Sequence record: NC_073315.1
Length of the DNA: 43,947 nucleotides
Origin: Escherichia phage vB_EcoS_fFiEco03
Direction: 5' to 3' (one strand)
The translations under genes and the position numbers were made by a program. Shown one piece after another: positions 1-43,947 of this stretch. Positions within the stretch are counted from its first letter, which is position 1. Every line of letters begins with the position of its first letter. The notes beneath the pieces are model-generated. The model had not been told where the DNA came from. It was given only the letters and a program-made list of their open reading frames with translations, and did no database searches.

Positions 1-1251
1 ATGAGTATTCAGCTATCCGCTCCTCAGGCGCTGTTCCTGAACTGCGATAACAAATACAAGGCCTATGTCGGTGGCTTCGGTAGCGGTAAGACGTTTGTTG
101 GCTGTCTGGACCTGCTTACATTCATGCTTAAGCACCCCGGTACGCGCCTTGGTTACTTCGGCCCGACCTACCCGGCTATCCGCGACATCTTCTACCCGAC
201 ATTCGAGGAAGCTGCTAACCTCCTGGGCCTTGATGTGCTGGTTAAATCTGGCGACAAAGAAGTCGTTGTTACCCGCGGTAAGACGGTGCTCGGTACGGTT
301 ATCTGCCGTTCGATGGATAACCCCGGCTCGATAGTTGGTTTCAAAATCGCTGCGGCGGTCGTGGATGAGTTGGATGTGCTTAGTCGTGAGAAAGCTGAAC
401 TGGCGTGGAACAAAATCGTCGCCCGTATGCGTCTGGTTATCCCTGGCGTAACCAACCACATCTCTGTAACCACGACGCCGGAGGGATTCAAGTTCGTCTA
501 TACCAAGTTCAAAGAGAACCCTACTCCGAGTTACTCAATGGTGCAGGCTTCTACACACGAGAATGCGCGATTCCTACCGCCTGACTACATTAGCTCACTG
601 ACCGAGACTTACCCCGCGCAACTGATTAACGCGTATCTGAACGGCGAGTTCGTCAACCTGACCTCCGGCAGCGTGTATTACGCCTATGACCGCCGTAAGC
701 ACCGCAGCAAAGAGACAATTCAACCGGGCGACACGCTGTACATCGGGCAGGACTTCAACGTTACGAAGAACGCCAGCGCCGTGTATGTGCAACGTAAAGA
801 CGGCTGGCACGCGGTGGCAGAACTGAAAGGTCTGTTCGATACGCCGGATACCGTGCGCGTAATTACAGAGAAGTGGAAGTCACAAGGCCACCGCATCGTC
901 GTTTACCCCGACGCCAGCGGCAAGAATCGCAAAACCAACTCGGCGTCAATCTCTGATATTGCATTACTCCAGCAGGCGGGGTTTGATGTTCGCGCTAAAT
1001 CCGCCAACCCGCCGGTTAAAGACCGTGTTTTAGCGGTGAATACCGCACTGGAAAAAGGTAAGCTGTGGGTTAACGACCACTTATGCCCCGAGATAGCGAA
1101 GACGCTGGAGCAGCAGGCATACGACGATAATGGAGAGCCAGCTAAAGACGGCGTAATCGACCATATGGCGGATGCCCTCGGCTATCCTGTAGTTTACGAG
1201 ATGCCGGTGGTTAAACCCGTAATCAACATCCCGGTGACTTTCGCACTTTAA
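1..1251 (+). CDS. terL: Terminase large subunit
   Basis: 416-aa ORF at window start; N-terminal Walker A-like motif GGFGSGKT; followed directly by the portal gene (terL-portal synteny). Confidence 0.9.
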   Translation: MSIQLSAPQALFLNCDNKYKAYVGGFGSGKTFVGCLDLLTFMLKHPGTRLGYFGPTYPAIRDIFYPTFEEAANLLGLDVLVKSGDKEVVVTRGKTVLGTVICRSMDNPGSIVGFKIAAAVVDELDVLSREKAELAWNKIVARMRLVIPGVTNHISVTTTPEGFKFVYTKFKENPTPSYSMVQASTHENARFLPPDYISSLTETYPAQLINAYLNGEFVNLTSGSVYYAYDRRKHRSKETIQPGDTLYIGQDFNVTKNASAVYVQRKDGWHAVAELKGLFDTPDTVRVITEKWKSQGHRIVVYPDASGKNRKTNSASISDIALLQQAGFDVRAKSANPPVKDRVLAVNTALEKGKLWVNDHLCPEIAKTLEQQAYDDNGEPAKDGVIDHMADALGYPVVYEMPVVKPVINIPVTFAL

Positions 1252-1263
1252 GAGGATTATTCA

Positions 1264-2745
1264 ATGTTAACTATGAACGGTCAGAATCAGGGTGTTAAGA
1301 CAAAACACCGGGAATGGCTGCATCACTTTGATAAATGGCAGAAGGTGCGCCATGCGCTGGAAGGCGACCTTATCCGTTACCTGCGTAACGTCGGGAAGAA
1401 CGAGCCTGACCCGACTTACGCCGCCCAACGCCAGGAGGAATACGAGAACGGCGCTATCTGCTACAACTTCACCAAGCGCACCCTGTCGGGTATGGTCGGC
1501 TCAGTTATGAGAAAAGACCCTGAGCAGATTATTCCTCGTGAACTGGAGTATCTGTTACGCAATGCCGACGGTTCTGGTGTTGGCCTGTGGCAGCACGCGC
1601 AGGATACGCTGATGGAGATTGACTCAGTAGGCCGTGGTGGTTTGCTGGTTGACGCCCCGGAAACAGCCGCAGCAACGGCAGCCGAACAGAACGCCGGATT
1701 ATTAAACCCGGTCATCGCATTCTACACCGCAGAGAACATCATCAACTGGCGACTCACTCGCGTAGGCTCGGTTAACCGCGTCACGATGGTAGTGCTGCGC
1801 GAGGTATGGGAGTATTCAGAACCTGGTGCGGAGTTTGAAACCAAATTCGGCGAACAATACCGCGTTCTCGACTTGACTGATGGCCGCTACCGCCAGCGCA
1901 TATACCGTTTCGATGCCGAAGGTGGTGCGCAGGGTGATGTAAAAGAAATCTTCCCGGAACTGGGCGAACAGTTGCGCGGAAAAATCCCATTCACGTTTAT
2001 TGGTGCGAGTAATAACGACGCGACGGTTGATGACGCACCTTTGCTGCCGTTGGCAGAACTCAATATCGGACATTTCCGCAACAGCGCAGACAATGAGGAA
2101 TCTAGCTTCGTCGTAGGTCAGCCTACCCTGTTTATCGCCCCAGGCGAGAATATGAGCATGGAGCAGTGGAAAGAGGCCAACCCTCACGGCGTGCGCATGG
2201 GTTCGCGTTCAGGCCACAACATCGGCTACGGCGGCAATGCGTTTCTGGTTCAGGCGGGAGAGAACAACCTCGCCAAGCAGAACATGCTGGATAAAGAGAA
2301 TCAGGCCATTCAGATTGGTGCGCAGCTTATCACCCCGACGCAGCAAATCACCGCCGAATCCGCCCGCCTGCAACGTGGTGCTGACACGTCAGTTATGGCG
2401 ACAATCGCACGTAACGTAAGCATGGCGTATACCGATGCGTTGCGCTGGGTAGCGGCGATGCTAGGGTTGCGTGAAGGCACAGAGATTGAGTTCAAACTTA
2501 ACATGGAGTTCTTCCTGCAACCGATGACCGCTCAGGACCGCGCTCAGTGGATGGCGGACATTAATGCCGGTCTGCTGCCAGCGACCGCTTACTACGCCGC
2601 GTTGCGTAAAGCAGGGGTGACTGACTGGACCGACGAGGATATTCAGAACGCTATTGAGGACGCACCTCTGCCGTTAGGTGCTGTTACTCAGGTGGCAGGA
2701 GAGATTCCGCAGTCGGCGCAGCAACAAGATGTCACTCAGCAGTAA
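1264..2745 (+). CDS. Portal protein
   Basis: 493-aa ORF immediately downstream of terL with AGAGGA RBS about 7 nt upstream; size and position typical of a siphovirus portal. Confidence 0.8.
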   Translation: MLTMNGQNQGVKTKHREWLHHFDKWQKVRHALEGDLIRYLRNVGKNEPDPTYAAQRQEEYENGAICYNFTKRTLSGMVGSVMRKDPEQIIPRELEYLLRNADGSGVGLWQHAQDTLMEIDSVGRGGLLVDAPETAAATAAEQNAGLLNPVIAFYTAENIINWRLTRVGSVNRVTMVVLREVWEYSEPGAEFETKFGEQYRVLDLTDGRYRQRIYRFDAEGGAQGDVKEIFPELGEQLRGKIPFTFIGASNNDATVDDAPLLPLAELNIGHFRNSADNEESSFVVGQPTLFIAPGENMSMEQWKEANPHGVRMGSRSGHNIGYGGNAFLVQAGENNLAKQNMLDKENQAIQIGAQLITPTQQITAESARLQRGADTSVMATIARNVSMAYTDALRWVAAMLGLREGTEIEFKLNMEFFLQPMTAQDRAQWMADINAGLLPATAYYAALRKAGVTDWTDEDIQNAIEDAPLPLGAVTQVAGEIPQSAQQQDVTQQ

Positions 2746-2754
2746 GTTCACATA

Positions 2755-2777
2755 TAGCCCCGAAAGGGGCTTTCTTA
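2755..2777 (+). terminator. Weak intrinsic terminator or attenuator hairpin after portal
   Basis: AGCCCC-GAAA-GGGGCT hairpin followed by TTCTTAT. Confidence 0.35.
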
Positions 2778-2781
2778 TAGT

Positions 2782-3858
2782 ATGCTATTAACTTTAGCGC
2801 CACAGGGTTTATCTATGAGCTTACTTACATCTCTAATCAGCCACCAGATATGGCTGCAACGCACTGCATCCGGTGAGGTGAAAGACCTCGCGCCGTTCAT
2901 TAAGGAGATGCGGGACGAAATAAAACGGCAGGTGCTGTTATTCGGTGACGACGGGCGGAGCACTGCGCGACTGAATAAACTGTTACTCGACCTTGAAGAA
3001 GCACTGACGTGGCTTACAGGTGACTGGCAAACAAAGCTGACAGAAGACCTTAAGGAACTGGCCGCATATGAGGCTGAGTGGAACGTAAAAACACTGACCG
3101 CCAACGTTGACGCGGAATTTGTTACGCCTACCGCCGAACAGGTGTGGGCTGCTGCCGAGTTTCAGCCGCTGTCGTTAAGCGACAAGCCCGTCGATTTCAC
3201 TAAGCTGATGGCAGGCTGGGGTGAAACGGAGGCCGCGCGCCTCGTAACCGGCGTTAAGATGGGGTTTGTTCAGGGCCAAACCACACGGCAGATTGTTAAA
3301 AATGTCGTAGGCGCTGGTGGGCTGGCGGACATCTCTGAACGCAACGCGGCTACGGTAATCCGCACCGCGCTGTCTCACGTATCCAACGAAGCCCGCAACG
3401 AGACATACCGCCAGAACGACGACATCATCGAGAAATACGAGTGGGTGTCAACGCTGGACAGCCGCACCAGCACGATTTGCAGGGCCAGAGACGGAATGAC
3501 GTGGGAAATTGGTAAAGGGCCGATGCCACCCGCGCATCCTAATTGCCGAAGCACCACCGCGCCTGTAATCAGTTCGGAGTTCGACTTCCTCGATAAAGGC
3601 GCAAAACGCGCGGCTAAGGGTGCGGACGGCGGTACTCAGGTAAGTGCAGACACCACCTATTACGAGTTCCTTAAACAACAACCGGCGTGGTTTCAGGATG
3701 AAGCATTAGGGCCAGTTCGCGGTAAGATTTTCCGTAACAGCGGTATATCGCCGGAAGAGTTTCGCGTAATATCTGTAGATGGTTTCGGGAATCCGCTCAC
3801 GCTTAAGCAGATGGCGGAACTCGATAAACGTGTTGCTGATTATCTGAAAGGGGATTAA
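2782..3858 (+). CDS. Head morphogenesis protein (SPP1 gp7 / Mu F-like minor head protein)
   Basis: 358-aa ORF in the terL-portal-morphogenesis order. No clear SD at 2782, and an alternative ATG lies at 2815, so the start is uncertain. Confidence 0.7.
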   Translation: MLLTLAPQGLSMSLLTSLISHQIWLQRTASGEVKDLAPFIKEMRDEIKRQVLLFGDDGRSTARLNKLLLDLEEALTWLTGDWQTKLTEDLKELAAYEAEWNVKTLTANVDAEFVTPTAEQVWAAAEFQPLSLSDKPVDFTKLMAGWGETEAARLVTGVKMGFVQGQTTRQIVKNVVGAGGLADISERNAATVIRTALSHVSNEARNETYRQNDDIIEKYEWVSTLDSRTSTICRARDGMTWEIGKGPMPPAHPNCRSTTAPVISSEFDFLDKGAKRAAKGADGGTQVSADTTYYEFLKQQPAWFQDEALGPVRGKIFRNSGISPEEFRVISVDGFGNPLTLKQMAELDKRVADYLKGD

Positions 3859-4319
3859 TGATGGGCTTTTTCAAAGTAACTGATGTACCCGCGCGCCGCG
3901 TAGTCCAGTACGCCCGTGTGTCTGGCTCCGGCGAGAATGTGGTGTTTATTGAAGATGAAAGTGTACTAGGTACACCGGTAGACGATATGCCGTTCGCAGA
4001 TAAAACCGGTATTGCGCTACCGGCGGCGGGCATGCTTTACGAGATTCCGTATCTGGCAGACGCTGGTGACGTGTATTTCTCTGTGCAACCGAAAGACACC
4101 GAGCTGGTCGACGGTAGCACCACCATCACCGTCGAAGTTAAGGCAGGTAAAGCGCCGTATGTACTGACCTGGTACAAAGACGGGAAGGAAGTGGTGAACG
4201 CCCCGGAAGAGGCTCTGTCTCTGACTGTTAATGCGGCTGGTGAATACTTCGTTAAAGTTACTGATGCTGATGGGGTAGAGGCGGTAAGCAAGGCGGCGAA
4301 GGTTACTAAGCCAGAATGA
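3858..4319 (+). CDS. Hypothetical virion protein with C-terminal Ig-like domain
   Basis: 153 aa; ATG overlaps the upstream stop (TAATGATG); C-terminal segment resembles the Ig-like fold motif also seen in ORF 7948..8298 (PY..W.KD). Confidence 0.45.
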   Translation: MMGFFKVTDVPARRVVQYARVSGSGENVVFIEDESVLGTPVDDMPFADKTGIALPAAGMLYEIPYLADAGDVYFSVQPKDTELVDGSTTITVEVKAGKAPYVLTWYKDGKEVVNAPEEALSLTVNAAGEYFVKVTDADGVEAVSKAAKVTKPE

Positions 4320-4323
4320 TAAA

Positions 4324-4353
4324 AGGCCCCGTTAAGGGGCCTTAGTTTTATTT
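4324..4353. terminator. Bidirectional intrinsic terminator at convergent gene ends
   Basis: AGGCCCC-GTTAA-GGGGCCT stem-loop followed by TAGTTTTATTT; lies between the + gene ending 4319 and the - gene ending 4348. Confidence 0.6.
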
Positions 4354-4869
4354 AAATCGCGCTGGCATTAGCACCATAAATGCAGTGTTTGAAAACGATA
4401 TTTTGCATCCTCTGGTTTGGTCCTGGAAATCGAAACGAGCAATTTCATTTTTGTATGCCTTAGAAATCTTGTGCGCGTCTGCCAAGTAGGGCATGGTAAA
4501 TCCTATGCTATCAACTGCCCCCGGCGTGATGTGCGCCACACGTCGCCAGTCAGGAAATTTTCCGTCTACAACATCCACCGGAAGTGTACATATAAGCGCA
4601 CGACTATCGTCATAGAAAGATACACTGCCGTTGTCGTGGTCTACTTCCGCGTAGTTAAATTTAGAAGGCTCTCTCCCTTTTATGTCTATGAGAGCCCCAT
4701 TCTCAACGTTTGTCTTAACATTGTCGCAGAACAATCTATGGCCGTCCGTAGACACTATCAATCCTTCCGGGTCTATGTAAAAAGCGTTCAGATAGTAGCG
4801 TACATCATTTTTAGCCCTGCAGATTTTCGCCCCTACATACGCGGGAAAAGTAATTACTGTGGCAACCAT
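4348..4869 (-). CDS. Truncated DnaN-like (beta sliding clamp-like) protein, 173 aa
   Basis: Contains DVRYYLN...TDGHRL, DGKFPDWRRV and C-terminal MVLMPARFK, matching E. coli DnaN landmarks (DVRYYLNGMLF...TDGHRL, DGRFPDYRRV, VVMPMRL) recalled from memory; AGGAG RBS and own promoter. Confidence 0.6.
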   Translation of the reverse strand: MVATVITFPAYVGAKICRAKNDVRYYLNAFYIDPEGLIVSTDGHRLFCDNVKTNVENGALIDIKGREPSKFNYAEVDHDNGSVSFYDDSRALICTLPVDVVDGKFPDWRRVAHITPGAVDSIGFTMPYLADAHKISKAYKNEIARFDFQDQTRGCKISFSNTAFMVLMPARFK

Positions 4870-4896
4870 TTTACATCTCCTGTTTAAGTTATCCGA

Positions 4897-4925
4897 ATAG
4901 TACCCTATTATGTTGGTGTCTGCAA
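4897..4925 (-). promoter_or_regulatory. Sigma70-like promoter, class I (TTGCAG-N17-TACTAT), drives the DnaN-like gene
   Basis: Read on the - strand: -35 TTGCAG, 17-nt spacer containing ATAATAGGG, -10 TACTAT. Same architecture as the promoters at 14663, 37107 and 38586. Confidence 0.55.
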
Positions 4926-4991
4926 ACTATTTGTTTACGTATTCCAGTTATTCCACTCAATTGTAAATGTTGGAATAAACTATTCGAATAG

Positions 4992-5020
4992 TTGACTTTT
5001 CACTAAAAATATGCTAAGCT
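4992..5020 (+). promoter_or_regulatory. Sigma70-like promoter, class III (TTGACT-N17-TAAGCT, extended -10 TG)
   Basis: -35 TTGACT, 17-nt spacer ending in TGC, -10 TAAGCT. Near-identical to the promoter at 36798..36826. Confidence 0.6.
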
Positions 5021-5026
5021 CCACCT

Positions 5027-5134
5027 GAGCTTGTGAAGTATGAACAAGCGACCGCGGCGCGGGCAGGTAACGGAGCGGGACGTAAGTCCTGAGTGTAGTT
5101 ACGCTGACGCGTTCGGTAGGGCCATACTCTATTG
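5027..5134 (+). ncRNA. Promoter-proximal conserved structured RNA element, copy A (candidate sRNA or cis-acting leader)
   Basis: Begins at the predicted +1 of the 4992 promoter; about 80 percent identical to 36832..36941; two hairpins conserved with compensatory changes; frame not conserved between copies; terminator follows at 5201..5228. Confidence 0.45.
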
Positions 5135-5200
5135 CTTGTGTAAAAAGTAACTGGTTTACTGAGATTACGCCGTTTCAGTGTTTAAATGATAAGGACTAGC

Positions 5201-5228
5201 GCCCCGCTTTATGGCGGGGCTTTACTTA
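5201..5228 (+). terminator. Intrinsic terminator downstream of RNA element copy A
   Basis: GCCCCGC-TTTATG-GCGGGGC 7-bp GC stem followed by TTTACTT. Confidence 0.5.
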
Positions 5229-5244
5229 TCGAGAAAGGAGAAAC

Positions 5245-5631
5245 ATGAATCTTAAAGCAACTGTCGTAGCGGGAGCATGTTTCATCATCCTGGCTTACGC
5301 ACACGGCATCTATCAGTACCGCAGCGGCTGGAACGAAGGCCGGGCGAATCTCGTTTCGCAGCAACAGCAGGAAGCACAGGCTGAGCTGGTGAAGAAAACA
5401 CAACGGCAGCAGCAGGATGAATCAAAGGCCGCCGCCGCTGACAACGAAGGCAAGACGAAATCAGAGGTGATTACCCGTGAAGTCGTTAAGTACATTAAAA
5501 CGCCTGGCCGCAGCGTGTGCACTTTCGACGATGCTCGCGTCCTGCTCAAGTCCCACGCCGTTGCCAACGCCAATTCCATCCCCGGATACGACGATGATGC
5601 AGCCGCCGTGCAAACTGGCACCGCCAAGTAG
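5245..5631 (+). CDS. i-spanin (Rz-like)
   Basis: 128 aa with N-terminal TM segment (ATVVAGACFIILAYA), Q/E-rich coiled-coil region, and an overlapping +1-frame lipoprotein ORF. Confidence 0.65.
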   Translation: MNLKATVVAGACFIILAYAHGIYQYRSGWNEGRANLVSQQQQEAQAELVKKTQRQQQDESKAAAADNEGKTKSEVITREVVKYIKTPGRSVCTFDDARVLLKSHAVANANSIPGYDDDAAAVQTGTAK

Positions 5632-5740
5632 CGACGCTGACGAGGATTTAGCTATCGACGTTCAGAACGCCGAATGCGTACGGCAATTGCGCCTGAAAGT
5701 ATTCATGTTGCAGGATTACGTGAGGAATATTCTGGAATAG
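5477..5740 (+). CDS. o-spanin (Rz1-like outer-membrane lipoprotein), overlapping the i-spanin gene in the +1 frame
   Basis: GTG start with AGAGG RBS; signal peptide ending in lipobox LASC; proline-rich mature part (SPTPLPTPIPSP). Confidence 0.6.
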   Translation: MKSLSTLKRLAAACALSTMLASCSSPTPLPTPIPSPDTTMMQPPCKLAPPSSDADEDLAIDVQNAECVRQLRLKVFMLQDYVRNILE

Positions 5741-5822
5741 TTGCCTTGCATGTTGGAATAATTTATTCTTGACATGTAAATCCGGGTGGCCCGGATTCCA
5801 ACGTCCAGGGGACATACTGACT

Positions 5823-6527
5823 ATGAATCGTTTTTTACGTTATCCGTTCCAGGAAGAAGCTGGGGCAGAAGATAAATCTGGCGGTGGCGACGCTCCAAAA
5901 ATGTTCACCGCTGAAGAAGTTCAGGCGCTGATTGAGAAAGAAGTTGCCGGACTTAAGGCCAATCAGGAAGCATTGCTGGCGGAGAAGAAAGAAGCTGCCC
6001 GTAAAGCAAAAGAGGCCGAAGAGGAACGTCAGCGCGCGCACCAGGAGGCGCTAAAAGCCGCCGGTAAGATGGACGAGTTCGAAAAGACGATTCGTAGCCA
6101 GTATGACCCGGTGTTAGCCGAGAAAGATGGTCGCATCTCCAAAATGGCAGAGCGCATCCTCGGCAGCGAACGTAAAGCGGTGTTAGGCTCTTTCGCAGGT
6201 GATTTCATCACACCGGAAGCAGTAGACATTCTTGCTCCGTTCGTTAAGACTGAGTTTGAAGGCGATGACGTGGTTACTAAGTTTGTTGGTGCAGACGGCA
6301 ACGTAATCACAACTGACCCGGAACAGTTCCGCAAGTACCTGCGCGAACACAAAGCGTTTTCGCATTTGATTAAAGCAAATGCAGCTTCCGGCGGCGGGGC
6401 TTCCGGTAGCAAAGGCGGCGGGGCCGCACCAGCGTTTAAAGACATGAGTGAAGCGGAGCGTATCGCTCTGTACGAATCGAACCCTGCCGAATTTGAACGG
6501 CAACTTAAAGCCCTGAGGAAAAAATAA
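5823..6527 (+). CDS. Scaffolding protein (putative)
   Basis: About 234 aa, highly charged and coiled-coil-rich (AEKKEAARKAKEAEEERQRAHQE), immediately upstream of and stop/start-overlapping the major capsid gene. Confidence 0.6.
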   Translation: MNRFLRYPFQEEAGAEDKSGGGDAPKMFTAEEVQALIEKEVAGLKANQEALLAEKKEAARKAKEAEEERQRAHQEALKAAGKMDEFEKTIRSQYDPVLAEKDGRISKMAERILGSERKAVLGSFAGDFITPEAVDILAPFVKTEFEGDDVVTKFVGADGNVITTDPEQFRKYLREHKAFSHLIKANAASGGGASGSKGGGAAPAFKDMSEAERIALYESNPAEFERQLKALRKK

Positions 6528-7576
6528 TGGCAATTACTACTATCGGCGATATCGTAACTGGTAAAGAATCGGTAATCCTGTCCTACATGACAGAGGACCC
6601 GGTAGAGAAAACCGCGTTCTTCCAGTCCGGTATCCTTACCTCGACTCCGTACGCCGCCGCTATCGCAAACGGCCCGTCCAACAAAGCTGTTCTGCCGTAC
6701 TGGAAAGCGATTGATACCTCTATCGAACCGAACTACTCGAACGATGTGTATCAGGATGTCGCCACCCCACGTAACGTGCAAACCGGTGAGATGGATGTTC
6801 GCGTGGCTTATCTGAACGAAGGTTTCGGCCAGGCGGATTTGACTGTTGAACTGACCAGCCAGAACCCGCTGCAATCCGTAGCGTCCCGTCTGGATAACTT
6901 CTGGCAGCGTCAGGCACAACGCCGTCTGATTGCTACCGCGCTCGGTCTGTACAACGACAACGTAGCCGCTACCGACGCATACCACGAGCAGAACGACATG
7001 GTAGTGGACGTGTCCGCAACCCTGGGCTTCGACTCGGGCGCGTTCATCGACGCTACCCAGACTATGGGTGATGCGCTGATGGGCAACGGCGGTGAAGTGT
7101 TGGGCGCTATCGCGATGCACAGCTTCGTATATGCGCAGGCACGTAAACAGCAGCTTATCGACTTCATCCGCGACGCCGATAACAACACCATGTTTGCTAC
7201 TTACCAGGGCTACCGCGTGATTGTTGACGACAGCATGACCGTAGTCGGCACCGGCCCGAGCCGTAAGTTCATCTCCATCATCTTCGGTAACGGTGCTATC
7301 GGTTACGGCGAGGGCAACCCGTCTAACCCGCTGGAATACGAACGCGAAGCGTCTCGTGGTAACGGTGGTGGCGTTGAAACCCTGTGGACCCGTAAGACCT
7401 GGTTGCTGCATCCGTTTGGTTACAGCTTCACCAGCGCGGTAATCACTGGCAACGGGACCGAGACTATCGCCCGCTCTGCTTCCTGGCAGGACCTGGCGAA
7501 CGCCTCCAACTGGAACCGTGTTGTTGACCGTAAGCATGTACCTATTGCCTTCCTGGTAACTGGCGTCGGTGCTTAA
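6527..7576 (+). CDS. Major capsid protein
   Basis: 349 aa following the scaffold gene (TAATG overlap) and followed by a strong terminator; position and size typical. Confidence 0.8.
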   Translation: MAITTIGDIVTGKESVILSYMTEDPVEKTAFFQSGILTSTPYAAAIANGPSNKAVLPYWKAIDTSIEPNYSNDVYQDVATPRNVQTGEMDVRVAYLNEGFGQADLTVELTSQNPLQSVASRLDNFWQRQAQRRLIATALGLYNDNVAATDAYHEQNDMVVDVSATLGFDSGAFIDATQTMGDALMGNGGEVLGAIAMHSFVYAQARKQQLIDFIRDADNNTMFATYQGYRVIVDDSMTVVGTGPSRKFISIIFGNGAIGYGEGNPSNPLEYEREASRGNGGGVETLWTRKTWLLHPFGYSFTSAVITGNGTETIARSASWQDLANASNWNRVVDRKHVPIAFLVTGVGA

Positions 7577-7591
7577 GGTTAAGATATAATC

Positions 7592-7620
7592 GAGAGGGAC
7601 TTCGGTCCCTCTTTTCATTT
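7592..7620 (+). terminator. Intrinsic terminator after the major capsid gene
   Basis: GAGAGGGAC-TTCG-GTCCCTCTT stem-loop followed by TTCATTT. Confidence 0.7.
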
Positions 7621-7635
7621 ACTAAGAGGTAAATT

Positions 7636-7935
7636 ATGGCCAAGACCGGAAAAGGCTTGCCGCGCAGCCTTCAGAATGTCGATTTCGGCGACTTTGATAT
7701 CCCAGTCACGCCTGCTACTACCAGCGTAGTTGGTGGCGTTAAAAAGTCAGCTACTGTAGCCGCACCTGCGGCGGTTACCGCTGGTGAAGGAGCGCAGTCT
7801 GCTGACGCCCCGACTAAGACCGAGTTCGATGCCCTTGTAGCTGAGTACAACAAACTCCGAACTGATGTTACCGCGCTGCGCACTACCGTAGCAGATCTGT
7901 TGACTGCGCTTAAAAACGCAGGAACCGTAAGCTAA
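7636..7935 (+). CDS. Hypothetical head-associated protein
   Basis: 99 aa with AAGAGG RBS; Ala/Thr-rich N-terminus and coiled-coil C-terminus. Confidence 0.45.
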   Translation: MAKTGKGLPRSLQNVDFGDFDIPVTPATTSVVGGVKKSATVAAPAAVTAGEGAQSADAPTKTEFDALVAEYNKLRTDVTALRTTVADLLTALKNAGTVS

Positions 7936-7947
7936 AGGAGCTTAAAA

Positions 7948-8298
7948 ATGGTTGATGTAATCAAACGTCGTATTACCGGTGTTTCTGATGATTCTCCTGC
8001 CGATGGTCAGGTTGAAATCGATATGGCGAATATCTCGCCAGCGTCTTTTTCTACCGCGCTTGCGGCTACCACCGAAGTTACGGCGGGGGAGACTATGACT
8101 CTTACCGTAGTGGTAACTGGCGGTCTGGAGCCGTATTCCTACCAGTGGTACAAAGATAACAACGCCATCGACGGAGCCACCGCAGCTACCTATGCGAAGG
8201 CGTCCACTACTACCGCAGATTCAGGCCCGTATAAAGTGGTTGTTCACGATGTGTATGGTAATATTATCTCCAGCAGCACCGTAGCAACTGTGTCTTAA
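7948..8298 (+). CDS. Ig-like domain protein (possible head decoration)
   Basis: 116 aa with AAAGGAG RBS; Ig-like signature (LEPYSYQWYKD...ADSGPYKVVV). Confidence 0.45.
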   Translation: MVDVIKRRITGVSDDSPADGQVEIDMANISPASFSTALAATTEVTAGETMTLTVVVTGGLEPYSYQWYKDNNAIDGATAATYAKASTTTADSGPYKVVVHDVYGNIISSSTVATVS

Positions 8299-8334
8299 TA
8301 CAACGGCCCTTCGGGGCCGTAATAAGGAAAGGTC

Positions 8335-8514
8335 ATGGCAGATAATTACGTAATCCGCGAAAAGTACACCCACGTTGATATTGTTGACGGTCAGGTAATG
8401 CCGGTTCGCGGTGTTGTAGAAGCGGATGAACTGGTTGCGACTCAACCGGACAGCGAAGAAGCGCACAACAACGGCGGCGGTACTAAGCGTCGTCGCCGTA
8501 AGTCAGAGGAATAA
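8335..8514 (+). CDS. Small hypothetical protein, 59 aa, basic C-terminus
   Basis: ATG with AAGGAAAGG RBS; ORF hand-translated (MADNYVIREKY...GTKRRRRKSEE); below the ORF-track cutoff. Confidence 0.4.
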   Translation: MADNYVIREKYTHVDIVDGQVMPVRGVVEADELVATQPDSEEAHNNGGGTKRRRRKSEE

Positions 8515-8517
8515 TTT

Positions 8518-9030
8518 ATGCCGCTAATCGTGGAAACTGGGGTGATCGTCCCGAATGCCGACAGTTACGTTAGCCTGGCTGATGCCCGCGCGTTAGCGGC
8601 TAATTATGGTCTGGAGTTACCGGCAGACGATACTGCCGCAGAGGTGGCCTTACGTAACGGTGCTACTTATGTCGGGCTTGCAGAACCGCAGATGTGTGGT
8701 CGTCGGGTATCCGCTGAACAGTCTCTGGCGTACCCACGCACCGGTGTTACGTTGAATGGTTTCCCCGTAGCTAACAATGCCATTCCAAAACAGGTGATTC
8801 TTGCGCAGGTAATCGCGTCTGCTACATATGGCGCAGGTACGGAAGTGCGGGCTAACTCAGACGGTCGCGCTGTGCAGACTGAGCGTGTCGAGGGCGCGGT
8901 AACAGTGACCTACTTCAACAACGGCAGCAGTGGTGCTACGACCGCGATTACCGCTGCGGACGACGCCTTACGCCCGTTACTGTGCGGTGGTCTTAACAAT
9001 GGCTTCTCGTTTAATGTGTACCGGGGTTAA
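8518..9030 (+). CDS. Putative head-tail connector or adaptor protein
   Basis: 170-aa ORF in the head-to-tail transition region of the morphogenesis operon; assignment by synteny only. Confidence 0.4.
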   Translation: MPLIVETGVIVPNADSYVSLADARALAANYGLELPADDTAAEVALRNGATYVGLAEPQMCGRRVSAEQSLAYPRTGVTLNGFPVANNAIPKQVILAQVIASATYGAGTEVRANSDGRAVQTERVEGAVTVTYFNNGSSGATTAITAADDALRPLLCGGLNNGFSFNVYRG

Positions 9031-9032
9031 AA

Positions 9033-9647
9033 ATGGCGAAGACTAAATCTGAGATATTTACCCTTATAGGGCAGGAGTTACCCGACAACACGACGGGGCT
9101 TATTACTCCGGCCAAGCTGCGCGGTGTTCTTACGCAGATGGCTGACTCACCTATTTACGCCACTCCTGGCGTTAAAGAGGTTGAAGTTCTCCGTGCCGCG
9201 TCTACCGTAACACAAGCGCCTACCGCGGTAGATACGGCATTGCAGTTAACTTTCGGTCCCGCGCAGGGTAGCGCATCTGACCCGGTAATGATTAATGCAG
9301 CGGGTCTGGTTACGTTCAACACTGCAGGCAACTACGCCGTTCGCATCAAGTTACAGGCCGGGCGCACTGGGGCAAGCGGCACGTCTATCCTGTTATCGCG
9401 CATTCTTCTGAACGGCGCTCAGTATGGCTCGCCCGCAGCCACTAAACTGGTAAGCGCCGATACTACAATCCCGATTGAATCCCGTGTGGTTATTAATGCG
9501 ACGGCAGGCCAGACGTTTTCCGTTCAGATTATGCGGGATAGTGCCGGAACTAACTACGGCGGCGTATACCCGCAAGTGGCTACGGTAACCGCATGGGGTA
9601 CCGCCCCGTCGGCACTACTGGTTATTTCGAGACTGGAGGCCGCCTGA
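9033..9647 (+). CDS. Hypothetical structural protein
   Basis: 204-aa ORF, tightly packed in the structural operon. Confidence 0.45.
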   Translation: MAKTKSEIFTLIGQELPDNTTGLITPAKLRGVLTQMADSPIYATPGVKEVEVLRAASTVTQAPTAVDTALQLTFGPAQGSASDPVMINAAGLVTFNTAGNYAVRIKLQAGRTGASGTSILLSRILLNGAQYGSPAATKLVSADTTIPIESRVVINATAGQTFSVQIMRDSAGTNYGGVYPQVATVTAWGTAPSALLVISRLEAA

Positions 9648-9745
9648 TGAATAAGTTCACATGTGGTGTAGTTTTTGGTTTTCTTACCGCGGTAGTCTTG
9701 CACAGTTACGGTGTTCTTTTGACGCTGCAAGAGGTGCTAAAATGA
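9647..9745 (+). CDS. Micro-ORF: 32-aa hydrophobic (single-TM-like) peptide
   Basis: ATG overlaps the upstream stop (TGATG) with GGAGG RBS 8 nt upstream; its stop overlaps the next ATG (ATGA). Sequence MNKFTCGVVFGFLTAVVLHSYGVLLTLQEVLK. Confidence 0.35.
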   Translation: MNKFTCGVVFGFLTAVVLHSYGVLLTLQEVLK

Positions 9746-10101
9746 GCACCGCTTTCAGTAAACGTATGCAAGGCGTCGGTACACGCCTGCTAACCAAATT
9801 CGGTAGCACGGTATCTCTTGTTCGCGCTGGCTCGAAAGTGTGGGATGAAGTTCTCGGTGAGTATGTCCGGTCCGCGGATGAAGTGTTGCCGTTGAAGGCT
9901 GTTCCGGTTCCGGTAAACGTTGGACTGGTAAACGGTACGACGATTCAGGCGGGCGACATGATTGTTAAAGCCGATTGCAGTGTCGTTCCTAAGATGGAAG
10001 ACAAGGTGCAATTCGGCGGCGAGCAATGGTCCGTCGTAGCTATCGAGAAGAAGATGGTTAACGATGATGTCGTGGCATACTTTATTCAGGTGAGAAAATG
10101 A
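9742..10101 (+). CDS. Putative head-closure or neck protein
   Basis: ATG at 9742 with AGAGG RBS (the ORF-track start at 9661 is probably an upstream alternative codon); 119 aa; synteny. Confidence 0.4.
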   Translation: MSTAFSKRMQGVGTRLLTKFGSTVSLVRAGSKVWDEVLGEYVRSADEVLPLKAVPVPVNVGLVNGTTIQAGDMIVKADCSVVPKMEDKVQFGGEQWSVVAIEKKMVNDDVVAYFIQVRK

Positions 10102-10493
10102 GTTTCGCGCTTGATGTCTCTAAGTTCGTGGAAAAGGCGAAGAAGAACCCCGAGAAGGTGATGCGTCAGGTGTCTATCAAGCTGTTTTCCGCTATTATAA
10201 AGGCGAGTCCGGTAGATACGGGCCGCTTTCGTATGAACTGGATGGTGTCTGGCGGTACTCCTGCTTCCGGGATTACGGACGCCACCGATAAATCAGGAAA
10301 CACGGCAACCGGAAACGCCACTAGTTTTGTGCTGAAAGCCGCAGACTGGCACGAGTTCACGCTGACTAATAACCTGCCGTACGCCCAACCTCTTGAGTAC
10401 GGTTGGTCGCAACAGGCCCCGCAAGGCATGGTCAGGACTAATGTGTCACGCTTCCAGCAACTAATTAATGAAGAAGCCAATAAGGTAAAATGA
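10098..10493 (+). CDS. Tail component (HK97 gp10-like)
   Basis: 131 aa containing a VDTGRFRMNW motif recalled as typical of the HK97 gp10 tail-component family. Confidence 0.5.
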   Translation: MSFALDVSKFVEKAKKNPEKVMRQVSIKLFSAIIKASPVDTGRFRMNWMVSGGTPASGITDATDKSGNTATGNATSFVLKAADWHEFTLTNNLPYAQPLEYGWSQQAPQGMVRTNVSRFQQLINEEANKVK

Positions 10494-10906
10494 TGGGCTA
10501 CTTTGAAGACTTAACCAAAGCGTTCGACGTGCCGCTGGTAGCCTTCGGGGCCGCCAACGGCATCAGGGTAGCGCTTGAGAACATCGACGCTCCGACGTCA
10601 ACCGATACGCCATACCTTGCGAGTTACATGCTACTGGCGGATACCGAGCAGGCCGACTTATTTTTCACCGAGCAACGTGCAGGTATTTATCAGGTAGACA
10701 TTAACTACGCATCTGTGAAAGGTAGCGCGCCAATCAATAAAATGGCAGACTTACTTAACACGGCATTCAAAGCAGGTAAGTCTTTTTCACGTAACGACAT
10801 CTGCGCCGAAGTGCAATCGGTTAGCCTGGGGCCGCTGATTGTAGAAAATGGATGGGCCAAAAGACCATTGTCGATTAACTTTATTGCATTCACCAAGAGG
10901 CTGTGA
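10490..10906 (+). CDS. Putative tail completion or terminator protein
   Basis: 138-aa ORF immediately upstream of the major tail gene; synteny only. Confidence 0.4.
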   Translation: MMGYFEDLTKAFDVPLVAFGAANGIRVALENIDAPTSTDTPYLASYMLLADTEQADLFFTEQRAGIYQVDINYASVKGSAPINKMADLLNTAFKAGKSFSRNDICAEVQSVSLGPLIVENGWAKRPLSINFIAFTKRL

Positions 10907-10908
10907 AT

Positions 10909-12075
10909 ATGGCTACAACTCCTTTTAAGGGCGCGAATACCGCGCAATTCTATGTGGCGGAAACTACCCCGGGCGTGACACCGACTTCCCCGGTATGGTC
11001 GCCGTTGCGCAATACTGGCGGTGTTCCTGCGGTAACCCGCGACGCGCTGACCTCCAACGAACTCGACGGCAGCAGAGAAACCACATCCATCCGCACCGGT
11101 AACAAACAGGTTAGCGGGGAGTACGCCATCGAACTTAGCTCACGTAGCCAGGATGATTTCCTTGCGGGTGCTATGACTTCTACGTGGCAGGATGGGGTAG
11201 AGATTACGGGTGCTGAAATTACGGTCGCTCCAGCAGGTAAAACATTCACCCGCGCTGCCGGTAGCTTCATTACTGACGGTGTAGAAGTTGGCGACCTGAT
11301 TGCGTTCACCGACTTAACCGGCGACAACGCAAAACCGTTTATCGTGACTGAGGTTTCTGCTCTTGTAGTTACGGGTGCGGGTATCCAGCACACGCTGACA
11401 GCAGAGACTGTAACCACCGACGCTAAAACAGGCGATAAACTGGAAACCGGTAACGCATGTAAGACGTTCTCCATCCTGACATGGTTCAAAGGACAGTGCG
11501 GGAACCCTGACGCGTACATGCTGACCAAAGGCGTGGAAATCTCCGGTTTCACCATTGAACAGGCCGTAAACGCGATGGTGACAGGCAGCTTCCCGTTCAT
11601 CGGTCTGAGTCAGGAAATTCTTTCTGCACCGCCAGCAGGTTCTGATTTCTCTCAGGTGACGTTTACCGATGAGCCGTTCTCATCCGTAGATGTGTCTGTG
11701 TTCGACGGTTCTACGCCGTTGCGTTGCGATACTCTGACCATCACCAACGACAACGGTGCGTCCGCACAGTTCGAACTAGGCAACAGTAGCGTCGCGTTCG
11801 TGGAACGTGGTCGCGCGGCTAACACATTCTCCATCTCCGGCAAGCTGTACGACATGGCGATGATTCAGAAGTTTATCAACGAACAGCAGGTAGAGATTAA
11901 CTCTATTCTGGCGGGGGTAAACGGGGCTATGTCTTTCAGCCTGAAACGTGCCGAGTTGACCGCAGTTACGCCAGAAATATCTGGCCCAGAATCAATCACC
12001 CAGAGCATAGAGGGACAGTCCACCGGCAATCAGTACCAGTCATCTATCGTAATTCAGCGTATTAGTTACACATAA
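10909..12075 (+). CDS. Major tail protein
   Basis: ATG at 10909 with AAGAGG RBS; about 388 aa; followed by a strong terminator and, further on, the chaperone and tape measure genes. Confidence 0.65.
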   Translation: MATTPFKGANTAQFYVAETTPGVTPTSPVWSPLRNTGGVPAVTRDALTSNELDGSRETTSIRTGNKQVSGEYAIELSSRSQDDFLAGAMTSTWQDGVEITGAEITVAPAGKTFTRAAGSFITDGVEVGDLIAFTDLTGDNAKPFIVTEVSALVVTGAGIQHTLTAETVTTDAKTGDKLETGNACKTFSILTWFKGQCGNPDAYMLTKGVEISGFTIEQAVNAMVTGSFPFIGLSQEILSAPPAGSDFSQVTFTDEPFSSVDVSVFDGSTPLRCDTLTITNDNGASAQFELGNSSVAFVERGRAANTFSISGKLYDMAMIQKFINEQQVEINSILAGVNGAMSFSLKRAELTAVTPEISGPESITQSIEGQSTGNQYQSSIVIQRISYT

Positions 12076-12120
12076 CTTGTGGTATAAGAAGAGTAAAGGA
12101 TAGCTTTAGCGGGCGAAAAA

Positions 12121-12150
12121 GAGAGGGGTCGTGCCCTCTCTTTCCTTTAT
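12121..12150 (+). terminator. Intrinsic terminator after the major tail gene
   Basis: GAGAGGG-GTCGTG-CCCTCTC stem-loop followed by TTTCCTTTAT. Confidence 0.65.
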
Positions 12151-12182
12151 ACGGTAAATACACGAGCCTGACGAGGTGAATA

Positions 12183-12815
12183 ATGTTCTTGTATGAAGAA
12201 TTTGAAAAGATACCAGCATCAAAACGGGCGGTATCATGCCGTAAAACAATCTGCGGAGTCGGTGTCAACGATGCAGATTTCACCACCAGTATTTTCAACG
12301 GCAAAAAGTCTGTTAACCACCCGGTGTACGATATTTGGTGTGCGATGATATTCAGGTGCTACCATGGGTCCGTTAAGCATCCAACATACTCAGGAGTGGT
12401 AGTGTGTGAAGACTGGCTGTATTTCTCCAACTACTTTAAATGGTACAAAGATAACTACGTAGAGGGTTGGCATGTTGACAAAGATTTGCTTACGGATTCT
12501 AAAGAATACTCACCGGATACCTGTATATTTGTCCCAAGAGTTTTAAACAACTTTCTAACCGACAGCGCAGCGGCTAGAGGTGACCTACCGATAGGCCTTA
12601 CTTATAGGAAAACAAACGGCAAGATTCGATGCAGGGTTAATAATCCGCTAACCGGGGTGCGCGAAAACTTAGGCGATTTTACCGATTTGGATGAAGCCAT
12701 CAAGGCCAGAACGCTGCGGAAGTTAGAGATAGCCGGAGAACTTAAGCCACTTATGGATTCCATAGACGGGAGAATCTATCCGAGGGCCGTTTCTGTAATT
12801 AAGGCACAACGATAA
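12183..12815 (+). CDS. Putative homing endonuclease (HNH-like nuclease domain plus C-terminal AP2-like DNA-binding domain)
   Basis: N-terminal W..M..RC...HP.Y.G..VC.DW..F..F..W...EGWHVDKDLL...YSPDTC pattern; C-terminal GKIRCRVNNPLTGVRENLGDFTDLDEAIKA (AP2-like); free-standing between terminators. Confidence 0.55.
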   Translation: MFLYEEFEKIPASKRAVSCRKTICGVGVNDADFTTSIFNGKKSVNHPVYDIWCAMIFRCYHGSVKHPTYSGVVVCEDWLYFSNYFKWYKDNYVEGWHVDKDLLTDSKEYSPDTCIFVPRVLNNFLTDSAAARGDLPIGLTYRKTNGKIRCRVNNPLTGVRENLGDFTDLDEAIKARTLRKLEIAGELKPLMDSIDGRIYPRAVSVIKAQR

Positions 12816-12819
12816 AACT

Positions 12820-12845
12820 AAGGCCCCTTTCGGGGCCTTTTTCTT
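12820..12845. terminator. Bidirectional intrinsic terminator (28-nt sequence repeated at 24735..24762)
   Basis: AAGGCCCC-TTTC-GGGGCCTT with U-rich flanks on both strands; convergent junction. Confidence 0.7.
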
Positions 12846-13074
12846 ACTCATCAATATTGCTTCGGTACTCCCGTAACTTCTCCAGGCTTTCGATTGCCTC
12901 AGCTAAGTCTGTCCAGGTGTCCTTGTGACCACGTAAACCCATACACAATAGCTTCTTCAATGCGTGCTGTAACGCCGGGTCGCGTATGTCGAAGGCGCGT
13001 AGCACGTCGTAAACGTCTACAGTCATGGTGCTGCCGTGGGTGTTTGTCATTGTGCGGTTGTATTTATTTGTCAC
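12844..13074 (-). CDS. Hypothetical small protein (start ambiguous: 13074, 13050 or 13026)
   Basis: Last gene of the - strand island; no clear SD for any candidate start. Confidence 0.4.
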   Translation of the reverse strand: MTNKYNRTMTNTHGSTMTVDVYDVLRAFDIRDPALQHALKKLLCMGLRGHKDTWTDLAEAIESLEKLREYRSNIDE

Positions 13075-13264
13075 GGTTAACTCTCTTAAATCGGGCTATG
13101 CCTGACTCGTTAATGCTGCCTATTTCAAAGAAGCTGCGATATTTAGGCGAATACATTCTTACGTCGCCGTTCTCTAGGGTGACCCCTTCATATACAGCGC
13201 CTACTTCGAATCCATTTTTCTCCGCGTACGGACTCACATCGGTGCATTCATACATATCTTTCAT
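13064..13264 (-). CDS. Hypothetical protein, 66 aa
   Basis: ATG overlaps the stop of the upstream phosphoesterase gene (ATGA coupling). Confidence 0.5.
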   Translation of the reverse strand: MKDMYECTDVSPYAEKNGFEVGAVYEGVTLENGDVRMYSPKYRSFFEIGSINESGIARFKRVNRDK

Positions 13265-14391
13265 CCCAGCATCTCCGGTGAAATAGTTAAACGTGCGACC
13301 TCGCCATATTCGGCGCTATAAGTAATTACATTTGCACTACGGCCCGACATCCATCCGCCGCGCGAGGCGTAGGCGTCTTTAGCCGCTAAGGTGCGGTGTT
13401 GCTCAACAATCATGTTACGGCTTTCTACAATCTTCTGGTGGTGGAGGTGGCCTACGTGGGCGTAGCTGTAAACGCTTTCGCCAAATGCTTTGCGGAACTT
13501 GGCAATCATAACCGGTTCGATAGCGTCTAATCGCGCCTTATGCCCGTGGTGAAAGAACAGCGTAGTTTTGCCGTGTTTGACCATCTTGTAAACATCCGGC
13601 GACGTATCGACGAACACACGCGGCTCATTGTCGTACAGCGTACTAAACATCTCAGCTAACCAAATCATTCCGCTTTCGTCGTGGTTCCCTTGCACGATAA
13701 GCAAGCGAACAGATTTATGCTTAACCAGCGCCATGTCAACAACACGGCGTACCATACGAATCATGTAGCGGACCAGTTTCTGATAACGAGTGTCCGCATC
13801 AAGAACATGACCACTCGCTGGCGTAACCGCATCCAGACTATCGAAGTGCGCGAAGTCACCCAGCAGGTTAATAACCCCAGTTCCTGCATCTGGTGCTTTC
13901 TGAAACGCCGCATCGAACCATCGGGAGAACAGGTCTTCCGCAATCTTCATATCCCAGTCGTCGCCGCTCTCGTCAGCCCAGGCCAGCATACCAAGATGGA
14001 AATCAGATACCGTGTACAGATTGAGTAGTTTATCGTCGCGTTTGGCTCGAGTCGCTTTAACCGGCGCAACTGGCGTAATCTCCGACTTCATTCCTTCGAT
14101 CACGGCTTTCATTAACTCGACCTGACGTTCGGCGTCGGTGTCTGTCTTAACCCATTGCAACTTAGTGTTGCCGAACTCGTCCACCAGTGACGACGTTCCT
14201 TTAATTTTGTAGCCGTCCGGGACAAGATGGCTAACGTCACGACCGTGACCTACGCCTTTCTTCGCCAGCTTCGCTTTACGGATACGAATAACTCGGTCTG
14301 AGATGCCGTATTTACGGGATATGTCGATAATCTTTGTTCCGGCGTTCAATTCTTCCTGTAACTGTTCGTCGGTTATTTTCTTCCGGGCCAT
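13261..14391 (-). CDS. Calcineurin-like metallophosphoesterase with N-terminal HTH (SbcD/Mre11-like motifs)
   Basis: Motifs SDFHLG, GDFAHFD, GNHDES, FHHGH and GHLHH in canonical order; N-terminal HTH-like segment (ISRKYGISDRVIRIRKAKL); GAGGAAG RBS. Confidence 0.7.
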   Translation of the reverse strand: MARKKITDEQLQEELNAGTKIIDISRKYGISDRVIRIRKAKLAKKGVGHGRDVSHLVPDGYKIKGTSSLVDEFGNTKLQWVKTDTDAERQVELMKAVIEGMKSEITPVAPVKATRAKRDDKLLNLYTVSDFHLGMLAWADESGDDWDMKIAEDLFSRWFDAAFQKAPDAGTGVINLLGDFAHFDSLDAVTPASGHVLDADTRYQKLVRYMIRMVRRVVDMALVKHKSVRLLIVQGNHDESGMIWLAEMFSTLYDNEPRVFVDTSPDVYKMVKHGKTTLFFHHGHKARLDAIEPVMIAKFRKAFGESVYSYAHVGHLHHQKIVESRNMIVEQHRTLAAKDAYASRGGWMSGRSANVITYSAEYGEVARLTISPEMLG

Positions 14392-14429
14392 GCTTACTTC
14401 CTCGTGTTTAGGATTTGTCCTATACTAGC

Positions 14430-14621
14430 TCACTTCTCTTTGACATTCGAGTTGCAAGCCCAGATTAAAATAAATACCCACGGCAGCAGAACCCAGCCGA
14501 GAAACAGATTAGCCATGAATATCGCCAGTTTCGCTTTATGTCCGCGCATATGGGCCACTAAAAACGGGATAAAATAAACTAAAACGATAATGATTAAGAA
14601 GAACATAGTAATACCTGTCAT
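14430..14621 (-). CDS. Superinfection-immunity-like small membrane protein (2 TM)
   Basis: 63 aa from ATG 14621 with AGGAG RBS; motif YFIPFLVAHMRGHKAKLAIFMANLFLGWVLLPWVFILIWA resembles the Imm-type superinfection immunity family (recalled). Confidence 0.5.
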   Translation of the reverse strand: MTGITMFFLIIIVLVYFIPFLVAHMRGHKAKLAIFMANLFLGWVLLPWVFILIWACNSNVKEK

Positions 14622-14662
14622 GGTGTAGCTCCTGTTTGAGTTAACATTGTTGGTGTAAGTGA

Positions 14663-14691
14663 ATAGTATCCTATTATGTTGGGGTGCGCAA
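14663..14691 (-). promoter_or_regulatory. Sigma70-like promoter, class I (TTGCGC-N17-TACTAT), drives the reverse island
   Basis: On the - strand: TTGCGC, spacer ACCCCAACATAATAGGA, TACTAT. Near-identical to the + strand promoter at 37107..37135. Confidence 0.55.
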
Positions 14692-14799
14692 GTAATGTGA
14701 TAGAATAATTTTGCGCCTAGTGTCGCACACGAAAAGCGGGTGGTTCCCGTCTGGCGCATTTACCATTAACCTGTAACCTCTTAACCAAAGGATTAAAGA

Positions 14800-15216
14800 A
14801 TGAAACTTTCTGATTTTTATTACGAAGCTGAGGCAGAAAAAGGCGCCCGTATGCCGATACCACTGAAAGACGGCACCGATTCAGGGGAGTGGCTGAACGT
14901 TGTTTCACCGGAGGCAGACGTTGCTGTTAAAGCTATGAGGGCGTTTACACTTGCGTACCGCGCGGCATTAGGTAAATTGAAACCGCTTCGCGATAAATGC
15001 GAGGAACTGAAAGATTTCTCGGAATACAACATCAAGATGGAAGACGCCGCAACGGACCTTAACCGCCAGTTAGCGCTTGAACTGGTTAACGGTTGGAGTC
15101 TCGACGATGAATTTAATAAAGAGAACCTGAATACTCTTTTCTCACAATATAAACGACTCGCTGAACACGTTGTTGTTTTCCACAATGAACAGCTTCACCA
15201 ATTGCAGGAAAAGTAG
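14800..15216 (+). CDS. Tail assembly chaperone (gpG-like)
   Basis: 138-aa acidic protein directly upstream of the tape measure gene, with an overlapping downstream ORF in the -1 frame. Confidence 0.65.
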   Translation: MKLSDFYYEAEAEKGARMPIPLKDGTDSGEWLNVVSPEADVAVKAMRAFTLAYRAALGKLKPLRDKCEELKDFSEYNIKMEDAATDLNRQLALELVNGWSLDDEFNKENLNTLFSQYKRLAEHVVVFHNEQLHQLQEK

Positions 15217-15581
15217 ACGCGTTGCTCCAGTTTGCCCGTTGGAACTTCATAACCCGCCACAAACGGCGGGAGTTTGACAGTATCGCCGACGGGCATAAAG
15301 CCGCGCTAATTGCTATGGGGGTTATGCAAGACGCGCCGGAAGCAACGCAGGACACAGGGCCGGAATGCCCCCCTGAGCTATTAACCACCTTCGAGAAGTA
15401 CAGGGAAATCAAATTCACCCGCCGAGTGGACGATGATGGCATCAAGATGTACCCGCGCGAACAGTTAAGATGGTCGGATTTAGTGGCATACAGCACCGTT
15501 TCAGGCCAGAATATAGGCATGTTCGAATCTGACATCATCATGAGCTTAGACGCTATTTTCGAGGGTAGAAACGATGGCTGA
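15189..15581 (+). CDS. Tail assembly chaperone -1 frameshift extension (gpGT-like T segment)
   Basis: -1 frame open from 15189 and overlapping the last 8 codons of the G-like gene; candidate slip site GAA_AAG just before the G stop; ends overlapping the tape measure start. Confidence 0.45.
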   Translation, partial: TASPIAGKVDALLQFARWNFITRHKRREFDSIADGHKAALIAMGVMQDAPEATQDTGPECPPELLTTFEKYREIKFTRRVDDDGIKMYPREQLRWSDLVAYSTVSGQNIGMFESDIIMSLDAIFEGRNDG

Positions 15582-17910
15582 TGTAGCTAGTTTAGTTGTA
15601 AAAGTATCAGAGCAAGGCGCGAAAGCTACATCAGACCGTCTTGATAACCTTTCCAAGTCTGCAAAGGTAGCCGGAGCTGCGGTAGCGGGCCTCGCTTCCA
15701 TCGTCGCCGCTACCGCGTACAAGGCCGCACAGGAACTGGTAGACTCCCAACGGCAACTGGACAAGATGTCCGCCAGCCTGAAAACACTAACCGGAAGCAC
15801 GCAGGGGGCAAGACAGGCGTTAAGCATCCTGCAAGACTTCGCGCGCGACACTCCGTATGGCCTTGAACAGGCGGTAGAGGGATTCCGTAAACTGGTGGCT
15901 CTCGGCCTTACCCCCTCAGAAGAAGCGTTGCGCTCCTATGGCAACACTGCCGCTGCTATGGGTAAAGACCTTAATCAGATGATTGAGGCCGTTGCGGACG
16001 CTAGTACATTTGAATTTGAGCGCCTTAAAGAATTTGGTATCAAGGCCAAGCAGAACAAAAACGATGTTGAATTTACATTCCAGGGCACCACTACGGTAGT
16101 TAAGAAGAGCGCTGCCGACATCGAGCAATACCTGCTCAACATTGGTAACGTAAACTTCGCGGGGGCTATGGCGGACCAGGCCAACACACTTAACGGGGCC
16201 ATCGCCAGTGCCAGCGATTCCTGGTCGCAGTTAAAAATGACACTGGCTACCAGCCTTGATGTTGGTGCTCTTGCGGAACCTATCCGGTACATCGATGATT
16301 TAATCCAGGAACTTAACGCACAGGTGGCATCCGGTGAACTCGCCGCCGAGATGCGTATGTGGGGTGACATCGCATCAGAAGTGGGCAGCGCGATAGAGAT
16401 GTCGTTCGACGCGGCATTTGGTTTCGTAGGCGACGCGATAAACGGGCTGAATGAACTTTGGGATTTTAGCAGTAAAAGTATCACCGATAGCGGTGAACAA
16501 ACGGCGACAACCATCGCGGAATCAGCCGCCGATGCACTCGATTTCATAGCGGAAGAATTTACCGCGATGGAGCGATTCTTTGAAGATATGGTTAAAGGGG
16601 CACAGGACGCTGGCCGGTTGGTGAAAGCTGCCTTCACACCAGGGGAATCCGTAGACGTAGCAAAAAACATTAACTTCCAGTTAGGGATGGCACTGGATAC
16701 TCAGCGTGATGTTGCGGACCTGACCCGTAAAAGTTTCCGCGAACAGGTTGAGGCTCAGCAAAATATTGTCGCGCTTAAACGCGCAGCGTATGACATCGAC
16801 AAAGAAGCCGCTAAGGAAGAAGGGCTTAGTAAATTTAAGGTAACTGGTACTGGTGGCGGGTCCGAAGATGATAATGCTGGTGCAAAAGCCGCCAAGAAAG
16901 CTGCGGACGCGTTCGAGCGCCAGAAGAAAGCCGCGGAGGATTTCTACTACCAGTCGATTCATCTCAATGACGACGTATTCCAGAAAATAGAAGCTAATCA
17001 GGAGCAACAGTTAACCAAGCTACAAGAGTTTTACGGCAACCAGCTTCTTAGCGACCAGCAATACGAGAACGCCAAAACTCAAATTATGCTGGAGGCGGAC
17101 ACCGCACGTCAGGAAGAACTCGCCAAGCGGGAGAAAGAACGGCAGGAGAAGAACCAGAAAGGTGAAGACTTCATGGCTCAGATTATGGGTCAGAATGCCG
17201 CAGAGCTTGAGCTTTTGGAGATTCAGGAACAACAAAAACTTGACGTTGCAGACCGATATCGCGAACAGAACCTTATTAACGAGGAGCAGTACCAGGCTGC
17301 GGTTAATGCTATAAACGACCAGTATGCTTTGAAACGTGCCAACGCTACCGGTAACGCTTTCGGAATGATGGCGGATAACATGAAGGCCTCACTAGGGGAG
17401 GCGTCTGCCGCATACAAAGCGTTTGCCATTGCGCAGGCTACAATAGCCACATACACCTCTGCCATCGAGGCTTATAAATCTGCATCGGCTATCCCTATTG
17501 TTGGATGGGTGCTCGGGCCTGTAGCCGCCGCCGCGGCGGTAGCCGCAGGTCTGGCGAACATAGGTAAGATTCGCTCAGCACGTGAACAGGGTGGTAACTT
17601 AGCTGCCGGGCAGCTATCCACCATTGCAGAACGTAACAAGCCGGAAGTTATTATGCCTGCGGGGGCGTCACGCGTACGTACCGCGGAACAGATGCGCCAG
17701 ATTATGGGCGAGAACGGCAACAAGTCAGGCGGTGACAGCGTGACAATCGTCAACAACACCACCGGACGAGTTGATTCCGCCGTTACAGAGCGTGACGACG
17801 AAGGGCGGTTACGTGTTATCATCAGCGAAACAGTATCGGCGGCGTTACAAGATAGCAACAGTGCAATCTCCAAGTCCCGCCGGGCTACGCGAAACCAGCC
17901 GGGGTATTAA
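15574..17910 (+). CDS. Tape measure protein
   Basis: 778 aa, Ala-rich, long coiled-coil segments, positioned after the chaperone pair. Confidence 0.85.
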   Translation: MADVASLVVKVSEQGAKATSDRLDNLSKSAKVAGAAVAGLASIVAATAYKAAQELVDSQRQLDKMSASLKTLTGSTQGARQALSILQDFARDTPYGLEQAVEGFRKLVALGLTPSEEALRSYGNTAAAMGKDLNQMIEAVADASTFEFERLKEFGIKAKQNKNDVEFTFQGTTTVVKKSAADIEQYLLNIGNVNFAGAMADQANTLNGAIASASDSWSQLKMTLATSLDVGALAEPIRYIDDLIQELNAQVASGELAAEMRMWGDIASEVGSAIEMSFDAAFGFVGDAINGLNELWDFSSKSITDSGEQTATTIAESAADALDFIAEEFTAMERFFEDMVKGAQDAGRLVKAAFTPGESVDVAKNINFQLGMALDTQRDVADLTRKSFREQVEAQQNIVALKRAAYDIDKEAAKEEGLSKFKVTGTGGGSEDDNAGAKAAKKAADAFERQKKAAEDFYYQSIHLNDDVFQKIEANQEQQLTKLQEFYGNQLLSDQQYENAKTQIMLEADTARQEELAKREKERQEKNQKGEDFMAQIMGQNAAELELLEIQEQQKLDVADRYREQNLINEEQYQAAVNAINDQYALKRANATGNAFGMMADNMKASLGEASAAYKAFAIAQATIATYTSAIEAYKSASAIPIVGWVLGPVAAAAAVAAGLANIGKIRSAREQGGNLAAGQLSTIAERNKPEVIMPAGASRVRTAEQMRQIMGENGNKSGGDSVTIVNNTTGRVDSAVTERDDEGRLRVIISETVSAALQDSNSAISKSRRATRNQPGY

Positions 17911-17913
17911 CCA

Positions 17914-19305
17914 ATGAGTGATTTGAGATTCCCTATGTCCCTTCGACCAATAGTGTCGAAGGGGTACTCCCAAACGCGAGGGAGTAATATCTGGCGTACA
18001 GAAGTGCAAGGTGGCGTGCCGCGACAGGGGCGTGATACATACTTTGAGCCAGTGCCGATTAGCGTTACGCTCGTCGTATCGTCGCTCGGGCGACAGGCGT
18101 TCTATAGCTTCCTGAACAACATAGACGGCGGTGCGTCTTCATTTATCATGCCGCACGATACGGGTTTAGGTCTCGAAGACCACCAGGTACTTATTACGTC
18201 GGACATTAGCGACAGCACCGACGATGGTAAAAACTGGGTAATTACTTTCACAGCAACCGCGGAGCGGACTGCGATTCAGGAAGATACCTGCCTTACGAAG
18301 AATCTACCGGATTTGTTCGGTTGTTATGGGGATTGTCTGGGTAGTTTCCTGAAAATATACGCGAACTACGAGACTACGTTCCCGCGCATCTGGAGCGATG
18401 AAGGGTCCGCAGGATACCCTCCGATTAACCTTCTGGCGTCTACTCTTGATAGCCGCATTGTGTATGATGGGCCGCAGGTTTACTACATCAACCGGAACGG
18501 TAATCTTGTGCAGTCCGCCGCCAATGAATGGCCTCTTACGTTCATTGATGGTGTTGCGGTAGGGCGTGTGCCGCCAGAATCCACATCCAGCAATATCCTG
18601 ATTAAATCGTCGAAATTATCTGACGCATCGTGGGTTAAAACTAGAGCAACAGTGTCGGACGCAGTTGACGGATTTCTAAACGGCGGTACGTTCTCACTAG
18701 TCCCGACCCAGACAAACGACAGCCATCTCGTATATCAATCGGTGTCTTCCGCTTTTGCGGAGGGTGATGTATACACTCTCAGTTACGTTGCTAAGGCATA
18801 TGGTTATAATTATGCGAGACTTCGCGCCGCTGATGACGCTGGGTTTATCGCTGATTGTGTTGCTAACTTATCGACAGGGGTTATTTACGCGGGCGCCCCC
18901 GGCAGCGATATAGCAGAGCTTGGCGATGGTTGGTATCGATTTACAGAAACGGTAGCTATACGCCAGGGCGGCGCGTCTTCTCTGCTTTTAGCGTCATGGG
19001 TGTACAACAACTCCGCCGTTGGTTCATTTGTCGGTGACGGGGTTAGTGGGATATTAGTGTGCGCGATGCAAATAGAAAAATCACCTTTTGCCACGTCGCC
19101 AATAGTAACCGAATCGTCACCGGTAACCCGAACGACGGCATCCGCAAAAGTAACCATGAATGGTGCGACAAGCATTGACATTACCTACTCCGACGGCTCC
19201 GTGATAAACGTTAAGGCTGTTGACGGTTACGCCTCCATACCCCAAGCGGATTCGGCGTGGGGTAGTAAATATATCACCCGTATTGATTTTAATGTGGACG
19301 GTTAA
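17914..19305 (+). CDS. Distal tail protein (gpM-like N-terminus with long C-terminal extension, possible carbohydrate-binding module)
   Basis: 463-aa ORF immediately after the tape measure gene; position matches lambda-like M; extra C-terminal domain. Confidence 0.5.
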   Translation: MSDLRFPMSLRPIVSKGYSQTRGSNIWRTEVQGGVPRQGRDTYFEPVPISVTLVVSSLGRQAFYSFLNNIDGGASSFIMPHDTGLGLEDHQVLITSDISDSTDDGKNWVITFTATAERTAIQEDTCLTKNLPDLFGCYGDCLGSFLKIYANYETTFPRIWSDEGSAGYPPINLLASTLDSRIVYDGPQVYYINRNGNLVQSAANEWPLTFIDGVAVGRVPPESTSSNILIKSSKLSDASWVKTRATVSDAVDGFLNGGTFSLVPTQTNDSHLVYQSVSSAFAEGDVYTLSYVAKAYGYNYARLRAADDAGFIADCVANLSTGVIYAGAPGSDIAELGDGWYRFTETVAIRQGGASSLLLASWVYNNSAVGSFVGDGVSGILVCAMQIEKSPFATSPIVTESSPVTRTTASAKVTMNGATSIDITYSDGSVINVKAVDGYASIPQADSAWGSKYITRIDFNVDG

Positions 19306-19308
19306 CTT

Positions 19309-19824
19309 ATGGGTCAGGAATCAGTAGAAGCAGCCTACCGCCGTAAGCTGGCCTCAAACCCCGACGGCGAGATTGACTACACGACGCTGGAGATAGTGCA
19401 TCCGCTTCTTTCGAAGCGGTATTTACTTGTGCGCGGAACTTCTGACCTGACGGCAACGTTAGAGACCGGAGAAGTAGTTACGTTTGAGGCCACACCAATG
19501 GAGGCTAAAGGGGCCGCCAACAATAACGACATGGACCAGCGAGCATCGTTCGCATTGCCCGATATTGGAAACCAGTTAGACGATGAGATGGATAGGATAC
19601 CGCCCGATAATACCGTGTTGCCTAAGTTTATATTCCGCCGTTTTGTTAGTACCGATTTGTCTTACCCGGCTGACGGGCCTGTTGTGTACGAGTTGCAGTC
19701 GATAAACCAGGAAAAGGGGCTATTTACCGCCGACGTTGGCGTTCCTATGTTGAACCAAAGGGCCACTGGTGAACTAATGACCCCTTCAGTAATCCCATTG
19801 TTACGGGGCGTTTTGTCCACATGA
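19309..19824 (+). CDS. Minor tail protein (gpL-like)
   Basis: 171 aa following the M-like gene; synteny. Confidence 0.6.
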   Translation: MGQESVEAAYRRKLASNPDGEIDYTTLEIVHPLLSKRYLLVRGTSDLTATLETGEVVTFEATPMEAKGAANNNDMDQRASFALPDIGNQLDDEMDRIPPDNTVLPKFIFRRFVSTDLSYPADGPVVYELQSINQEKGLFTADVGVPMLNQRATGELMTPSVIPLLRGVLST

Positions 19825-20186
19825 ATATTAATTCTTATACAGGGTTGCCGTACGACTTTCGCCGTCGTAATTGCTGGCACCATGTCCGTAACGTTCGTGC
19901 GGATGTAGGCCTCTTTACGCCTGAGTTTAACGTCGCTTCGCCAACACAGATTAACGACGCCTTCGAAGAAGGCCATAAAGATACTAAAGGCCTTGTACGC
20001 GTAGAAACTCCGCAAAACTTCGATGCCGTGCTGATGGCAACACGGCACAGAAACCGTGTAATCTGGCACGCCGGAGTATACTATGACGGTATGGTTAGTC
20101 ATTGCGAGCTGGCGAGTCGCCAGGTACGGTTAGACCGTCTGGAAGACTTGCGCGAAACTTATGCGGAGATAGAATTTTGGCGCTGA
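19821..20186 (+). CDS. Tail assembly protein (gpK-like)
   Basis: 121 aa, ATGA-coupled to upstream gene; conserved Cys/His residues; synteny with K. Confidence 0.5.
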   Translation: MNINSYTGLPYDFRRRNCWHHVRNVRADVGLFTPEFNVASPTQINDAFEEGHKDTKGLVRVETPQNFDAVLMATRHRNRVIWHAGVYYDGMVSHCELASRQVRLDRLEDLRETYAEIEFWR

Positions 20187-22732
20187 CATTACATTACACC
20201 CGTAACGAAGACGGTACTTTCGACCGCGAACGGCACAACGTACCGCCGATGGAATACGTCGTCGCTAACATCCCCGACGGGGTGCCTGTACGTATTTACC
20301 GTGGCGAGATCGGCGAGGACACGGAAGTAACTGAAGATTTCGAAGCGCTGAAAGAAGACGATGTTTTCCATATTATCGAAGGCGCTGGTGGCGGTGGCGG
20401 TTTTCTGGGTAAACTCCTGGACCCTTTGGGTGTGCTTAAATTTGTTACCAAGTTGATTTCTCCGTCGCAGAAAACGCCTAAAACGAGTTTAGCGAACCAG
20501 CAGGCTGAGTCCCCCAACAACAGCCTGACGGACCGAAACAATAAACCCCGTCCATATGAACGGTCGTATGATATTTGCGGCAGAGTCCAGACTATCCCTA
20601 ATGACCTCATGACTACCTATAAAATATTCGATGAATCTGGTCGCATTATTGAATACGGATACTACGATGCCGGTCGTGGGTATCTGGACATCAAGGCCGA
20701 AGATATTACCGACGGCGATACTAAGGTACAGGAGATTACGGGGACCTCTGTCGCGGTGTACGCGCCGTTTACATCCCCCAACAATACAAATACCCCGCAG
20801 CTTCTGGTGGGGGAACCTATCAATCAGAATCTTTATATAACTATCGCGTCTAATGAAGTAGATGGAGCCGTTCTTAAAGCCCAGAACGATATTCGGGTCA
20901 ACCCAAGCGACACGGGCCGCGTGAGATATGACTCTGCTACAAAAATTGGATACCTGTATGACGACACGGGGGATTCTGGCTTCGCGGAAATATTATCTGT
21001 TGGTGACACCGCGTCGTTCAATAACTTTGACGTTCCGGACGTAACAAATACCAACGGCAACTTTCGTGTTCTTTATGTCGATAACTTCGAGCTGCGGGTC
21101 GACACCGGCGGCGCGTCTAATTGGGCTGCTTTAGGCTCAACCACCTATTCACTTTCCCAGAGAAGTGACACGTGGGTAGGCCCCGTGGATACGTATGAAA
21201 GAACATTAACCGACTGGACCACCTTAAACCGCCTGGAAGTTGAACGCGTAGTAGCCAACATCGCTGCCGCTAACGGTATGTATAAAGACAACGGCAGTAA
21301 ATTGCGTACGTCGGTAACTATTGAACTCCAATACCAACTACTCGATGAAACCGGTGCCCCATACGGGAGTATCTATTCAAAACAGGCCGTTATATCTGGT
21401 CGGTCCGCCGACTACACCGGAGTTACTATTTACGCCGACTTGCCCATGAGGTCGAAAGTTAGGGTACGTGCCCGTCGTGTTACCAACCTGGACCTTGATT
21501 TCGAGGGCACCGTGGTAGACGAGGTTTCCTATATCAACCTTTACGGTCAGGTCCGTGACACTACGCCACATTACGGCAATCGTACTACCGTACACTCGGC
21601 ACGTAAGCAGACGCCGCGGGCCGCAGAGATTAAGCAACCACAGTTACGTATGGTCGCCACAGAGATGGTGTACAAATACCTCGGTAATGGTGTATTCGAC
21701 ACCGTAATGACACCGAATACTCAGGCCATTCAATCATTAATACGTCTCGCCCGTGACCCAGTAGTAGGTAATCTCAACCTAACAACATCCAATATGGACA
21801 AGTTGTTAGCGACTCAGACCGAGATTGAGAATTATTTCGGTAACGTGGAGGCGGGTCAATTCTGCTACACCTTTGACGATTATAAAACGACCATGCAGGA
21901 TATCATCAGCACAATAGCTGATGCTATTTTCTGCACTCCATATCGTAAAGGGCAAGACATATTACTGGATTTCGAGCGCCCGCGTATGGGGCCGGAAATG
22001 GTATTCACACATCGAAGTAAGACAACAGCTTCGGAAAAGTGGACGCGCACATTCAACGACGCTCAGGTATACGATAGTCTTAAGTTCTCCTACATCGACC
22101 CAGATACTAACGTAAAAGAGACCATCAGCATTCCCGCCGAGGGCGGTGTTAACACAGAAACGTATGACTCTAAAGGTATACGTAATTATCGTCAGGCGTA
22201 CTGGGCGGCGTACCGTCGGTACCAGAAGAACCTGTTGAAGAAGGTGACGGTATCATTCACGGCGACAGAAGAAGGGGTTTTTGTGCTTCCAGGACGGGCA
22301 ATAAGCGTAGTTAAAGGCTCGCGAGTAGCACCTCAAGATGGTTATGTCGTTGCCGTTAATGGGCTTACCCTTACTCTTTCTCAGCCGGTTACGTTTACTC
22401 CGGGGGATGACCACTCACTGATTCTTAAGAAGAGAGACGGCGGAGTTCAAAGTGTTGCCGTTGTTCAAGGAAGTCACGACCGTGAAGTGGTTATGCTATC
22501 TGCGCCACAGGAGGCAATTTACACAGGGAATAGCGCACTAAAAACTGAGTTTTCATTCGGTAACGAAGCAAGGCATAATGCTCAGATGATTCTTGTTTCT
22601 ACAGTTGACCCCGGAGACGACAGAACGGTTAAGATTACCGGGATTAACTATGAAGCAGATTTCTATAAATACGACGGCGTCGCGCCATACGGCAGCGGTT
22701 TCTCCGACGGATTCAGCGATGGTTTTAATTAA
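20177..22732 (+). CDS. Tail tip / central tail fibre protein (gpJ-like, possibly including an I-like N-terminus)
   Basis: Large ORF after the K-like gene; TTG start at 20177 with GGAG RBS (alternative ATG at 20249); Gly-rich GAGGGGG linker near the N-terminus. Confidence 0.65.
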   Translation: MALTLHYTRNEDGTFDRERHNVPPMEYVVANIPDGVPVRIYRGEIGEDTEVTEDFEALKEDDVFHIIEGAGGGGGFLGKLLDPLGVLKFVTKLISPSQKTPKTSLANQQAESPNNSLTDRNNKPRPYERSYDICGRVQTIPNDLMTTYKIFDESGRIIEYGYYDAGRGYLDIKAEDITDGDTKVQEITGTSVAVYAPFTSPNNTNTPQLLVGEPINQNLYITIASNEVDGAVLKAQNDIRVNPSDTGRVRYDSATKIGYLYDDTGDSGFAEILSVGDTASFNNFDVPDVTNTNGNFRVLYVDNFELRVDTGGASNWAALGSTTYSLSQRSDTWVGPVDTYERTLTDWTTLNRLEVERVVANIAAANGMYKDNGSKLRTSVTIELQYQLLDETGAPYGSIYSKQAVISGRSADYTGVTIYADLPMRSKVRVRARRVTNLDLDFEGTVVDEVSYINLYGQVRDTTPHYGNRTTVHSARKQTPRAAEIKQPQLRMVATEMVYKYLGNGVFDTVMTPNTQAIQSLIRLARDPVVGNLNLTTSNMDKLLATQTEIENYFGNVEAGQFCYTFDDYKTTMQDIISTIADAIFCTPYRKGQDILLDFERPRMGPEMVFTHRSKTTASEKWTRTFNDAQVYDSLKFSYIDPDTNVKETISIPAEGGVNTETYDSKGIRNYRQAYWAAYRRYQKNLLKKVTVSFTATEEGVFVLPGRAISVVKGSRVAPQDGYVVAVNGLTLTLSQPVTFTPGDDHSLILKKRDGGVQSVAVVQGSHDREVVMLSAPQEAIYTGNSALKTEFSFGNEARHNAQMILVSTVDPGDDRTVKITGINYEADFYKYDGVAPYGSGFSDGFSDGFN

Positions 22733-22744
22733 AGAGGACTCTAT

Positions 22745-24736
22745 ATGTCAAGCGGATGCGGTGACGTTTTAAGCCTGGCGGATTTACAAACCGCCAAGAA
22801 GCACCAGATTTTCGAAATCGAGGTTATCACCGGTAAAGCAGGCGGTGTAGCCGGTGGAGCAGATATTGATTATGCAACGAACCAGGTTACCGGGCAGACT
22901 CAAAAGACTCTGCCCGCCGTGTTGCGTGATACTGGTTTTTCTCCTGTATCGTGGGATTTCTCCACTGGCGGTACTCTTACTGTTAATGACCGTGACAAAG
23001 TTGTCTACGACCCTGTAAGTAAAACGTGGTATTCATACGCAGGTACGTTGCCGGTTGTAGTCCCCTCGGGCTTTGACCCGGTAGGCAACGCAGACTGGAA
23101 GCCACAGACTGACCATGATTTGCGTAATGATTTGGCGTCAAGTACCGCCGGTTTAGGGGCTTCACTGGTGTCTTTTTCCAACGGTAATACCGTTGAAACA
23201 TTATCCGACGCAGATGGCGCTAAGAACATCGGCAGTGGAGAAAGGACATTGCTTGAGCACAACAATGATGTTTTGCACTCAAAAGACTTCCCAACACTGC
23301 AGGCAGCTATAGATGCATCTTTGCAAAAAAATGATCTACTGGTGTCTCCTGGTAATTATACTGAAAACGTGACGCTTGGTAATGCGCAACTGAAAGGCGT
23401 AGGTGGTGCTACGGTAATAAAGCCACAAGGTGATTTTTCAACTGCAGTGATGGCAAAATTATCAACACCACATTGGCAATACAGGCATAGTTGTAATTTT
23501 GAAATAGACGGAACCGGTACAACTGGTTCTGTCGGTTTTGGTTATGACCCTACGGACCAGTACTCGGGTCGTCACAATCTAAGCGATACCTACATCCATC
23601 ACATTAATAAAGCAATTTCTAAACCTTCTGGAAATATTGGTAATACTTTTCGTAGTATAGGTATTAACAATTGTGACTGGGGATATCACGCCATCAGTGG
23701 TACAGAGATGCACTGTGGAGCAGACACTCTGTATAACTTCCATATGAATAGCATTAGTACTTACGCTGTGTATCTGAATGCAACTATAGGAGCATCCTCT
23801 ACAGGAGGGGGAATTGGTGGTTGGTGGTTAAAAGACTCTATTATTGAAGGCTCAGAAGGTGGCGGGGTATATCTTAAGAATAAGCCAGGAGATTGCCCAA
23901 GTGCACCGTGTGGAATATCAAATGTATGGTTTGAGGCCATAGCCACTGCTGATGCAGTAAATGTTGATGGTGCTGCTATAGAACCAAGAACTTTACATTT
24001 AATTGACACAAGCATTTTCTATGCTGAATATTCATACATAAACAGCATAAAATTAGAAAGGTCAAACCTTATAACATACGGCTGTCGTTTCGATAATGCC
24101 GATGGAAATCAGAGTATAGAGATAGATGCTGAGAGTACTATTAAGGCTTACGATACTTATCTTAATGGCACTCCCGGTAAAGATGTTATTGTTGAGAGTA
24201 TAGCTTCACAGACGGGTAAGCTTCACACCATTGACCTGTGTTTGAGGGGTTCTATTACAAAAGGCAGACTGTTTAATACTCCTTCGGGGAATAAGTTGGC
24301 AGCAATACCTTTTGATGACGGAACGCATACATGGGGCGGGAATGCTAGTGTAACAGGGACCCTGGTAGGTATGGGGCTTCATTCAAAAAATTGTGAATCA
24401 TTTACATTCCCCGCTAACGCTGTTCTGGAATTAACTGACTCCAAAGTCAATATCACCAGCGGTAAGTGGTATGTATGGGGCATTAATGCCAGACTTAATT
24501 CTGGTGATATGAATATGAGGATTACAGGGGGGATCACTTTGGGTAGTGTTTATCTCAAGCAAGGTGAATGGGTCAGTACATTTGGAGTTGCTCAGGCCGA
24601 GGCATCAGAATCTGCAACGTTATACGTTACAACTTCTTCTGCGAGTGTTGTATATCTTGCTGACTATTTTGTTGCTGAATTTGCATCTCAGAGTGAGGCA
24701 ATGGCTTTCGCAAATACCAGAATGTCGTTGGTCTAA
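22745..24736 (+). CDS. Tailspike protein (conserved N-terminal anchor plus beta-helix-like receptor-binding or depolymerase domain)
   Basis: 663 aa with AGAGGA RBS; N-terminus MSSGCGDVLSLADLQTAKKHQIFEIEV recalled as the Jersey-like tailspike anchor; C-terminal part AT-richer with repetitive beta-helix-like motifs. Confidence 0.75.
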   Translation: MSSGCGDVLSLADLQTAKKHQIFEIEVITGKAGGVAGGADIDYATNQVTGQTQKTLPAVLRDTGFSPVSWDFSTGGTLTVNDRDKVVYDPVSKTWYSYAGTLPVVVPSGFDPVGNADWKPQTDHDLRNDLASSTAGLGASLVSFSNGNTVETLSDADGAKNIGSGERTLLEHNNDVLHSKDFPTLQAAIDASLQKNDLLVSPGNYTENVTLGNAQLKGVGGATVIKPQGDFSTAVMAKLSTPHWQYRHSCNFEIDGTGTTGSVGFGYDPTDQYSGRHNLSDTYIHHINKAISKPSGNIGNTFRSIGINNCDWGYHAISGTEMHCGADTLYNFHMNSISTYAVYLNATIGASSTGGGIGGWWLKDSIIEGSEGGGVYLKNKPGDCPSAPCGISNVWFEAIATADAVNVDGAAIEPRTLHLIDTSIFYAEYSYINSIKLERSNLITYGCRFDNADGNQSIEIDAESTIKAYDTYLNGTPGKDVIVESIASQTGKLHTIDLCLRGSITKGRLFNTPSGNKLAAIPFDDGTHTWGGNASVTGTLVGMGLHSKNCESFTFPANAVLELTDSKVNITSGKWYVWGINARLNSGDMNMRITGGITLGSVYLKQGEWVSTFGVAQAEASESATLYVTTSSASVVYLADYFVAEFASQSEAMAFANTRMSLV

Positions 24737-24740
24737 AACT

Positions 24741-24766
24741 AAGGCCCCTTTCGGGGCCTTTTCTCT
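24741..24766. terminator. Bidirectional intrinsic terminator (identical copy of the 12820 hairpin)
   Basis: AAGGCCCC-TTTC-GGGGCCTT followed by TTCTCT; junction of the convergent tailspike and replication operons. Confidence 0.7.
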
Positions 24767-24902
24767 ATTCTTCTGATACCTTCTCCAGTATAAACGCCAG
24801 TTGCGCGTTAGCGGCATCTCTCTGTTGCCGTAGTCTTAGCACTTCCTCTTCAAGTTCCTTGATACGTTTTTGCAATGCCGGAATCGGGGCTATGATGTTC
24901 AT
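24765..24902 (-). CDS. Micro-ORF: 45-aa coiled-coil peptide
   Basis: Hand-translated (MNIIAPIPALQKRIKELEEEVLRLRQQRDAANAQLAFILEKVSEE); its ATG overlaps the upstream stop (ATGA); last gene of the - operon. Confidence 0.35.
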   Translation of the reverse strand: MNIIAPIPALQKRIKELEEEVLRLRQQRDAANAQLAFILEKVSEE

Positions 24903-25084
24903 TTCTTACCTTCGCTTTTCTTGAAACTGCGCTTTATGTCCGGCAGCGTGTAGCAGCGTGACTTTTCGTATTTACCGTCCGAGCTTACCAAGACAAAGCT
25001 GTTGCCGTCTTTTGATATGTACTCGATGGTGAAAGTATTGAATGAATGTACGCTGTATATTTCATCGCCAACATTAAGTTTCAT
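24899..25084 (-). CDS. Hypothetical protein, 61 aa
   Basis: ATGA-coupled to the helicase gene stop. Confidence 0.45.
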   Translation of the reverse strand: MKLNVGDEIYSVHSFNTFTIEYISKDGNSFVLVSSDGKYEKSRCYTLPDIKRSFKKSEGKK

Positions 25085-26505
25085 TTCTTACCTCGTCTCT
25101 TCATGTAATTAAGCAACTCTTCCTGGACCGATTTCTTCTCGTCTGTACGCGCGGCAACAACCTCATCCAGCGTGTCTTTAGCGACGATGTGGTACAGGAA
25201 CACCGGGCGCTCGTGGCCCGCCTGTTTCTGGCGGACTGGGCCTATGCGCTCAACAACCTGCAAATAGTGCTCAAGGTTCCAGCCTTGCGAGATGAACGCC
25301 AGATGATGACCCCCGTCCTGTAAATTCAAACCATGCCCGGCTGACGCAGGATGCACGCATAAAATCTCGATTTCCCCACGGTTCCACGCTTCCATCTGCT
25401 TGTTCCCCTTAGCGCCTTTGGCGAACGCCTGTGCCTGTGGGAATCGCTTAAGGATACGCTCCAGTTCGTGTTTAAACTGATAGGCTACCAGTAACGGTGC
25501 ACCCTGTAGCTCCTCAACAATGGACTCAAGCGCATCAAGTTTCGTGTCGTGCACTTTCTCCCAGTCTTTGGTTGCTTCTCCGTCCGGTCCCGATACATAC
25601 ACGGCACCAGATGCAATCTGCAAACACTTCGACGTCTTCGCCGCGGCGTTAGCAGCTTCAACTTCTCCGCTCTCCAGTTCCGCGAATAACTTCTCCTCCA
25701 TATCGATGTACGCCTGACGTGCTTTCTTCGGCAGGTCAATTTCAACCGGAACAATAATCGGCGCTTCACACCCGAACCACTCAGCGGCGTCAATCGTGAG
25801 ACTAATGTCCTTCATCTTCTGGTGAATCTCATTATCCGCCCCCGGGCGCGCATGATACTCTCGCGCCATCGCCGACTTACCTTTCTGGACAGAGTTAAAC
25901 CATCGGTCGGTGAATGCCGTGTATGAAGAACCGAGGCGCTCACCCGCGTCGATAAACCAGTTCTGGCCCCACAAGTCTTTTAGGCCGTTTGGTGACGGTG
26001 TGCCTGTAAGGTTAATGAAACGCTTAACCTTTCCGAACGCCACTTTGCTAAGCGCCTTTGCCCGCTTGCTACCACCTGAACGGCTGCGGAATGATTTTAG
26101 TTTCGTGCTTTCATCGGCGACAATAACCGTAAAAGGCCAGTCGTCTTTGCCGTAGTAGTCAATCAGCCACTCGATAACTTCGTAGTTGGTGCATACCACG
26201 TTAGCGTCCGACTCCAGCGCCGCGATGCGGCGCCTCTCGCTACCGGTCGCATCGACGACACTCAGACAAGGGAAACCCCACTTAGTTTGTTCTGCGGGCC
26301 ACGTACCGGATGCAACACGTAACGGGGCGAGGATTAACACGCGGTCCTCTTCCGTAAGCTGCCCGTTGCGGAACAGGCGGTTTAGAACCCACATTGTCGA
26401 CGAGGTCTTGCCGCCGCCCATACCGCACCAGATATTGCAACGTGGGTGCTGTAGCATAAACGACGTCATTATTTTCTGATATTCCCTGCGCCTAAACTTA
26501 CTCAT
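25081..26505 (-). CDS. Superfamily 2 (SNF2/DEAD-like) helicase
   Basis: Walker A GMGGGKTS, DExx-like VADESTK, and a helicase C-terminal-like region; 474 aa. Confidence 0.75.
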   Translation of the reverse strand: MSKFRRREYQKIMTSFMLQHPRCNIWCGMGGGKTSSTMWVLNRLFRNGQLTEEDRVLILAPLRVASGTWPAEQTKWGFPCLSVVDATGSERRRIAALESDANVVCTNYEVIEWLIDYYGKDDWPFTVIVADESTKLKSFRSRSGGSKRAKALSKVAFGKVKRFINLTGTPSPNGLKDLWGQNWFIDAGERLGSSYTAFTDRWFNSVQKGKSAMAREYHARPGADNEIHQKMKDISLTIDAAEWFGCEAPIIVPVEIDLPKKARQAYIDMEEKLFAELESGEVEAANAAAKTSKCLQIASGAVYVSGPDGEATKDWEKVHDTKLDALESIVEELQGAPLLVAYQFKHELERILKRFPQAQAFAKGAKGNKQMEAWNRGEIEILCVHPASAGHGLNLQDGGHHLAFISQGWNLEHYLQVVERIGPVRQKQAGHERPVFLYHIVAKDTLDEVVAARTDEKKSVQEELLNYMKRRGKK

Positions 26506-26999
26506 GCCTTGAACTCCCCGAAGTATATTTCCGCGGCTCTTTGGTATACGCGCGACGCTTCTTCTATAGTATCAAAATAGCCAAGGTGGATGTATTTGTT
26601 ATTGACGCCTATTCTGGCGCGCCACCTGCCAGAGGGTATTTGGTAAACCCCTATCGCGCCGCTAGTGTTATGTGATGAGCAGTCTCGGTTCTGAATCTGC
26701 TGGCTCCTGGTTGCTGGCCTTATATTATTTATGGCGTTATTAGCCCTGTTACGGTCTTTATGGTCAAGCTCACCATTATGATATTCTCCGTAGACGAAAG
26801 CCCATGCCAGATGGTGGGCTTTTATTCTTACACCGGAGACTGTAATAACTATGTATCCTTTGTCGTTTGGCCCTCCGGCTACCTCCCCCGCATTTCTCCC
26901 TTTTATGCTTACTTTTCGTGTAAATATACCGGTTTCGGGGTCATAGTTAAGAAGACGTTTCGCCTCCTCAATATCAGGCCTTCTTGTTAATTTGTTCAT
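26502..26999 (-). CDS. HNH homing endonuclease with C-terminal AP2 domain
   Basis: HNH_3-like GYIVITVSGVRIKAHHLAWAFVYGEYHNGELDHKDRNRANNAINNIR followed by AP2-like GAIGVYQIPSGRWRARIGVNNKYIHLGYFDTIEEASRVY; AT-richer than flanks. Confidence 0.8.
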   Translation of the reverse strand: MNKLTRRPDIEEAKRLLNYDPETGIFTRKVSIKGRNAGEVAGGPNDKGYIVITVSGVRIKAHHLAWAFVYGEYHNGELDHKDRNRANNAINNIRPATRSQQIQNRDCSSHNTSGAIGVYQIPSGRWRARIGVNNKYIHLGYFDTIEEASRVYQRAAEIYFGEFKA

Positions 27000-27187
27000 T
27001 TCAGCACCAGAACTAACTCTTTACGCCCGAACGCCGTAACGTTACCGGTTACGTCTTCGATAACCAGTTTACCGTTCGACTCGACGAACACCGTATCAAC
27101 GGCAACAGGGCGACGGGTCTTAACGTTGAAAATCATGTCGCCCGGTACGATGTCACGTGCTGGTTTGCGGTCATATTCGTGTTTCAT
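26996..27187 (-). CDS. Hypothetical protein, 63 aa
   Basis: AAGGA RBS; first gene downstream of the 27221 promoter. Confidence 0.5.
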   Translation of the reverse strand: MKHEYDRKPARDIVPGDMIFNVKTRRPVAVDTVFVESNGKLVIEDVTGNVTAFGRKELVLVLK

Positions 27188-27217
27188 TTCTCAATTCCTT
27201 ATATTGTTGGTGTAGGG

Positions 27218-27502
27218 CTAACTATAATAGTTCGCTATTAGGTCGTCAACCTGTTTGAACGACCCGACGACAAAAACATTCGCGCCGCGTTTGCGCATAC
27301 GCTCATGCTCACGTAACTGGTGTGGGTCTGGCTTCGTGTTTTCGTCTTTCTTAACCTCGACGAACCAGACGATACCGTTGGGGAGAATTACCAGCAGGTC
27401 GGGGGCGCCGGAACGCCCCTCGTAGGAAAGTTTACGAACGAGGCCGCCGATAGCCTCGAATCGCTCTTTTGCGTATTTCTGGATGCGCCCCTCTTTAGTC
27501 AT
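27218..27502 (-). CDS. VRR-NUC domain nuclease (putative)
   Basis: 94 aa from ATG 27502 (ATGA-coupled); pattern G.PDLLVILPNGIVWFVEVKK...Q consistent with a VRR-NUC PD-(D/E)xK core (recalled). Confidence 0.55.
   Translation of the reverse strand: MTKEGRIQKYAKERFEAIGGLVRKLSYEGRSGAPDLLVILPNGIVWFVEVKKDENTKPDPHQLREHERMRKRGANVFVVGSFKQVDDLIANYYS
27221..27249 (-). promoter_or_regulatory. Sigma70-like promoter, class II (TTGACG-N17-TATAGT), embedded in the 3' end of the VRR-NUC gene
   Basis: On the - strand: TTGACG, spacer ACCTAATAGCGAACTAT, TATAGT. Same design as the promoters at 30954 and 33569. Confidence 0.55.
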
Positions 27503-27651
27503 GAGCGCAGAACCCAAGTTATAAACGCCCCGCCTAAAATGGCAACACCAACAAACTTAAAGAACAGGCCATAACAGAACATCGCGGCTATTCCTGCGCC
27601 GAGTAGCAGTGCGAGCATGGTTACTATCGTCCAAAATACAAACATTGTCAT
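27499..27651 (-). CDS. Micro-ORF: 50-aa two-TM membrane peptide
   Basis: Hand-translated MTMFVFWTIVTMLALLLGAGIAAMFCYGLFFKFVGVAILGGAFITWVLRS; ATGA overlaps at both ends. Confidence 0.4.
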   Translation of the reverse strand: MTMFVFWTIVTMLALLLGAGIAAMFCYGLFFKFVGVAILGGAFITWVLRS

Positions 27652-27737
27652 AATACGCACCCCTCACGTTTCGTATGCTCAATCCCGCAGCGCGGACAGA
27701 TTCGGCAGTCTTCTTCGTAGAACCAGTAAATTTTCAT
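27648..27737 (-). CDS. Micro-ORF: 29-aa Cys-rich (zinc-ribbon-like) peptide
   Basis: MKIYWFYEEDCRICPRCGIEHTKREGCVL; ATGA overlaps at both ends. Confidence 0.3.
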   Translation of the reverse strand: MKIYWFYEEDCRICPRCGIEHTKREGCVL

Positions 27738-27865
27738 TCCAGCACCCACAGATAAATTGCGATGAACATACCCAGTACGGCGGTCATCATGTCGTATTGA
27801 CCCTCGTGGTAGTAGACACCGGCTGCGAATCCCGCCAGTACTGCAATAATCAGTTTACTTGGCAT
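27734..27865 (-). CDS. Micro-ORF: 43-aa membrane peptide
   Basis: MPSKLIIAVLAGFAAGVYYHEGQYDMMTAVLGMFIAIYLWVLE; strong CAGGAG RBS; start overlaps the 3' end of the DNA polymerase gene. Confidence 0.4.
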   Translation of the reverse strand: MPSKLIIAVLAGFAAGVYYHEGQYDMMTAVLGMFIAIYLWVLE

Positions 27866-30056
27866 AACGTTTTAACTCCTGACCTTCCGCTACAAGAGGG
27901 AACCCCTCCGCCCACTCTGGCAACGCACACATTAATTTTTCCAGTTCAGCCACCGTGTAATCCGGCGTATCTGGAGTTTCACATACCAGTTCATCGTGTA
28001 CCGAAAGCACGATGGGATACCCGCCACCCTCAACATTAATCATCGCATATGCGAGTAAATCACGGCACAGCGCCTGAACAATGTTTTCGCAGGCTTTGCC
28101 GCCGTGTGTGTACAGGGTAGTCCATTGGCGGGTTAACTGGTTTTCACCTTGGTACTTGATTCGCACATTCGTGTTTACCCGTCCGTCTTCGTCTGTTTCT
28201 TTTGTCACGCTAACGCCGATTCCTGGATACGAGAGGATACGGCCCGACGGCAACTCCATACACAACCACCAACCGGGAACCTTCCTACCGGATGAATCGG
28301 TTTCTACTGTTCTCCAGATTCGGATAGCGCGCTCGCCATTCTTGCGCAGATGCGCCCCCGCCCAAAATTCACGACCCGGATTTCTTACAGCGGCTAAAAT
28401 ACCGTCTTTGAGGTCGCGCCAGAACGCTACTGTTTCCGGGTGTGACTCGCGCCACATACGCTTGATTGCGTCGCAGGTGCGCCACACTTTCTTGTCCAGA
28501 ATATACGATGGTCGGTCATCCTTCTCACCTGGATGCGGGGGGCGCTTGGCTTCCTGGATGCGCGCCCATTCATATCCTCTCGCGGTGGCCGACCAGATGT
28601 GGTCCGGGAATGTACCGTCCATTGTTTTAGCCATCTCAATAAGGTCGAGGCCTAAGTTTTTGGCGAACGTAACGAATGCTCCGACGCCTCCCTCGTAGCC
28701 GAGGCCCAGTTCGCATGCTTTGCCTATCTGTCTGATTTCCTTAAAGTTTTTCTTAATATCGTCGGGGTCCATGCCAAACATCTTACCTGCAGTTACGCAA
28801 TAAATATCCAACCCGGCGCGGAAAGTATCAAGCGCGGTTTCTTCGCCTGCCAACCACGCAAGCCCACGACCCTCAACGTTAGAGTAATCGGCAACAACAA
28901 ACTTATGCCCCACTTCCGGTATGATGCAGCTACGTACCGTCGATGCCGTTAGCTTGGCTACATCAAAACGGCGGTGTGCCCGGCCTTTAAGTAACGCTGA
29001 AATGCCTTTATCCAGTTCATCATCGTGATAGTACCCGCGCGCCAGGTTCTGTGGTTGGAAGCCTTTACCCGCCCACCGCAAAGTGCGTTTTGCCCCACCG
29101 TACTGTAAACAACCCCGGCGGCGGTCGTCCGATGAGCGGCCCAACAGCAGTGGGTTATATTTCGTTGACGCGGTGGACGCGGCCCCGAGGCGCATTTCGA
29201 TAATTGTGCGTGCGTCGTCCGGTAAATCATCGTCCGCCAGCAGGTCGTTAAGCGTCGACTTCTGTGCGTTGTGTATGCGGTGTGCAGGGGCGAGTTCACG
29301 AAGAATCGGCAGAAAGTCCTTACCAGTAAGCGAGCCGCCGTATTTGCGTTGGGCTTCCTCCTGTAACTGCGCTTTGTGTTTCTCCACGGCTTCAATAGCG
29401 GCTTCCGCCAGTGCAACGTCAACCTTAAACCCGCGGTCGTTGATTAACTGGTCCAGTTCCAGTACACGGTCCTCGAACTCGGAGTTACCCCAACGCGGCA
29501 GCTTATGGAAGACTTCACGCATCGCAGTGATGTCGCTCACGGCGTACTTGATGAACAGCGCCCACTCATCAGGGTGTGTTTCGGCGGTGTAGCGTCTGAT
29601 TTTGTAGTTCTTCGGCGTCGGCTTAGAGAAACGCTGAATCAGCGCCTTGCCGCGTTTATCTTTTGCATTGTCAGCAGACACGCCAAGCACTTCACACAGC
29701 GCATCAAGTGAACCCGGCAGCGCGTGACGAAACGCCCAAATCATCGTATCAATGGTGTTGCTTACCGGAATATCAAAGTCCCAACAGTGCTTCATGATGA
29801 GCCTGTCGAACATTGATCCGTTGTGCCATACCATCTTAATGCGACTGTTTGGCTTAACCAGGCGGCGTAACGCACGATGCAAATCACCCGGCATGTCGCT
29901 GCCGTCGGTGCAATCCCATACCCGCACAGGCTCGTCGTCAAAAGCATATGTGCAGATAAGCACTTCGGTAGTCGGGTGTTCGGCGTAAGCGTAGGAGCCG
30001 ACTTTCTTTAAATCTGCTTCGGAGAATGTTTCAAAGTCCAGGTATAAGTAGCTCAT
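27855..30056 (-). CDS. DNA polymerase, family A (with 3'-5' exonuclease domain)
   Basis: Exo motifs YLYLDFETFS and HNGSMFD, polymerase motif SVHDELV; start placed at ATG 30056 (AAGGA RBS, ATGA-coupled to the upstream micro-ORF) rather than the ORF-track 30110. Confidence 0.85.
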   Translation of the reverse strand: MSYLYLDFETFSEADLKKVGSYAYAEHPTTEVLICTYAFDDEPVRVWDCTDGSDMPGDLHRALRRLVKPNSRIKMVWHNGSMFDRLIMKHCWDFDIPVSNTIDTMIWAFRHALPGSLDALCEVLGVSADNAKDKRGKALIQRFSKPTPKNYKIRRYTAETHPDEWALFIKYAVSDITAMREVFHKLPRWGNSEFEDRVLELDQLINDRGFKVDVALAEAAIEAVEKHKAQLQEEAQRKYGGSLTGKDFLPILRELAPAHRIHNAQKSTLNDLLADDDLPDDARTIIEMRLGAASTASTKYNPLLLGRSSDDRRRGCLQYGGAKRTLRWAGKGFQPQNLARGYYHDDELDKGISALLKGRAHRRFDVAKLTASTVRSCIIPEVGHKFVVADYSNVEGRGLAWLAGEETALDTFRAGLDIYCVTAGKMFGMDPDDIKKNFKEIRQIGKACELGLGYEGGVGAFVTFAKNLGLDLIEMAKTMDGTFPDHIWSATARGYEWARIQEAKRPPHPGEKDDRPSYILDKKVWRTCDAIKRMWRESHPETVAFWRDLKDGILAAVRNPGREFWAGAHLRKNGERAIRIWRTVETDSSGRKVPGWWLCMELPSGRILSYPGIGVSVTKETDEDGRVNTNVRIKYQGENQLTRQWTTLYTHGGKACENIVQALCRDLLAYAMINVEGGGYPIVLSVHDELVCETPDTPDYTVAELEKLMCALPEWAEGFPLVAEGQELKRYAK

Positions 30057-30208
30057 TTCTTTTTCCTTAAATCCAGTGCCTTCGTTTCGCTGAGTCTTAT
30101 TTTCATACAATCACGGCAAATCCACACATGCCTGTACCCGGCGCGGTACTCATCCGCGTACCACGGAAGCGGTTTCATATATCGGTATACGTGCTTACAG
30201 AAAAACAT
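30053..30208 (-). CDS. Micro-ORF: 51-aa Cys/His-containing (zinc-ribbon-like) protein coupled to the polymerase start
   Basis: MFFCKHVYRYMKPLPWYADEYRAGYRHVWICRDCMKIRLSETKALDLRKKK; its stop overlaps the polymerase ATG. Confidence 0.4.
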   Translation of the reverse strand: MFFCKHVYRYMKPLPWYADEYRAGYRHVWICRDCMKIRLSETKALDLRKKK

Positions 30209-30221
30209 TATTTTCGACCCT

Positions 30222-30247
30222 TAGTAAAAAGGCCCAATGAAGGGCCT
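30222..30247 (-). terminator. Intrinsic terminator after the SSB-like gene (- strand)
   Basis: AGGCCC-TTCATT-GGGCCT followed by TTTTT when read on the - strand. Confidence 0.55.
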
Positions 30248-30267
30248 CAGTTAAATTGATTCAGATA

Positions 30268-30900
30268 TTAACGGCGACGACGTTCGCGGCGAGGTGCTTC
30301 ATCTTTTTCATCGTCATCGTCTTCCAGGTCATTGACGCTTGCGGCGACTTTAGAACCACCAAACGCTTTACCTTCGCCAACATATTTAATTGCCAGCAGG
30401 TTAACGCCTAGAACTTTATATTTCTGGCTGAACCAGATTTCAACGCTTACATTAGCTACGCAGCCACTGTAAACCTGTTCACCTTCAATCTGTTCGCCGT
30501 CTACGTTGAAGTCCTGCTCCACCTGAGTCTCACCTTTTTTAGAGGTTACAATCAGCGGCTGCTTCTGCGCCTTCGCTTTGAAGTAGAAGCCTTCTGGGAA
30601 GTCTTCAAACGGGTTATCACGCTCAGCAATGTCTTTAATCGCGCATTTATCCATGTGCTTACCTTCGCCGTAGTTGGACTTCATCCACTTCTCGGCAGCG
30701 GCTGCGCCTAACGCTTCTTCAACTACAGCGTAGACAGTGTCGTAGAGCGCGTCGATTTGCGCGTGGTCAGACGGCAGGATTATAGTCGCGCTGTACTGGC
30801 CTTTAGTGATGGAGCCATCATCGTTTTCACGGTCTTTTTCGCGTTCGAATACGTTAACCCATGCAGTGTTTACTTTACGCAGATTCAGTTTAATACCCAT
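30268..30900 (-). CDS. Putative ssDNA-binding protein (DUF2815-like)
   Basis: 210 aa, acidic Asp/Glu-rich C-terminal tail; position between the Cas4-like nuclease and the polymerase, as in modules where DUF2815 pairs with DUF2800 (recalled). Confidence 0.5.
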   Translation of the reverse strand: MGIKLNLRKVNTAWVNVFEREKDRENDDGSITKGQYSATIILPSDHAQIDALYDTVYAVVEEALGAAAAEKWMKSNYGEGKHMDKCAIKDIAERDNPFEDFPEGFYFKAKAQKQPLIVTSKKGETQVEQDFNVDGEQIEGEQVYSGCVANVSVEIWFSQKYKVLGVNLLAIKYVGEGKAFGGSKVAASVNDLEDDDDEKDEAPRRERRRR

Positions 30901-30953
30901 CGTGATTTCTCGCTTTTCAGTTTACTCCGGGAACTGCCCGGCCAGTGATTAGA

Positions 30954-30982
30954 ACTATAATAGCTAACTATTCAGGTGTCAA
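30954..30982 (-). promoter_or_regulatory. Sigma70-like promoter, class II (TTGACA-N17-TATAGT)
   Basis: On the - strand: TTGACA, spacer CCTGAATAGTTAGCTAT, TATAGT; upstream of the SSB-like gene. Confidence 0.6.
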
Positions 30983-30986
30983 CACT

Positions 30987-32261
30987 TTATTCTAAATCTT
31001 CTTCACTAACACGACTCCACTCAGGCCGTTTGTCGCCCGCCGTTGTGATGCATGGGGCACCTGGTTTACGTGTGATGAAGTCTTTCAGTTCTTCTTCCGG
31101 CACAACTTTAACCGCTTCGGTCGGCGTCATGAGCACTTCTTTAGTCAGCTTGTCGCCGTAGAGTTCTGTTACTTTCTCCGCGTCTTTCCACGCACGATTG
31201 CCCATCTTACCTTCAACCAGCTTGTACCCAGGAACTTTCTTACCGGAATGCAACGCGGCAGCCATAGCTTTCTCAACCTTGTCGATGTGCTGGCGCAACA
31301 ACGGCAACTTCTCGTACTCAGCTACGAGTTCCTCCGGCGTAAGTTCCAGCGCAAAGTCGTCCTCCAGTTCTTCCGCCAGTACATCGTTAACGGTTTTTGT
31401 ACGCGCGGCGCATTGTTCAGAGAACCGACACCACTGACAACCATCGACCGACGGCTTAAAGTCAGACGCTTTCAGGTTCTTCTTGCCGCGGGAATAGGCA
31501 TCGAGCGCTAACAGTGCTCGTTTTTGTGCAAACTTAGCGAACAGTTCAAGGCCTTCAACCGAGATGTCCCACTCCGACGCACCGCCCGCGTACGGCTGGA
31601 AGATAACCAGACGGACCACGGTGATGTTATAACGTCTCTTGAGTCTGCGATAAACACCGAGAGCGTAAAGCATAAGCTGCTTGTTTTCTTTCGCTTCGAC
31701 ACGATGCCGACCCGTTTTAAGGTCGCCAATAATGAGCATGTACTCGTCGGTGTTAGCCAGTTCCTGAACGGCAACAAGGTCAGCCGTTCCGAACGTCTCT
31801 AAATCATCTTCCTCGCCTTCTTCACCTTCAACGGGTACTTTGTACCCGGGGTGTAGAATCTGCGTAAGATTGATACGCATTTCCAGCTTGGCGTAAGTCG
31901 CTACATCAATAATCGCTTTGCAGTAGTCGGTATACTTTTGCACCTGCTCAATCATGTCCGCCGTAATCAGTACCGCGCCTTTCATCGGGCTGATTAGCGC
32001 CTTAATCTGGCCTTTACCCTCATCCAGCACGTAAGCACCGACTTCACGCTCTAGCGGCAACGCAGTTCCGCGGATATAGGCGTTGAGATGGACCTCAGCT
32101 ATTGTGTGCATAGCTGTGCCTAATACAGCAGCTTTACCGGACGTGTTAGGGATATCTTTTTCACAGGCAAGTGATGCGGCGCAACTTAGCCACTTTTTAG
32201 CGCCTGACGGCGACAGTAATGCGTGAACATCGTTATTGCCGCCGCGTTCCTTTAAAATCAT
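30987..32261 (-). CDS. PD-(D/E)xK exonuclease, Cas4/RecB-like (DUF2800-like) with Cys cluster
   Basis: Start at ATG 32261 (ATGA-coupled); C-terminal CQWCRFSEQC plus N-terminal Cys; IIGDLKTGR and QLMLYALG motifs. Confidence 0.65.
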   Translation of the reverse strand: MILKERGGNNDVHALLSPSGAKKWLSCAASLACEKDIPNTSGKAAVLGTAMHTIAEVHLNAYIRGTALPLEREVGAYVLDEGKGQIKALISPMKGAVLITADMIEQVQKYTDYCKAIIDVATYAKLEMRINLTQILHPGYKVPVEGEEGEEDDLETFGTADLVAVQELANTDEYMLIIGDLKTGRHRVEAKENKQLMLYALGVYRRLKRRYNITVVRLVIFQPYAGGASEWDISVEGLELFAKFAQKRALLALDAYSRGKKNLKASDFKPSVDGCQWCRFSEQCAARTKTVNDVLAEELEDDFALELTPEELVAEYEKLPLLRQHIDKVEKAMAAALHSGKKVPGYKLVEGKMGNRAWKDAEKVTELYGDKLTKEVLMTPTEAVKVVPEEELKDFITRKPGAPCITTAGDKRPEWSRVSEEDLE

Positions 32262-32530
32262 ACTCTGTTCTCCCACTGGTCAATTAAATGTCGTGTCTTA
32301 TGGTCGCAGTGCATAGCCCACCCATACATCGACTCGAAGACATAAAAGTCAGGTTTGGCGAAAGTCGTGCGCTTAATCTGCGACACGTGGCGGCCTATAT
32401 CTTTAGGCCGGGGTGCTTTGCCTAAGTACGCCATCTCTTCCATCTGGTGCGCACCGGACGGCGCACGCAACAGCCATAGCGACTCTGTGTTGTCTCGCCT
32501 GTCTACGGCGCGGTAGAGTTGGTAAATCAT
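32258..32530 (-). CDS. Hypothetical protein, 90 aa
   Basis: Tightly coupled ORF in the replication operon. Confidence 0.5.
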   Translation of the reverse strand: MIYQLYRAVDRRDNTESLWLLRAPSGAHQMEEMAYLGKAPRPKDIGRHVSQIKRTTFAKPDFYVFESMYGWAMHCDHKTRHLIDQWENRV

Positions 32531-32829
32531 TTATCCACCTCATGCATTCTCAAGAAGACAATCATAGCGGCGCGTAGAGGGTTTTCGTGCGTACTTTTGG
32601 TGAACGAGGCGGAGTGATACGCTCTATATGTGAACGTATGCCGGTTAACCGTAACGCATTCAATTGATATGTGATTATCAATTATTATAGGCCATGCGTC
32701 CTCCACCCGATTACAATAATCGACTCCTCCGGAAGCTAATTCCATCTGATGCCCCCGCGAAACATTTCCGTATAGCGCGCGGCTGACACGTGCATTGATT
32801 TCTATGTCTGTTAAATTTCCGTAGTTCAT
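32527..32829 (-). CDS. Hypothetical protein, 100 aa
   Basis: ORF with ATGA coupling to the downstream gene. Confidence 0.5.
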   Translation of the reverse strand: MNYGNLTDIEINARVSRALYGNVSRGHQMELASGGVDYCNRVEDAWPIIIDNHISIECVTVNRHTFTYRAYHSASFTKSTHENPLRAAMIVFLRMHEVDK

Positions 32830-32872
32830 AATTCCGACCCTCAGTTAAAGCGGCCCGAAGGCCGCGGGATAG

Positions 32873-33361
32873 TTATTCTTCTTCGAAATACTTGTTCTTG
32901 ATTGCCGTCAGGCGTTCCAGATACTCCGCCAGGTCTTCGTCTTTAATCGCGGCAATCTTCATCTTCTTACCGGTGAACTCTTCCAGCAGTTCATCGGAAT
33001 CATCGCACGCGGCTTCGCTCGGGCCTTCATTAATTGCATCGTCGATGGCCTGAATCTGGTCACGCAGAGACTTGTAATCGACTTCTTCTTTCTCTTCTTC
33101 CGGTTCTGGCGTAGGCTCCTCTACTTTAGGTTTACGCGGCTTGCGCTTCGGCTTCTCTTCTTCTGCTGGTTTAGTGTCAACGGTGTCTTCACCTTCTACC
33201 GGGATTTCTTTCGTTACTTCTTTCGCAACAACATCACGAACACTATCTGCGATGTTTGCATCTGCCTTAAGTTCATACACAGGTTGTTTCACGCTGTTCG
33301 CTGCAATCAGTTCATGCGCAACTACGAAACGTTCCAGTAATTTTAAGAATTGGTCTAACAT
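32873..33361 (-). CDS. Hypothetical acidic protein, 162 aa
   Basis: AGGAG RBS; Glu/Lys/Pro-rich low-complexity central region. Confidence 0.5.
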   Translation of the reverse strand: MLDQFLKLLERFVVAHELIAANSVKQPVYELKADANIADSVRDVVAKEVTKEIPVEGEDTVDTKPAEEEKPKRKPRKPKVEEPTPEPEEEKEEVDYKSLRDQIQAIDDAINEGPSEAACDDSDELLEEFTGKKMKIAAIKDEDLAEYLERLTAIKNKYFEEE

Positions 33362-33376
33362 TATTTGTTCTCCTGT

Positions 33377-33538
33377 TTATTTTGACTCTTGAATCATTGC
33401 TTGCCAGATAAAACAAACGGCGTCTGACAGTTGCTCTTCATCGACTTCATCCTCGAGGCCTGGTATTACGTCGAGCAGTTGGTCTATACCCGCTTTTAGC
33501 ATCTCTTCTGTCGGTATTACGTCTACGCTGAACTTCAT
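33377..33538 (-). CDS. Micro-ORF: 53-aa acidic protein
   Basis: Hand-translated MKFSVDVIPTEEMLKAGIDQLLDVIPGLEDEVDEEQLSDAVCFIWQAMIQESK; GGAGAG RBS; first gene after the 33569 promoter. Confidence 0.4.
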   Translation of the reverse strand: MKFSVDVIPTEEMLKAGIDQLLDVIPGLEDEVDEEQLSDAVCFIWQAMIQESK

Positions 33539-33568
33539 TTTATCTCTCCTCTCGTTTGGTATGGGCTA

Positions 33569-33597
33569 ACTATAATAGCGAACTATTCACATGTCAA
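33569..33597 (-). promoter_or_regulatory. Sigma70-like promoter, class II (TTGACA-N17-TATAGT), divergent from the Cro-like gene
   Basis: On the - strand: TTGACA, spacer TGTGAATAGTTCGCTAT, TATAGT. Confidence 0.6.
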
Positions 33598-33621
33598 TGG
33601 GCTTTTCTAAAATAATTAATA

Positions 33622-33630
33622 TGGTACTAT
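33622..33630 (+). promoter_or_regulatory. Extended -10 promoter (TGgTACTAT) for the Cro-like gene
   Basis: TG-N-TACTAT with a poor -35; overlaps the second ACTATTCACAT(A/G)TCAA repeat. Confidence 0.45.
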
Positions 33631-33661
33631 TCACATATCAACTGACTAAGGAGTAATTGAC

Positions 33662-33877
33662 ATGCAACCATCTGAACTAGGTATCCGTGTAGAGCAACGC
33701 CGCAAAGAACTCGGCATCTCCCAGCGCCGTCTGGCTGTCCTGGCGGGCGTTTCCCAGGGCGCGATTAACCAGCTGGCACTTGGGGCAACTCAGGACGTCC
33801 GCCCGGCGACGCTGTTTAAACTGGCGGAAGTGCTGCAAGTAGACGCTAAGTGGCTGGCGTTCGGTGAAGGGGCTTAA
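33662..33877 (+). CDS. XRE-family HTH transcriptional regulator (Cro/CI-type)
   Basis: 71 aa; HTH ISQRRLAVLAGVSQGAINQLALG; AAGGAG RBS; monocistronic between its promoter and a terminator. Confidence 0.8.
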   Translation: MQPSELGIRVEQRRKELGISQRRLAVLAGVSQGAINQLALGATQDVRPATLFKLAEVLQVDAKWLAFGEGA

Positions 33878-33893
33878 CGCCCCTTTCTTTTTA
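33867..33893 (+). terminator. Intrinsic terminator after the Cro-like gene
   Basis: GGGGC-TTAAC-GCCCC followed by TTTCTTTTT; the stop codon lies in the loop. Confidence 0.65.
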
Positions 33894-33894
33894 C

Positions 33895-36162
33895 CTATTC
33901 CAAATCTTCCTCCGTCACCACCAGCATCTCATTAGGTTCGTATATTGTCTTCGGAATCTTGTTATCCGTTATCCTGGTGTTCAGCCTGTAACGGCCGGGT
34001 ATTATCTGATTGTTTTCGTCAGTACCCGGAACAAGATACCCGGCCTCAACCATTTTCTTAATCTTCCCGCGTTCTATGGCTTCTTTGGAGTTAAACGCCT
34101 TCGCGTTGGGGTCGGACTGCGCTAGCTTATTTGCCGCTGCTACCGTGATGCCCTCGTTGCCGTTGTAGGTTCCTTCTGCCAGTTCGAACGCGGCCAGTAT
34201 CGTGGCTTCCGAACTGTTGACGGCGCTCTCTACGGTTTTACGTACATTTTCTTTACCTTCCTTTGTCAGCCCTTCTTCCCGCTCTTTCTCCTCGTCAGTT
34301 TTGAACGGCTCGAAACCCCACGGCATTAACACAAGCGCTTTGTGCGGCTCCGGCAGGTCCAGGTTTACGATTGTGCCGTATTCCTCTGTGTTACCCAGGA
34401 ACTCAACCGCACGGTATTCTTTCGGCGGCGGCGCTTCACGGAACTGTACAGACTCCAGCACCATACCAACCGTCTTCTGTTGAGGTCCGTGCTTAAATTT
34501 AGAGTGGTATACATTTATCTGACGGTCGGTTGCGCGTTCAATTGTCAGTTCCACATCGACGCCTGCGTACAGCGCGCCACTGCCACGGGCTTTCTTTCCA
34601 CCCTTCGGGGTATGGTGGACGACGCCTACCGCGGCTTTAGTTGTGTCGCGTACTTCTTTCATGATTGCGATAACTTTACCCATACCGATTGCCGTTGATG
34701 AACTGTTCTCGTCGAACTTATCGATCGTCAGGGCCAGCGTCTGGTTGAGGGTGTCAAACGCAACCATGCCAATAGGTTCATCCCCCGCAGTTTCACGCAT
34801 CAACTTAATCAGGTTTTTCAGTTTGCCGACTTCACCCATGTCGATGACATGTACATAATCTTTACCTTCTTCGCCGTATTTAGCCGCGAGTGCATCGATA
34901 CGTGTACGTGTAGCCGCACCACCTTCACCATCAATATAGAAGTGATGGCAACGCTGGGTATCCGCCCCGGCAAACCGGTATCTGGAGGCACTCAGGTACA
35001 TCATACCCAGTGTATAGAACGATTTATACGTGCCGGATTCCCCGACAATATCCCAGATGCAATCCGACGGCATGTACCCTTCAACGACGAAATCAGCCTT
35101 TACCGGTTCCGGTAGCTCATCCTCTTCTGAGTCCTCGTCGTCTTCCAGGTCGTCCAGGCTGCATGAAACTGATTCACGCGCACCCCAACCGATGGCCTCT
35201 GCGACTTCACTAAATGGCAGCCCGGTCGCGTCGCACGCATACTTCCACACCTCTTTTGGCGACATGCCTTCGGTTGCCGTAATGTCGGTGTCGTGAATCA
35301 TGGTTACGTTCGGCGCTTCGTACCCTTCACGCGGGAAGCACAGCAGGAAGTCATCCGGACGCGGCGTCGGGTCGCTGTAGTTTTCTGCGTGTTCTGGCGT
35401 AGCTGGCATTTTCAGGCCGCGCGGTGTCATGATACCGCCGTACTCGAATGCCAGTGCTTCAAACGCATCAGTAAACGCGGTGCGCAGTTCTTCCGGTATC
35501 TGGTAATCCGATGCGCTGCTCACCTCATAATCCGGGATGCCTTCCAGCAGACGGTCAGGGTCAATAAGGTCATTGCGGCGTGACCAGACGACCTCTGAGT
35601 TAACCGGCGGCAGGTACATAGGCTGGGACAGAGTGAACCCGCTGTGGTCGGCGCCCATGCCTTTGAAGAAGTGCTCCAGCAATCCATGACGGACGCGGAT
35701 GATGTCACCACCTTCAACCGGACGAGCCAGCGGCATGACGACACGAAAGCGCGGCGACTCATCAATATGTGACGCCGTGGTATAGAGGCACATGGCTTTA
35801 CGGCTGCGCTTAACCCGGCGCACCGCTTCCTGGTACTCTTCCGGCGTTGCGCTGTCGAAGTCCAGATACGCCAGCGACGATTTGCTTACAGACGCGTCAC
35901 AGCGATAAAAGAAGCCTTTACGGGCCTGCTTAAAGTCACCTGTTTCCGGGTCTTTTACGGTGCTGTGTATAGAATCGCACGCGGCAGTGATATAACCTGG
36001 CGCGGTCTTAGGGTTAATCCCGTCACGAACAGCATCAAGCGGCTGAATTAACTCTTTCAGGTCATCCAGTGTTGCCGTATGTGTGGTTCTGACGTTTATA
36101 TCCTTTTTCTCCGCCCGCGCGTTGCGACGAGACCACGAGTAGGATAAAATTACATCGGACAT
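33895..36162 (-). CDS. Primase-helicase (N-terminal primase-like region plus C-terminal RecA-like ATPase)
   Basis: 755 aa; Walker A GESGTYKS in the C-terminal half; AAGGA RBS. Confidence 0.7.
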   Translation of the reverse strand: MSDVILSYSWSRRNARAEKKDINVRTTHTATLDDLKELIQPLDAVRDGINPKTAPGYITAACDSIHSTVKDPETGDFKQARKGFFYRCDASVSKSSLAYLDFDSATPEEYQEAVRRVKRSRKAMCLYTTASHIDESPRFRVVMPLARPVEGGDIIRVRHGLLEHFFKGMGADHSGFTLSQPMYLPPVNSEVVWSRRNDLIDPDRLLEGIPDYEVSSASDYQIPEELRTAFTDAFEALAFEYGGIMTPRGLKMPATPEHAENYSDPTPRPDDFLLCFPREGYEAPNVTMIHDTDITATEGMSPKEVWKYACDATGLPFSEVAEAIGWGARESVSCSLDDLEDDEDSEEDELPEPVKADFVVEGYMPSDCIWDIVGESGTYKSFYTLGMMYLSASRYRFAGADTQRCHHFYIDGEGGAATRTRIDALAAKYGEEGKDYVHVIDMGEVGKLKNLIKLMRETAGDEPIGMVAFDTLNQTLALTIDKFDENSSSTAIGMGKVIAIMKEVRDTTKAAVGVVHHTPKGGKKARGSGALYAGVDVELTIERATDRQINVYHSKFKHGPQQKTVGMVLESVQFREAPPPKEYRAVEFLGNTEEYGTIVNLDLPEPHKALVLMPWGFEPFKTDEEKEREEGLTKEGKENVRKTVESAVNSSEATILAAFELAEGTYNGNEGITVAAANKLAQSDPNAKAFNSKEAIERGKIKKMVEAGYLVPGTDENNQIIPGRYRLNTRITDNKIPKTIYEPNEMLVVTEEDLE

Positions 36163-36220
36163 GTTGTATTTCCTTCAGCAAGTAATTTAGCCTCGGCGTT
36201 CACCGCGTCGGGGCTTTCTT

Positions 36221-36511
36221 TTATCTTTTAGCCAGACATTCCATCAAATGCTCGTACTTACGGTAATAATCTACGACAATCTCATCACCGAAATACTGAT
36301 ACACGTACGCTAAGTGGTCAGAGACATCGATGGAAGCCGACATTGTGCTGAGGCTTCTTAGACTAATCAACTGCAATTCTTCTGTAACGCAAAACGGCGA
36401 ATATGAGTCCAGTTTACAGGAAACGTTAAAACACAACGCGTATTCACCTTGCACTAAATAAACCATATAAGCATTGTCGTTCTCTTTATCGTGGAAAATT
36501 ACACCTTTCAT
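36221..36511 (-). CDS. Hypothetical protein, 96 aa
   Basis: ATGA-coupled to the upstream HTH gene; AT-rich. Confidence 0.45.
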   Translation of the reverse strand: MKGVIFHDKENDNAYMVYLVQGEYALCFNVSCKLDSYSPFCVTEELQLISLRSLSTMSASIDVSDHLAYVYQYFGDEIVVDYYRKYEHLMECLAKR

Positions 36512-36690
36512 TTCACGTTCTCCTTAATCCACGCTTCAACTTTATTGCGGTCGAATGTCCCTGGTAAACGGCGGCCCATAACCTTAATACAGCAATCCGG
36601 GAATTTGCCACTGCGCAACCAGTTATTAATTGTCTGACGTGTCACCCCGATACGTTCAGCTACTTCATTCTGGGTCATGTAATGCTGCAT
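36508..36690 (-). CDS. AlpA/Xis-like HTH DNA-binding protein
   Basis: Start at ATG 36690 with AGGAG RBS; MTQNEVAERIGVTRQTINNWLRSGKFP resembles the AlpA/excisionase HTH family. Confidence 0.55.
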   Translation of the reverse strand: MQHYMTQNEVAERIGVTRQTINNWLRSGKFPDCCIKVMGRRLPGTFDRNKVEAWIKENVK

Positions 36691-36721
36691 TTTTATATCT
36701 CCTGTTTGTTTAGTGGAACCG

Positions 36722-36750
36722 AGTATAGGATAGCGGGAATGTAAAAGCAA
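36722..36750 (-). promoter_or_regulatory. Sigma70-like promoter (TTGCTT-N17-TATACT) for the AlpA-like/primase operon
   Basis: On the - strand: TTGCTT, 17-nt spacer, TATACT; divergent from the 36798 promoter. Confidence 0.5.
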
Positions 36751-36797
36751 CCAAAACTGAACACAAAGTTACTAAGATGCAAAAGATGCTACTGGTA

Positions 36798-36826
36798 TTG
36801 ACTTTTACTTAAAAATATGCTAAGCT
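36798..36826 (+). promoter_or_regulatory. Sigma70-like promoter, class III (TTGACT-N17-TAAGCT, extended -10 TG)
   Basis: Near-identical to 4992..5020 (spacer differs at 2 positions). Confidence 0.6.
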
Positions 36827-36831
36827 TCACT

Positions 36832-36941
36832 GAGCTTGTGAGATATCGCAAGCGACCGCGGAGCGGCAGGGAACGCAACGCGTGCCATTAGGCACTTGAG
36901 TGTAGTTCCGCTGGCGCTTTCGGAAGGGCCAAAGTCTATTG
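36832..36941 (+). ncRNA. Promoter-proximal conserved structured RNA element, copy B
   Basis: Starts at predicted +1; alignable to 5027..5134 with one indel; hairpins GCTTGTG/CGCAAGC and GTGCC-ATTA-GGCAC correspond to GCTTGT/ACAAGC and GGAC-GTAA-GTCC in copy A. Confidence 0.45.
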
Positions 36942-37106
36942 TTAATCCCGCCTAAATACCCAAGTCACTGATAATTAAAAGTTTATATAGTTGCCGTAAG
37001 CAAGGTAGAGAGTACTTCACTCCGCTGGGGTGGGCTAACGCCCACCCACTGCGTTGCGTACTCTTTTAAGAAACGAAAGAATCACAACGGCAACGTAACT
37101 ATTCTC

Positions 37107-37135
37107 TTGCACACCCCAATATAATAGGATACTAT
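37107..37135 (+). promoter_or_regulatory. Sigma70-like promoter, class I (TTGCAC-N17-TACTAT)
   Basis: TTGCAC, spacer ACCCCAATATAATAGGA, TACTAT; followed by a conserved AACGAGA..GGAG leader. Confidence 0.6.
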
Positions 37136-37168
37136 TCACTTATCTAAACGAGACAGAGGAGTAGGGTT

Positions 37169-37360
37169 ATGTATAAGAAGGGGCAGTTGGCGACGACGAA
37201 ACGCGGTGGGCAGTACGTAATAGTGTTGCAGGACGAGAACGAGTATGACGAGGATAATATAGTCGAAGTATGGGGCCTGGTAAGAAAGAAACCCGGGTTC
37301 GCCTTACGCGATAATCTGGAATTAATTGGCAACAATTTTAAATTCAAAGGGGTGAAGTGA
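37169..37360 (+). CDS. Hypothetical early protein, 63 aa
   Basis: ORF with GAGGAG RBS downstream of the 37107 promoter. Confidence 0.5.
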   Translation: MYKKGQLATTKRGGQYVIVLQDENEYDEDNIVEVWGLVRKKPGFALRDNLELIGNNFKFKGVK

Positions 37361-37563
37361 TGGAAGAATTATTTGAAGAACTGAAACACCATAGATTAAT
37401 AGAAGTTAATTTCACAATTAAACGATACGCGATTGTCACACTTGATGATGAAGAAATTTCAACATCATCACCGGAGATGCTGGTTAAACTCCTGCGCTCC
37501 TTACGAACGGCATCGAATCATGATGCCCGTGCCGACGACTCTGAGGGAGGTTGCCGTGAATGA
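37357..37563 (+). CDS. Hypothetical protein, 68 aa
   Basis: Start/stop-overlapping ORF. Confidence 0.45.
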   Translation: MMEELFEELKHHRLIEVNFTIKRYAIVTLDDEEISTSSPEMLVKLLRSLRTASNHDARADDSEGGCRE

Positions 37564-37835
37564 ATAACACTGAGCTGAAAACAGTAGCGGAATATAACCA
37601 TAAAATACGGGTCATGCGTCGGGGTGCCGGGCTGGAGCAGTTTTATAACATGTGGCGCACTGCGACGCGCGACCCCGAGTTTCTTAGTACCGGGTATTAT
37701 TTCAATAAAGGCATTATCCCGATTCGTGCCCGCAAGGATTACGGTTGGGTGCGCGAGACACCTAATCTTATGTGGTGCTGGTATTGTGGTGAGTTCTGGG
37801 TGCACGTTAAAGAGAAGATGGTGAGTTATGAATAA
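37560..37835 (+). CDS. Hypothetical protein, 91 aa
   Basis: ATGA-coupled ORF. Confidence 0.45.
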   Translation: MNNTELKTVAEYNHKIRVMRRGAGLEQFYNMWRTATRDPEFLSTGYYFNKGIIPIRARKDYGWVRETPNLMWCWYCGEFWVHVKEKMVSYE

Positions 37836-37895
37836 TTACCCGTTTATTTTAATCGTCAGCGCCGTTTATGAGGCGCACGCGTTGTGGGGGCTGGT

Positions 37896-38087
37896 ATGAG
37901 AATTCGAATAACAAAGGTAAACAGTTTTCAACCCGCACCCTATGACGACCATCCGCTCTACCATTTCGGCGTGGCTGTCGGTGATGTGTTCGAGGTTGTG
38001 GAAGCGCATGGGTACGGGTTTATAGTCGAAACTGATGATGGACCGCTATTCATTAGACGCAGTGAGTGCGAAGTTCTGGAGGACTAA
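37896..38087 (+). CDS. Hypothetical protein, 63 aa
   Basis: ATG 37896 preferred over the GTG at 37884. Confidence 0.45.
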   Translation: MRIRITKVNSFQPAPYDDHPLYHFGVAVGDVFEVVEAHGYGFIVETDDGPLFIRRSECEVLED

Positions 38088-38090
38088 TTT

Positions 38091-38234
38091 ATGAGAGAAG
38101 CATTTGAACGGTGGGCCGTCGTCGAGGGTCTGCCGGTTAACAAGGGTTCAAAGAAAGAGTACCTGAACGTTAAGACGCGTCTCGCGTGGCGGGCGTGGAA
38201 AGCTGGTGTGTTGTCTGTTGCGAATCCGAGGTGA
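38091..38234 (+). CDS. Micro-ORF: 47-aa protein
   Basis: ATG with GGAGGA RBS; MREAFERWAVVEGLPVNKGSKKEYLNVKTRLAWRAWKAGVLSVANPR. Confidence 0.4.
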   Translation: MREAFERWAVVEGLPVNKGSKKEYLNVKTRLAWRAWKAGVLSVANPR

Positions 38235-38237
38235 GAT

Positions 38238-38429
38238 ATGGGTAAGTGGATTAAGTGTAGTGAGCGGATGCCGGAAAAGCTTGATGATGTGCTGGTTACT
38301 GATGGCGAGCATGTCGAGGTTAAATGGTGGAACGGTCGTATTTGGGATTGTTGGGCACCGCGTAACTCAGATATTAGTTACAAAGATGTAACTCACTGGA
38401 TGCCGTTACCCGAGCCGCCGGAAGTGTGA
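38238..38429 (+). CDS. DUF551-like protein
   Basis: 63 aa ending in VTHWMPLPEPPEV, recalled as the DUF551 signature. Confidence 0.5.
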   Translation: MGKWIKCSERMPEKLDDVLVTDGEHVEVKWWNGRIWDCWAPRNSDISYKDVTHWMPLPEPPEV

Positions 38430-38472
38430 TGTTATATTGTAACAATAGTTTGGGATTTTACTGAGTGACTTA

Positions 38473-38508
38473 CGCTGCTACACAGCAGCGTATCATTTTT
38501 CTCATTTT
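38473..38508 (+). terminator. Intrinsic terminator
   Basis: CGCTGCT-ACAC-AGCAGCG followed by TATCATTTTTCTCATTTTT. Confidence 0.65.
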
Positions 38509-38585
38509 TGTTCTATTTCACCAAACGCAACAATCGAAGCGACTATTGCAGGAGATGCAACAATACAAACACCAATAAAATTTAC

Positions 38586-38614
38586 TTGCACACTGGGATA
38601 GAATAGGCTACTAT
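38586..38614 (+). promoter_or_regulatory. Sigma70-like promoter, class I (TTGCAC-N17-TACTAT)
   Basis: TTGCAC, spacer ACTGGGATAGAATAGGC, TACTAT; conserved AACGAGAGGAG leader. Confidence 0.6.
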
Positions 38615-38635
38615 TCATTTACACAAACGAGAGGA

Positions 38636-38662
38636 GAGACGGAATATGAGTAACAAAAACGA
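38636..38662 (+). repeat. 27-nt direct repeat, copy 1 (RBS plus first 6 codons; copy 2 at 38821..38847)
   Basis: GAGACGgaATATGAGTAACAAAAACGA versus GAGACGtaTTATGAGTAACAAAAACGA (25 of 27 identical). Confidence 0.7.
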
Positions 38663-38834
38663 GCATTTGATTAAAGTTACCCCAGTATGGTCGGCGTGGG
38701 TTATTGCCTCTGATGGGAAGCACGTACCAAAATTCGTGTTCACTGATGAGAAAGTTGCGCGTGAGTGGCTTCGCGCCGGCAAGAAAGGTGAACGCGGCAT
38801 CATGAAGGTTGGGCTTGTAGGAGACGTATTATGA
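38646..38834 (+). CDS. Hypothetical protein, 62 aa (N-terminus MSNKNE)
   Basis: ORF with GAGGAG RBS; flanked by the 27-nt direct repeats. Confidence 0.5.
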   Translation: MSNKNEHLIKVTPVWSAWVIASDGKHVPKFVFTDEKVAREWLRAGKKGERGIMKVGLVGDVL

Positions 38835-38847
38835 GTAACAAAAACGA
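38821..38847 (+). repeat. 27-nt direct repeat, copy 2
   Basis: See 38636..38662. Confidence 0.7.
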
Positions 38848-39481
38848 AGTATTCGAGTACCTGATTGACCAGTTACGGCGGCAGCTACCGGTCGTAGATG
38901 TTATGGGTGAGATTGAACGGTGGAGTATCGACCGTAGTATCGCGGGTCGCGGTAACTATACCGACGAGGAAAACGCCATAATCGATGCTTACATCGGCCT
39001 GGAGCACAACCCGTACAAGCAACAGTGCGAAGGCCTGGCCCATGAAGTGCTGTCACTTAAGAATCAGTTACGTGATGCGTCGGCGCTGGTGGCTGAGTTA
39101 CAGAAAGAACTTGATATCGCCAATAGCACCGTCGTTCGTTTGCGTAAAGAGATAGCTAAGTCTACCGGTGACATTGGAGAATACATCGATGCCATGGAGC
39201 AATCCGGTTGCTGCAAAGAAGATACTCAGTACAACGCCTGGAGGCCTCATTACGGTGCACGACAACCTGTGCCGGATGGGACTATGGTATTTATCCGGTA
39301 TCGCAACGGGGAGGAGCCGAAACACAGTGTAGCAGCAGAAAAGCGGTCGTGGATTTGGGATGGAACATACGCAGACATAGTGGAATACAAGATTGACACA
39401 CAGGAATGCGAGCACAATTGGTTATATAGTAAACACAAAAGTGGCTTCGTTTGCTTTAATTGCGGAGCGCGTAAGCCATGA
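38831..39481 (+). CDS. Hypothetical protein, 216 aa (N-terminus MSNKNE, Cys-rich C-terminus)
   Basis: ATGA-coupled; C-terminal C...C..C pattern (ECEHNW...FVCFNCG). Confidence 0.5.
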   Translation: MSNKNEVFEYLIDQLRRQLPVVDVMGEIERWSIDRSIAGRGNYTDEENAIIDAYIGLEHNPYKQQCEGLAHEVLSLKNQLRDASALVAELQKELDIANSTVVRLRKEIAKSTGDIGEYIDAMEQSGCCKEDTQYNAWRPHYGARQPVPDGTMVFIRYRNGEEPKHSVAAEKRSWIWDGTYADIVEYKIDTQECEHNWLYSKHKSGFVCFNCGARKP

Positions 39482-39681
39482 CCAGCATCTTATTTATCTG
39501 GGTATTGTCCGCAGGCCAGATGCAACTAGCGGCATCAGAAACGTTTTATTCGATGGAGGCGTGCCAGTCAGCGGCACGCGCCGCAGAGAACGCGCACTTC
39601 CTGTTCCAGGGCGACAAGCCCAACGATTCAGAGGTACGCGCTATCTGCTCACCTAAGCGACTTGGTAAACAGGAGAAGTGA
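39478..39681 (+). CDS. Hypothetical exported or membrane protein, 67 aa
   Basis: Hydrophobic N-terminus (ILFIWVLSAGQMQLAA). Confidence 0.45.
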   Translation: MTSILFIWVLSAGQMQLAASETFYSMEACQSAARAAENAHFLFQGDKPNDSEVRAICSPKRLGKQEK

Positions 39682-39866
39682 TTATGGTACAGAGATATAG
39701 CTACAACCCGATGTTCGGGTTTACTCCTGATGTTGAAGGCGGGTTAGTGCTTTACGAAGATTACGCAAAACTCGAAGCCGAGTTACAGAAATACAAAGAC
39801 CAGTTCCCGGATTACGTCGAGTGCGCGAACTGTGGGTCAGTTACACATGTGGAAGGGGTGGAGTGA
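39678..39866 (+). CDS. Hypothetical protein, 62 aa (MVQRY family, paralog 1)
   Basis: Shares MVQRY...Y.KLEA.L with the next gene. Confidence 0.45.
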   Translation: MIMVQRYSYNPMFGFTPDVEGGLVLYEDYAKLEAELQKYKDQFPDYVECANCGSVTHVEGVE

Positions 39867-40060
39867 TGGTACAGAGGTATGAGGTGGAAAAATGGGGCCT
39901 GCCAGAGCCTGAGATGGCTGAGTACGCATACGGCGATTATGTAGAATACGACGCTTATCTTAAACTGGAAGCAAAGTTACGTGAATTCGCTGAACAGGTA
40001 ATGTACGAACCTTGTTCGAAAGTTACAGAAGAAATGGCCCGCGAGATTCTCGGAATATGA
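39866..40060 (+). CDS. Hypothetical protein, 64 aa (MVQRY family, paralog 2)
   Basis: ATG overlaps the upstream stop (GTGATG). Confidence 0.45.
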   Translation: MVQRYEVEKWGLPEPEMAEYAYGDYVEYDAYLKLEAKLREFAEQVMYEPCSKVTEEMAREILGI

Positions 40061-40350
40061 GCCTTGCAACTGACATCCTGAAACGAAGCGGCCTTGCGCC
40101 GCTGTCACCGAGAACGAACACCCGAATATACAAGCGCCGCCGTAACGCGCTGTACCCTGAGATTCAAGCCAGACGCAAAGCAGTCCGCGCCTGCGGATTC
40201 CAGAACGGGAAGGCCGTTAACCTGGGTGAGTTTAAAACACAGGAACGCGCAGCAATCGCTAATCGGTTATTTAATTACTGGAAATCGCTGGGGTACGATG
40301 ATATTCCGACGAAACCGCAGAGACGACAATACATCTGGAGACACAAATAA
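40057..40350 (+). CDS. Basic AP2-like DNA-binding protein (putative regulator)
   Basis: Start at ATG 40057 (ATGA-coupled); AP2-like core NGKAVNLGEFKTQERAAIANRLF; Arg/Lys-rich. Confidence 0.4.
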   Translation: MSLATDILKRSGLAPLSPRTNTRIYKRRRNALYPEIQARRKAVRACGFQNGKAVNLGEFKTQERAAIANRLFNYWKSLGYDDIPTKPQRRQYIWRHK

Positions 40351-40425
40351 ACCGTTATTAGGATAATTCCTACTCGTGGTATCCTCCAGTTACTGCATAC
40401 TTAATACGCACCTGGAGGATTCATC

Positions 40426-40734
40426 TTGGATAAATTTACTGAAACAGTGACTGGCTGGCTTCTGGCTGCCGCACTCGCCGGAGGAGTCATCGGACTACGA
40501 CAACATAAGTCCGTTATTTCTGGCCCTATCGACGGCTTCTGCTTTATTGCAACTGGCTTCACTTGCGCCGTATTTGGTGCACCTCTCGCCGCCCAATGGT
40601 TCGGTATCACCGGCGAGCGCGAGATAGCTGGCCTCGGATTCATTATCGCTATTCTCTGGATGCCCATCTATTCCCGCCTCTCCGGTATCGTCGCCGGAGA
40701 ATACATCGCACGTCGAGGAGGCCCGGATGAATGA
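40426..40734 (+). CDS. Holin (3 predicted TM segments)
   Basis: TTG start with GGAGG RBS; three hydrophobic segments; first gene of the holin-holin-endolysin cluster. Confidence 0.55.
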   Translation: MDKFTETVTGWLLAAALAGGVIGLRQHKSVISGPIDGFCFIATGFTCAVFGAPLAAQWFGITGEREIAGLGFIIAILWMPIYSRLSGIVAGEYIARRGGPDE

Positions 40735-40999
40735 GTTATTCTGGTTCGGTGGTATGCTGGCAATCGGGGGTACATCGCTGTTTAATGTGTATCATCCCAG
40801 CGTGGACGACGGGCTGTTCGGCCGGGTGCTCTATATCCTGACCACCATCGTTTGCGCCGCCGGATGTATCCACCTGTTACAGGGCAGCATGTCACCTACA
40901 CTGCCTGAGACATTAATCACATTAGTTGCGCTGCGCCAGATTCGTCAGGCGTGGCTGTCATATGGGGGATATAAGCGTGTCTCGAAACATCTCAGATAA
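40727..40999 (+). CDS. Holin/antiholin-like membrane protein (2 TM)
   Basis: 90 aa with two hydrophobic segments; overlaps both neighbours. Confidence 0.45.
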   Translation: MNELFWFGGMLAIGGTSLFNVYHPSVDDGLFGRVLYILTTIVCAAGCIHLLQGSMSPTLPETLITLVALRQIRQAWLSYGGYKRVSKHLR

Positions 41000-41465
41000 T
41001 GGCTTGCATTTCACCGCCGCGTTCGAGGGATTCCGCGGAACTGCGTATCGTGCTACGCCGAACGAGAAGTACCTGACGATAGGCTACGGCCATTACGGGC
41101 CGGATGTAACCCCAGGTAAGACCATCACACCGGGGCAAGGCCTCCTGCTACTTAATCGTGATATGGCTAAGGCCGTAGCTGCGGTTGACGCCGCAGCGCA
41201 CCATTCGCTTACACAGGCACAGTTCGACGCAGTATGCGACCTGGTGTACAACGCAGGTGCTGGCGTTATTGCGGCTACTACAGGAACCGGTAAGGCTCTG
41301 CGTTCTGGTGATATTGCGACGCTACGGGCTAAACTGGCGCTGTTTATCAACCAGAACGGCAAACCGCTACTCGGCTTGCGTCGCCGTACTGCGGGCCGTC
41401 TGGCCCTGTTCGACGGCAAACCGTGGCAGGAGGCAGAGGCTATCGGGCGCGCGGTGAAAGGTTGA
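40962..41465 (+). CDS. Endolysin (lysozyme, GH24-like)
   Basis: Start at ATG 40962; catalytic region FEGFRGTAYRATPNEKYLTIGYGH matches the phage lysozyme E...D/C...T(I)G(Y)GH pattern. Confidence 0.8.
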   Translation: MGDISVSRNISDNGLHFTAAFEGFRGTAYRATPNEKYLTIGYGHYGPDVTPGKTITPGQGLLLLNRDMAKAVAAVDAAAHHSLTQAQFDAVCDLVYNAGAGVIAATTGTGKALRSGDIATLRAKLALFINQNGKPLLGLRRRTAGRLALFDGKPWQEAEAIGRAVKG

Positions 41466-41529
41466 CACCTGAGACTAATCCGACGATACTTAAATCACCT
41501 CCTGTTCCATCCCTCTGCTCTCCAGTTTT

Positions 41530-41563
41530 ATCCCGGCCCTGACCCAGCCGGGATTTTTTTTTA
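41530..41563 (+). terminator. Strong intrinsic terminator after the endolysin gene
   Basis: ATCCCGGC-N9-GCCGGGAT followed by nine Ts. Confidence 0.8.
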
Positions 41564-41584
41564 TCTATTTTCTGCAATGACTAG

Positions 41585-41613
41585 TTGACTATTAACATCG
41601 ACCCTATTATATT
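41585..41613 (+). promoter_or_regulatory. Sigma70-like promoter (TTGACT-N17-TATATT)
   Basis: TTGACT, spacer ATTAACATCGACCCTAT, TATATT; conserved AACGAGAGGAG leader. Confidence 0.55.
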
Positions 41614-41645
41614 TACTCCATCGACAACGAGAGGAGAGGCAGAGA

Positions 41646-41834
41646 ATGGTGACTAAGATTAAGCATACCGATAATTGGGGCGATTTCCTGGAGATATATA
41701 AGTGCAGGGACGGGTCATTACTTATAACTTGTACCGACGGTGCTATCGACGAATCAGCTAATGTTAATATGAGCCTGGATGATTTTATTATCATTGTTGG
41801 GCAAGTGGCGGCTTTTTACGGAGATGATAAATGA
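41646..41834 (+). CDS. Hypothetical protein, 62 aa
   Basis: ORF with GAGGAG RBS. Confidence 0.5.
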   Translation: MVTKIKHTDNWGDFLEIYKCRDGSLLITCTDGAIDESANVNMSLDDFIIIVGQVAAFYGDDK

Positions 41835-41980
41835 AAATCACAGATATCGAAGCATTCGAAGACGCGCAACTGATGGCACGTATCGCTGTCAGTAACCTGA
41901 GCACTACTGTACCAGCGGACGCGTTCTGGTTCGCCGCGATGCAGACACTGAAAGCAGCTTATGCAGGAGAGAAGAAATGA
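41831..41980 (+). CDS. Micro-ORF: 49-aa protein
   Basis: ATGA-coupled; MKITDIEAFEDAQLMARIAVSNLSTTVPADAFWFAAMQTLKAAYAGEKK. Confidence 0.4.
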   Translation: MKITDIEAFEDAQLMARIAVSNLSTTVPADAFWFAAMQTLKAAYAGEKK

Positions 41981-42138
41981 GCGAACAAGGTCAAGTAAGC
42001 CAACCATTACGAGTAGGCCGTAAAGTCAGTCACACACCGTTCCCGACACGCGAGGAACTGATGAAACGTAACAGTTTCCCCGGGCCGGACAAGAACAAGT
42101 ATCTCAATCGCATGTGGGGAGAGCGTAAAAATGACTGA
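41977..42138 (+). CDS. Micro-ORF: 53-aa protein
   Basis: ATGA-coupled; MSEQGQVSQPLRVGRKVSHTPFPTREELMKRNSFPGPDKNKYLNRMWGERKND. Confidence 0.4.
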   Translation: MSEQGQVSQPLRVGRKVSHTPFPTREELMKRNSFPGPDKNKYLNRMWGERKND

Positions 42139-42319
42139 CCGTGAATATGAGAAAGCGTGTGTAGAAGCGGCGCTCCGCCCCACCGACAACGGCGAATCGG
42201 AGATTGCTTGCCTGGACACTATGATTCAGTACTACGCAAATAAGGTTGACCGCCTGATGGAGCAACGCCGTGAACTGATTAACCGCTTCAACCTGAACAA
42301 AGGTGACACCAATGCCTAA
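42131..42319 (+). CDS. Hypothetical protein, 62 aa
   Basis: ORF overlapping the upstream gene by 8 nt. Confidence 0.45.
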   Translation: MTDREYEKACVEAALRPTDNGESEIACLDTMIQYYANKVDRLMEQRRELINRFNLNKGDTNA

Positions 42320-42551
42320 AATCACAATTGCATCGCTCGAGCGTCGTATCCTGGTGCTCGAGTCGGAGAAACAGACGTTAGGCGGGCAACTGTCTATCAA
42401 TGGTGAGTTTCAACTGGAGGCGTTTAAGTTGCTTCTTGATAAGTTGAGGGCGGACGAAAAGCCTTGTGCGCATGACTACTACTTACATGTGGTTGGCGGG
42501 TTACATCGAGCCACGTGCATTAAATGTGGTGAAGCGTATGGAGTCGCCTAA
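42312..42551 (+). CDS. Hypothetical protein with coiled coil and C-terminal Cys/His cluster
   Basis: ATG 42312 with AAGGTGA RBS; C-terminal C.H...H...C..C. Confidence 0.45.
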   Translation: MPKITIASLERRILVLESEKQTLGGQLSINGEFQLEAFKLLLDKLRADEKPCAHDYYLHVVGGLHRATCIKCGEAYGVA

Positions 42552-42720
42552 GCCAGTAGTAATTGATGGTGTCCTGTGGAAACCCTACTCGGTTAACCAC
42601 ATCGACGCCGACGGGAAGAAGTTCAGCTTCTACATTTTTGCAATTAGCCGGGAGCACGCCGCCTGTGTGGTCGACGATATACGCGAGACGGCGTGGCTTG
42701 GTGATGAGATAGTGGGGTGA
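42538..42720 (+). CDS. Hypothetical protein, 60 aa
   Basis: ATG 42538 overlapping the upstream 3' end. Confidence 0.4.
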   Translation: MESPKPVVIDGVLWKPYSVNHIDADGKKFSFYIFAISREHAACVVDDIRETAWLGDEIVG

Positions 42721-42722
42721 GT

Positions 42723-42893
42723 ATGTTCAGTGACATCAACGCAGCAATCGAAGAAGCAATCTGGCGTCGCTACAACGGCGAGCAACAGCGGCACTTCTGC
42801 CTGGTGCAACGCGGTAACATGATTGCCGTAGTGCAGGACCGCGATAATAAATATCCGAATGCGATGTGGACAACGAGGAATTTCTTAGGATGA
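42723..42893 (+). CDS. Micro-ORF: 56-aa protein
   Basis: GGGGTGAG RBS; MFSDINAAIEEAIWRRYNGEQQRHFCLVQRGNMIAVVQDRDNKYPNAMWTTRNFLG. Confidence 0.4.
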   Translation: MFSDINAAIEEAIWRRYNGEQQRHFCLVQRGNMIAVVQDRDNKYPNAMWTTRNFLG

Positions 42894-43126
42894 TTACCAG
42901 CATTCCGAACCTGATTAAAGAATTTGGCACGATGGCTGAGACATGCCGACAAACCGGCATCAACGAAATGACGATTGCGAAGTACAGCAAAGACGTAGAC
43001 TGCGAGCGCCATGTAATTTATAACAACCGCCTGATGACGCATGTCAGGACAAGCCCGGTGTTATTCACACGCCGTGGTATCACTAAAACTGAGCAACGTA
43101 TCGCCAGAGGGGAGAGCGGGGAATGA
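42890..43126 (+). CDS. Putative HTH DNA-binding protein, 78 aa
   Basis: ATGA-coupled; HTH-like ETCRQTGINEMTIAKYSKD. Confidence 0.45.
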   Translation: MITSIPNLIKEFGTMAETCRQTGINEMTIAKYSKDVDCERHVIYNNRLMTHVRTSPVLFTRRGITKTEQRIARGESGE

Positions 43127-43278
43127 AAAAGTTAACTGTATACTGGAAAACAGGGGCTACGTCAGAACTCGATGTTTTCAGCGTAACGCAGTGTGAAAAG
43201 TTCTGGTATGCCGAAACATTCAACGGTGAAGTGAGAATCCCAATCGCACTGGTAGACGGCGGTGATATAACAGAATAG
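43123..43278 (+). CDS. Micro-ORF: 51-aa protein
   Basis: ATGA-coupled; followed by a terminator. Confidence 0.4.
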   Translation: MKKLTVYWKTGATSELDVFSVTQCEKFWYAETFNGEVRIPIALVDGGDITE

Positions 43279-43288
43279 CCCGCCAACA

Positions 43289-43312
43289 AGCCCTCTACGG
43301 AGGGCTTTTCTG
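43289..43312 (+). terminator. Intrinsic terminator
   Basis: AGCCCTC-TACG-GAGGGCT followed by TTTCTGT. Confidence 0.6.
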
Positions 43313-43340
43313 TACATCCCGCCCAATCCCCTTATATAAT
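43312..43340 (+). promoter_or_regulatory. Candidate late promoter (perfect -10 TATAAT, weak -35 GTACAT) upstream of terS
   Basis: TATAAT at 43335..43340 with a poor -35 at 17-nt spacing; predicted +1 lies at the start of an inverted-repeat leader. Confidence 0.4.
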
Positions 43341-43405
43341 CCCTTTAGACGCGTAGGGCGCGTCTGGTGCGCTCTGATGGTCAGACGCATATGCAAGGGG
43401 ATTAT

Positions 43406-43947
43406 ATGAAACTTACACTTAAGCAGCCATCGCCAGAGGTGGTGCAAGCTGCACATGAAGAGGCTGTTAGTGCCAACCGTCGCCGTAAACGACCGCGGGG
43501 TAAACAGAGCCTTTACCAGTCATCCCGTAATTCTGCGGCATTGTGGGACCCGGACTATTGCGACGAGTTAATCCGGTTCTTTGACCGCAACTCATGGGAA
43601 CTCGTACCTACGTCCAAGGGTGACGAACGCCCGCTGATTCAGGATAAACCCCCGTCACTGGCCCGCTTCGCCTTACACATCGGCGTAACTATCCCTATTA
43701 TTAAGCTGTGGTTGCGTGAGATTCCGGCGTTTGCAGAAGCCTATGAAACCGCTCAGGCGCTGGAAGAGGCGTATTTCACTGAGACAGGCGCTGCCGGTAT
43801 CTCCGCTACGTTTGCTGCGGCTAAGCTGGGCTTAAGCAAAGAGAAACCTGTTGAATCCTCCGAAGAAACTGCGCCGACTGAGATTGTGTTCACCGTAGCG
43901 GAGCCGGTAGGTAAAATCGTTACCACGAACATGGGTGAGGTAGGGGA
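43406..43947 (+). CDS. terS: Terminase small subunit (runs off the window end, no stop seen)
   Basis: Open frame from ATG 43406 (AAGGGGA RBS) to the end of the window; basic N-terminal region; sits immediately 5' of terL in the circularly permuted map. Confidence 0.6.
   Translation, partial: MKLTLKQPSPEVVQAAHEEAVSANRRRKRPRGKQSLYQSSRNSAALWDPDYCDELIRFFDRNSWELVPTSKGDERPLIQDKPPSLARFALHIGVTIPIIKLWLREIPAFAEAYETAQALEEAYFTETGAAGISATFAAAKLGLSKEKPVESSEETAPTEIVFTVAEPVGKIVTTNMGEVG

Follow-up and report, generated by a model that had tools for sequence, protein, structure and literature searches.

The operators of phages 434 and P22 are dyads of 14 bp and 18 bp (7-4-7), respectively, which are bound by 434 Cro and P22 C2 and whose centres are left uncontacted. 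Each genome has several of them; they overlap the -35 and -10 elements of early promoters and are grouped next to the gene for the regulator, where promoters diverge. A different kind of repeated element is the promoter-early stem-loop (PeSL) of T4-type phages, a mobile early-promoter cassette that flanks small accessory genes and supplies homology patches for modular shuffling. The window analysed here (the whole stretch of DNA, 43,947 nt) is the complete genome of a virulent E. coli phage, a Kagunavirus (Guernseyvirinae), and it contains a repeated promoter element that can be compared with both systems. As in 434 and P22, this element is a short AT-rich dyad whose outer arms are conserved and whose centre varies, and its proposed regulator is an HTH_3 protein of ~70 aa that aligns full-length with 434 Cro. 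Unlike those phages, the present one is virulent and has no cI partner, integrase, or immunity region; its single sites are dispersed at 7-9 promoters rather than gathered into tripartite OL/OR arrays; and the half-site of the candidate operator is AATAG, with a covariation of helix and operator across genera that is not neat. The PeSLs are matched in that a recombination junction lies inside a common promoter and gene content diverges directly after the leader, but the window's cassette is without a stem-loop terminator, its repeat is a dyad of the protein-binding type, and it also heads core replication operons. The promoters of T7/SP6-type RNA polymerases (RNAPs) likewise are ~20-bp elements with several copies per ~44-kb genome that are detected by the same software; unlike them, the present element is dyad-symmetric, is used in both orientations, stands alongside sigma-70 hexamers, and is not accompanied by a phage RNAP gene.

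The element itself had already been listed by the program PHIRE for the Kagunaviruses fBC-Eco01 (PMC9825357) and VB_EcoS-Golestan (PMC7203180). For fBC-Eco01 (PMC9825357), seven copies with the consensus tgAATAGTa-ccTATTat-T were given, at positions orthologous to the window's sites, and the Golestan table (PMC7203180) gives TAATAGGATACTATTCACTT and others, the relic at 2775 among them, as a PHIRE 'promoter'. In the passages and tables consulted, these two articles treat the elements purely as promoters; the dyad symmetry, the two geometries, and the sigma-70 hexamers are not mentioned, and no binding protein is proposed. PHIRE overlooked the 30959-type site of fBC-Eco01, whose orthologue at 31347 is an exact palindrome.

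The first-pass annotation of the window had described a family of four promoters of the form TTGC(A/G)(C/G)-N17-TACTAT. Exactly four matches were present (4897..4925 and 14663..14691 on the - strand, 37107..37135 and 38586..38614 on the + strand) compared with 0.03 expected from shuffles, and each is placed as a promoter should be, 28-42 nt 5' of the first start codon of its unit and in the correct orientation. The spacer ATAATAGG(G/A) ascribed to all of them was found in three copies, the 38586 copy having AGAATAGGC instead, and the 14663 and 37107 copies, described as identical over about 30 nt, in fact agree at 34 of 36 positions with a longest exact run of 22 nt (ATAATAGGATACTATTCACTTA). 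The four sites are real, but they are only a subset of a larger family whose common core is the palindrome AATAG-N4-CTATT. The phrase 'near-identical cores' fits this palindrome and not the RNAP contacts, because the hexamers of these four sites (class I) match the sigma-70 consensus at only 7 of 12 positions. The promoters and related elements, including three promoters of a second geometry (class II), are as follows.

37107..37136, + strand: focal class I promoter, -35-like TTGCAC, 17 nt, and -10 TACTAT, putatively driving the small early genes from 37169
37123..37136: focal palindrome AATAGGATACTATT, overlapping the -10, with arms invariant in 25 unique orthologue sequences
38586..38615, + strand: class I promoter TTGCAC-17-TACTAT with palindrome AATAGGCTACTATT at 38602..38615, after the terminator at 38471..38492, putatively driving 38646 onward through the lysis genes
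14662..14691, - strand: class I promoter TTGCGC-17-TACTAT with palindrome at 14662..14675, putatively driving the superinfection-immunity gene 14430..14621 and the exonuclease gene 13261..14391
4896..4925, - strand: class I promoter TTGCAG-17-TACTAT with palindrome at 4896..4909, putatively driving the clamp/RusA-like gene 4348..4869
33569..33597, - strand: class II promoter TTGACA-17-TATAGT (11/12) with palindrome AATAGCGAACTATT at 33574..33587 in the spacer, putatively driving 33538 leftward
30954..30982, - strand: class II promoter TTGACA-17-TATAGT (11/12) with palindrome at 30959..30972, putatively driving the SSB gene 30268..30900 and DNA polymerase A
27221..27249, - strand: class II promoter TTGACG-17-TATAGT (10/12) with palindrome at 27226..27239, putatively driving 27187 onward (63-aa protein, HNH, SNF2 helicase)
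33586..33631, + strand: probable promoter of the Cro-like gene (Pcro), TTCACA-16-TAAAAT (10/12), nearly invariant in 29 unique orthologues
41580..41613, + strand: promoter TTGACT-17-TATATT (10/12), after a terminator, putatively driving 41646 onward toward the packaging genes
2776..2789, no strand: relic one-mismatch palindrome TATAGTATGCTATT, where fBC-Eco01 has a promoter-plus-gene cassette that is absent from the window

The perfect 14-bp palindrome is present in seven exact copies (at 4896, 14662, 27226, 30959, 33574, 37123, and 38602) compared with 0.035 expected, and one-mismatch copies are located at 33618, 41580, 2776, and 4987. Terminator stems aside, no other 5-N-5 palindrome is enriched in the genome; the extended form of AATAG-N4-CTATT is TGAATAG-N4-CTATTAT. 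Each of the seven exact copies precedes an early, replication, or immunity unit, 26-58 nt 5' of its first start codon, and the promoter at 27221..27249 overlaps the last codons of ORF 27218..27517. The palindrome-bearing promoters number at least seven and probably nine, and they probably head early, DNA-replication/recombination, and superinfection-immunity units. The proposal that the four reported promoters drive morons and early genes holds in part, since the family also precedes the clamp/RusA-like gene (which is inserted antisense inside a + strand array of head genes), exonuclease, SSB, DNA polymerase, and helicases, and the unit at 38586 extends into lysis genes.

The common feature of the family is the 14-bp dyad and not the RNAP hexamers. 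On the basis of the coordinates, the palindrome covers the -10 at class I sites (about -19 to -6) and lies within the -35/-10 spacer at class II sites (about -25 to -12), a shift of 6 bp in register relative to the hexamers. Degenerate copies sit over the -35 (41580) or the +1 (33618), and the imm promoter of Jerseyviruses shows a third register. As in an operator, the palindrome overlaps core promoter elements at the class I, class II, 41580, and 33618 sites. At 41580, the -35 sits inside the quasi-palindrome ACTAGTTGACTATT (one mismatch), which is kept in Kaguna- and Jerseyviruses. Scores of 11/12, 11/12, and 10/12 at a 17-bp spacing put the class II hexamers (TTGACA-17-TATAGT type) at the top of the genome's sigma-70 matches, so that they need nothing from the palindrome. 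The class I sites have the same 17-bp spacer with hexamers that match at only 3/6 and 4/6, retaining TTG, A-11, and T-7; sigma-70 hexamers and spacing are therefore evident strongly in class II and weakly in class I. The promoters at 38586 and 41585 both come after terminators. With transcription expected to begin ~6-8 nt past TACTAT or TATAGT, the predicted +1 positions are ~37142, ~38621, and ~41620 on the + strand and ~14656, ~4890, ~27214, ~30947, and ~33562 on the - strand.

Downstream of several of these promoters, the conserved AACGAGA(G)GAG leader noted in the first pass was confirmed, as AACGAGAGGAG in exact form at 38626(+) and 41626(+) and as the variant AACGAGACAGAGGAG at 37147(+). 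A further exact copy, which had been overlooked, lies on the - strand 3' of a promoter with different hexamers.

37147..37161, + strand: leader AACGAGACAGAGGAG, Shine-Dalgarno included, beginning 11 nt past the -10
38626..38636, + strand: leader AACGAGAGGAG, beginning 11 nt past the -10
41626..41636, + strand: leader AACGAGAGGAG, beginning 12 nt past the -10
33546..33556, - strand: leader AACGAGAGGAG, beginning 12 nt past the class II -10

Four promoters, with hexamers of three types, thus have an AACGAG leader that begins 11-12 nt past the -10, and a second common leader, TACACCAACAAT, begins 5-6 nt past the -10 of one class I and one class II promoter. This fixed distance indicates that TACTAT is the working -10. 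A perfect TATAAT at 37117..37122 was considered in its place and rejected, as a -35 is missing at a distance of 16-18 bp and the constant position of the leader favours TACTAT. Alternative sigma factors (sigma-32, -38, -54, -28, and -24) were compared by eye with the class I sites, and their spacings and key bases do not fit.

The motif was then followed through related genomes, using orthologues from 51 IMG/VR contigs and the reference genomes and calculating the information content per position. The palindrome arms are fixed in the 51 related contigs and in the Salmonella Jerseyviruses, with 1.93-2.0 bits across orthologues. At the three class II sites, values fall to 1.0-1.5 bits in the centre and to 1.3-1.4 bits in the 5-nt stretch separating the -35 from the palindrome. 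Orthologues hardly vary anywhere in the region at the two class I sites and Pcro (1.7-1.95 bits in the centre, 1.9 bits in the flank), which are hence uninformative. Up to eight centre variants occur per orthologous site, and 1-nt indels are found even adjoining the arms. When sites were located by flanking anchors alone, all 26 unique Kaguna/Jersey orthologues of the 30959 site held the palindrome at no more than one mismatch with eight centre variants, and the same was true at this threshold for 19/19 unique orthologues of the 38602 site. The class I -35-like TTGCAC is invariant in orthologues, also in those whose adjoining spacer varies. Judged from these alignments, RNA polymerase contacts do not explain fixed arms beside a variable centre and spacer. 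In Jerseyviruses, too, the palindrome lies within promoters, which the authors of those genomes had annotated independently by means of phiSITE. Cornellvirus-like genomes are without it; they carry only two ATTAS-N4-STAAT sites per genome, compared with 0.14 expected, and the possibility that these form an equivalent motif is suggestive but thin.

We estimate a probability of roughly 0.5 that these elements are sigma-70-type promoters for host RNAP with an embedded operator for a dimeric phage helix-turn-helix repressor, the likeliest binder being the 434-Cro-like protein. Such a dimer would bind the AATAG-N4-CTATT dyad with the central 4 bp uncontacted, as in the 434 and P22 operators, and when bound would occlude RNA polymerase; as the protein accumulated, all palindrome-headed units would be throttled or shut off together. 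The weak class I hexamers mean that these promoters might need activation rather than repression. Two small proteins of the window are candidates for the binder.

33662..33877, + strand: 71-aa Cro-like HTH_3 protein, the leading candidate (Pfam HTH_3, 1.2e-12)
36508..36690, - strand: 60-aa HTH_17 (excisionase/MerR-like) protein, the rival candidate (Pfam HTH_17, 4.2e-8)

The closest solved relative of the Cro-like protein is phage 434 Cro (E 1.9e-6, full-length), and it also aligns with P22 C2. The phage encodes a helix-turn-helix protein of the Cro/cI family whose own probable promoter is bracketed by palindromes, the 33574 copy at its -35 and the one-mismatch copy AATATGGTACTATT (33618..33631) at about +1. 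With these two copies in the divergent promoter region of its gene, the protein would also autoregulate through that region. It is encoded in every palindrome-bearing genome examined, and all Kagunavirus variants have one common recognition helix. The agreement between helix and motif is less simple across genera. The helix is QGAINQ in Kagunaviruses and QSLITH in Jerseyviruses with identical palindrome arms, and the Cornellvirus helix QSAISH is near that of Jerseyviruses, yet the palindrome is absent from Cornellvirus; a naive mapping of these helices onto 434 predicts the wrong motif distribution. A search for Cro-like homologues outside the clade returned 20 matches, all of 75-98% identity and mostly on contigs of 28-45 kb, and the six that were aligned have the same helix. 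In one contig (L054), the Cro-like gene looks shortened by a 1-nt frameshift, probably a sequencing error.

Binding by the HTH_17 protein instead, with an early product repressing the palindrome promoters or remodelling them in the manner of MerR, appears unlikely to us, despite a phyletic distribution that matches the palindrome across three genera better than that of the universal Cro-like protein. HTH_17 homologues (441 records) are confined to the palindrome-carrying Kaguna- and Jerseyviruses, with none found outside that clade, and both protein and palindrome are absent from Cornellvirus-like genomes. The helix-turn-helix segment is nearly identical between the two genera (80% identity overall), and the spacer, where the class II palindrome lies, is also where MerR-type regulators bind. 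In coarse gene-level RNA-seq of a Kagunavirus, only one of four 'early' genes was named (008) and gene 004 was called 'middle'; by gene order, 008 is probably the HTH_17 gene, the only 'early' gene so named, and 004 is presumed to be the Cro-like gene. Against this, two motif-bearing Kagunavirus contigs (L017 and L030) have unrelated genes at the locus and no HTH_17 gene anywhere on the contig, yet carry three and six exact palindromes, respectively, and the replacement proteins contain no recognisable DNA-binding domain. The promoter spacers are 17 bp rather than the 19-20 bp required for MerR-type activation. HTH_17 proteins of the excisionase type, moreover, are typically monomers that recognise direct repeats and not dyads, which also counts against this binder.

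We consider it similarly improbable that the promoters are plain reused cassettes with no dedicated regulator, the palindrome having arisen incidentally, either through duplication or gene conversion among promoters or where -10-like elements of the two strands overlap. Paralogous class I copies do have bases in common that look non-functional (34/36 positions for 14691 and 37107), and cassettes recombine inside the promoter, as at 4896. The reverse strand at 37146..37118 has the class II geometry, with TAGATA-17-TATATT (9/12) directed at the HTH_17/primase operon. The idea that all class I sites are class II-type promoters firing oppositely was nevertheless rejected, since it is plausible at only one of the four, 37123 (toward that operon), and fails at 38602, where the -10 would read TCTATC with nothing downstream on the minus strand. 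The centre, too, should have been homogenised by gene conversion, but centres vary between sites and orthologues and the arms do not; the class II left arm lies in the spacer, which is little read by sigma-70 RNAP, and yet is conserved like the hexamers. A view of the conserved spacer as no more than inherited cassette sequence is likewise contradicted, as the dyad is common to three stronger promoters of other geometry and the arms, not the centre, appear to be under selection.

Less probable still is that the dyad is read by another factor, either a DNA-binding protein of the host or a phage protein that has gone unrecognised, even if neither helix-turn-helix candidate fits all of the comparative data and the functions of many small early ORFs are unassigned. 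The motif is missing from Cornellviruses, whose Salmonella hosts are the same, and no regulator of either E. coli or Salmonella is known to us to have an AATAG-N4-CTATT site. Among small genes, just one other is common to Kaguna- and Jerseyviruses, kept in L017 and L030, and absent from Cornellvirus, namely 26996..27187 (63 aa); its product has no Pfam match, belongs only to a PHROG of unknown function, and does not obviously look like a DNA-binding protein from its sequence. Promoters for a phage-encoded RNA polymerase, as the PHIRE 20-mers are labelled for fBC-Eco01 ('phage RNAP promoters') and, as conserved/phage-specific promoters, in the Golestan tables, are refuted for practical purposes, with a residual likelihood close to nil: no RNA polymerase gene is annotated in fBC-Eco01 or other annotated relatives or found among the window's ORFs (a tail protein accounts for the sole ORF >800 aa, and PolA, helicases, a primase-helicase, and structural proteins for the remaining large ones), the element is dyad-symmetric and stands in both orientations relative to the downstream gene, and canonical -35/-10 hexamers go with it.

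Operator-controlled early promoters are textbook lambdoid biology, and the principle is not new. The Guernseyvirinae (Kaguna- and Jerseyviruses) are, however, among the phages most often isolated for E. coli/Salmonella therapy and biocontrol, and we found in the literature no experimental transcription work on them beyond the one coarse RNA-seq study and no start-site mapping or binding studies for the subfamily, a search with the motif string returning only noise. Reading the element as a sigma-70 promoter plus operator would correct a published label that names a polymerase these phages do not encode, and it provides 7-9 promoters as a testable regulon, along with two candidate proteins and a set of defined arm mutations. 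Compact phage-controlled promoter parts for engineering these phages would also be gained.

The first-pass interpretation of the promoter family as a whole is partly supported, and its idea of reused promoter cassettes is borne out. Two fBC-Eco01 cassettes are recombined in the window's 4896 cassette, which has its left part from the 3919 cassette and its right flank from the 6063 cassette; the crossover falls inside the promoter, between the -35 and the palindrome. At 2776 a relic palindrome is left, and at the 37123 site two alternative gene sets follow the same leader. Common promoter and leader sequences are, as far as these comparisons indicate, homology patches where gene cassettes exchange; they show where relatives swap genes, which is relevant to predicting the accessory genes of therapeutic isolates.

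It is conceivable, if rather improbable, that the promoters belong to a two-part timing circuit of a strictly virulent siphophage, in which a cI-less Cro-like repressor progressively silences 8-9 promoters and structured RNAs make RNAP terminator-resistant in cis, like the put RNAs of HK022, so that the two long + strand arrays would be expressed late by read-through of the terminators at 5201, 7592, 12820, 38471, and 41540. Two paralogous promoter-proximal structured RNAs of ~115 nt were noted in the window; they belong to no Rfam family, the Rfam search giving no match anywhere in the window. Each comes directly after a promoter, and the two promoters concerned, at 4992 and 36798, have the same sequence, TTGACT-17-TGnTAAGCT; one of these RNAs lies 170-310 nt 5' of the focal promoter at 37107.

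The repeated promoter-like sites of the window are real and far beyond chance. Exactly four TTGCRS-N17-TACTAT sites (class I) were found, at 4897 (minus), 14663 (minus), 37107 (plus), and 38586 (plus), compared with 0.03 expected, as the first-pass annotation had reported. The spacer ATAATAGG(G/A) that it assigned to all four holds for the other copies but not for 38586, which reads AGAATAGGC, and the 14663 and 37107 copies, described there as identical over 30 nt, agree at 34 of 36 positions with a longest exact run of 22 nt. The associated leader AACGAGAGGAG was present exactly at 38626 and 41626, and its copy at 37147 has 4 nt inserted; one more exact copy, at 33546 (minus), had been overlooked. 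From each class I site it is 28-42 nt downstream to the first start codon of the unit, and the -35 element TTGCAC is invariant among orthologues even if the spacer next to it is variable (as for the 38602 dyad). In four promoters (37107, 38586, 41585, and 33597 minus) that include three different hexamer pairs, the AACGAG leader begins 11-12 nt past the -10 element, and a second shared leader, TACACCAACAAT (14646..14657 and 27203..27214, both minus; two exact copies in the window, 0.17 expected at up to one mismatch), begins 5-6 nt past the -10 elements of class I 14691 (minus) and class II 27249 (minus). A common start point would be expected to keep a leader at such a fixed distance from the -10 element in promoters of different types. 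These three observations agree and support the class I sites as predicted promoters in the stated direction, with hexamers that are weak (3/6 and 4/6).

The conserved core of the sites is a perfect dyad, AATAG-N4-CTATT, contained in ATAATAGGATACTATT (both strands read), of which a scan of the window recovered seven exact copies versus 0.035 expected. Terminator stems aside, it is the only enriched 5-N-5 palindrome genome-wide. Three of the exact copies lie beyond class I and occupy the strongest sigma-70 matches of the genome (class II).

Dyads, class II promoters, and units served by dyad promoters
4896, 14662, 27226, 30959, 33574, 37123, 38602: exact dyad
33618, 41580, 2776, 4987: dyad with one mismatch
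33597..33569, minus: class II promoter TTGACA-17-TATAGT, contains exact dyad
30982..30954, minus: class II promoter TTGACA-17-TATAGT, contains exact dyad
27249..27221, minus: class II promoter TTGACG-17-TATAGT, contains exact dyad
4348..4869, minus: clamp/RusA-like gene
14621..13261, minus: superinfection immunity and exonuclease
27187, minus: 63-aa protein, HNH endonuclease, SNF2 helicase
30900, minus: SSB and DNA polymerase A
33538, minus: NinX-like protein and DUF2800 nuclease unit
plus strand: two small-gene arrays, one from 38646 running into holins and endolysin

The dyad sits within the spacer of class II promoters (about -25..-12) and overlaps the -10 element of class I promoters (about -19..-6), a shift in register of 6 bp, and the element, oriented by its asymmetric flanks TGAATAG / ATAATAG, is inverted relative to transcription between the two classes. 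On the basis of its sequence and distribution, the dyad is a putative operator common to a larger regulon than the four sites. The initial reading of the sites as reused promoters thus stands but missed this core, and the proposal that they drive morons and early genes was too narrow, because the units served include replication, recombination, immunity, and lysis genes and no dyad copy in the window precedes head or tail genes. The minus-strand islands 4348..4869 and 12844..14621 interrupt the plus-strand structural operon and are bounded by bidirectional terminators (12820..12839 and 4323..4343). No sigma-70-like promoter of at least 9/12 that could restart tail-gene transcription was found within 14700-14800, so late transcription may have to read through these terminators.

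The window starts at the ATG of the terminase large subunit (43,947 bp) and is taken to be the complete genome of a virulent phage because it matches Escherichia siphophages of the genus Kagunavirus (Guernseyvirinae) end to end by megablast. Over the region of the sites described here vB_EcoS_fFiEco02 is 97.7% identical, in the structural half Ivi and Snoke are 92-93% identical, and Salmonella Jerseyviruses gave hundreds of weaker matches. The dyad was compared among 51 related IMG/VR loci around the gene for a Cro-like protein and three reference genomes, fBC-Eco01 (Kagunavirus), PVP-SE2 (Jerseyvirus), and FSL SP-031 (Cornellvirus). Exact dyads number 1-3 per 10 kb in Kagunavirus and Jerseyvirus loci, and none was found in the Cornellvirus-like loci compared. 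In PVP-SE2 the dyads are located within promoters for which the authors of that genome had made independent phiSITE predictions (8401-8473, 10826-10874, 15036-15084, and 27255-27303), and the imm promoter there, TTGCAT-17-TATTAT, has a third register (dyad at about -22..-9). The information content of the arms is 1.93-2.0 bits in orthologous groups. For the three class II sites it falls to 1.0-1.5 bits in the centre and 1.3-1.4 bits in the 5 nt that separate the -35 element from the dyad; the centre has as many as eight variants, and 1-nt indels occur next to the arms. In two class I sites and the Cro promoter hardly any position of the region varies (centre 1.7-1.95 bits), which makes them barely informative in either direction. 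The groups had first been chosen by their arms, so two were re-extracted via flanking anchors only; the dyad persists, with one mismatch at most, in 26/26 and 19/19 unique Kagunavirus and Jerseyvirus sequences. Sigma-70 RNA polymerase hardly reads the spacer, where the class II left arm sits, and conservation of that arm calls for another sequence-specific reader. The Cornellvirus-like genomes (FSL SP-031, at 14067 and 26545, and L050-L052) are without AATAG-N4-CTATT and have two promoter-embedded ATTAS-N4-STAAT near-dyads each versus 0.14 expected; these may correspond to the operator in diverged form. Seven relatives (L005, L009, L015, L025, L029, L030, and L033) have an extra exact dyad after tandem GGTGTAACAGG repeats, immediately before their orthologue of the window terminator at 38471; the window counterpart of this dyad is only the degenerate AATAGTTTGGGATT (38444..38457).

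Two small HTH proteins are encoded by the phage. The Cro-like protein (33662..33877, plus; 71 aa) has an HTH_3 domain (1.2e-12), and its entire sequence can be aligned with phage 434 Cro (E 1.9e-6); it also aligns with 434 repressor and, more weakly, P22 C2. These regulators bind as dimers to 14-bp (434) or 18-bp 7-4-7 (P22) dyads whose centres are not contacted by the protein, the same arm-centre anatomy as in the window. The gene is located in a compact divergent region where the leftward promoter has exact dyad 33574 in its spacer. This dyad also adjoins the -35 element of the rightward TTCACA-16-TAAAAT promoter, and one-mismatch dyad 33618 is at about +1 of the latter. The protein occurs in every dyad-bearing genome of the examined set. 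The alternative reader, the HTH_17 protein (36508..36690, minus), shares the distribution of the dyad in being confined to Kagunaviruses and Jerseyviruses and absent from Cornellvirus, yet two Kagunavirus contigs, L017 and L030, lack it and keep three and six exact dyads, respectively. There, the HTH_17 gene and its neighbour are swapped (L017 3624..4209; L030 12559..13144) for unrelated genes encoding a 149-aa protein that matched no family and a zinc-ribbon-like protein of 47 aa whose PHROG matches, to HNH/endonuclease VII, are weak. The recognition helix counts against the Cro-like protein, as it reads QGAINQ in Kagunaviruses versus QSLITH in Jerseyviruses with the same arms in both, and QSAISH in Cornellvirus, which is without the dyad. 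So does coarse RNA-seq of the Kagunavirus vB_Eco_K1B4, in which one of four early genes is named, HTH-domain gene 008, and the 'specific DNA binding' gene 004 is classed as middle; by gene order these are probably the HTH_17 and Cro-like genes, respectively. We ranked the Cro-like protein first as candidate binder because of its fold, the dyad logic, the dyads beside the gene that encodes it, and the natural loss of HTH_17 from two contigs. A 1-nt insertion at about 9995..10010 of the Jerseyvirus record L054 frameshifts the Cro-like gene and is probably a sequencing error.

Every dyad placement favours occlusion over activation, and MerR-type activation is disfavoured because the spacers are 17 bp. 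Host RNA polymerase would fire the dyad-bearing promoters upon entry; a phage HTH dimer would then build up, bind dyads over the -10 element, spacer, -35 element, or +1, and turn down early, replication, and immunity units together, along with the Cro-like gene itself if its product is the binder. Such a mechanism would be of a familiar kind in a new setting. The element is known already as a sequence: in the available text of two papers, a PHIRE listing of VB_EcoS-Golestan holds seven copies (PMC7203180) and the fBC-Eco01 paper, likewise from PHIRE, labels it a promoter for a phage RNA polymerase (PMC9825357). That label is wrong, because no RNA polymerase gene is annotated in fBC-Eco01 or present among the window ORFs. 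The same available text makes no mention of the dyad symmetry, companion sigma-70 hexamers, two geometries, or a candidate regulator.

The idea of reused promoter cassettes proved right on comparison of window 4870..4990 with fBC-Eco01 (L003) 3880..3990 and 6030..6160. The gene, leader, dyad, and TGGTGTCTGCAA of the 4896 unit are as in the fBC-Eco01 cassette at 3919, and from the -35 element outward the unit matches the flank of the cassette at 6063, which places the recombination junction inside the promoter, with the crossover between dyad and -35 element. The clamp-like gene cassette occupies different islands in the two phages, and a relic dyad (2776..2789) is all that is left in the window at the position of the first fBC-Eco01 cassette. 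At 37123, the same leader is followed by two unrelated gene sets in different phages. The promoter repeats also serve as recombination joints and in this resemble the PeSL cassettes of T4-type phages.

Within the 360 bp preceding 37107 there is a further promoter, TTGACTTTT-N3-TAAAAATATGCTAAGCT (-35 TTGACT, 17 nt, TGn-extended -10), which has a second copy.

Paralogous promoter and RNA units
4992..5020 and 36798..36826, plus: promoters of identical sequence
4992..~5225 (copy A) and 36798..~37045 (copy B), plus: promoter and structured RNA

Each promoter is followed by a ~115-nt GC-rich core (paralogues 80% identical; folding z-scores -2.75 and -3.27) without an Rfam match in a search of the window. 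Six divergent copies are predicted to fold independently to the same four-helix shape, with compensatory changes (GGUAAC/GUUAC, GGGAAC/GUUCC, and GGAAAC/GUUUC) and five different apical hairpins. Identity of the non-coding stretch around copy A (4925..5245, 321 bp) reaches 95-99% in 176 phage records, 65 of them from Salmonella phages, whereas the 25-kb structural half has only 60-80% identity in 396 of 534 matching records, mostly Salmonella phages; this difference implies either extreme constraint or recent horizontal spread. Both copies head long plus-strand arrays punctuated by intrinsic terminators, which suggests that the core may be a put-like antiterminator RNA or a lambda PR'/6S-like leader, and the pair deserves separate study. 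Copy B of L017 and L030 is closer to copy A (88% identity).

Follow-up and report, generated by a model that had tools for sequence, protein, structure and literature searches.

A predicted sigma70 promoter and a conserved two-hairpin RNA leader upstream of the small terminase gene in Kagunavirus and related phages

Terminator, promoter and start codon upstream of terS

The stretch of DNA analysed (the window: the whole 43,947-nucleotide record NC_073315.1 of Escherichia phage vB_EcoS_fFiEco03) comes from a Kagunavirus (Guernseyvirinae); 948 bases around the locus match Kagunavirus phages at 87–98% identity. The record starts at the ATG of terL (window position 1) and ends 4 nt before the stop codon of terS, the small terminase gene, and the two genes overlap by 4 nt. 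The annotation of Phage Ivi is in agreement with the terS identity, and the product matched PHROG 3064 'terminase' (E = 2.5e-72) in an alignment running from residue 1, the Met at 43406. The plus strand from 1 to 24736 carries terL, portal, head and tail genes, and a further plus-strand unit at 38.8 to 43.3 kb carries holins, a lysozyme-family endolysin and many small ORFs. DNA polymerase A, a helicase-primase-like AAA_25 protein, an SNF2 helicase and a DUF2800 nuclease are encoded on the minus strand (25–37.8 kb). No phage RNA polymerase gene was found among the genome's genes, and the host enzyme should accordingly carry out all transcription; an N4-type DNA hairpin promoter was rejected on the same ground, the large minus-strand ORFs encoding other functions. 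Between the small-ORF unit and terS, the following features were placed.

43288–43311, plus strand: intrinsic terminator, AAGCCCTC-TACG-GAGGGCTT with the T-rich tail TTTTCTGT, read from the sequence; closes the upstream small-ORF unit
43311–43316, plus strand: -35 hexamer TGTACA (4/6), from the promoter scan; 18 nt upstream of the -10
43335–43340, plus strand: -10 hexamer TATAAT, from the promoter scan
43347, plus strand: predicted transcription start, an A, the seventh base after the -10 and the first base of hairpin 1 (see below)
43395–43400, plus strand: Shine-Dalgarno sequence (SD) of terS, AAGGGG; unpaired in the predicted promoter-initiated transcript
43406–43947, plus strand: terS, from its translation; runs past the end of the record, its stop overlapping the terL ATG

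The hairpin at 43288–43311 has a GC-rich stem with a U-tract directly after it, as expected of an intrinsic terminator, and was also predicted in the fold of 43280–43420; its T-rich tail overlaps the -35. It was missing from the plus-strand output of a simple terminator scan, and we suspect that the first two Ts were absorbed into the longest possible stem. The terminator stem covaries between lineages (CCCTC/GAGGG in Kagunavirus, CCCGC/GCGGG in Jerseyvirus, phiEap-2 and TS6, GCCCGCC/GGTGGGC in Dhillonvirus), and homology with many relatives starts exactly at the terminator, the sequence upstream of it being different. A terminator preceded the promoter in every lineage with upstream sequence read, so that the RNA 5' end would be defined by this promoter; judged by its sequence, the module is an insulated operon start.

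The first-pass annotation had pointed to a perfect -10 right after a terminator and before terS. Its coordinates were confirmed, and the element is conserved in relatives. TGTACA-18 nt-TATAAT scored 10/12 in the promoter scan, which found 10 promoter-like matches against 2.6 expected; one match per ~3 kb is insignificant by itself. Among 36 distinct Kagunavirus sequences, however, both hexamers lacked any minor allele (0 per column in the -35 and in the -10), whereas the spacer had 1.33 per column and the discriminator 2.0 (hairpin 1, 0.11; hairpin 2, 0.56). A genuine sigma70 promoter should leave just such a footprint, with fixed hexamers between stretches that vary. TGTACA was also invariant in Jerseyvirus. 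Across the nine lineages described below, the -10 is TACAAT in Jerseyvirus and TATAAT in seven lineages besides Kagunavirus, and the promoter spacer has fully diverged in sequence with its length constant. Where TGTACA is replaced, TTGCCT at 17 nt (phiEap-2) or the extended -10 TGTTATAAT (Dhillonvirus) was found, so that the sites have a -10 near TATAAT (with A2 and T6) and either a -35 at 16–18 nt or an extended -10, as expected for sigma70. The -35 had been described as weak and typical of activator-dependent promoters. This description did not hold, as the hexamer matches at 4/6 and is invariant in Kagunavirus and Jerseyvirus, the other lineages have TTGCCT or an extended -10, and nothing points to an activator. 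Relatives support a predicted sigma70 promoter with a transcript that would start at the first hairpin.

Many GenBank records start terS at GTG 43367, which opens hairpin 2. We rejected this start. The upstream GTG frame is interrupted by a stop in TS6 and is out of register with terS in Dhillonvirus; a 1-nt indel changes it between the phiEap-2-like sequences L052 and L118, and all Kagunavirus–Jerseyvirus differences in the 13 upstream 'codons' are non-synonymous. ATG 43406, in contrast, has a conserved SD before it, and the PHROG terminase profile aligns from there. A conserved upstream ORF, begun at the AUG opening hairpin 2 or at the loop AUG, was likewise rejected, its length, frame and stop position being inconsistent between lineages. 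As far as sequence comparison can tell, terS starts at ATG 43406 (43406–43408) and not at an upstream GTG or ATG; the first-pass annotation had rightly ended the region at 43405. With this start, 43347–43405 becomes the 5' UTR.

The locus is thus probably the start of the packaging and morphogenesis operon, arranged as a compact terminator/promoter/leader module. The operon contains terminator-like hairpins on the plus strand in intergenic positions (2756, 4323, 5201, 7592 and 12820, and a final one at 24741), and the promoter scan listed no comparably strong plus-strand promoter after the internal ones. From its gene content, the promoter would be a late one. A search for transcript, start-site or end mapping in Kagunavirus, Jerseyvirus or Dhillonvirus found nothing usable in the literature.

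A covarying two-hairpin leader at the predicted 5' end

Two hairpins, adjacent with one base between them, make up the first 44 nt of the predicted RNA.

43347–43365, plus strand: hairpin 1, AGACGCG(U)-AGG-(G)CGCGUCU; stem of 7–8 bp, conserved loop Y-AGG-G
43367–43390, plus strand: hairpin 2, GUGCG-C-UCUGA-UGG-UCAGA-CGCAU; 10 bp with a bulge, GA-UGG-UC invariant

The arms of hairpin 1, AGACGCG and CGCGTCT, occupy 43347–43353 and 43359–43365, and its start lies 5–8 nt after the -10 in every lineage. Among relatives the consensus of hairpin 2 is (A/G)UGCG-C-UCUGA-UGG-UCAGA-CGCAU, with a bulged base that may be C, T or A. Both loops are NGG triloops (C/U-AGG-G in hairpin 1, A-UGG-U in hairpin 2). 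Hairpin 2 is followed by an A-rich single-stranded spacer, the SD (4–10 nt from the end of hairpin 2 across lineages) and the terS AUG at 43406.

The leader had been read as three copies of AGACGC in direct and inverted orientation. The positions were correct (43347 and 43383 on the plus strand, 43360 on the minus strand), but the third copy is merely the 3' arm of the covarying hairpin at 43367–43390. The hexamer is common, with 36 copies in the whole window against 25.8 ± 5.8 expected, and the third copy is ATACGC in Jerseyvirus, with a compensating change in hairpin 2; the three boxes were therefore rejected as protein sites. A second overlapping arm, GCGTCTG...CAGACGC (43360–43366 and 43382–43388), had also been proposed. 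Its covariation score was 0.073 against 0.092 for shuffled alignments (496 of 500 shuffles at least as high), and the pairing, found mainly in Kagunavirus and broken outside it, was discarded. Folding of this phage's sequence from the predicted start gave a modest z of -1.93. The features of the locus alone are statistically unremarkable, hence the case rests on comparison with relatives.

Regions upstream of terS were collected by an IMG/VR protein search, by an IMG/VR motif scan (TATAAT-N12-17-AGGG-N16-19-GATGGTC) and from GenBank phages. The module was kept in 374 phage records of the Kagunavirus/Jerseyvirus type and in 153 of the Dhillonvirus type. All 40 distinct two-hairpin sequences from the motif scan lay directly upstream of a terS of this family, while ~50 other matches had no hairpins and were attributed to chance. 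Nine lineages carry the module: Kagunavirus, Jerseyvirus, phiEap-2-like phages, TS6/St162-like phages, Dhillonvirus, a Dhillon-like contig (L122), Eiauvirus eiAU, an unclassified contig (L155) and Serratia phage Smarc3. TerS identity between module-bearing lineages falls to 28–30%, the conserved part of the protein being a helix-turn-helix-like central region; the Kagunavirus and phiEap-2 leaders are ~80% identical although their TerS proteins are only ~30% identical. Citrobacter K1M and Klebsiella Mingus have a related TerS without the module, and Serratia phage Susuwatari, a distant relative, has a different leader, again with two hairpins and with YNGGGG loops. The first-pass annotation had named lack of conservation of the repeats as a reason to abandon its proposal; the module, with covarying stems, was instead present in several hundred enterobacterial siphovirus genomes.

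In the covariation alignment of 46 distinct sequences, 98.5% of cells were paired and 12 of 18 pairs had changed on both sides; the alignment was anchored on invariant motifs and divergent rows were fitted to the structure by hand, which inflates the paired percentage. The two-hairpin structure scored 0.389, compared with 0.146 ± 0.009 after shuffling (0/500 shuffles as high), the covariation signal being drawn from about nine lineages. Sliding the pairing partners by 1–3 columns left only 15–57% paired. Helix 1 was paired in 99.4% of cells, with 5 of 7 pairs changed on both sides, and helices 2 and 3, which form hairpin 2, in 95.6% and 100%, with 7 of 11 pairs changed on both sides. RNAalifold run on a plain unguided MAFFT alignment recovered hairpin 1 and the top of hairpin 2 with 6 compensated pairs, and in 8 of 9 lineages both hairpins also came out of single-sequence minimum-energy folds, in which the SD was largely unpaired. 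In Jerseyvirus the UCUGA/UCAGA stem of hairpin 2 is replaced by UAUGA/UCAUA with pairing kept; in Dhillonvirus, eiAU, L155 and Smarc3 both stems are wholly different in sequence and the architecture is unchanged.

Wobble pairs were strongly asymmetric. There were 57 G·U cells and 4 A·C cells, so that the plus strand was 98.5% paired and the minus strand 91.8%; an excess of G·U this far above A·C indicates that the plus-strand RNA folds. Loops that stay constant while the arms vary and yet remain complementary are the opposite of what a palindromic protein-binding site would show. The RNA reading is also favoured by the position of hairpin 1, which is always 5–8 nt beyond the -10, the distance expected for a transcription start. 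Of the possibilities raised by the first-pass annotation, an RNA structure is thus favoured by the comparative data (covariation, G·U excess and unguided folds), a DNA operator is unlikely and a packaging signal is without support; its further proposal that the transcript opens with the AGACGCG-TAGGG-CGCGTCT hairpin agrees with the covariation of helix 1, the start being predicted. We conclude from the alignments that the leader is a conserved, covarying two-hairpin plus-strand RNA at the predicted 5' end. The R1 covariance model scored 68.2 bits at the site and 10.6 bits at the next best position in the genome, consistent with a single copy. The Rfam 15 covariance models gave no plus-strand match overlapping 43312–43405, even at E <= 10; the sole overlap was a minus-strand chance match to mir-1743 (12.5 bits, gathering score 100).

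Proposed function of the leader and competing explanations

The reading we favour, at a probability of roughly 0.7, is a promoter with a cis-acting leader that would protect the 5' end and present the ribosome-binding site. With no polymerase gene found in the phage, the host sigma70 enzyme is proposed to use TGTACA-18-TATAAT and to transcribe from about A43347. The first 44 nt would fold into hairpins 1 and 2, followed by the A-rich spacer, SD and AUG, and the leader would act in cis as RNA. The 5'-terminal hairpin may shield the long operon mRNA from 5'-end-dependent decay (RppH, RNase E), and the two hairpins would lock up the leader such that the ribosome-binding site is kept open. Loops this constant point to an additional partner, one shared by different host genera, and may bind the ribosome, RNA polymerase or a protein. 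The start site, the late timing and the stabilising and RBS-presenting function are all proposals.

A close likeness to this arrangement is the E. coli ompA 5' UTR stabiliser, reportedly described by Emory, Bouvet and Belasco in 1992 as hp1-ss1-hp2-ss2 with the RBS. The phage leader resembles it in having a predicted hairpin at the 5' end (0–1 unpaired bases), a second hairpin and an A-rich single-stranded SD segment. The two differ in that there is no sequence relationship, the loops of the phage leader are invariant and its 5' end is predicted. A purely structural 5' stabiliser needs neither invariant loops nor a second hairpin, so that stabilisation explains only part of the conservation.

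A less probable though more interesting version has the two-hairpin RNA bind RNA polymerase in cis, as put elements do through the beta' zinc-binding domain, and cause processive antitermination in the ~25-kb operon. HK022 putL starts at +3 of PL and has two stem-loops (PMC9378689). The leader likewise places two stem-loops, one base apart and from about +1, behind the predicted sigma70 promoter that opens a long operon; this operon holds internal terminator-like hairpins without a comparably strong plus-strand promoter after them, and the invariance of the loops across phages of five host genera (Escherichia, Salmonella, Enterobacter, Serratia and Edwardsiella) would fit a conserved partner such as RNA polymerase. 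However, HK022 put is ~70 nt with two long bulged stems and a triplex (PMC9378689), whereas the leader is ~44 nt with simple 7–10 bp stems and triloops. The R1 covariance model found no put similarity in the HK022 PL–PR region (positions 24000–34000; best 7.5 bits, E 0.78), and terminators within late operons are common in phages without an antitermination system. We regard it as rather improbable that the 44-nt leader represents a new class of cis-acting RNA that makes direct contact with a host machine from the 5' terminus of a late transcript, the put-like form being the most interesting one. A nut-like boxA/boxB arrangement was also considered. The leader shares with lambdoid nut a short GC-rich hairpin with a 5-nt loop, and Kagunavirus has a boxA-resembling CGCUCU, but element order and spacing differ, no N- or Q-like gene was identified and CGCUCU is not conserved outside Kagunavirus; this candidate was rejected.

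Equally improbable, all its variants taken together, is a translational operator in which a protein or sRNA would read the G-rich loops near the RBS and thereby control how much TerS is made, or when. Such a partner might come from the phage or from the host (CsrA), or the loops could serve as SD-like standby sites for 30S. This idea draws on the short distance from hairpin 2 to the SD (4–10 nt), on triloops held constant in sequence while the stems vary, on the ability of the hairpin 1 loop AGGG(G) to pair with the 16S anti-SD and on the Susuwatari leader, which differs and again has two hairpins with YNGGGG loops. CsrA sites are defined by GGA motifs in hairpin loops and in the SD. The loops AGG-G and UGG-U lack GGA, which occurs only in the SD of some lineages, making CsrA unlikely. 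A C/U-rich sRNA candidate at 41497–41561 contains CCAUCCCU, which is complementary to GAUGG and AGGG; conservation of its core is limited to Kagunavirus and Jerseyvirus, although phiEap-2 and Dhillonvirus have the same loops, and the sRNA was rejected as the loop partner. No candidate RNA-binding protein was identified.

Slightly less probable still is occlusion of the RBS by a longer-range helix. Two further segments form a 13-nt inverted repeat around the leader.

43334–43346, plus strand: 5' arm of the outer repeat, ATATAATCCCTTT; contains the -10 and discriminator, complementary to the SD/AUG region
43395–43407, plus strand: 3' arm of the outer repeat, AAGGGGATTATAT; contains the SD and ends on the second base of the terS start codon

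Neither this repeat nor the second hairpin (43367–43390) had been noticed in the first-pass annotation. A control of this kind reportedly operates in phage T4, in which McPheeters et al. in 1986 are said to have described late promoters within hairpins that control translation (genes e, soc, 49 and I-TevI). On the gene e pattern, the -10 and discriminator would form a 5' arm that buries the SD and AUG in read-through RNA and is absent from promoter-initiated RNA; read-through RNA would then be silent for terS and only promoter-initiated RNA would be translated. In this phage the prediction is strong: the outer duplex comprises 15 base pairs (-17.9 kcal/mol), and the fold of read-through RNA is a three-way junction (-54.1 kcal/mol, z -4.4, 0/200 shuffles as good) in which the SD and AUG are buried, both being free in the predicted promoter-initiated RNA. 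Partial -10/SD complementarity also occurs in Jerseyvirus, phiEap-2 and Dhillonvirus. Unlike the T4 gene e type, however, the helix here is not maintained by covariation. Across lineages it was 77.2% paired, compared with 76.0% after shuffling, with a covariation score no better than shuffled, and cognate arms were not significantly more stable than non-cognate ones (-8.1 and -7.4 kcal/mol, p = 0.26). Pairing was weak in the TS6 group (-5.7) and in L155 (-2.8), and the 5' arm drifts freely, being the most variable stretch within Kagunavirus without compensating changes in the SD. A C-rich discriminator facing a G-rich SD may be the source of much of the complementarity. We therefore rejected the outer helix as a feature of the family and keep it only as a lineage-specific possibility.

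The least likely reading, and a very improbable one, takes the sequence between promoter and terS as a signal in the DNA itself, be it a pac site, a TerS-binding site or an operator. SPP1 pacL and lambda cosB are TerS-binding DNA sites between the promoter region and terS. The leader resembles them in lying immediately upstream of terS in a headful-packaging phage; it is strictly tied to one TerS family, and the helix-turn-helix-like centre of TerS is conserved. Jerseyviruses have random, permuted ends; packaging in these phages is by headful, and the literature gives no mapped pac site (PMC9409062). Unlike in SPP1 and lambda, however, the evidence at this locus concerns a folded plus-strand RNA and not duplex DNA repeats: conserved loops with varying complementary arms, the 57-to-4 excess of G·U over A·C and the fixed spacing to the -10 all argue against a DNA site. 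Several Dhillonvirus records begin exactly at TATAAT, but the SSL-2009a deposit is circular and has orf1 at position 56; a record start at TATAAT or at the upstream ATG reflects how genomes are annotated and not a mapped end. The PhageTerm-predicted cos of one Dhillonvirus lies outside the leader, the EE09 sequence ATCTTAAGGG being absent from it, and a cos or pac at this site was set aside as unlikely.

Meaning for these phages

The module is real and widely conserved, and it is an uncurated example of a familiar arrangement, a promoter with a structured 5' leader, although it could, with low probability, be of a rarer kind. It defines the likely start of the packaging and head-tail operon in Kagunavirus, Jerseyvirus and Dhillonvirus, which are among the most frequently isolated siphoviruses of E. 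coli and Salmonella and include many therapy candidates, and it adds an RNA motif conserved in >500 deposited genomes that is not in Rfam. It also corrects a widespread annotation error, by which terS was begun 13–15 codons too early, within hairpin 2. As a 5' stabiliser and nothing more, the leader would be part of an ordinary though neatly conserved promoter–leader module. Action on RNA polymerase or the ribosome would instead make it a very small regulatory RNA that works without protein, and a useful part for phage engineering and expression control. Should the put-like reading be true, five internal terminators would be read through in E. coli and Salmonella without any phage protein, by an element conserved in Kagunavirus, Jerseyvirus, Dhillonvirus, Eiauvirus and related phages.

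Hairpins of the terS leader in relatives

The leader upstream of the small-terminase gene, terS, was followed into more distant phages. In Dhillonvirus EE09 (OR756193.1, 359-375), GCTGTCT replaces GCCGTCT in the 3' arm of leader hairpin 1. On the plus strand a G-C pair thereby becomes G·U, an additional strand-consistent wobble change. Serratia phage Susuwatari (ON287371.1, ~330-420), a distant relative of this TerS family, carries a different terS leader, in which a pair of short hairpins is again seen, both with G-rich loops: GCAGC-UCUGGGG-GCUGC and UCGC-UCAGGGG-GCGA. What matters functionally may be these G-rich loops.

Many deposited genomes start terS at a GTG or ATG within hairpin 2, or at another in-frame upstream ATG. 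Such too-early starts add 13–15 spurious codons (window 43367-43405 and deposited records), and several deposited genomes were cut to open at the too-early terS codon or at the TATAAT. The GenBank records concerned include PV841871.1, NC_069146.1 and NC_012223.2.

Promoters and terminators elsewhere in the genome

Further transcription signals were located on both strands:

33597-33569, 30982-30954 and 27249-27221, minus strand: near-consensus sigma70 promoters (TTGACA or TTGACG, 17 nt, TATAGT)
4323-4343, 12820-12839 and 24741-24760, both directions: near-identical trio of bidirectional terminator hairpins, AAGGCCCC-loop-GGGGCCTT
2756, 5201 and 7592, plus strand: other terminator-like hairpins in the structural operon

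The three minus-strand promoters precede replication genes, and their -35 elements are far nearer consensus than that of the terS promoter. Each hairpin of the near-identical trio lies 3' of a structural-operon gene block.

A candidate small RNA and the layout of the plus strand

Two sites of interest lie on the plus strand 3' of the endolysin gene:

41462-41561, plus strand: candidate phage sRNA locus (promoter-like site, ORF-free stretch, terminator)
41585-41613, plus strand: second promoter-like site, TTGACT-17 nt-TATATT

The first locus occupies the gap that follows the endolysin gene and has TTGACA-17 nt-GATACT as its promoter-like site. Next come ~65 nt free of ORFs, then a strong terminator, ATCCCGGC-CCTGACCCA-GCCGGGAT-T9. 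Its predicted transcript is C/U-rich and includes UCACCUCCU, similar to the 16S anti-SD sequence, as well as CCAUCCCUCU. The Rfam match was weak (Betaproteobacteria_toxic_sRNA, E 0.04). Kagunavirus and Jerseyvirus SE2 retain the promoter, the core and a covarying terminator stem; of these, phiEap-2 keeps just the terminator. We consider this locus a candidate phage sRNA. The second promoter-like site lies directly 3' of the sRNA-like terminator and 5' of the small-ORF block beginning at 41646, so between 38.8 and 43.9 kb the plus strand looks split into at least three units, each bounded by terminators.
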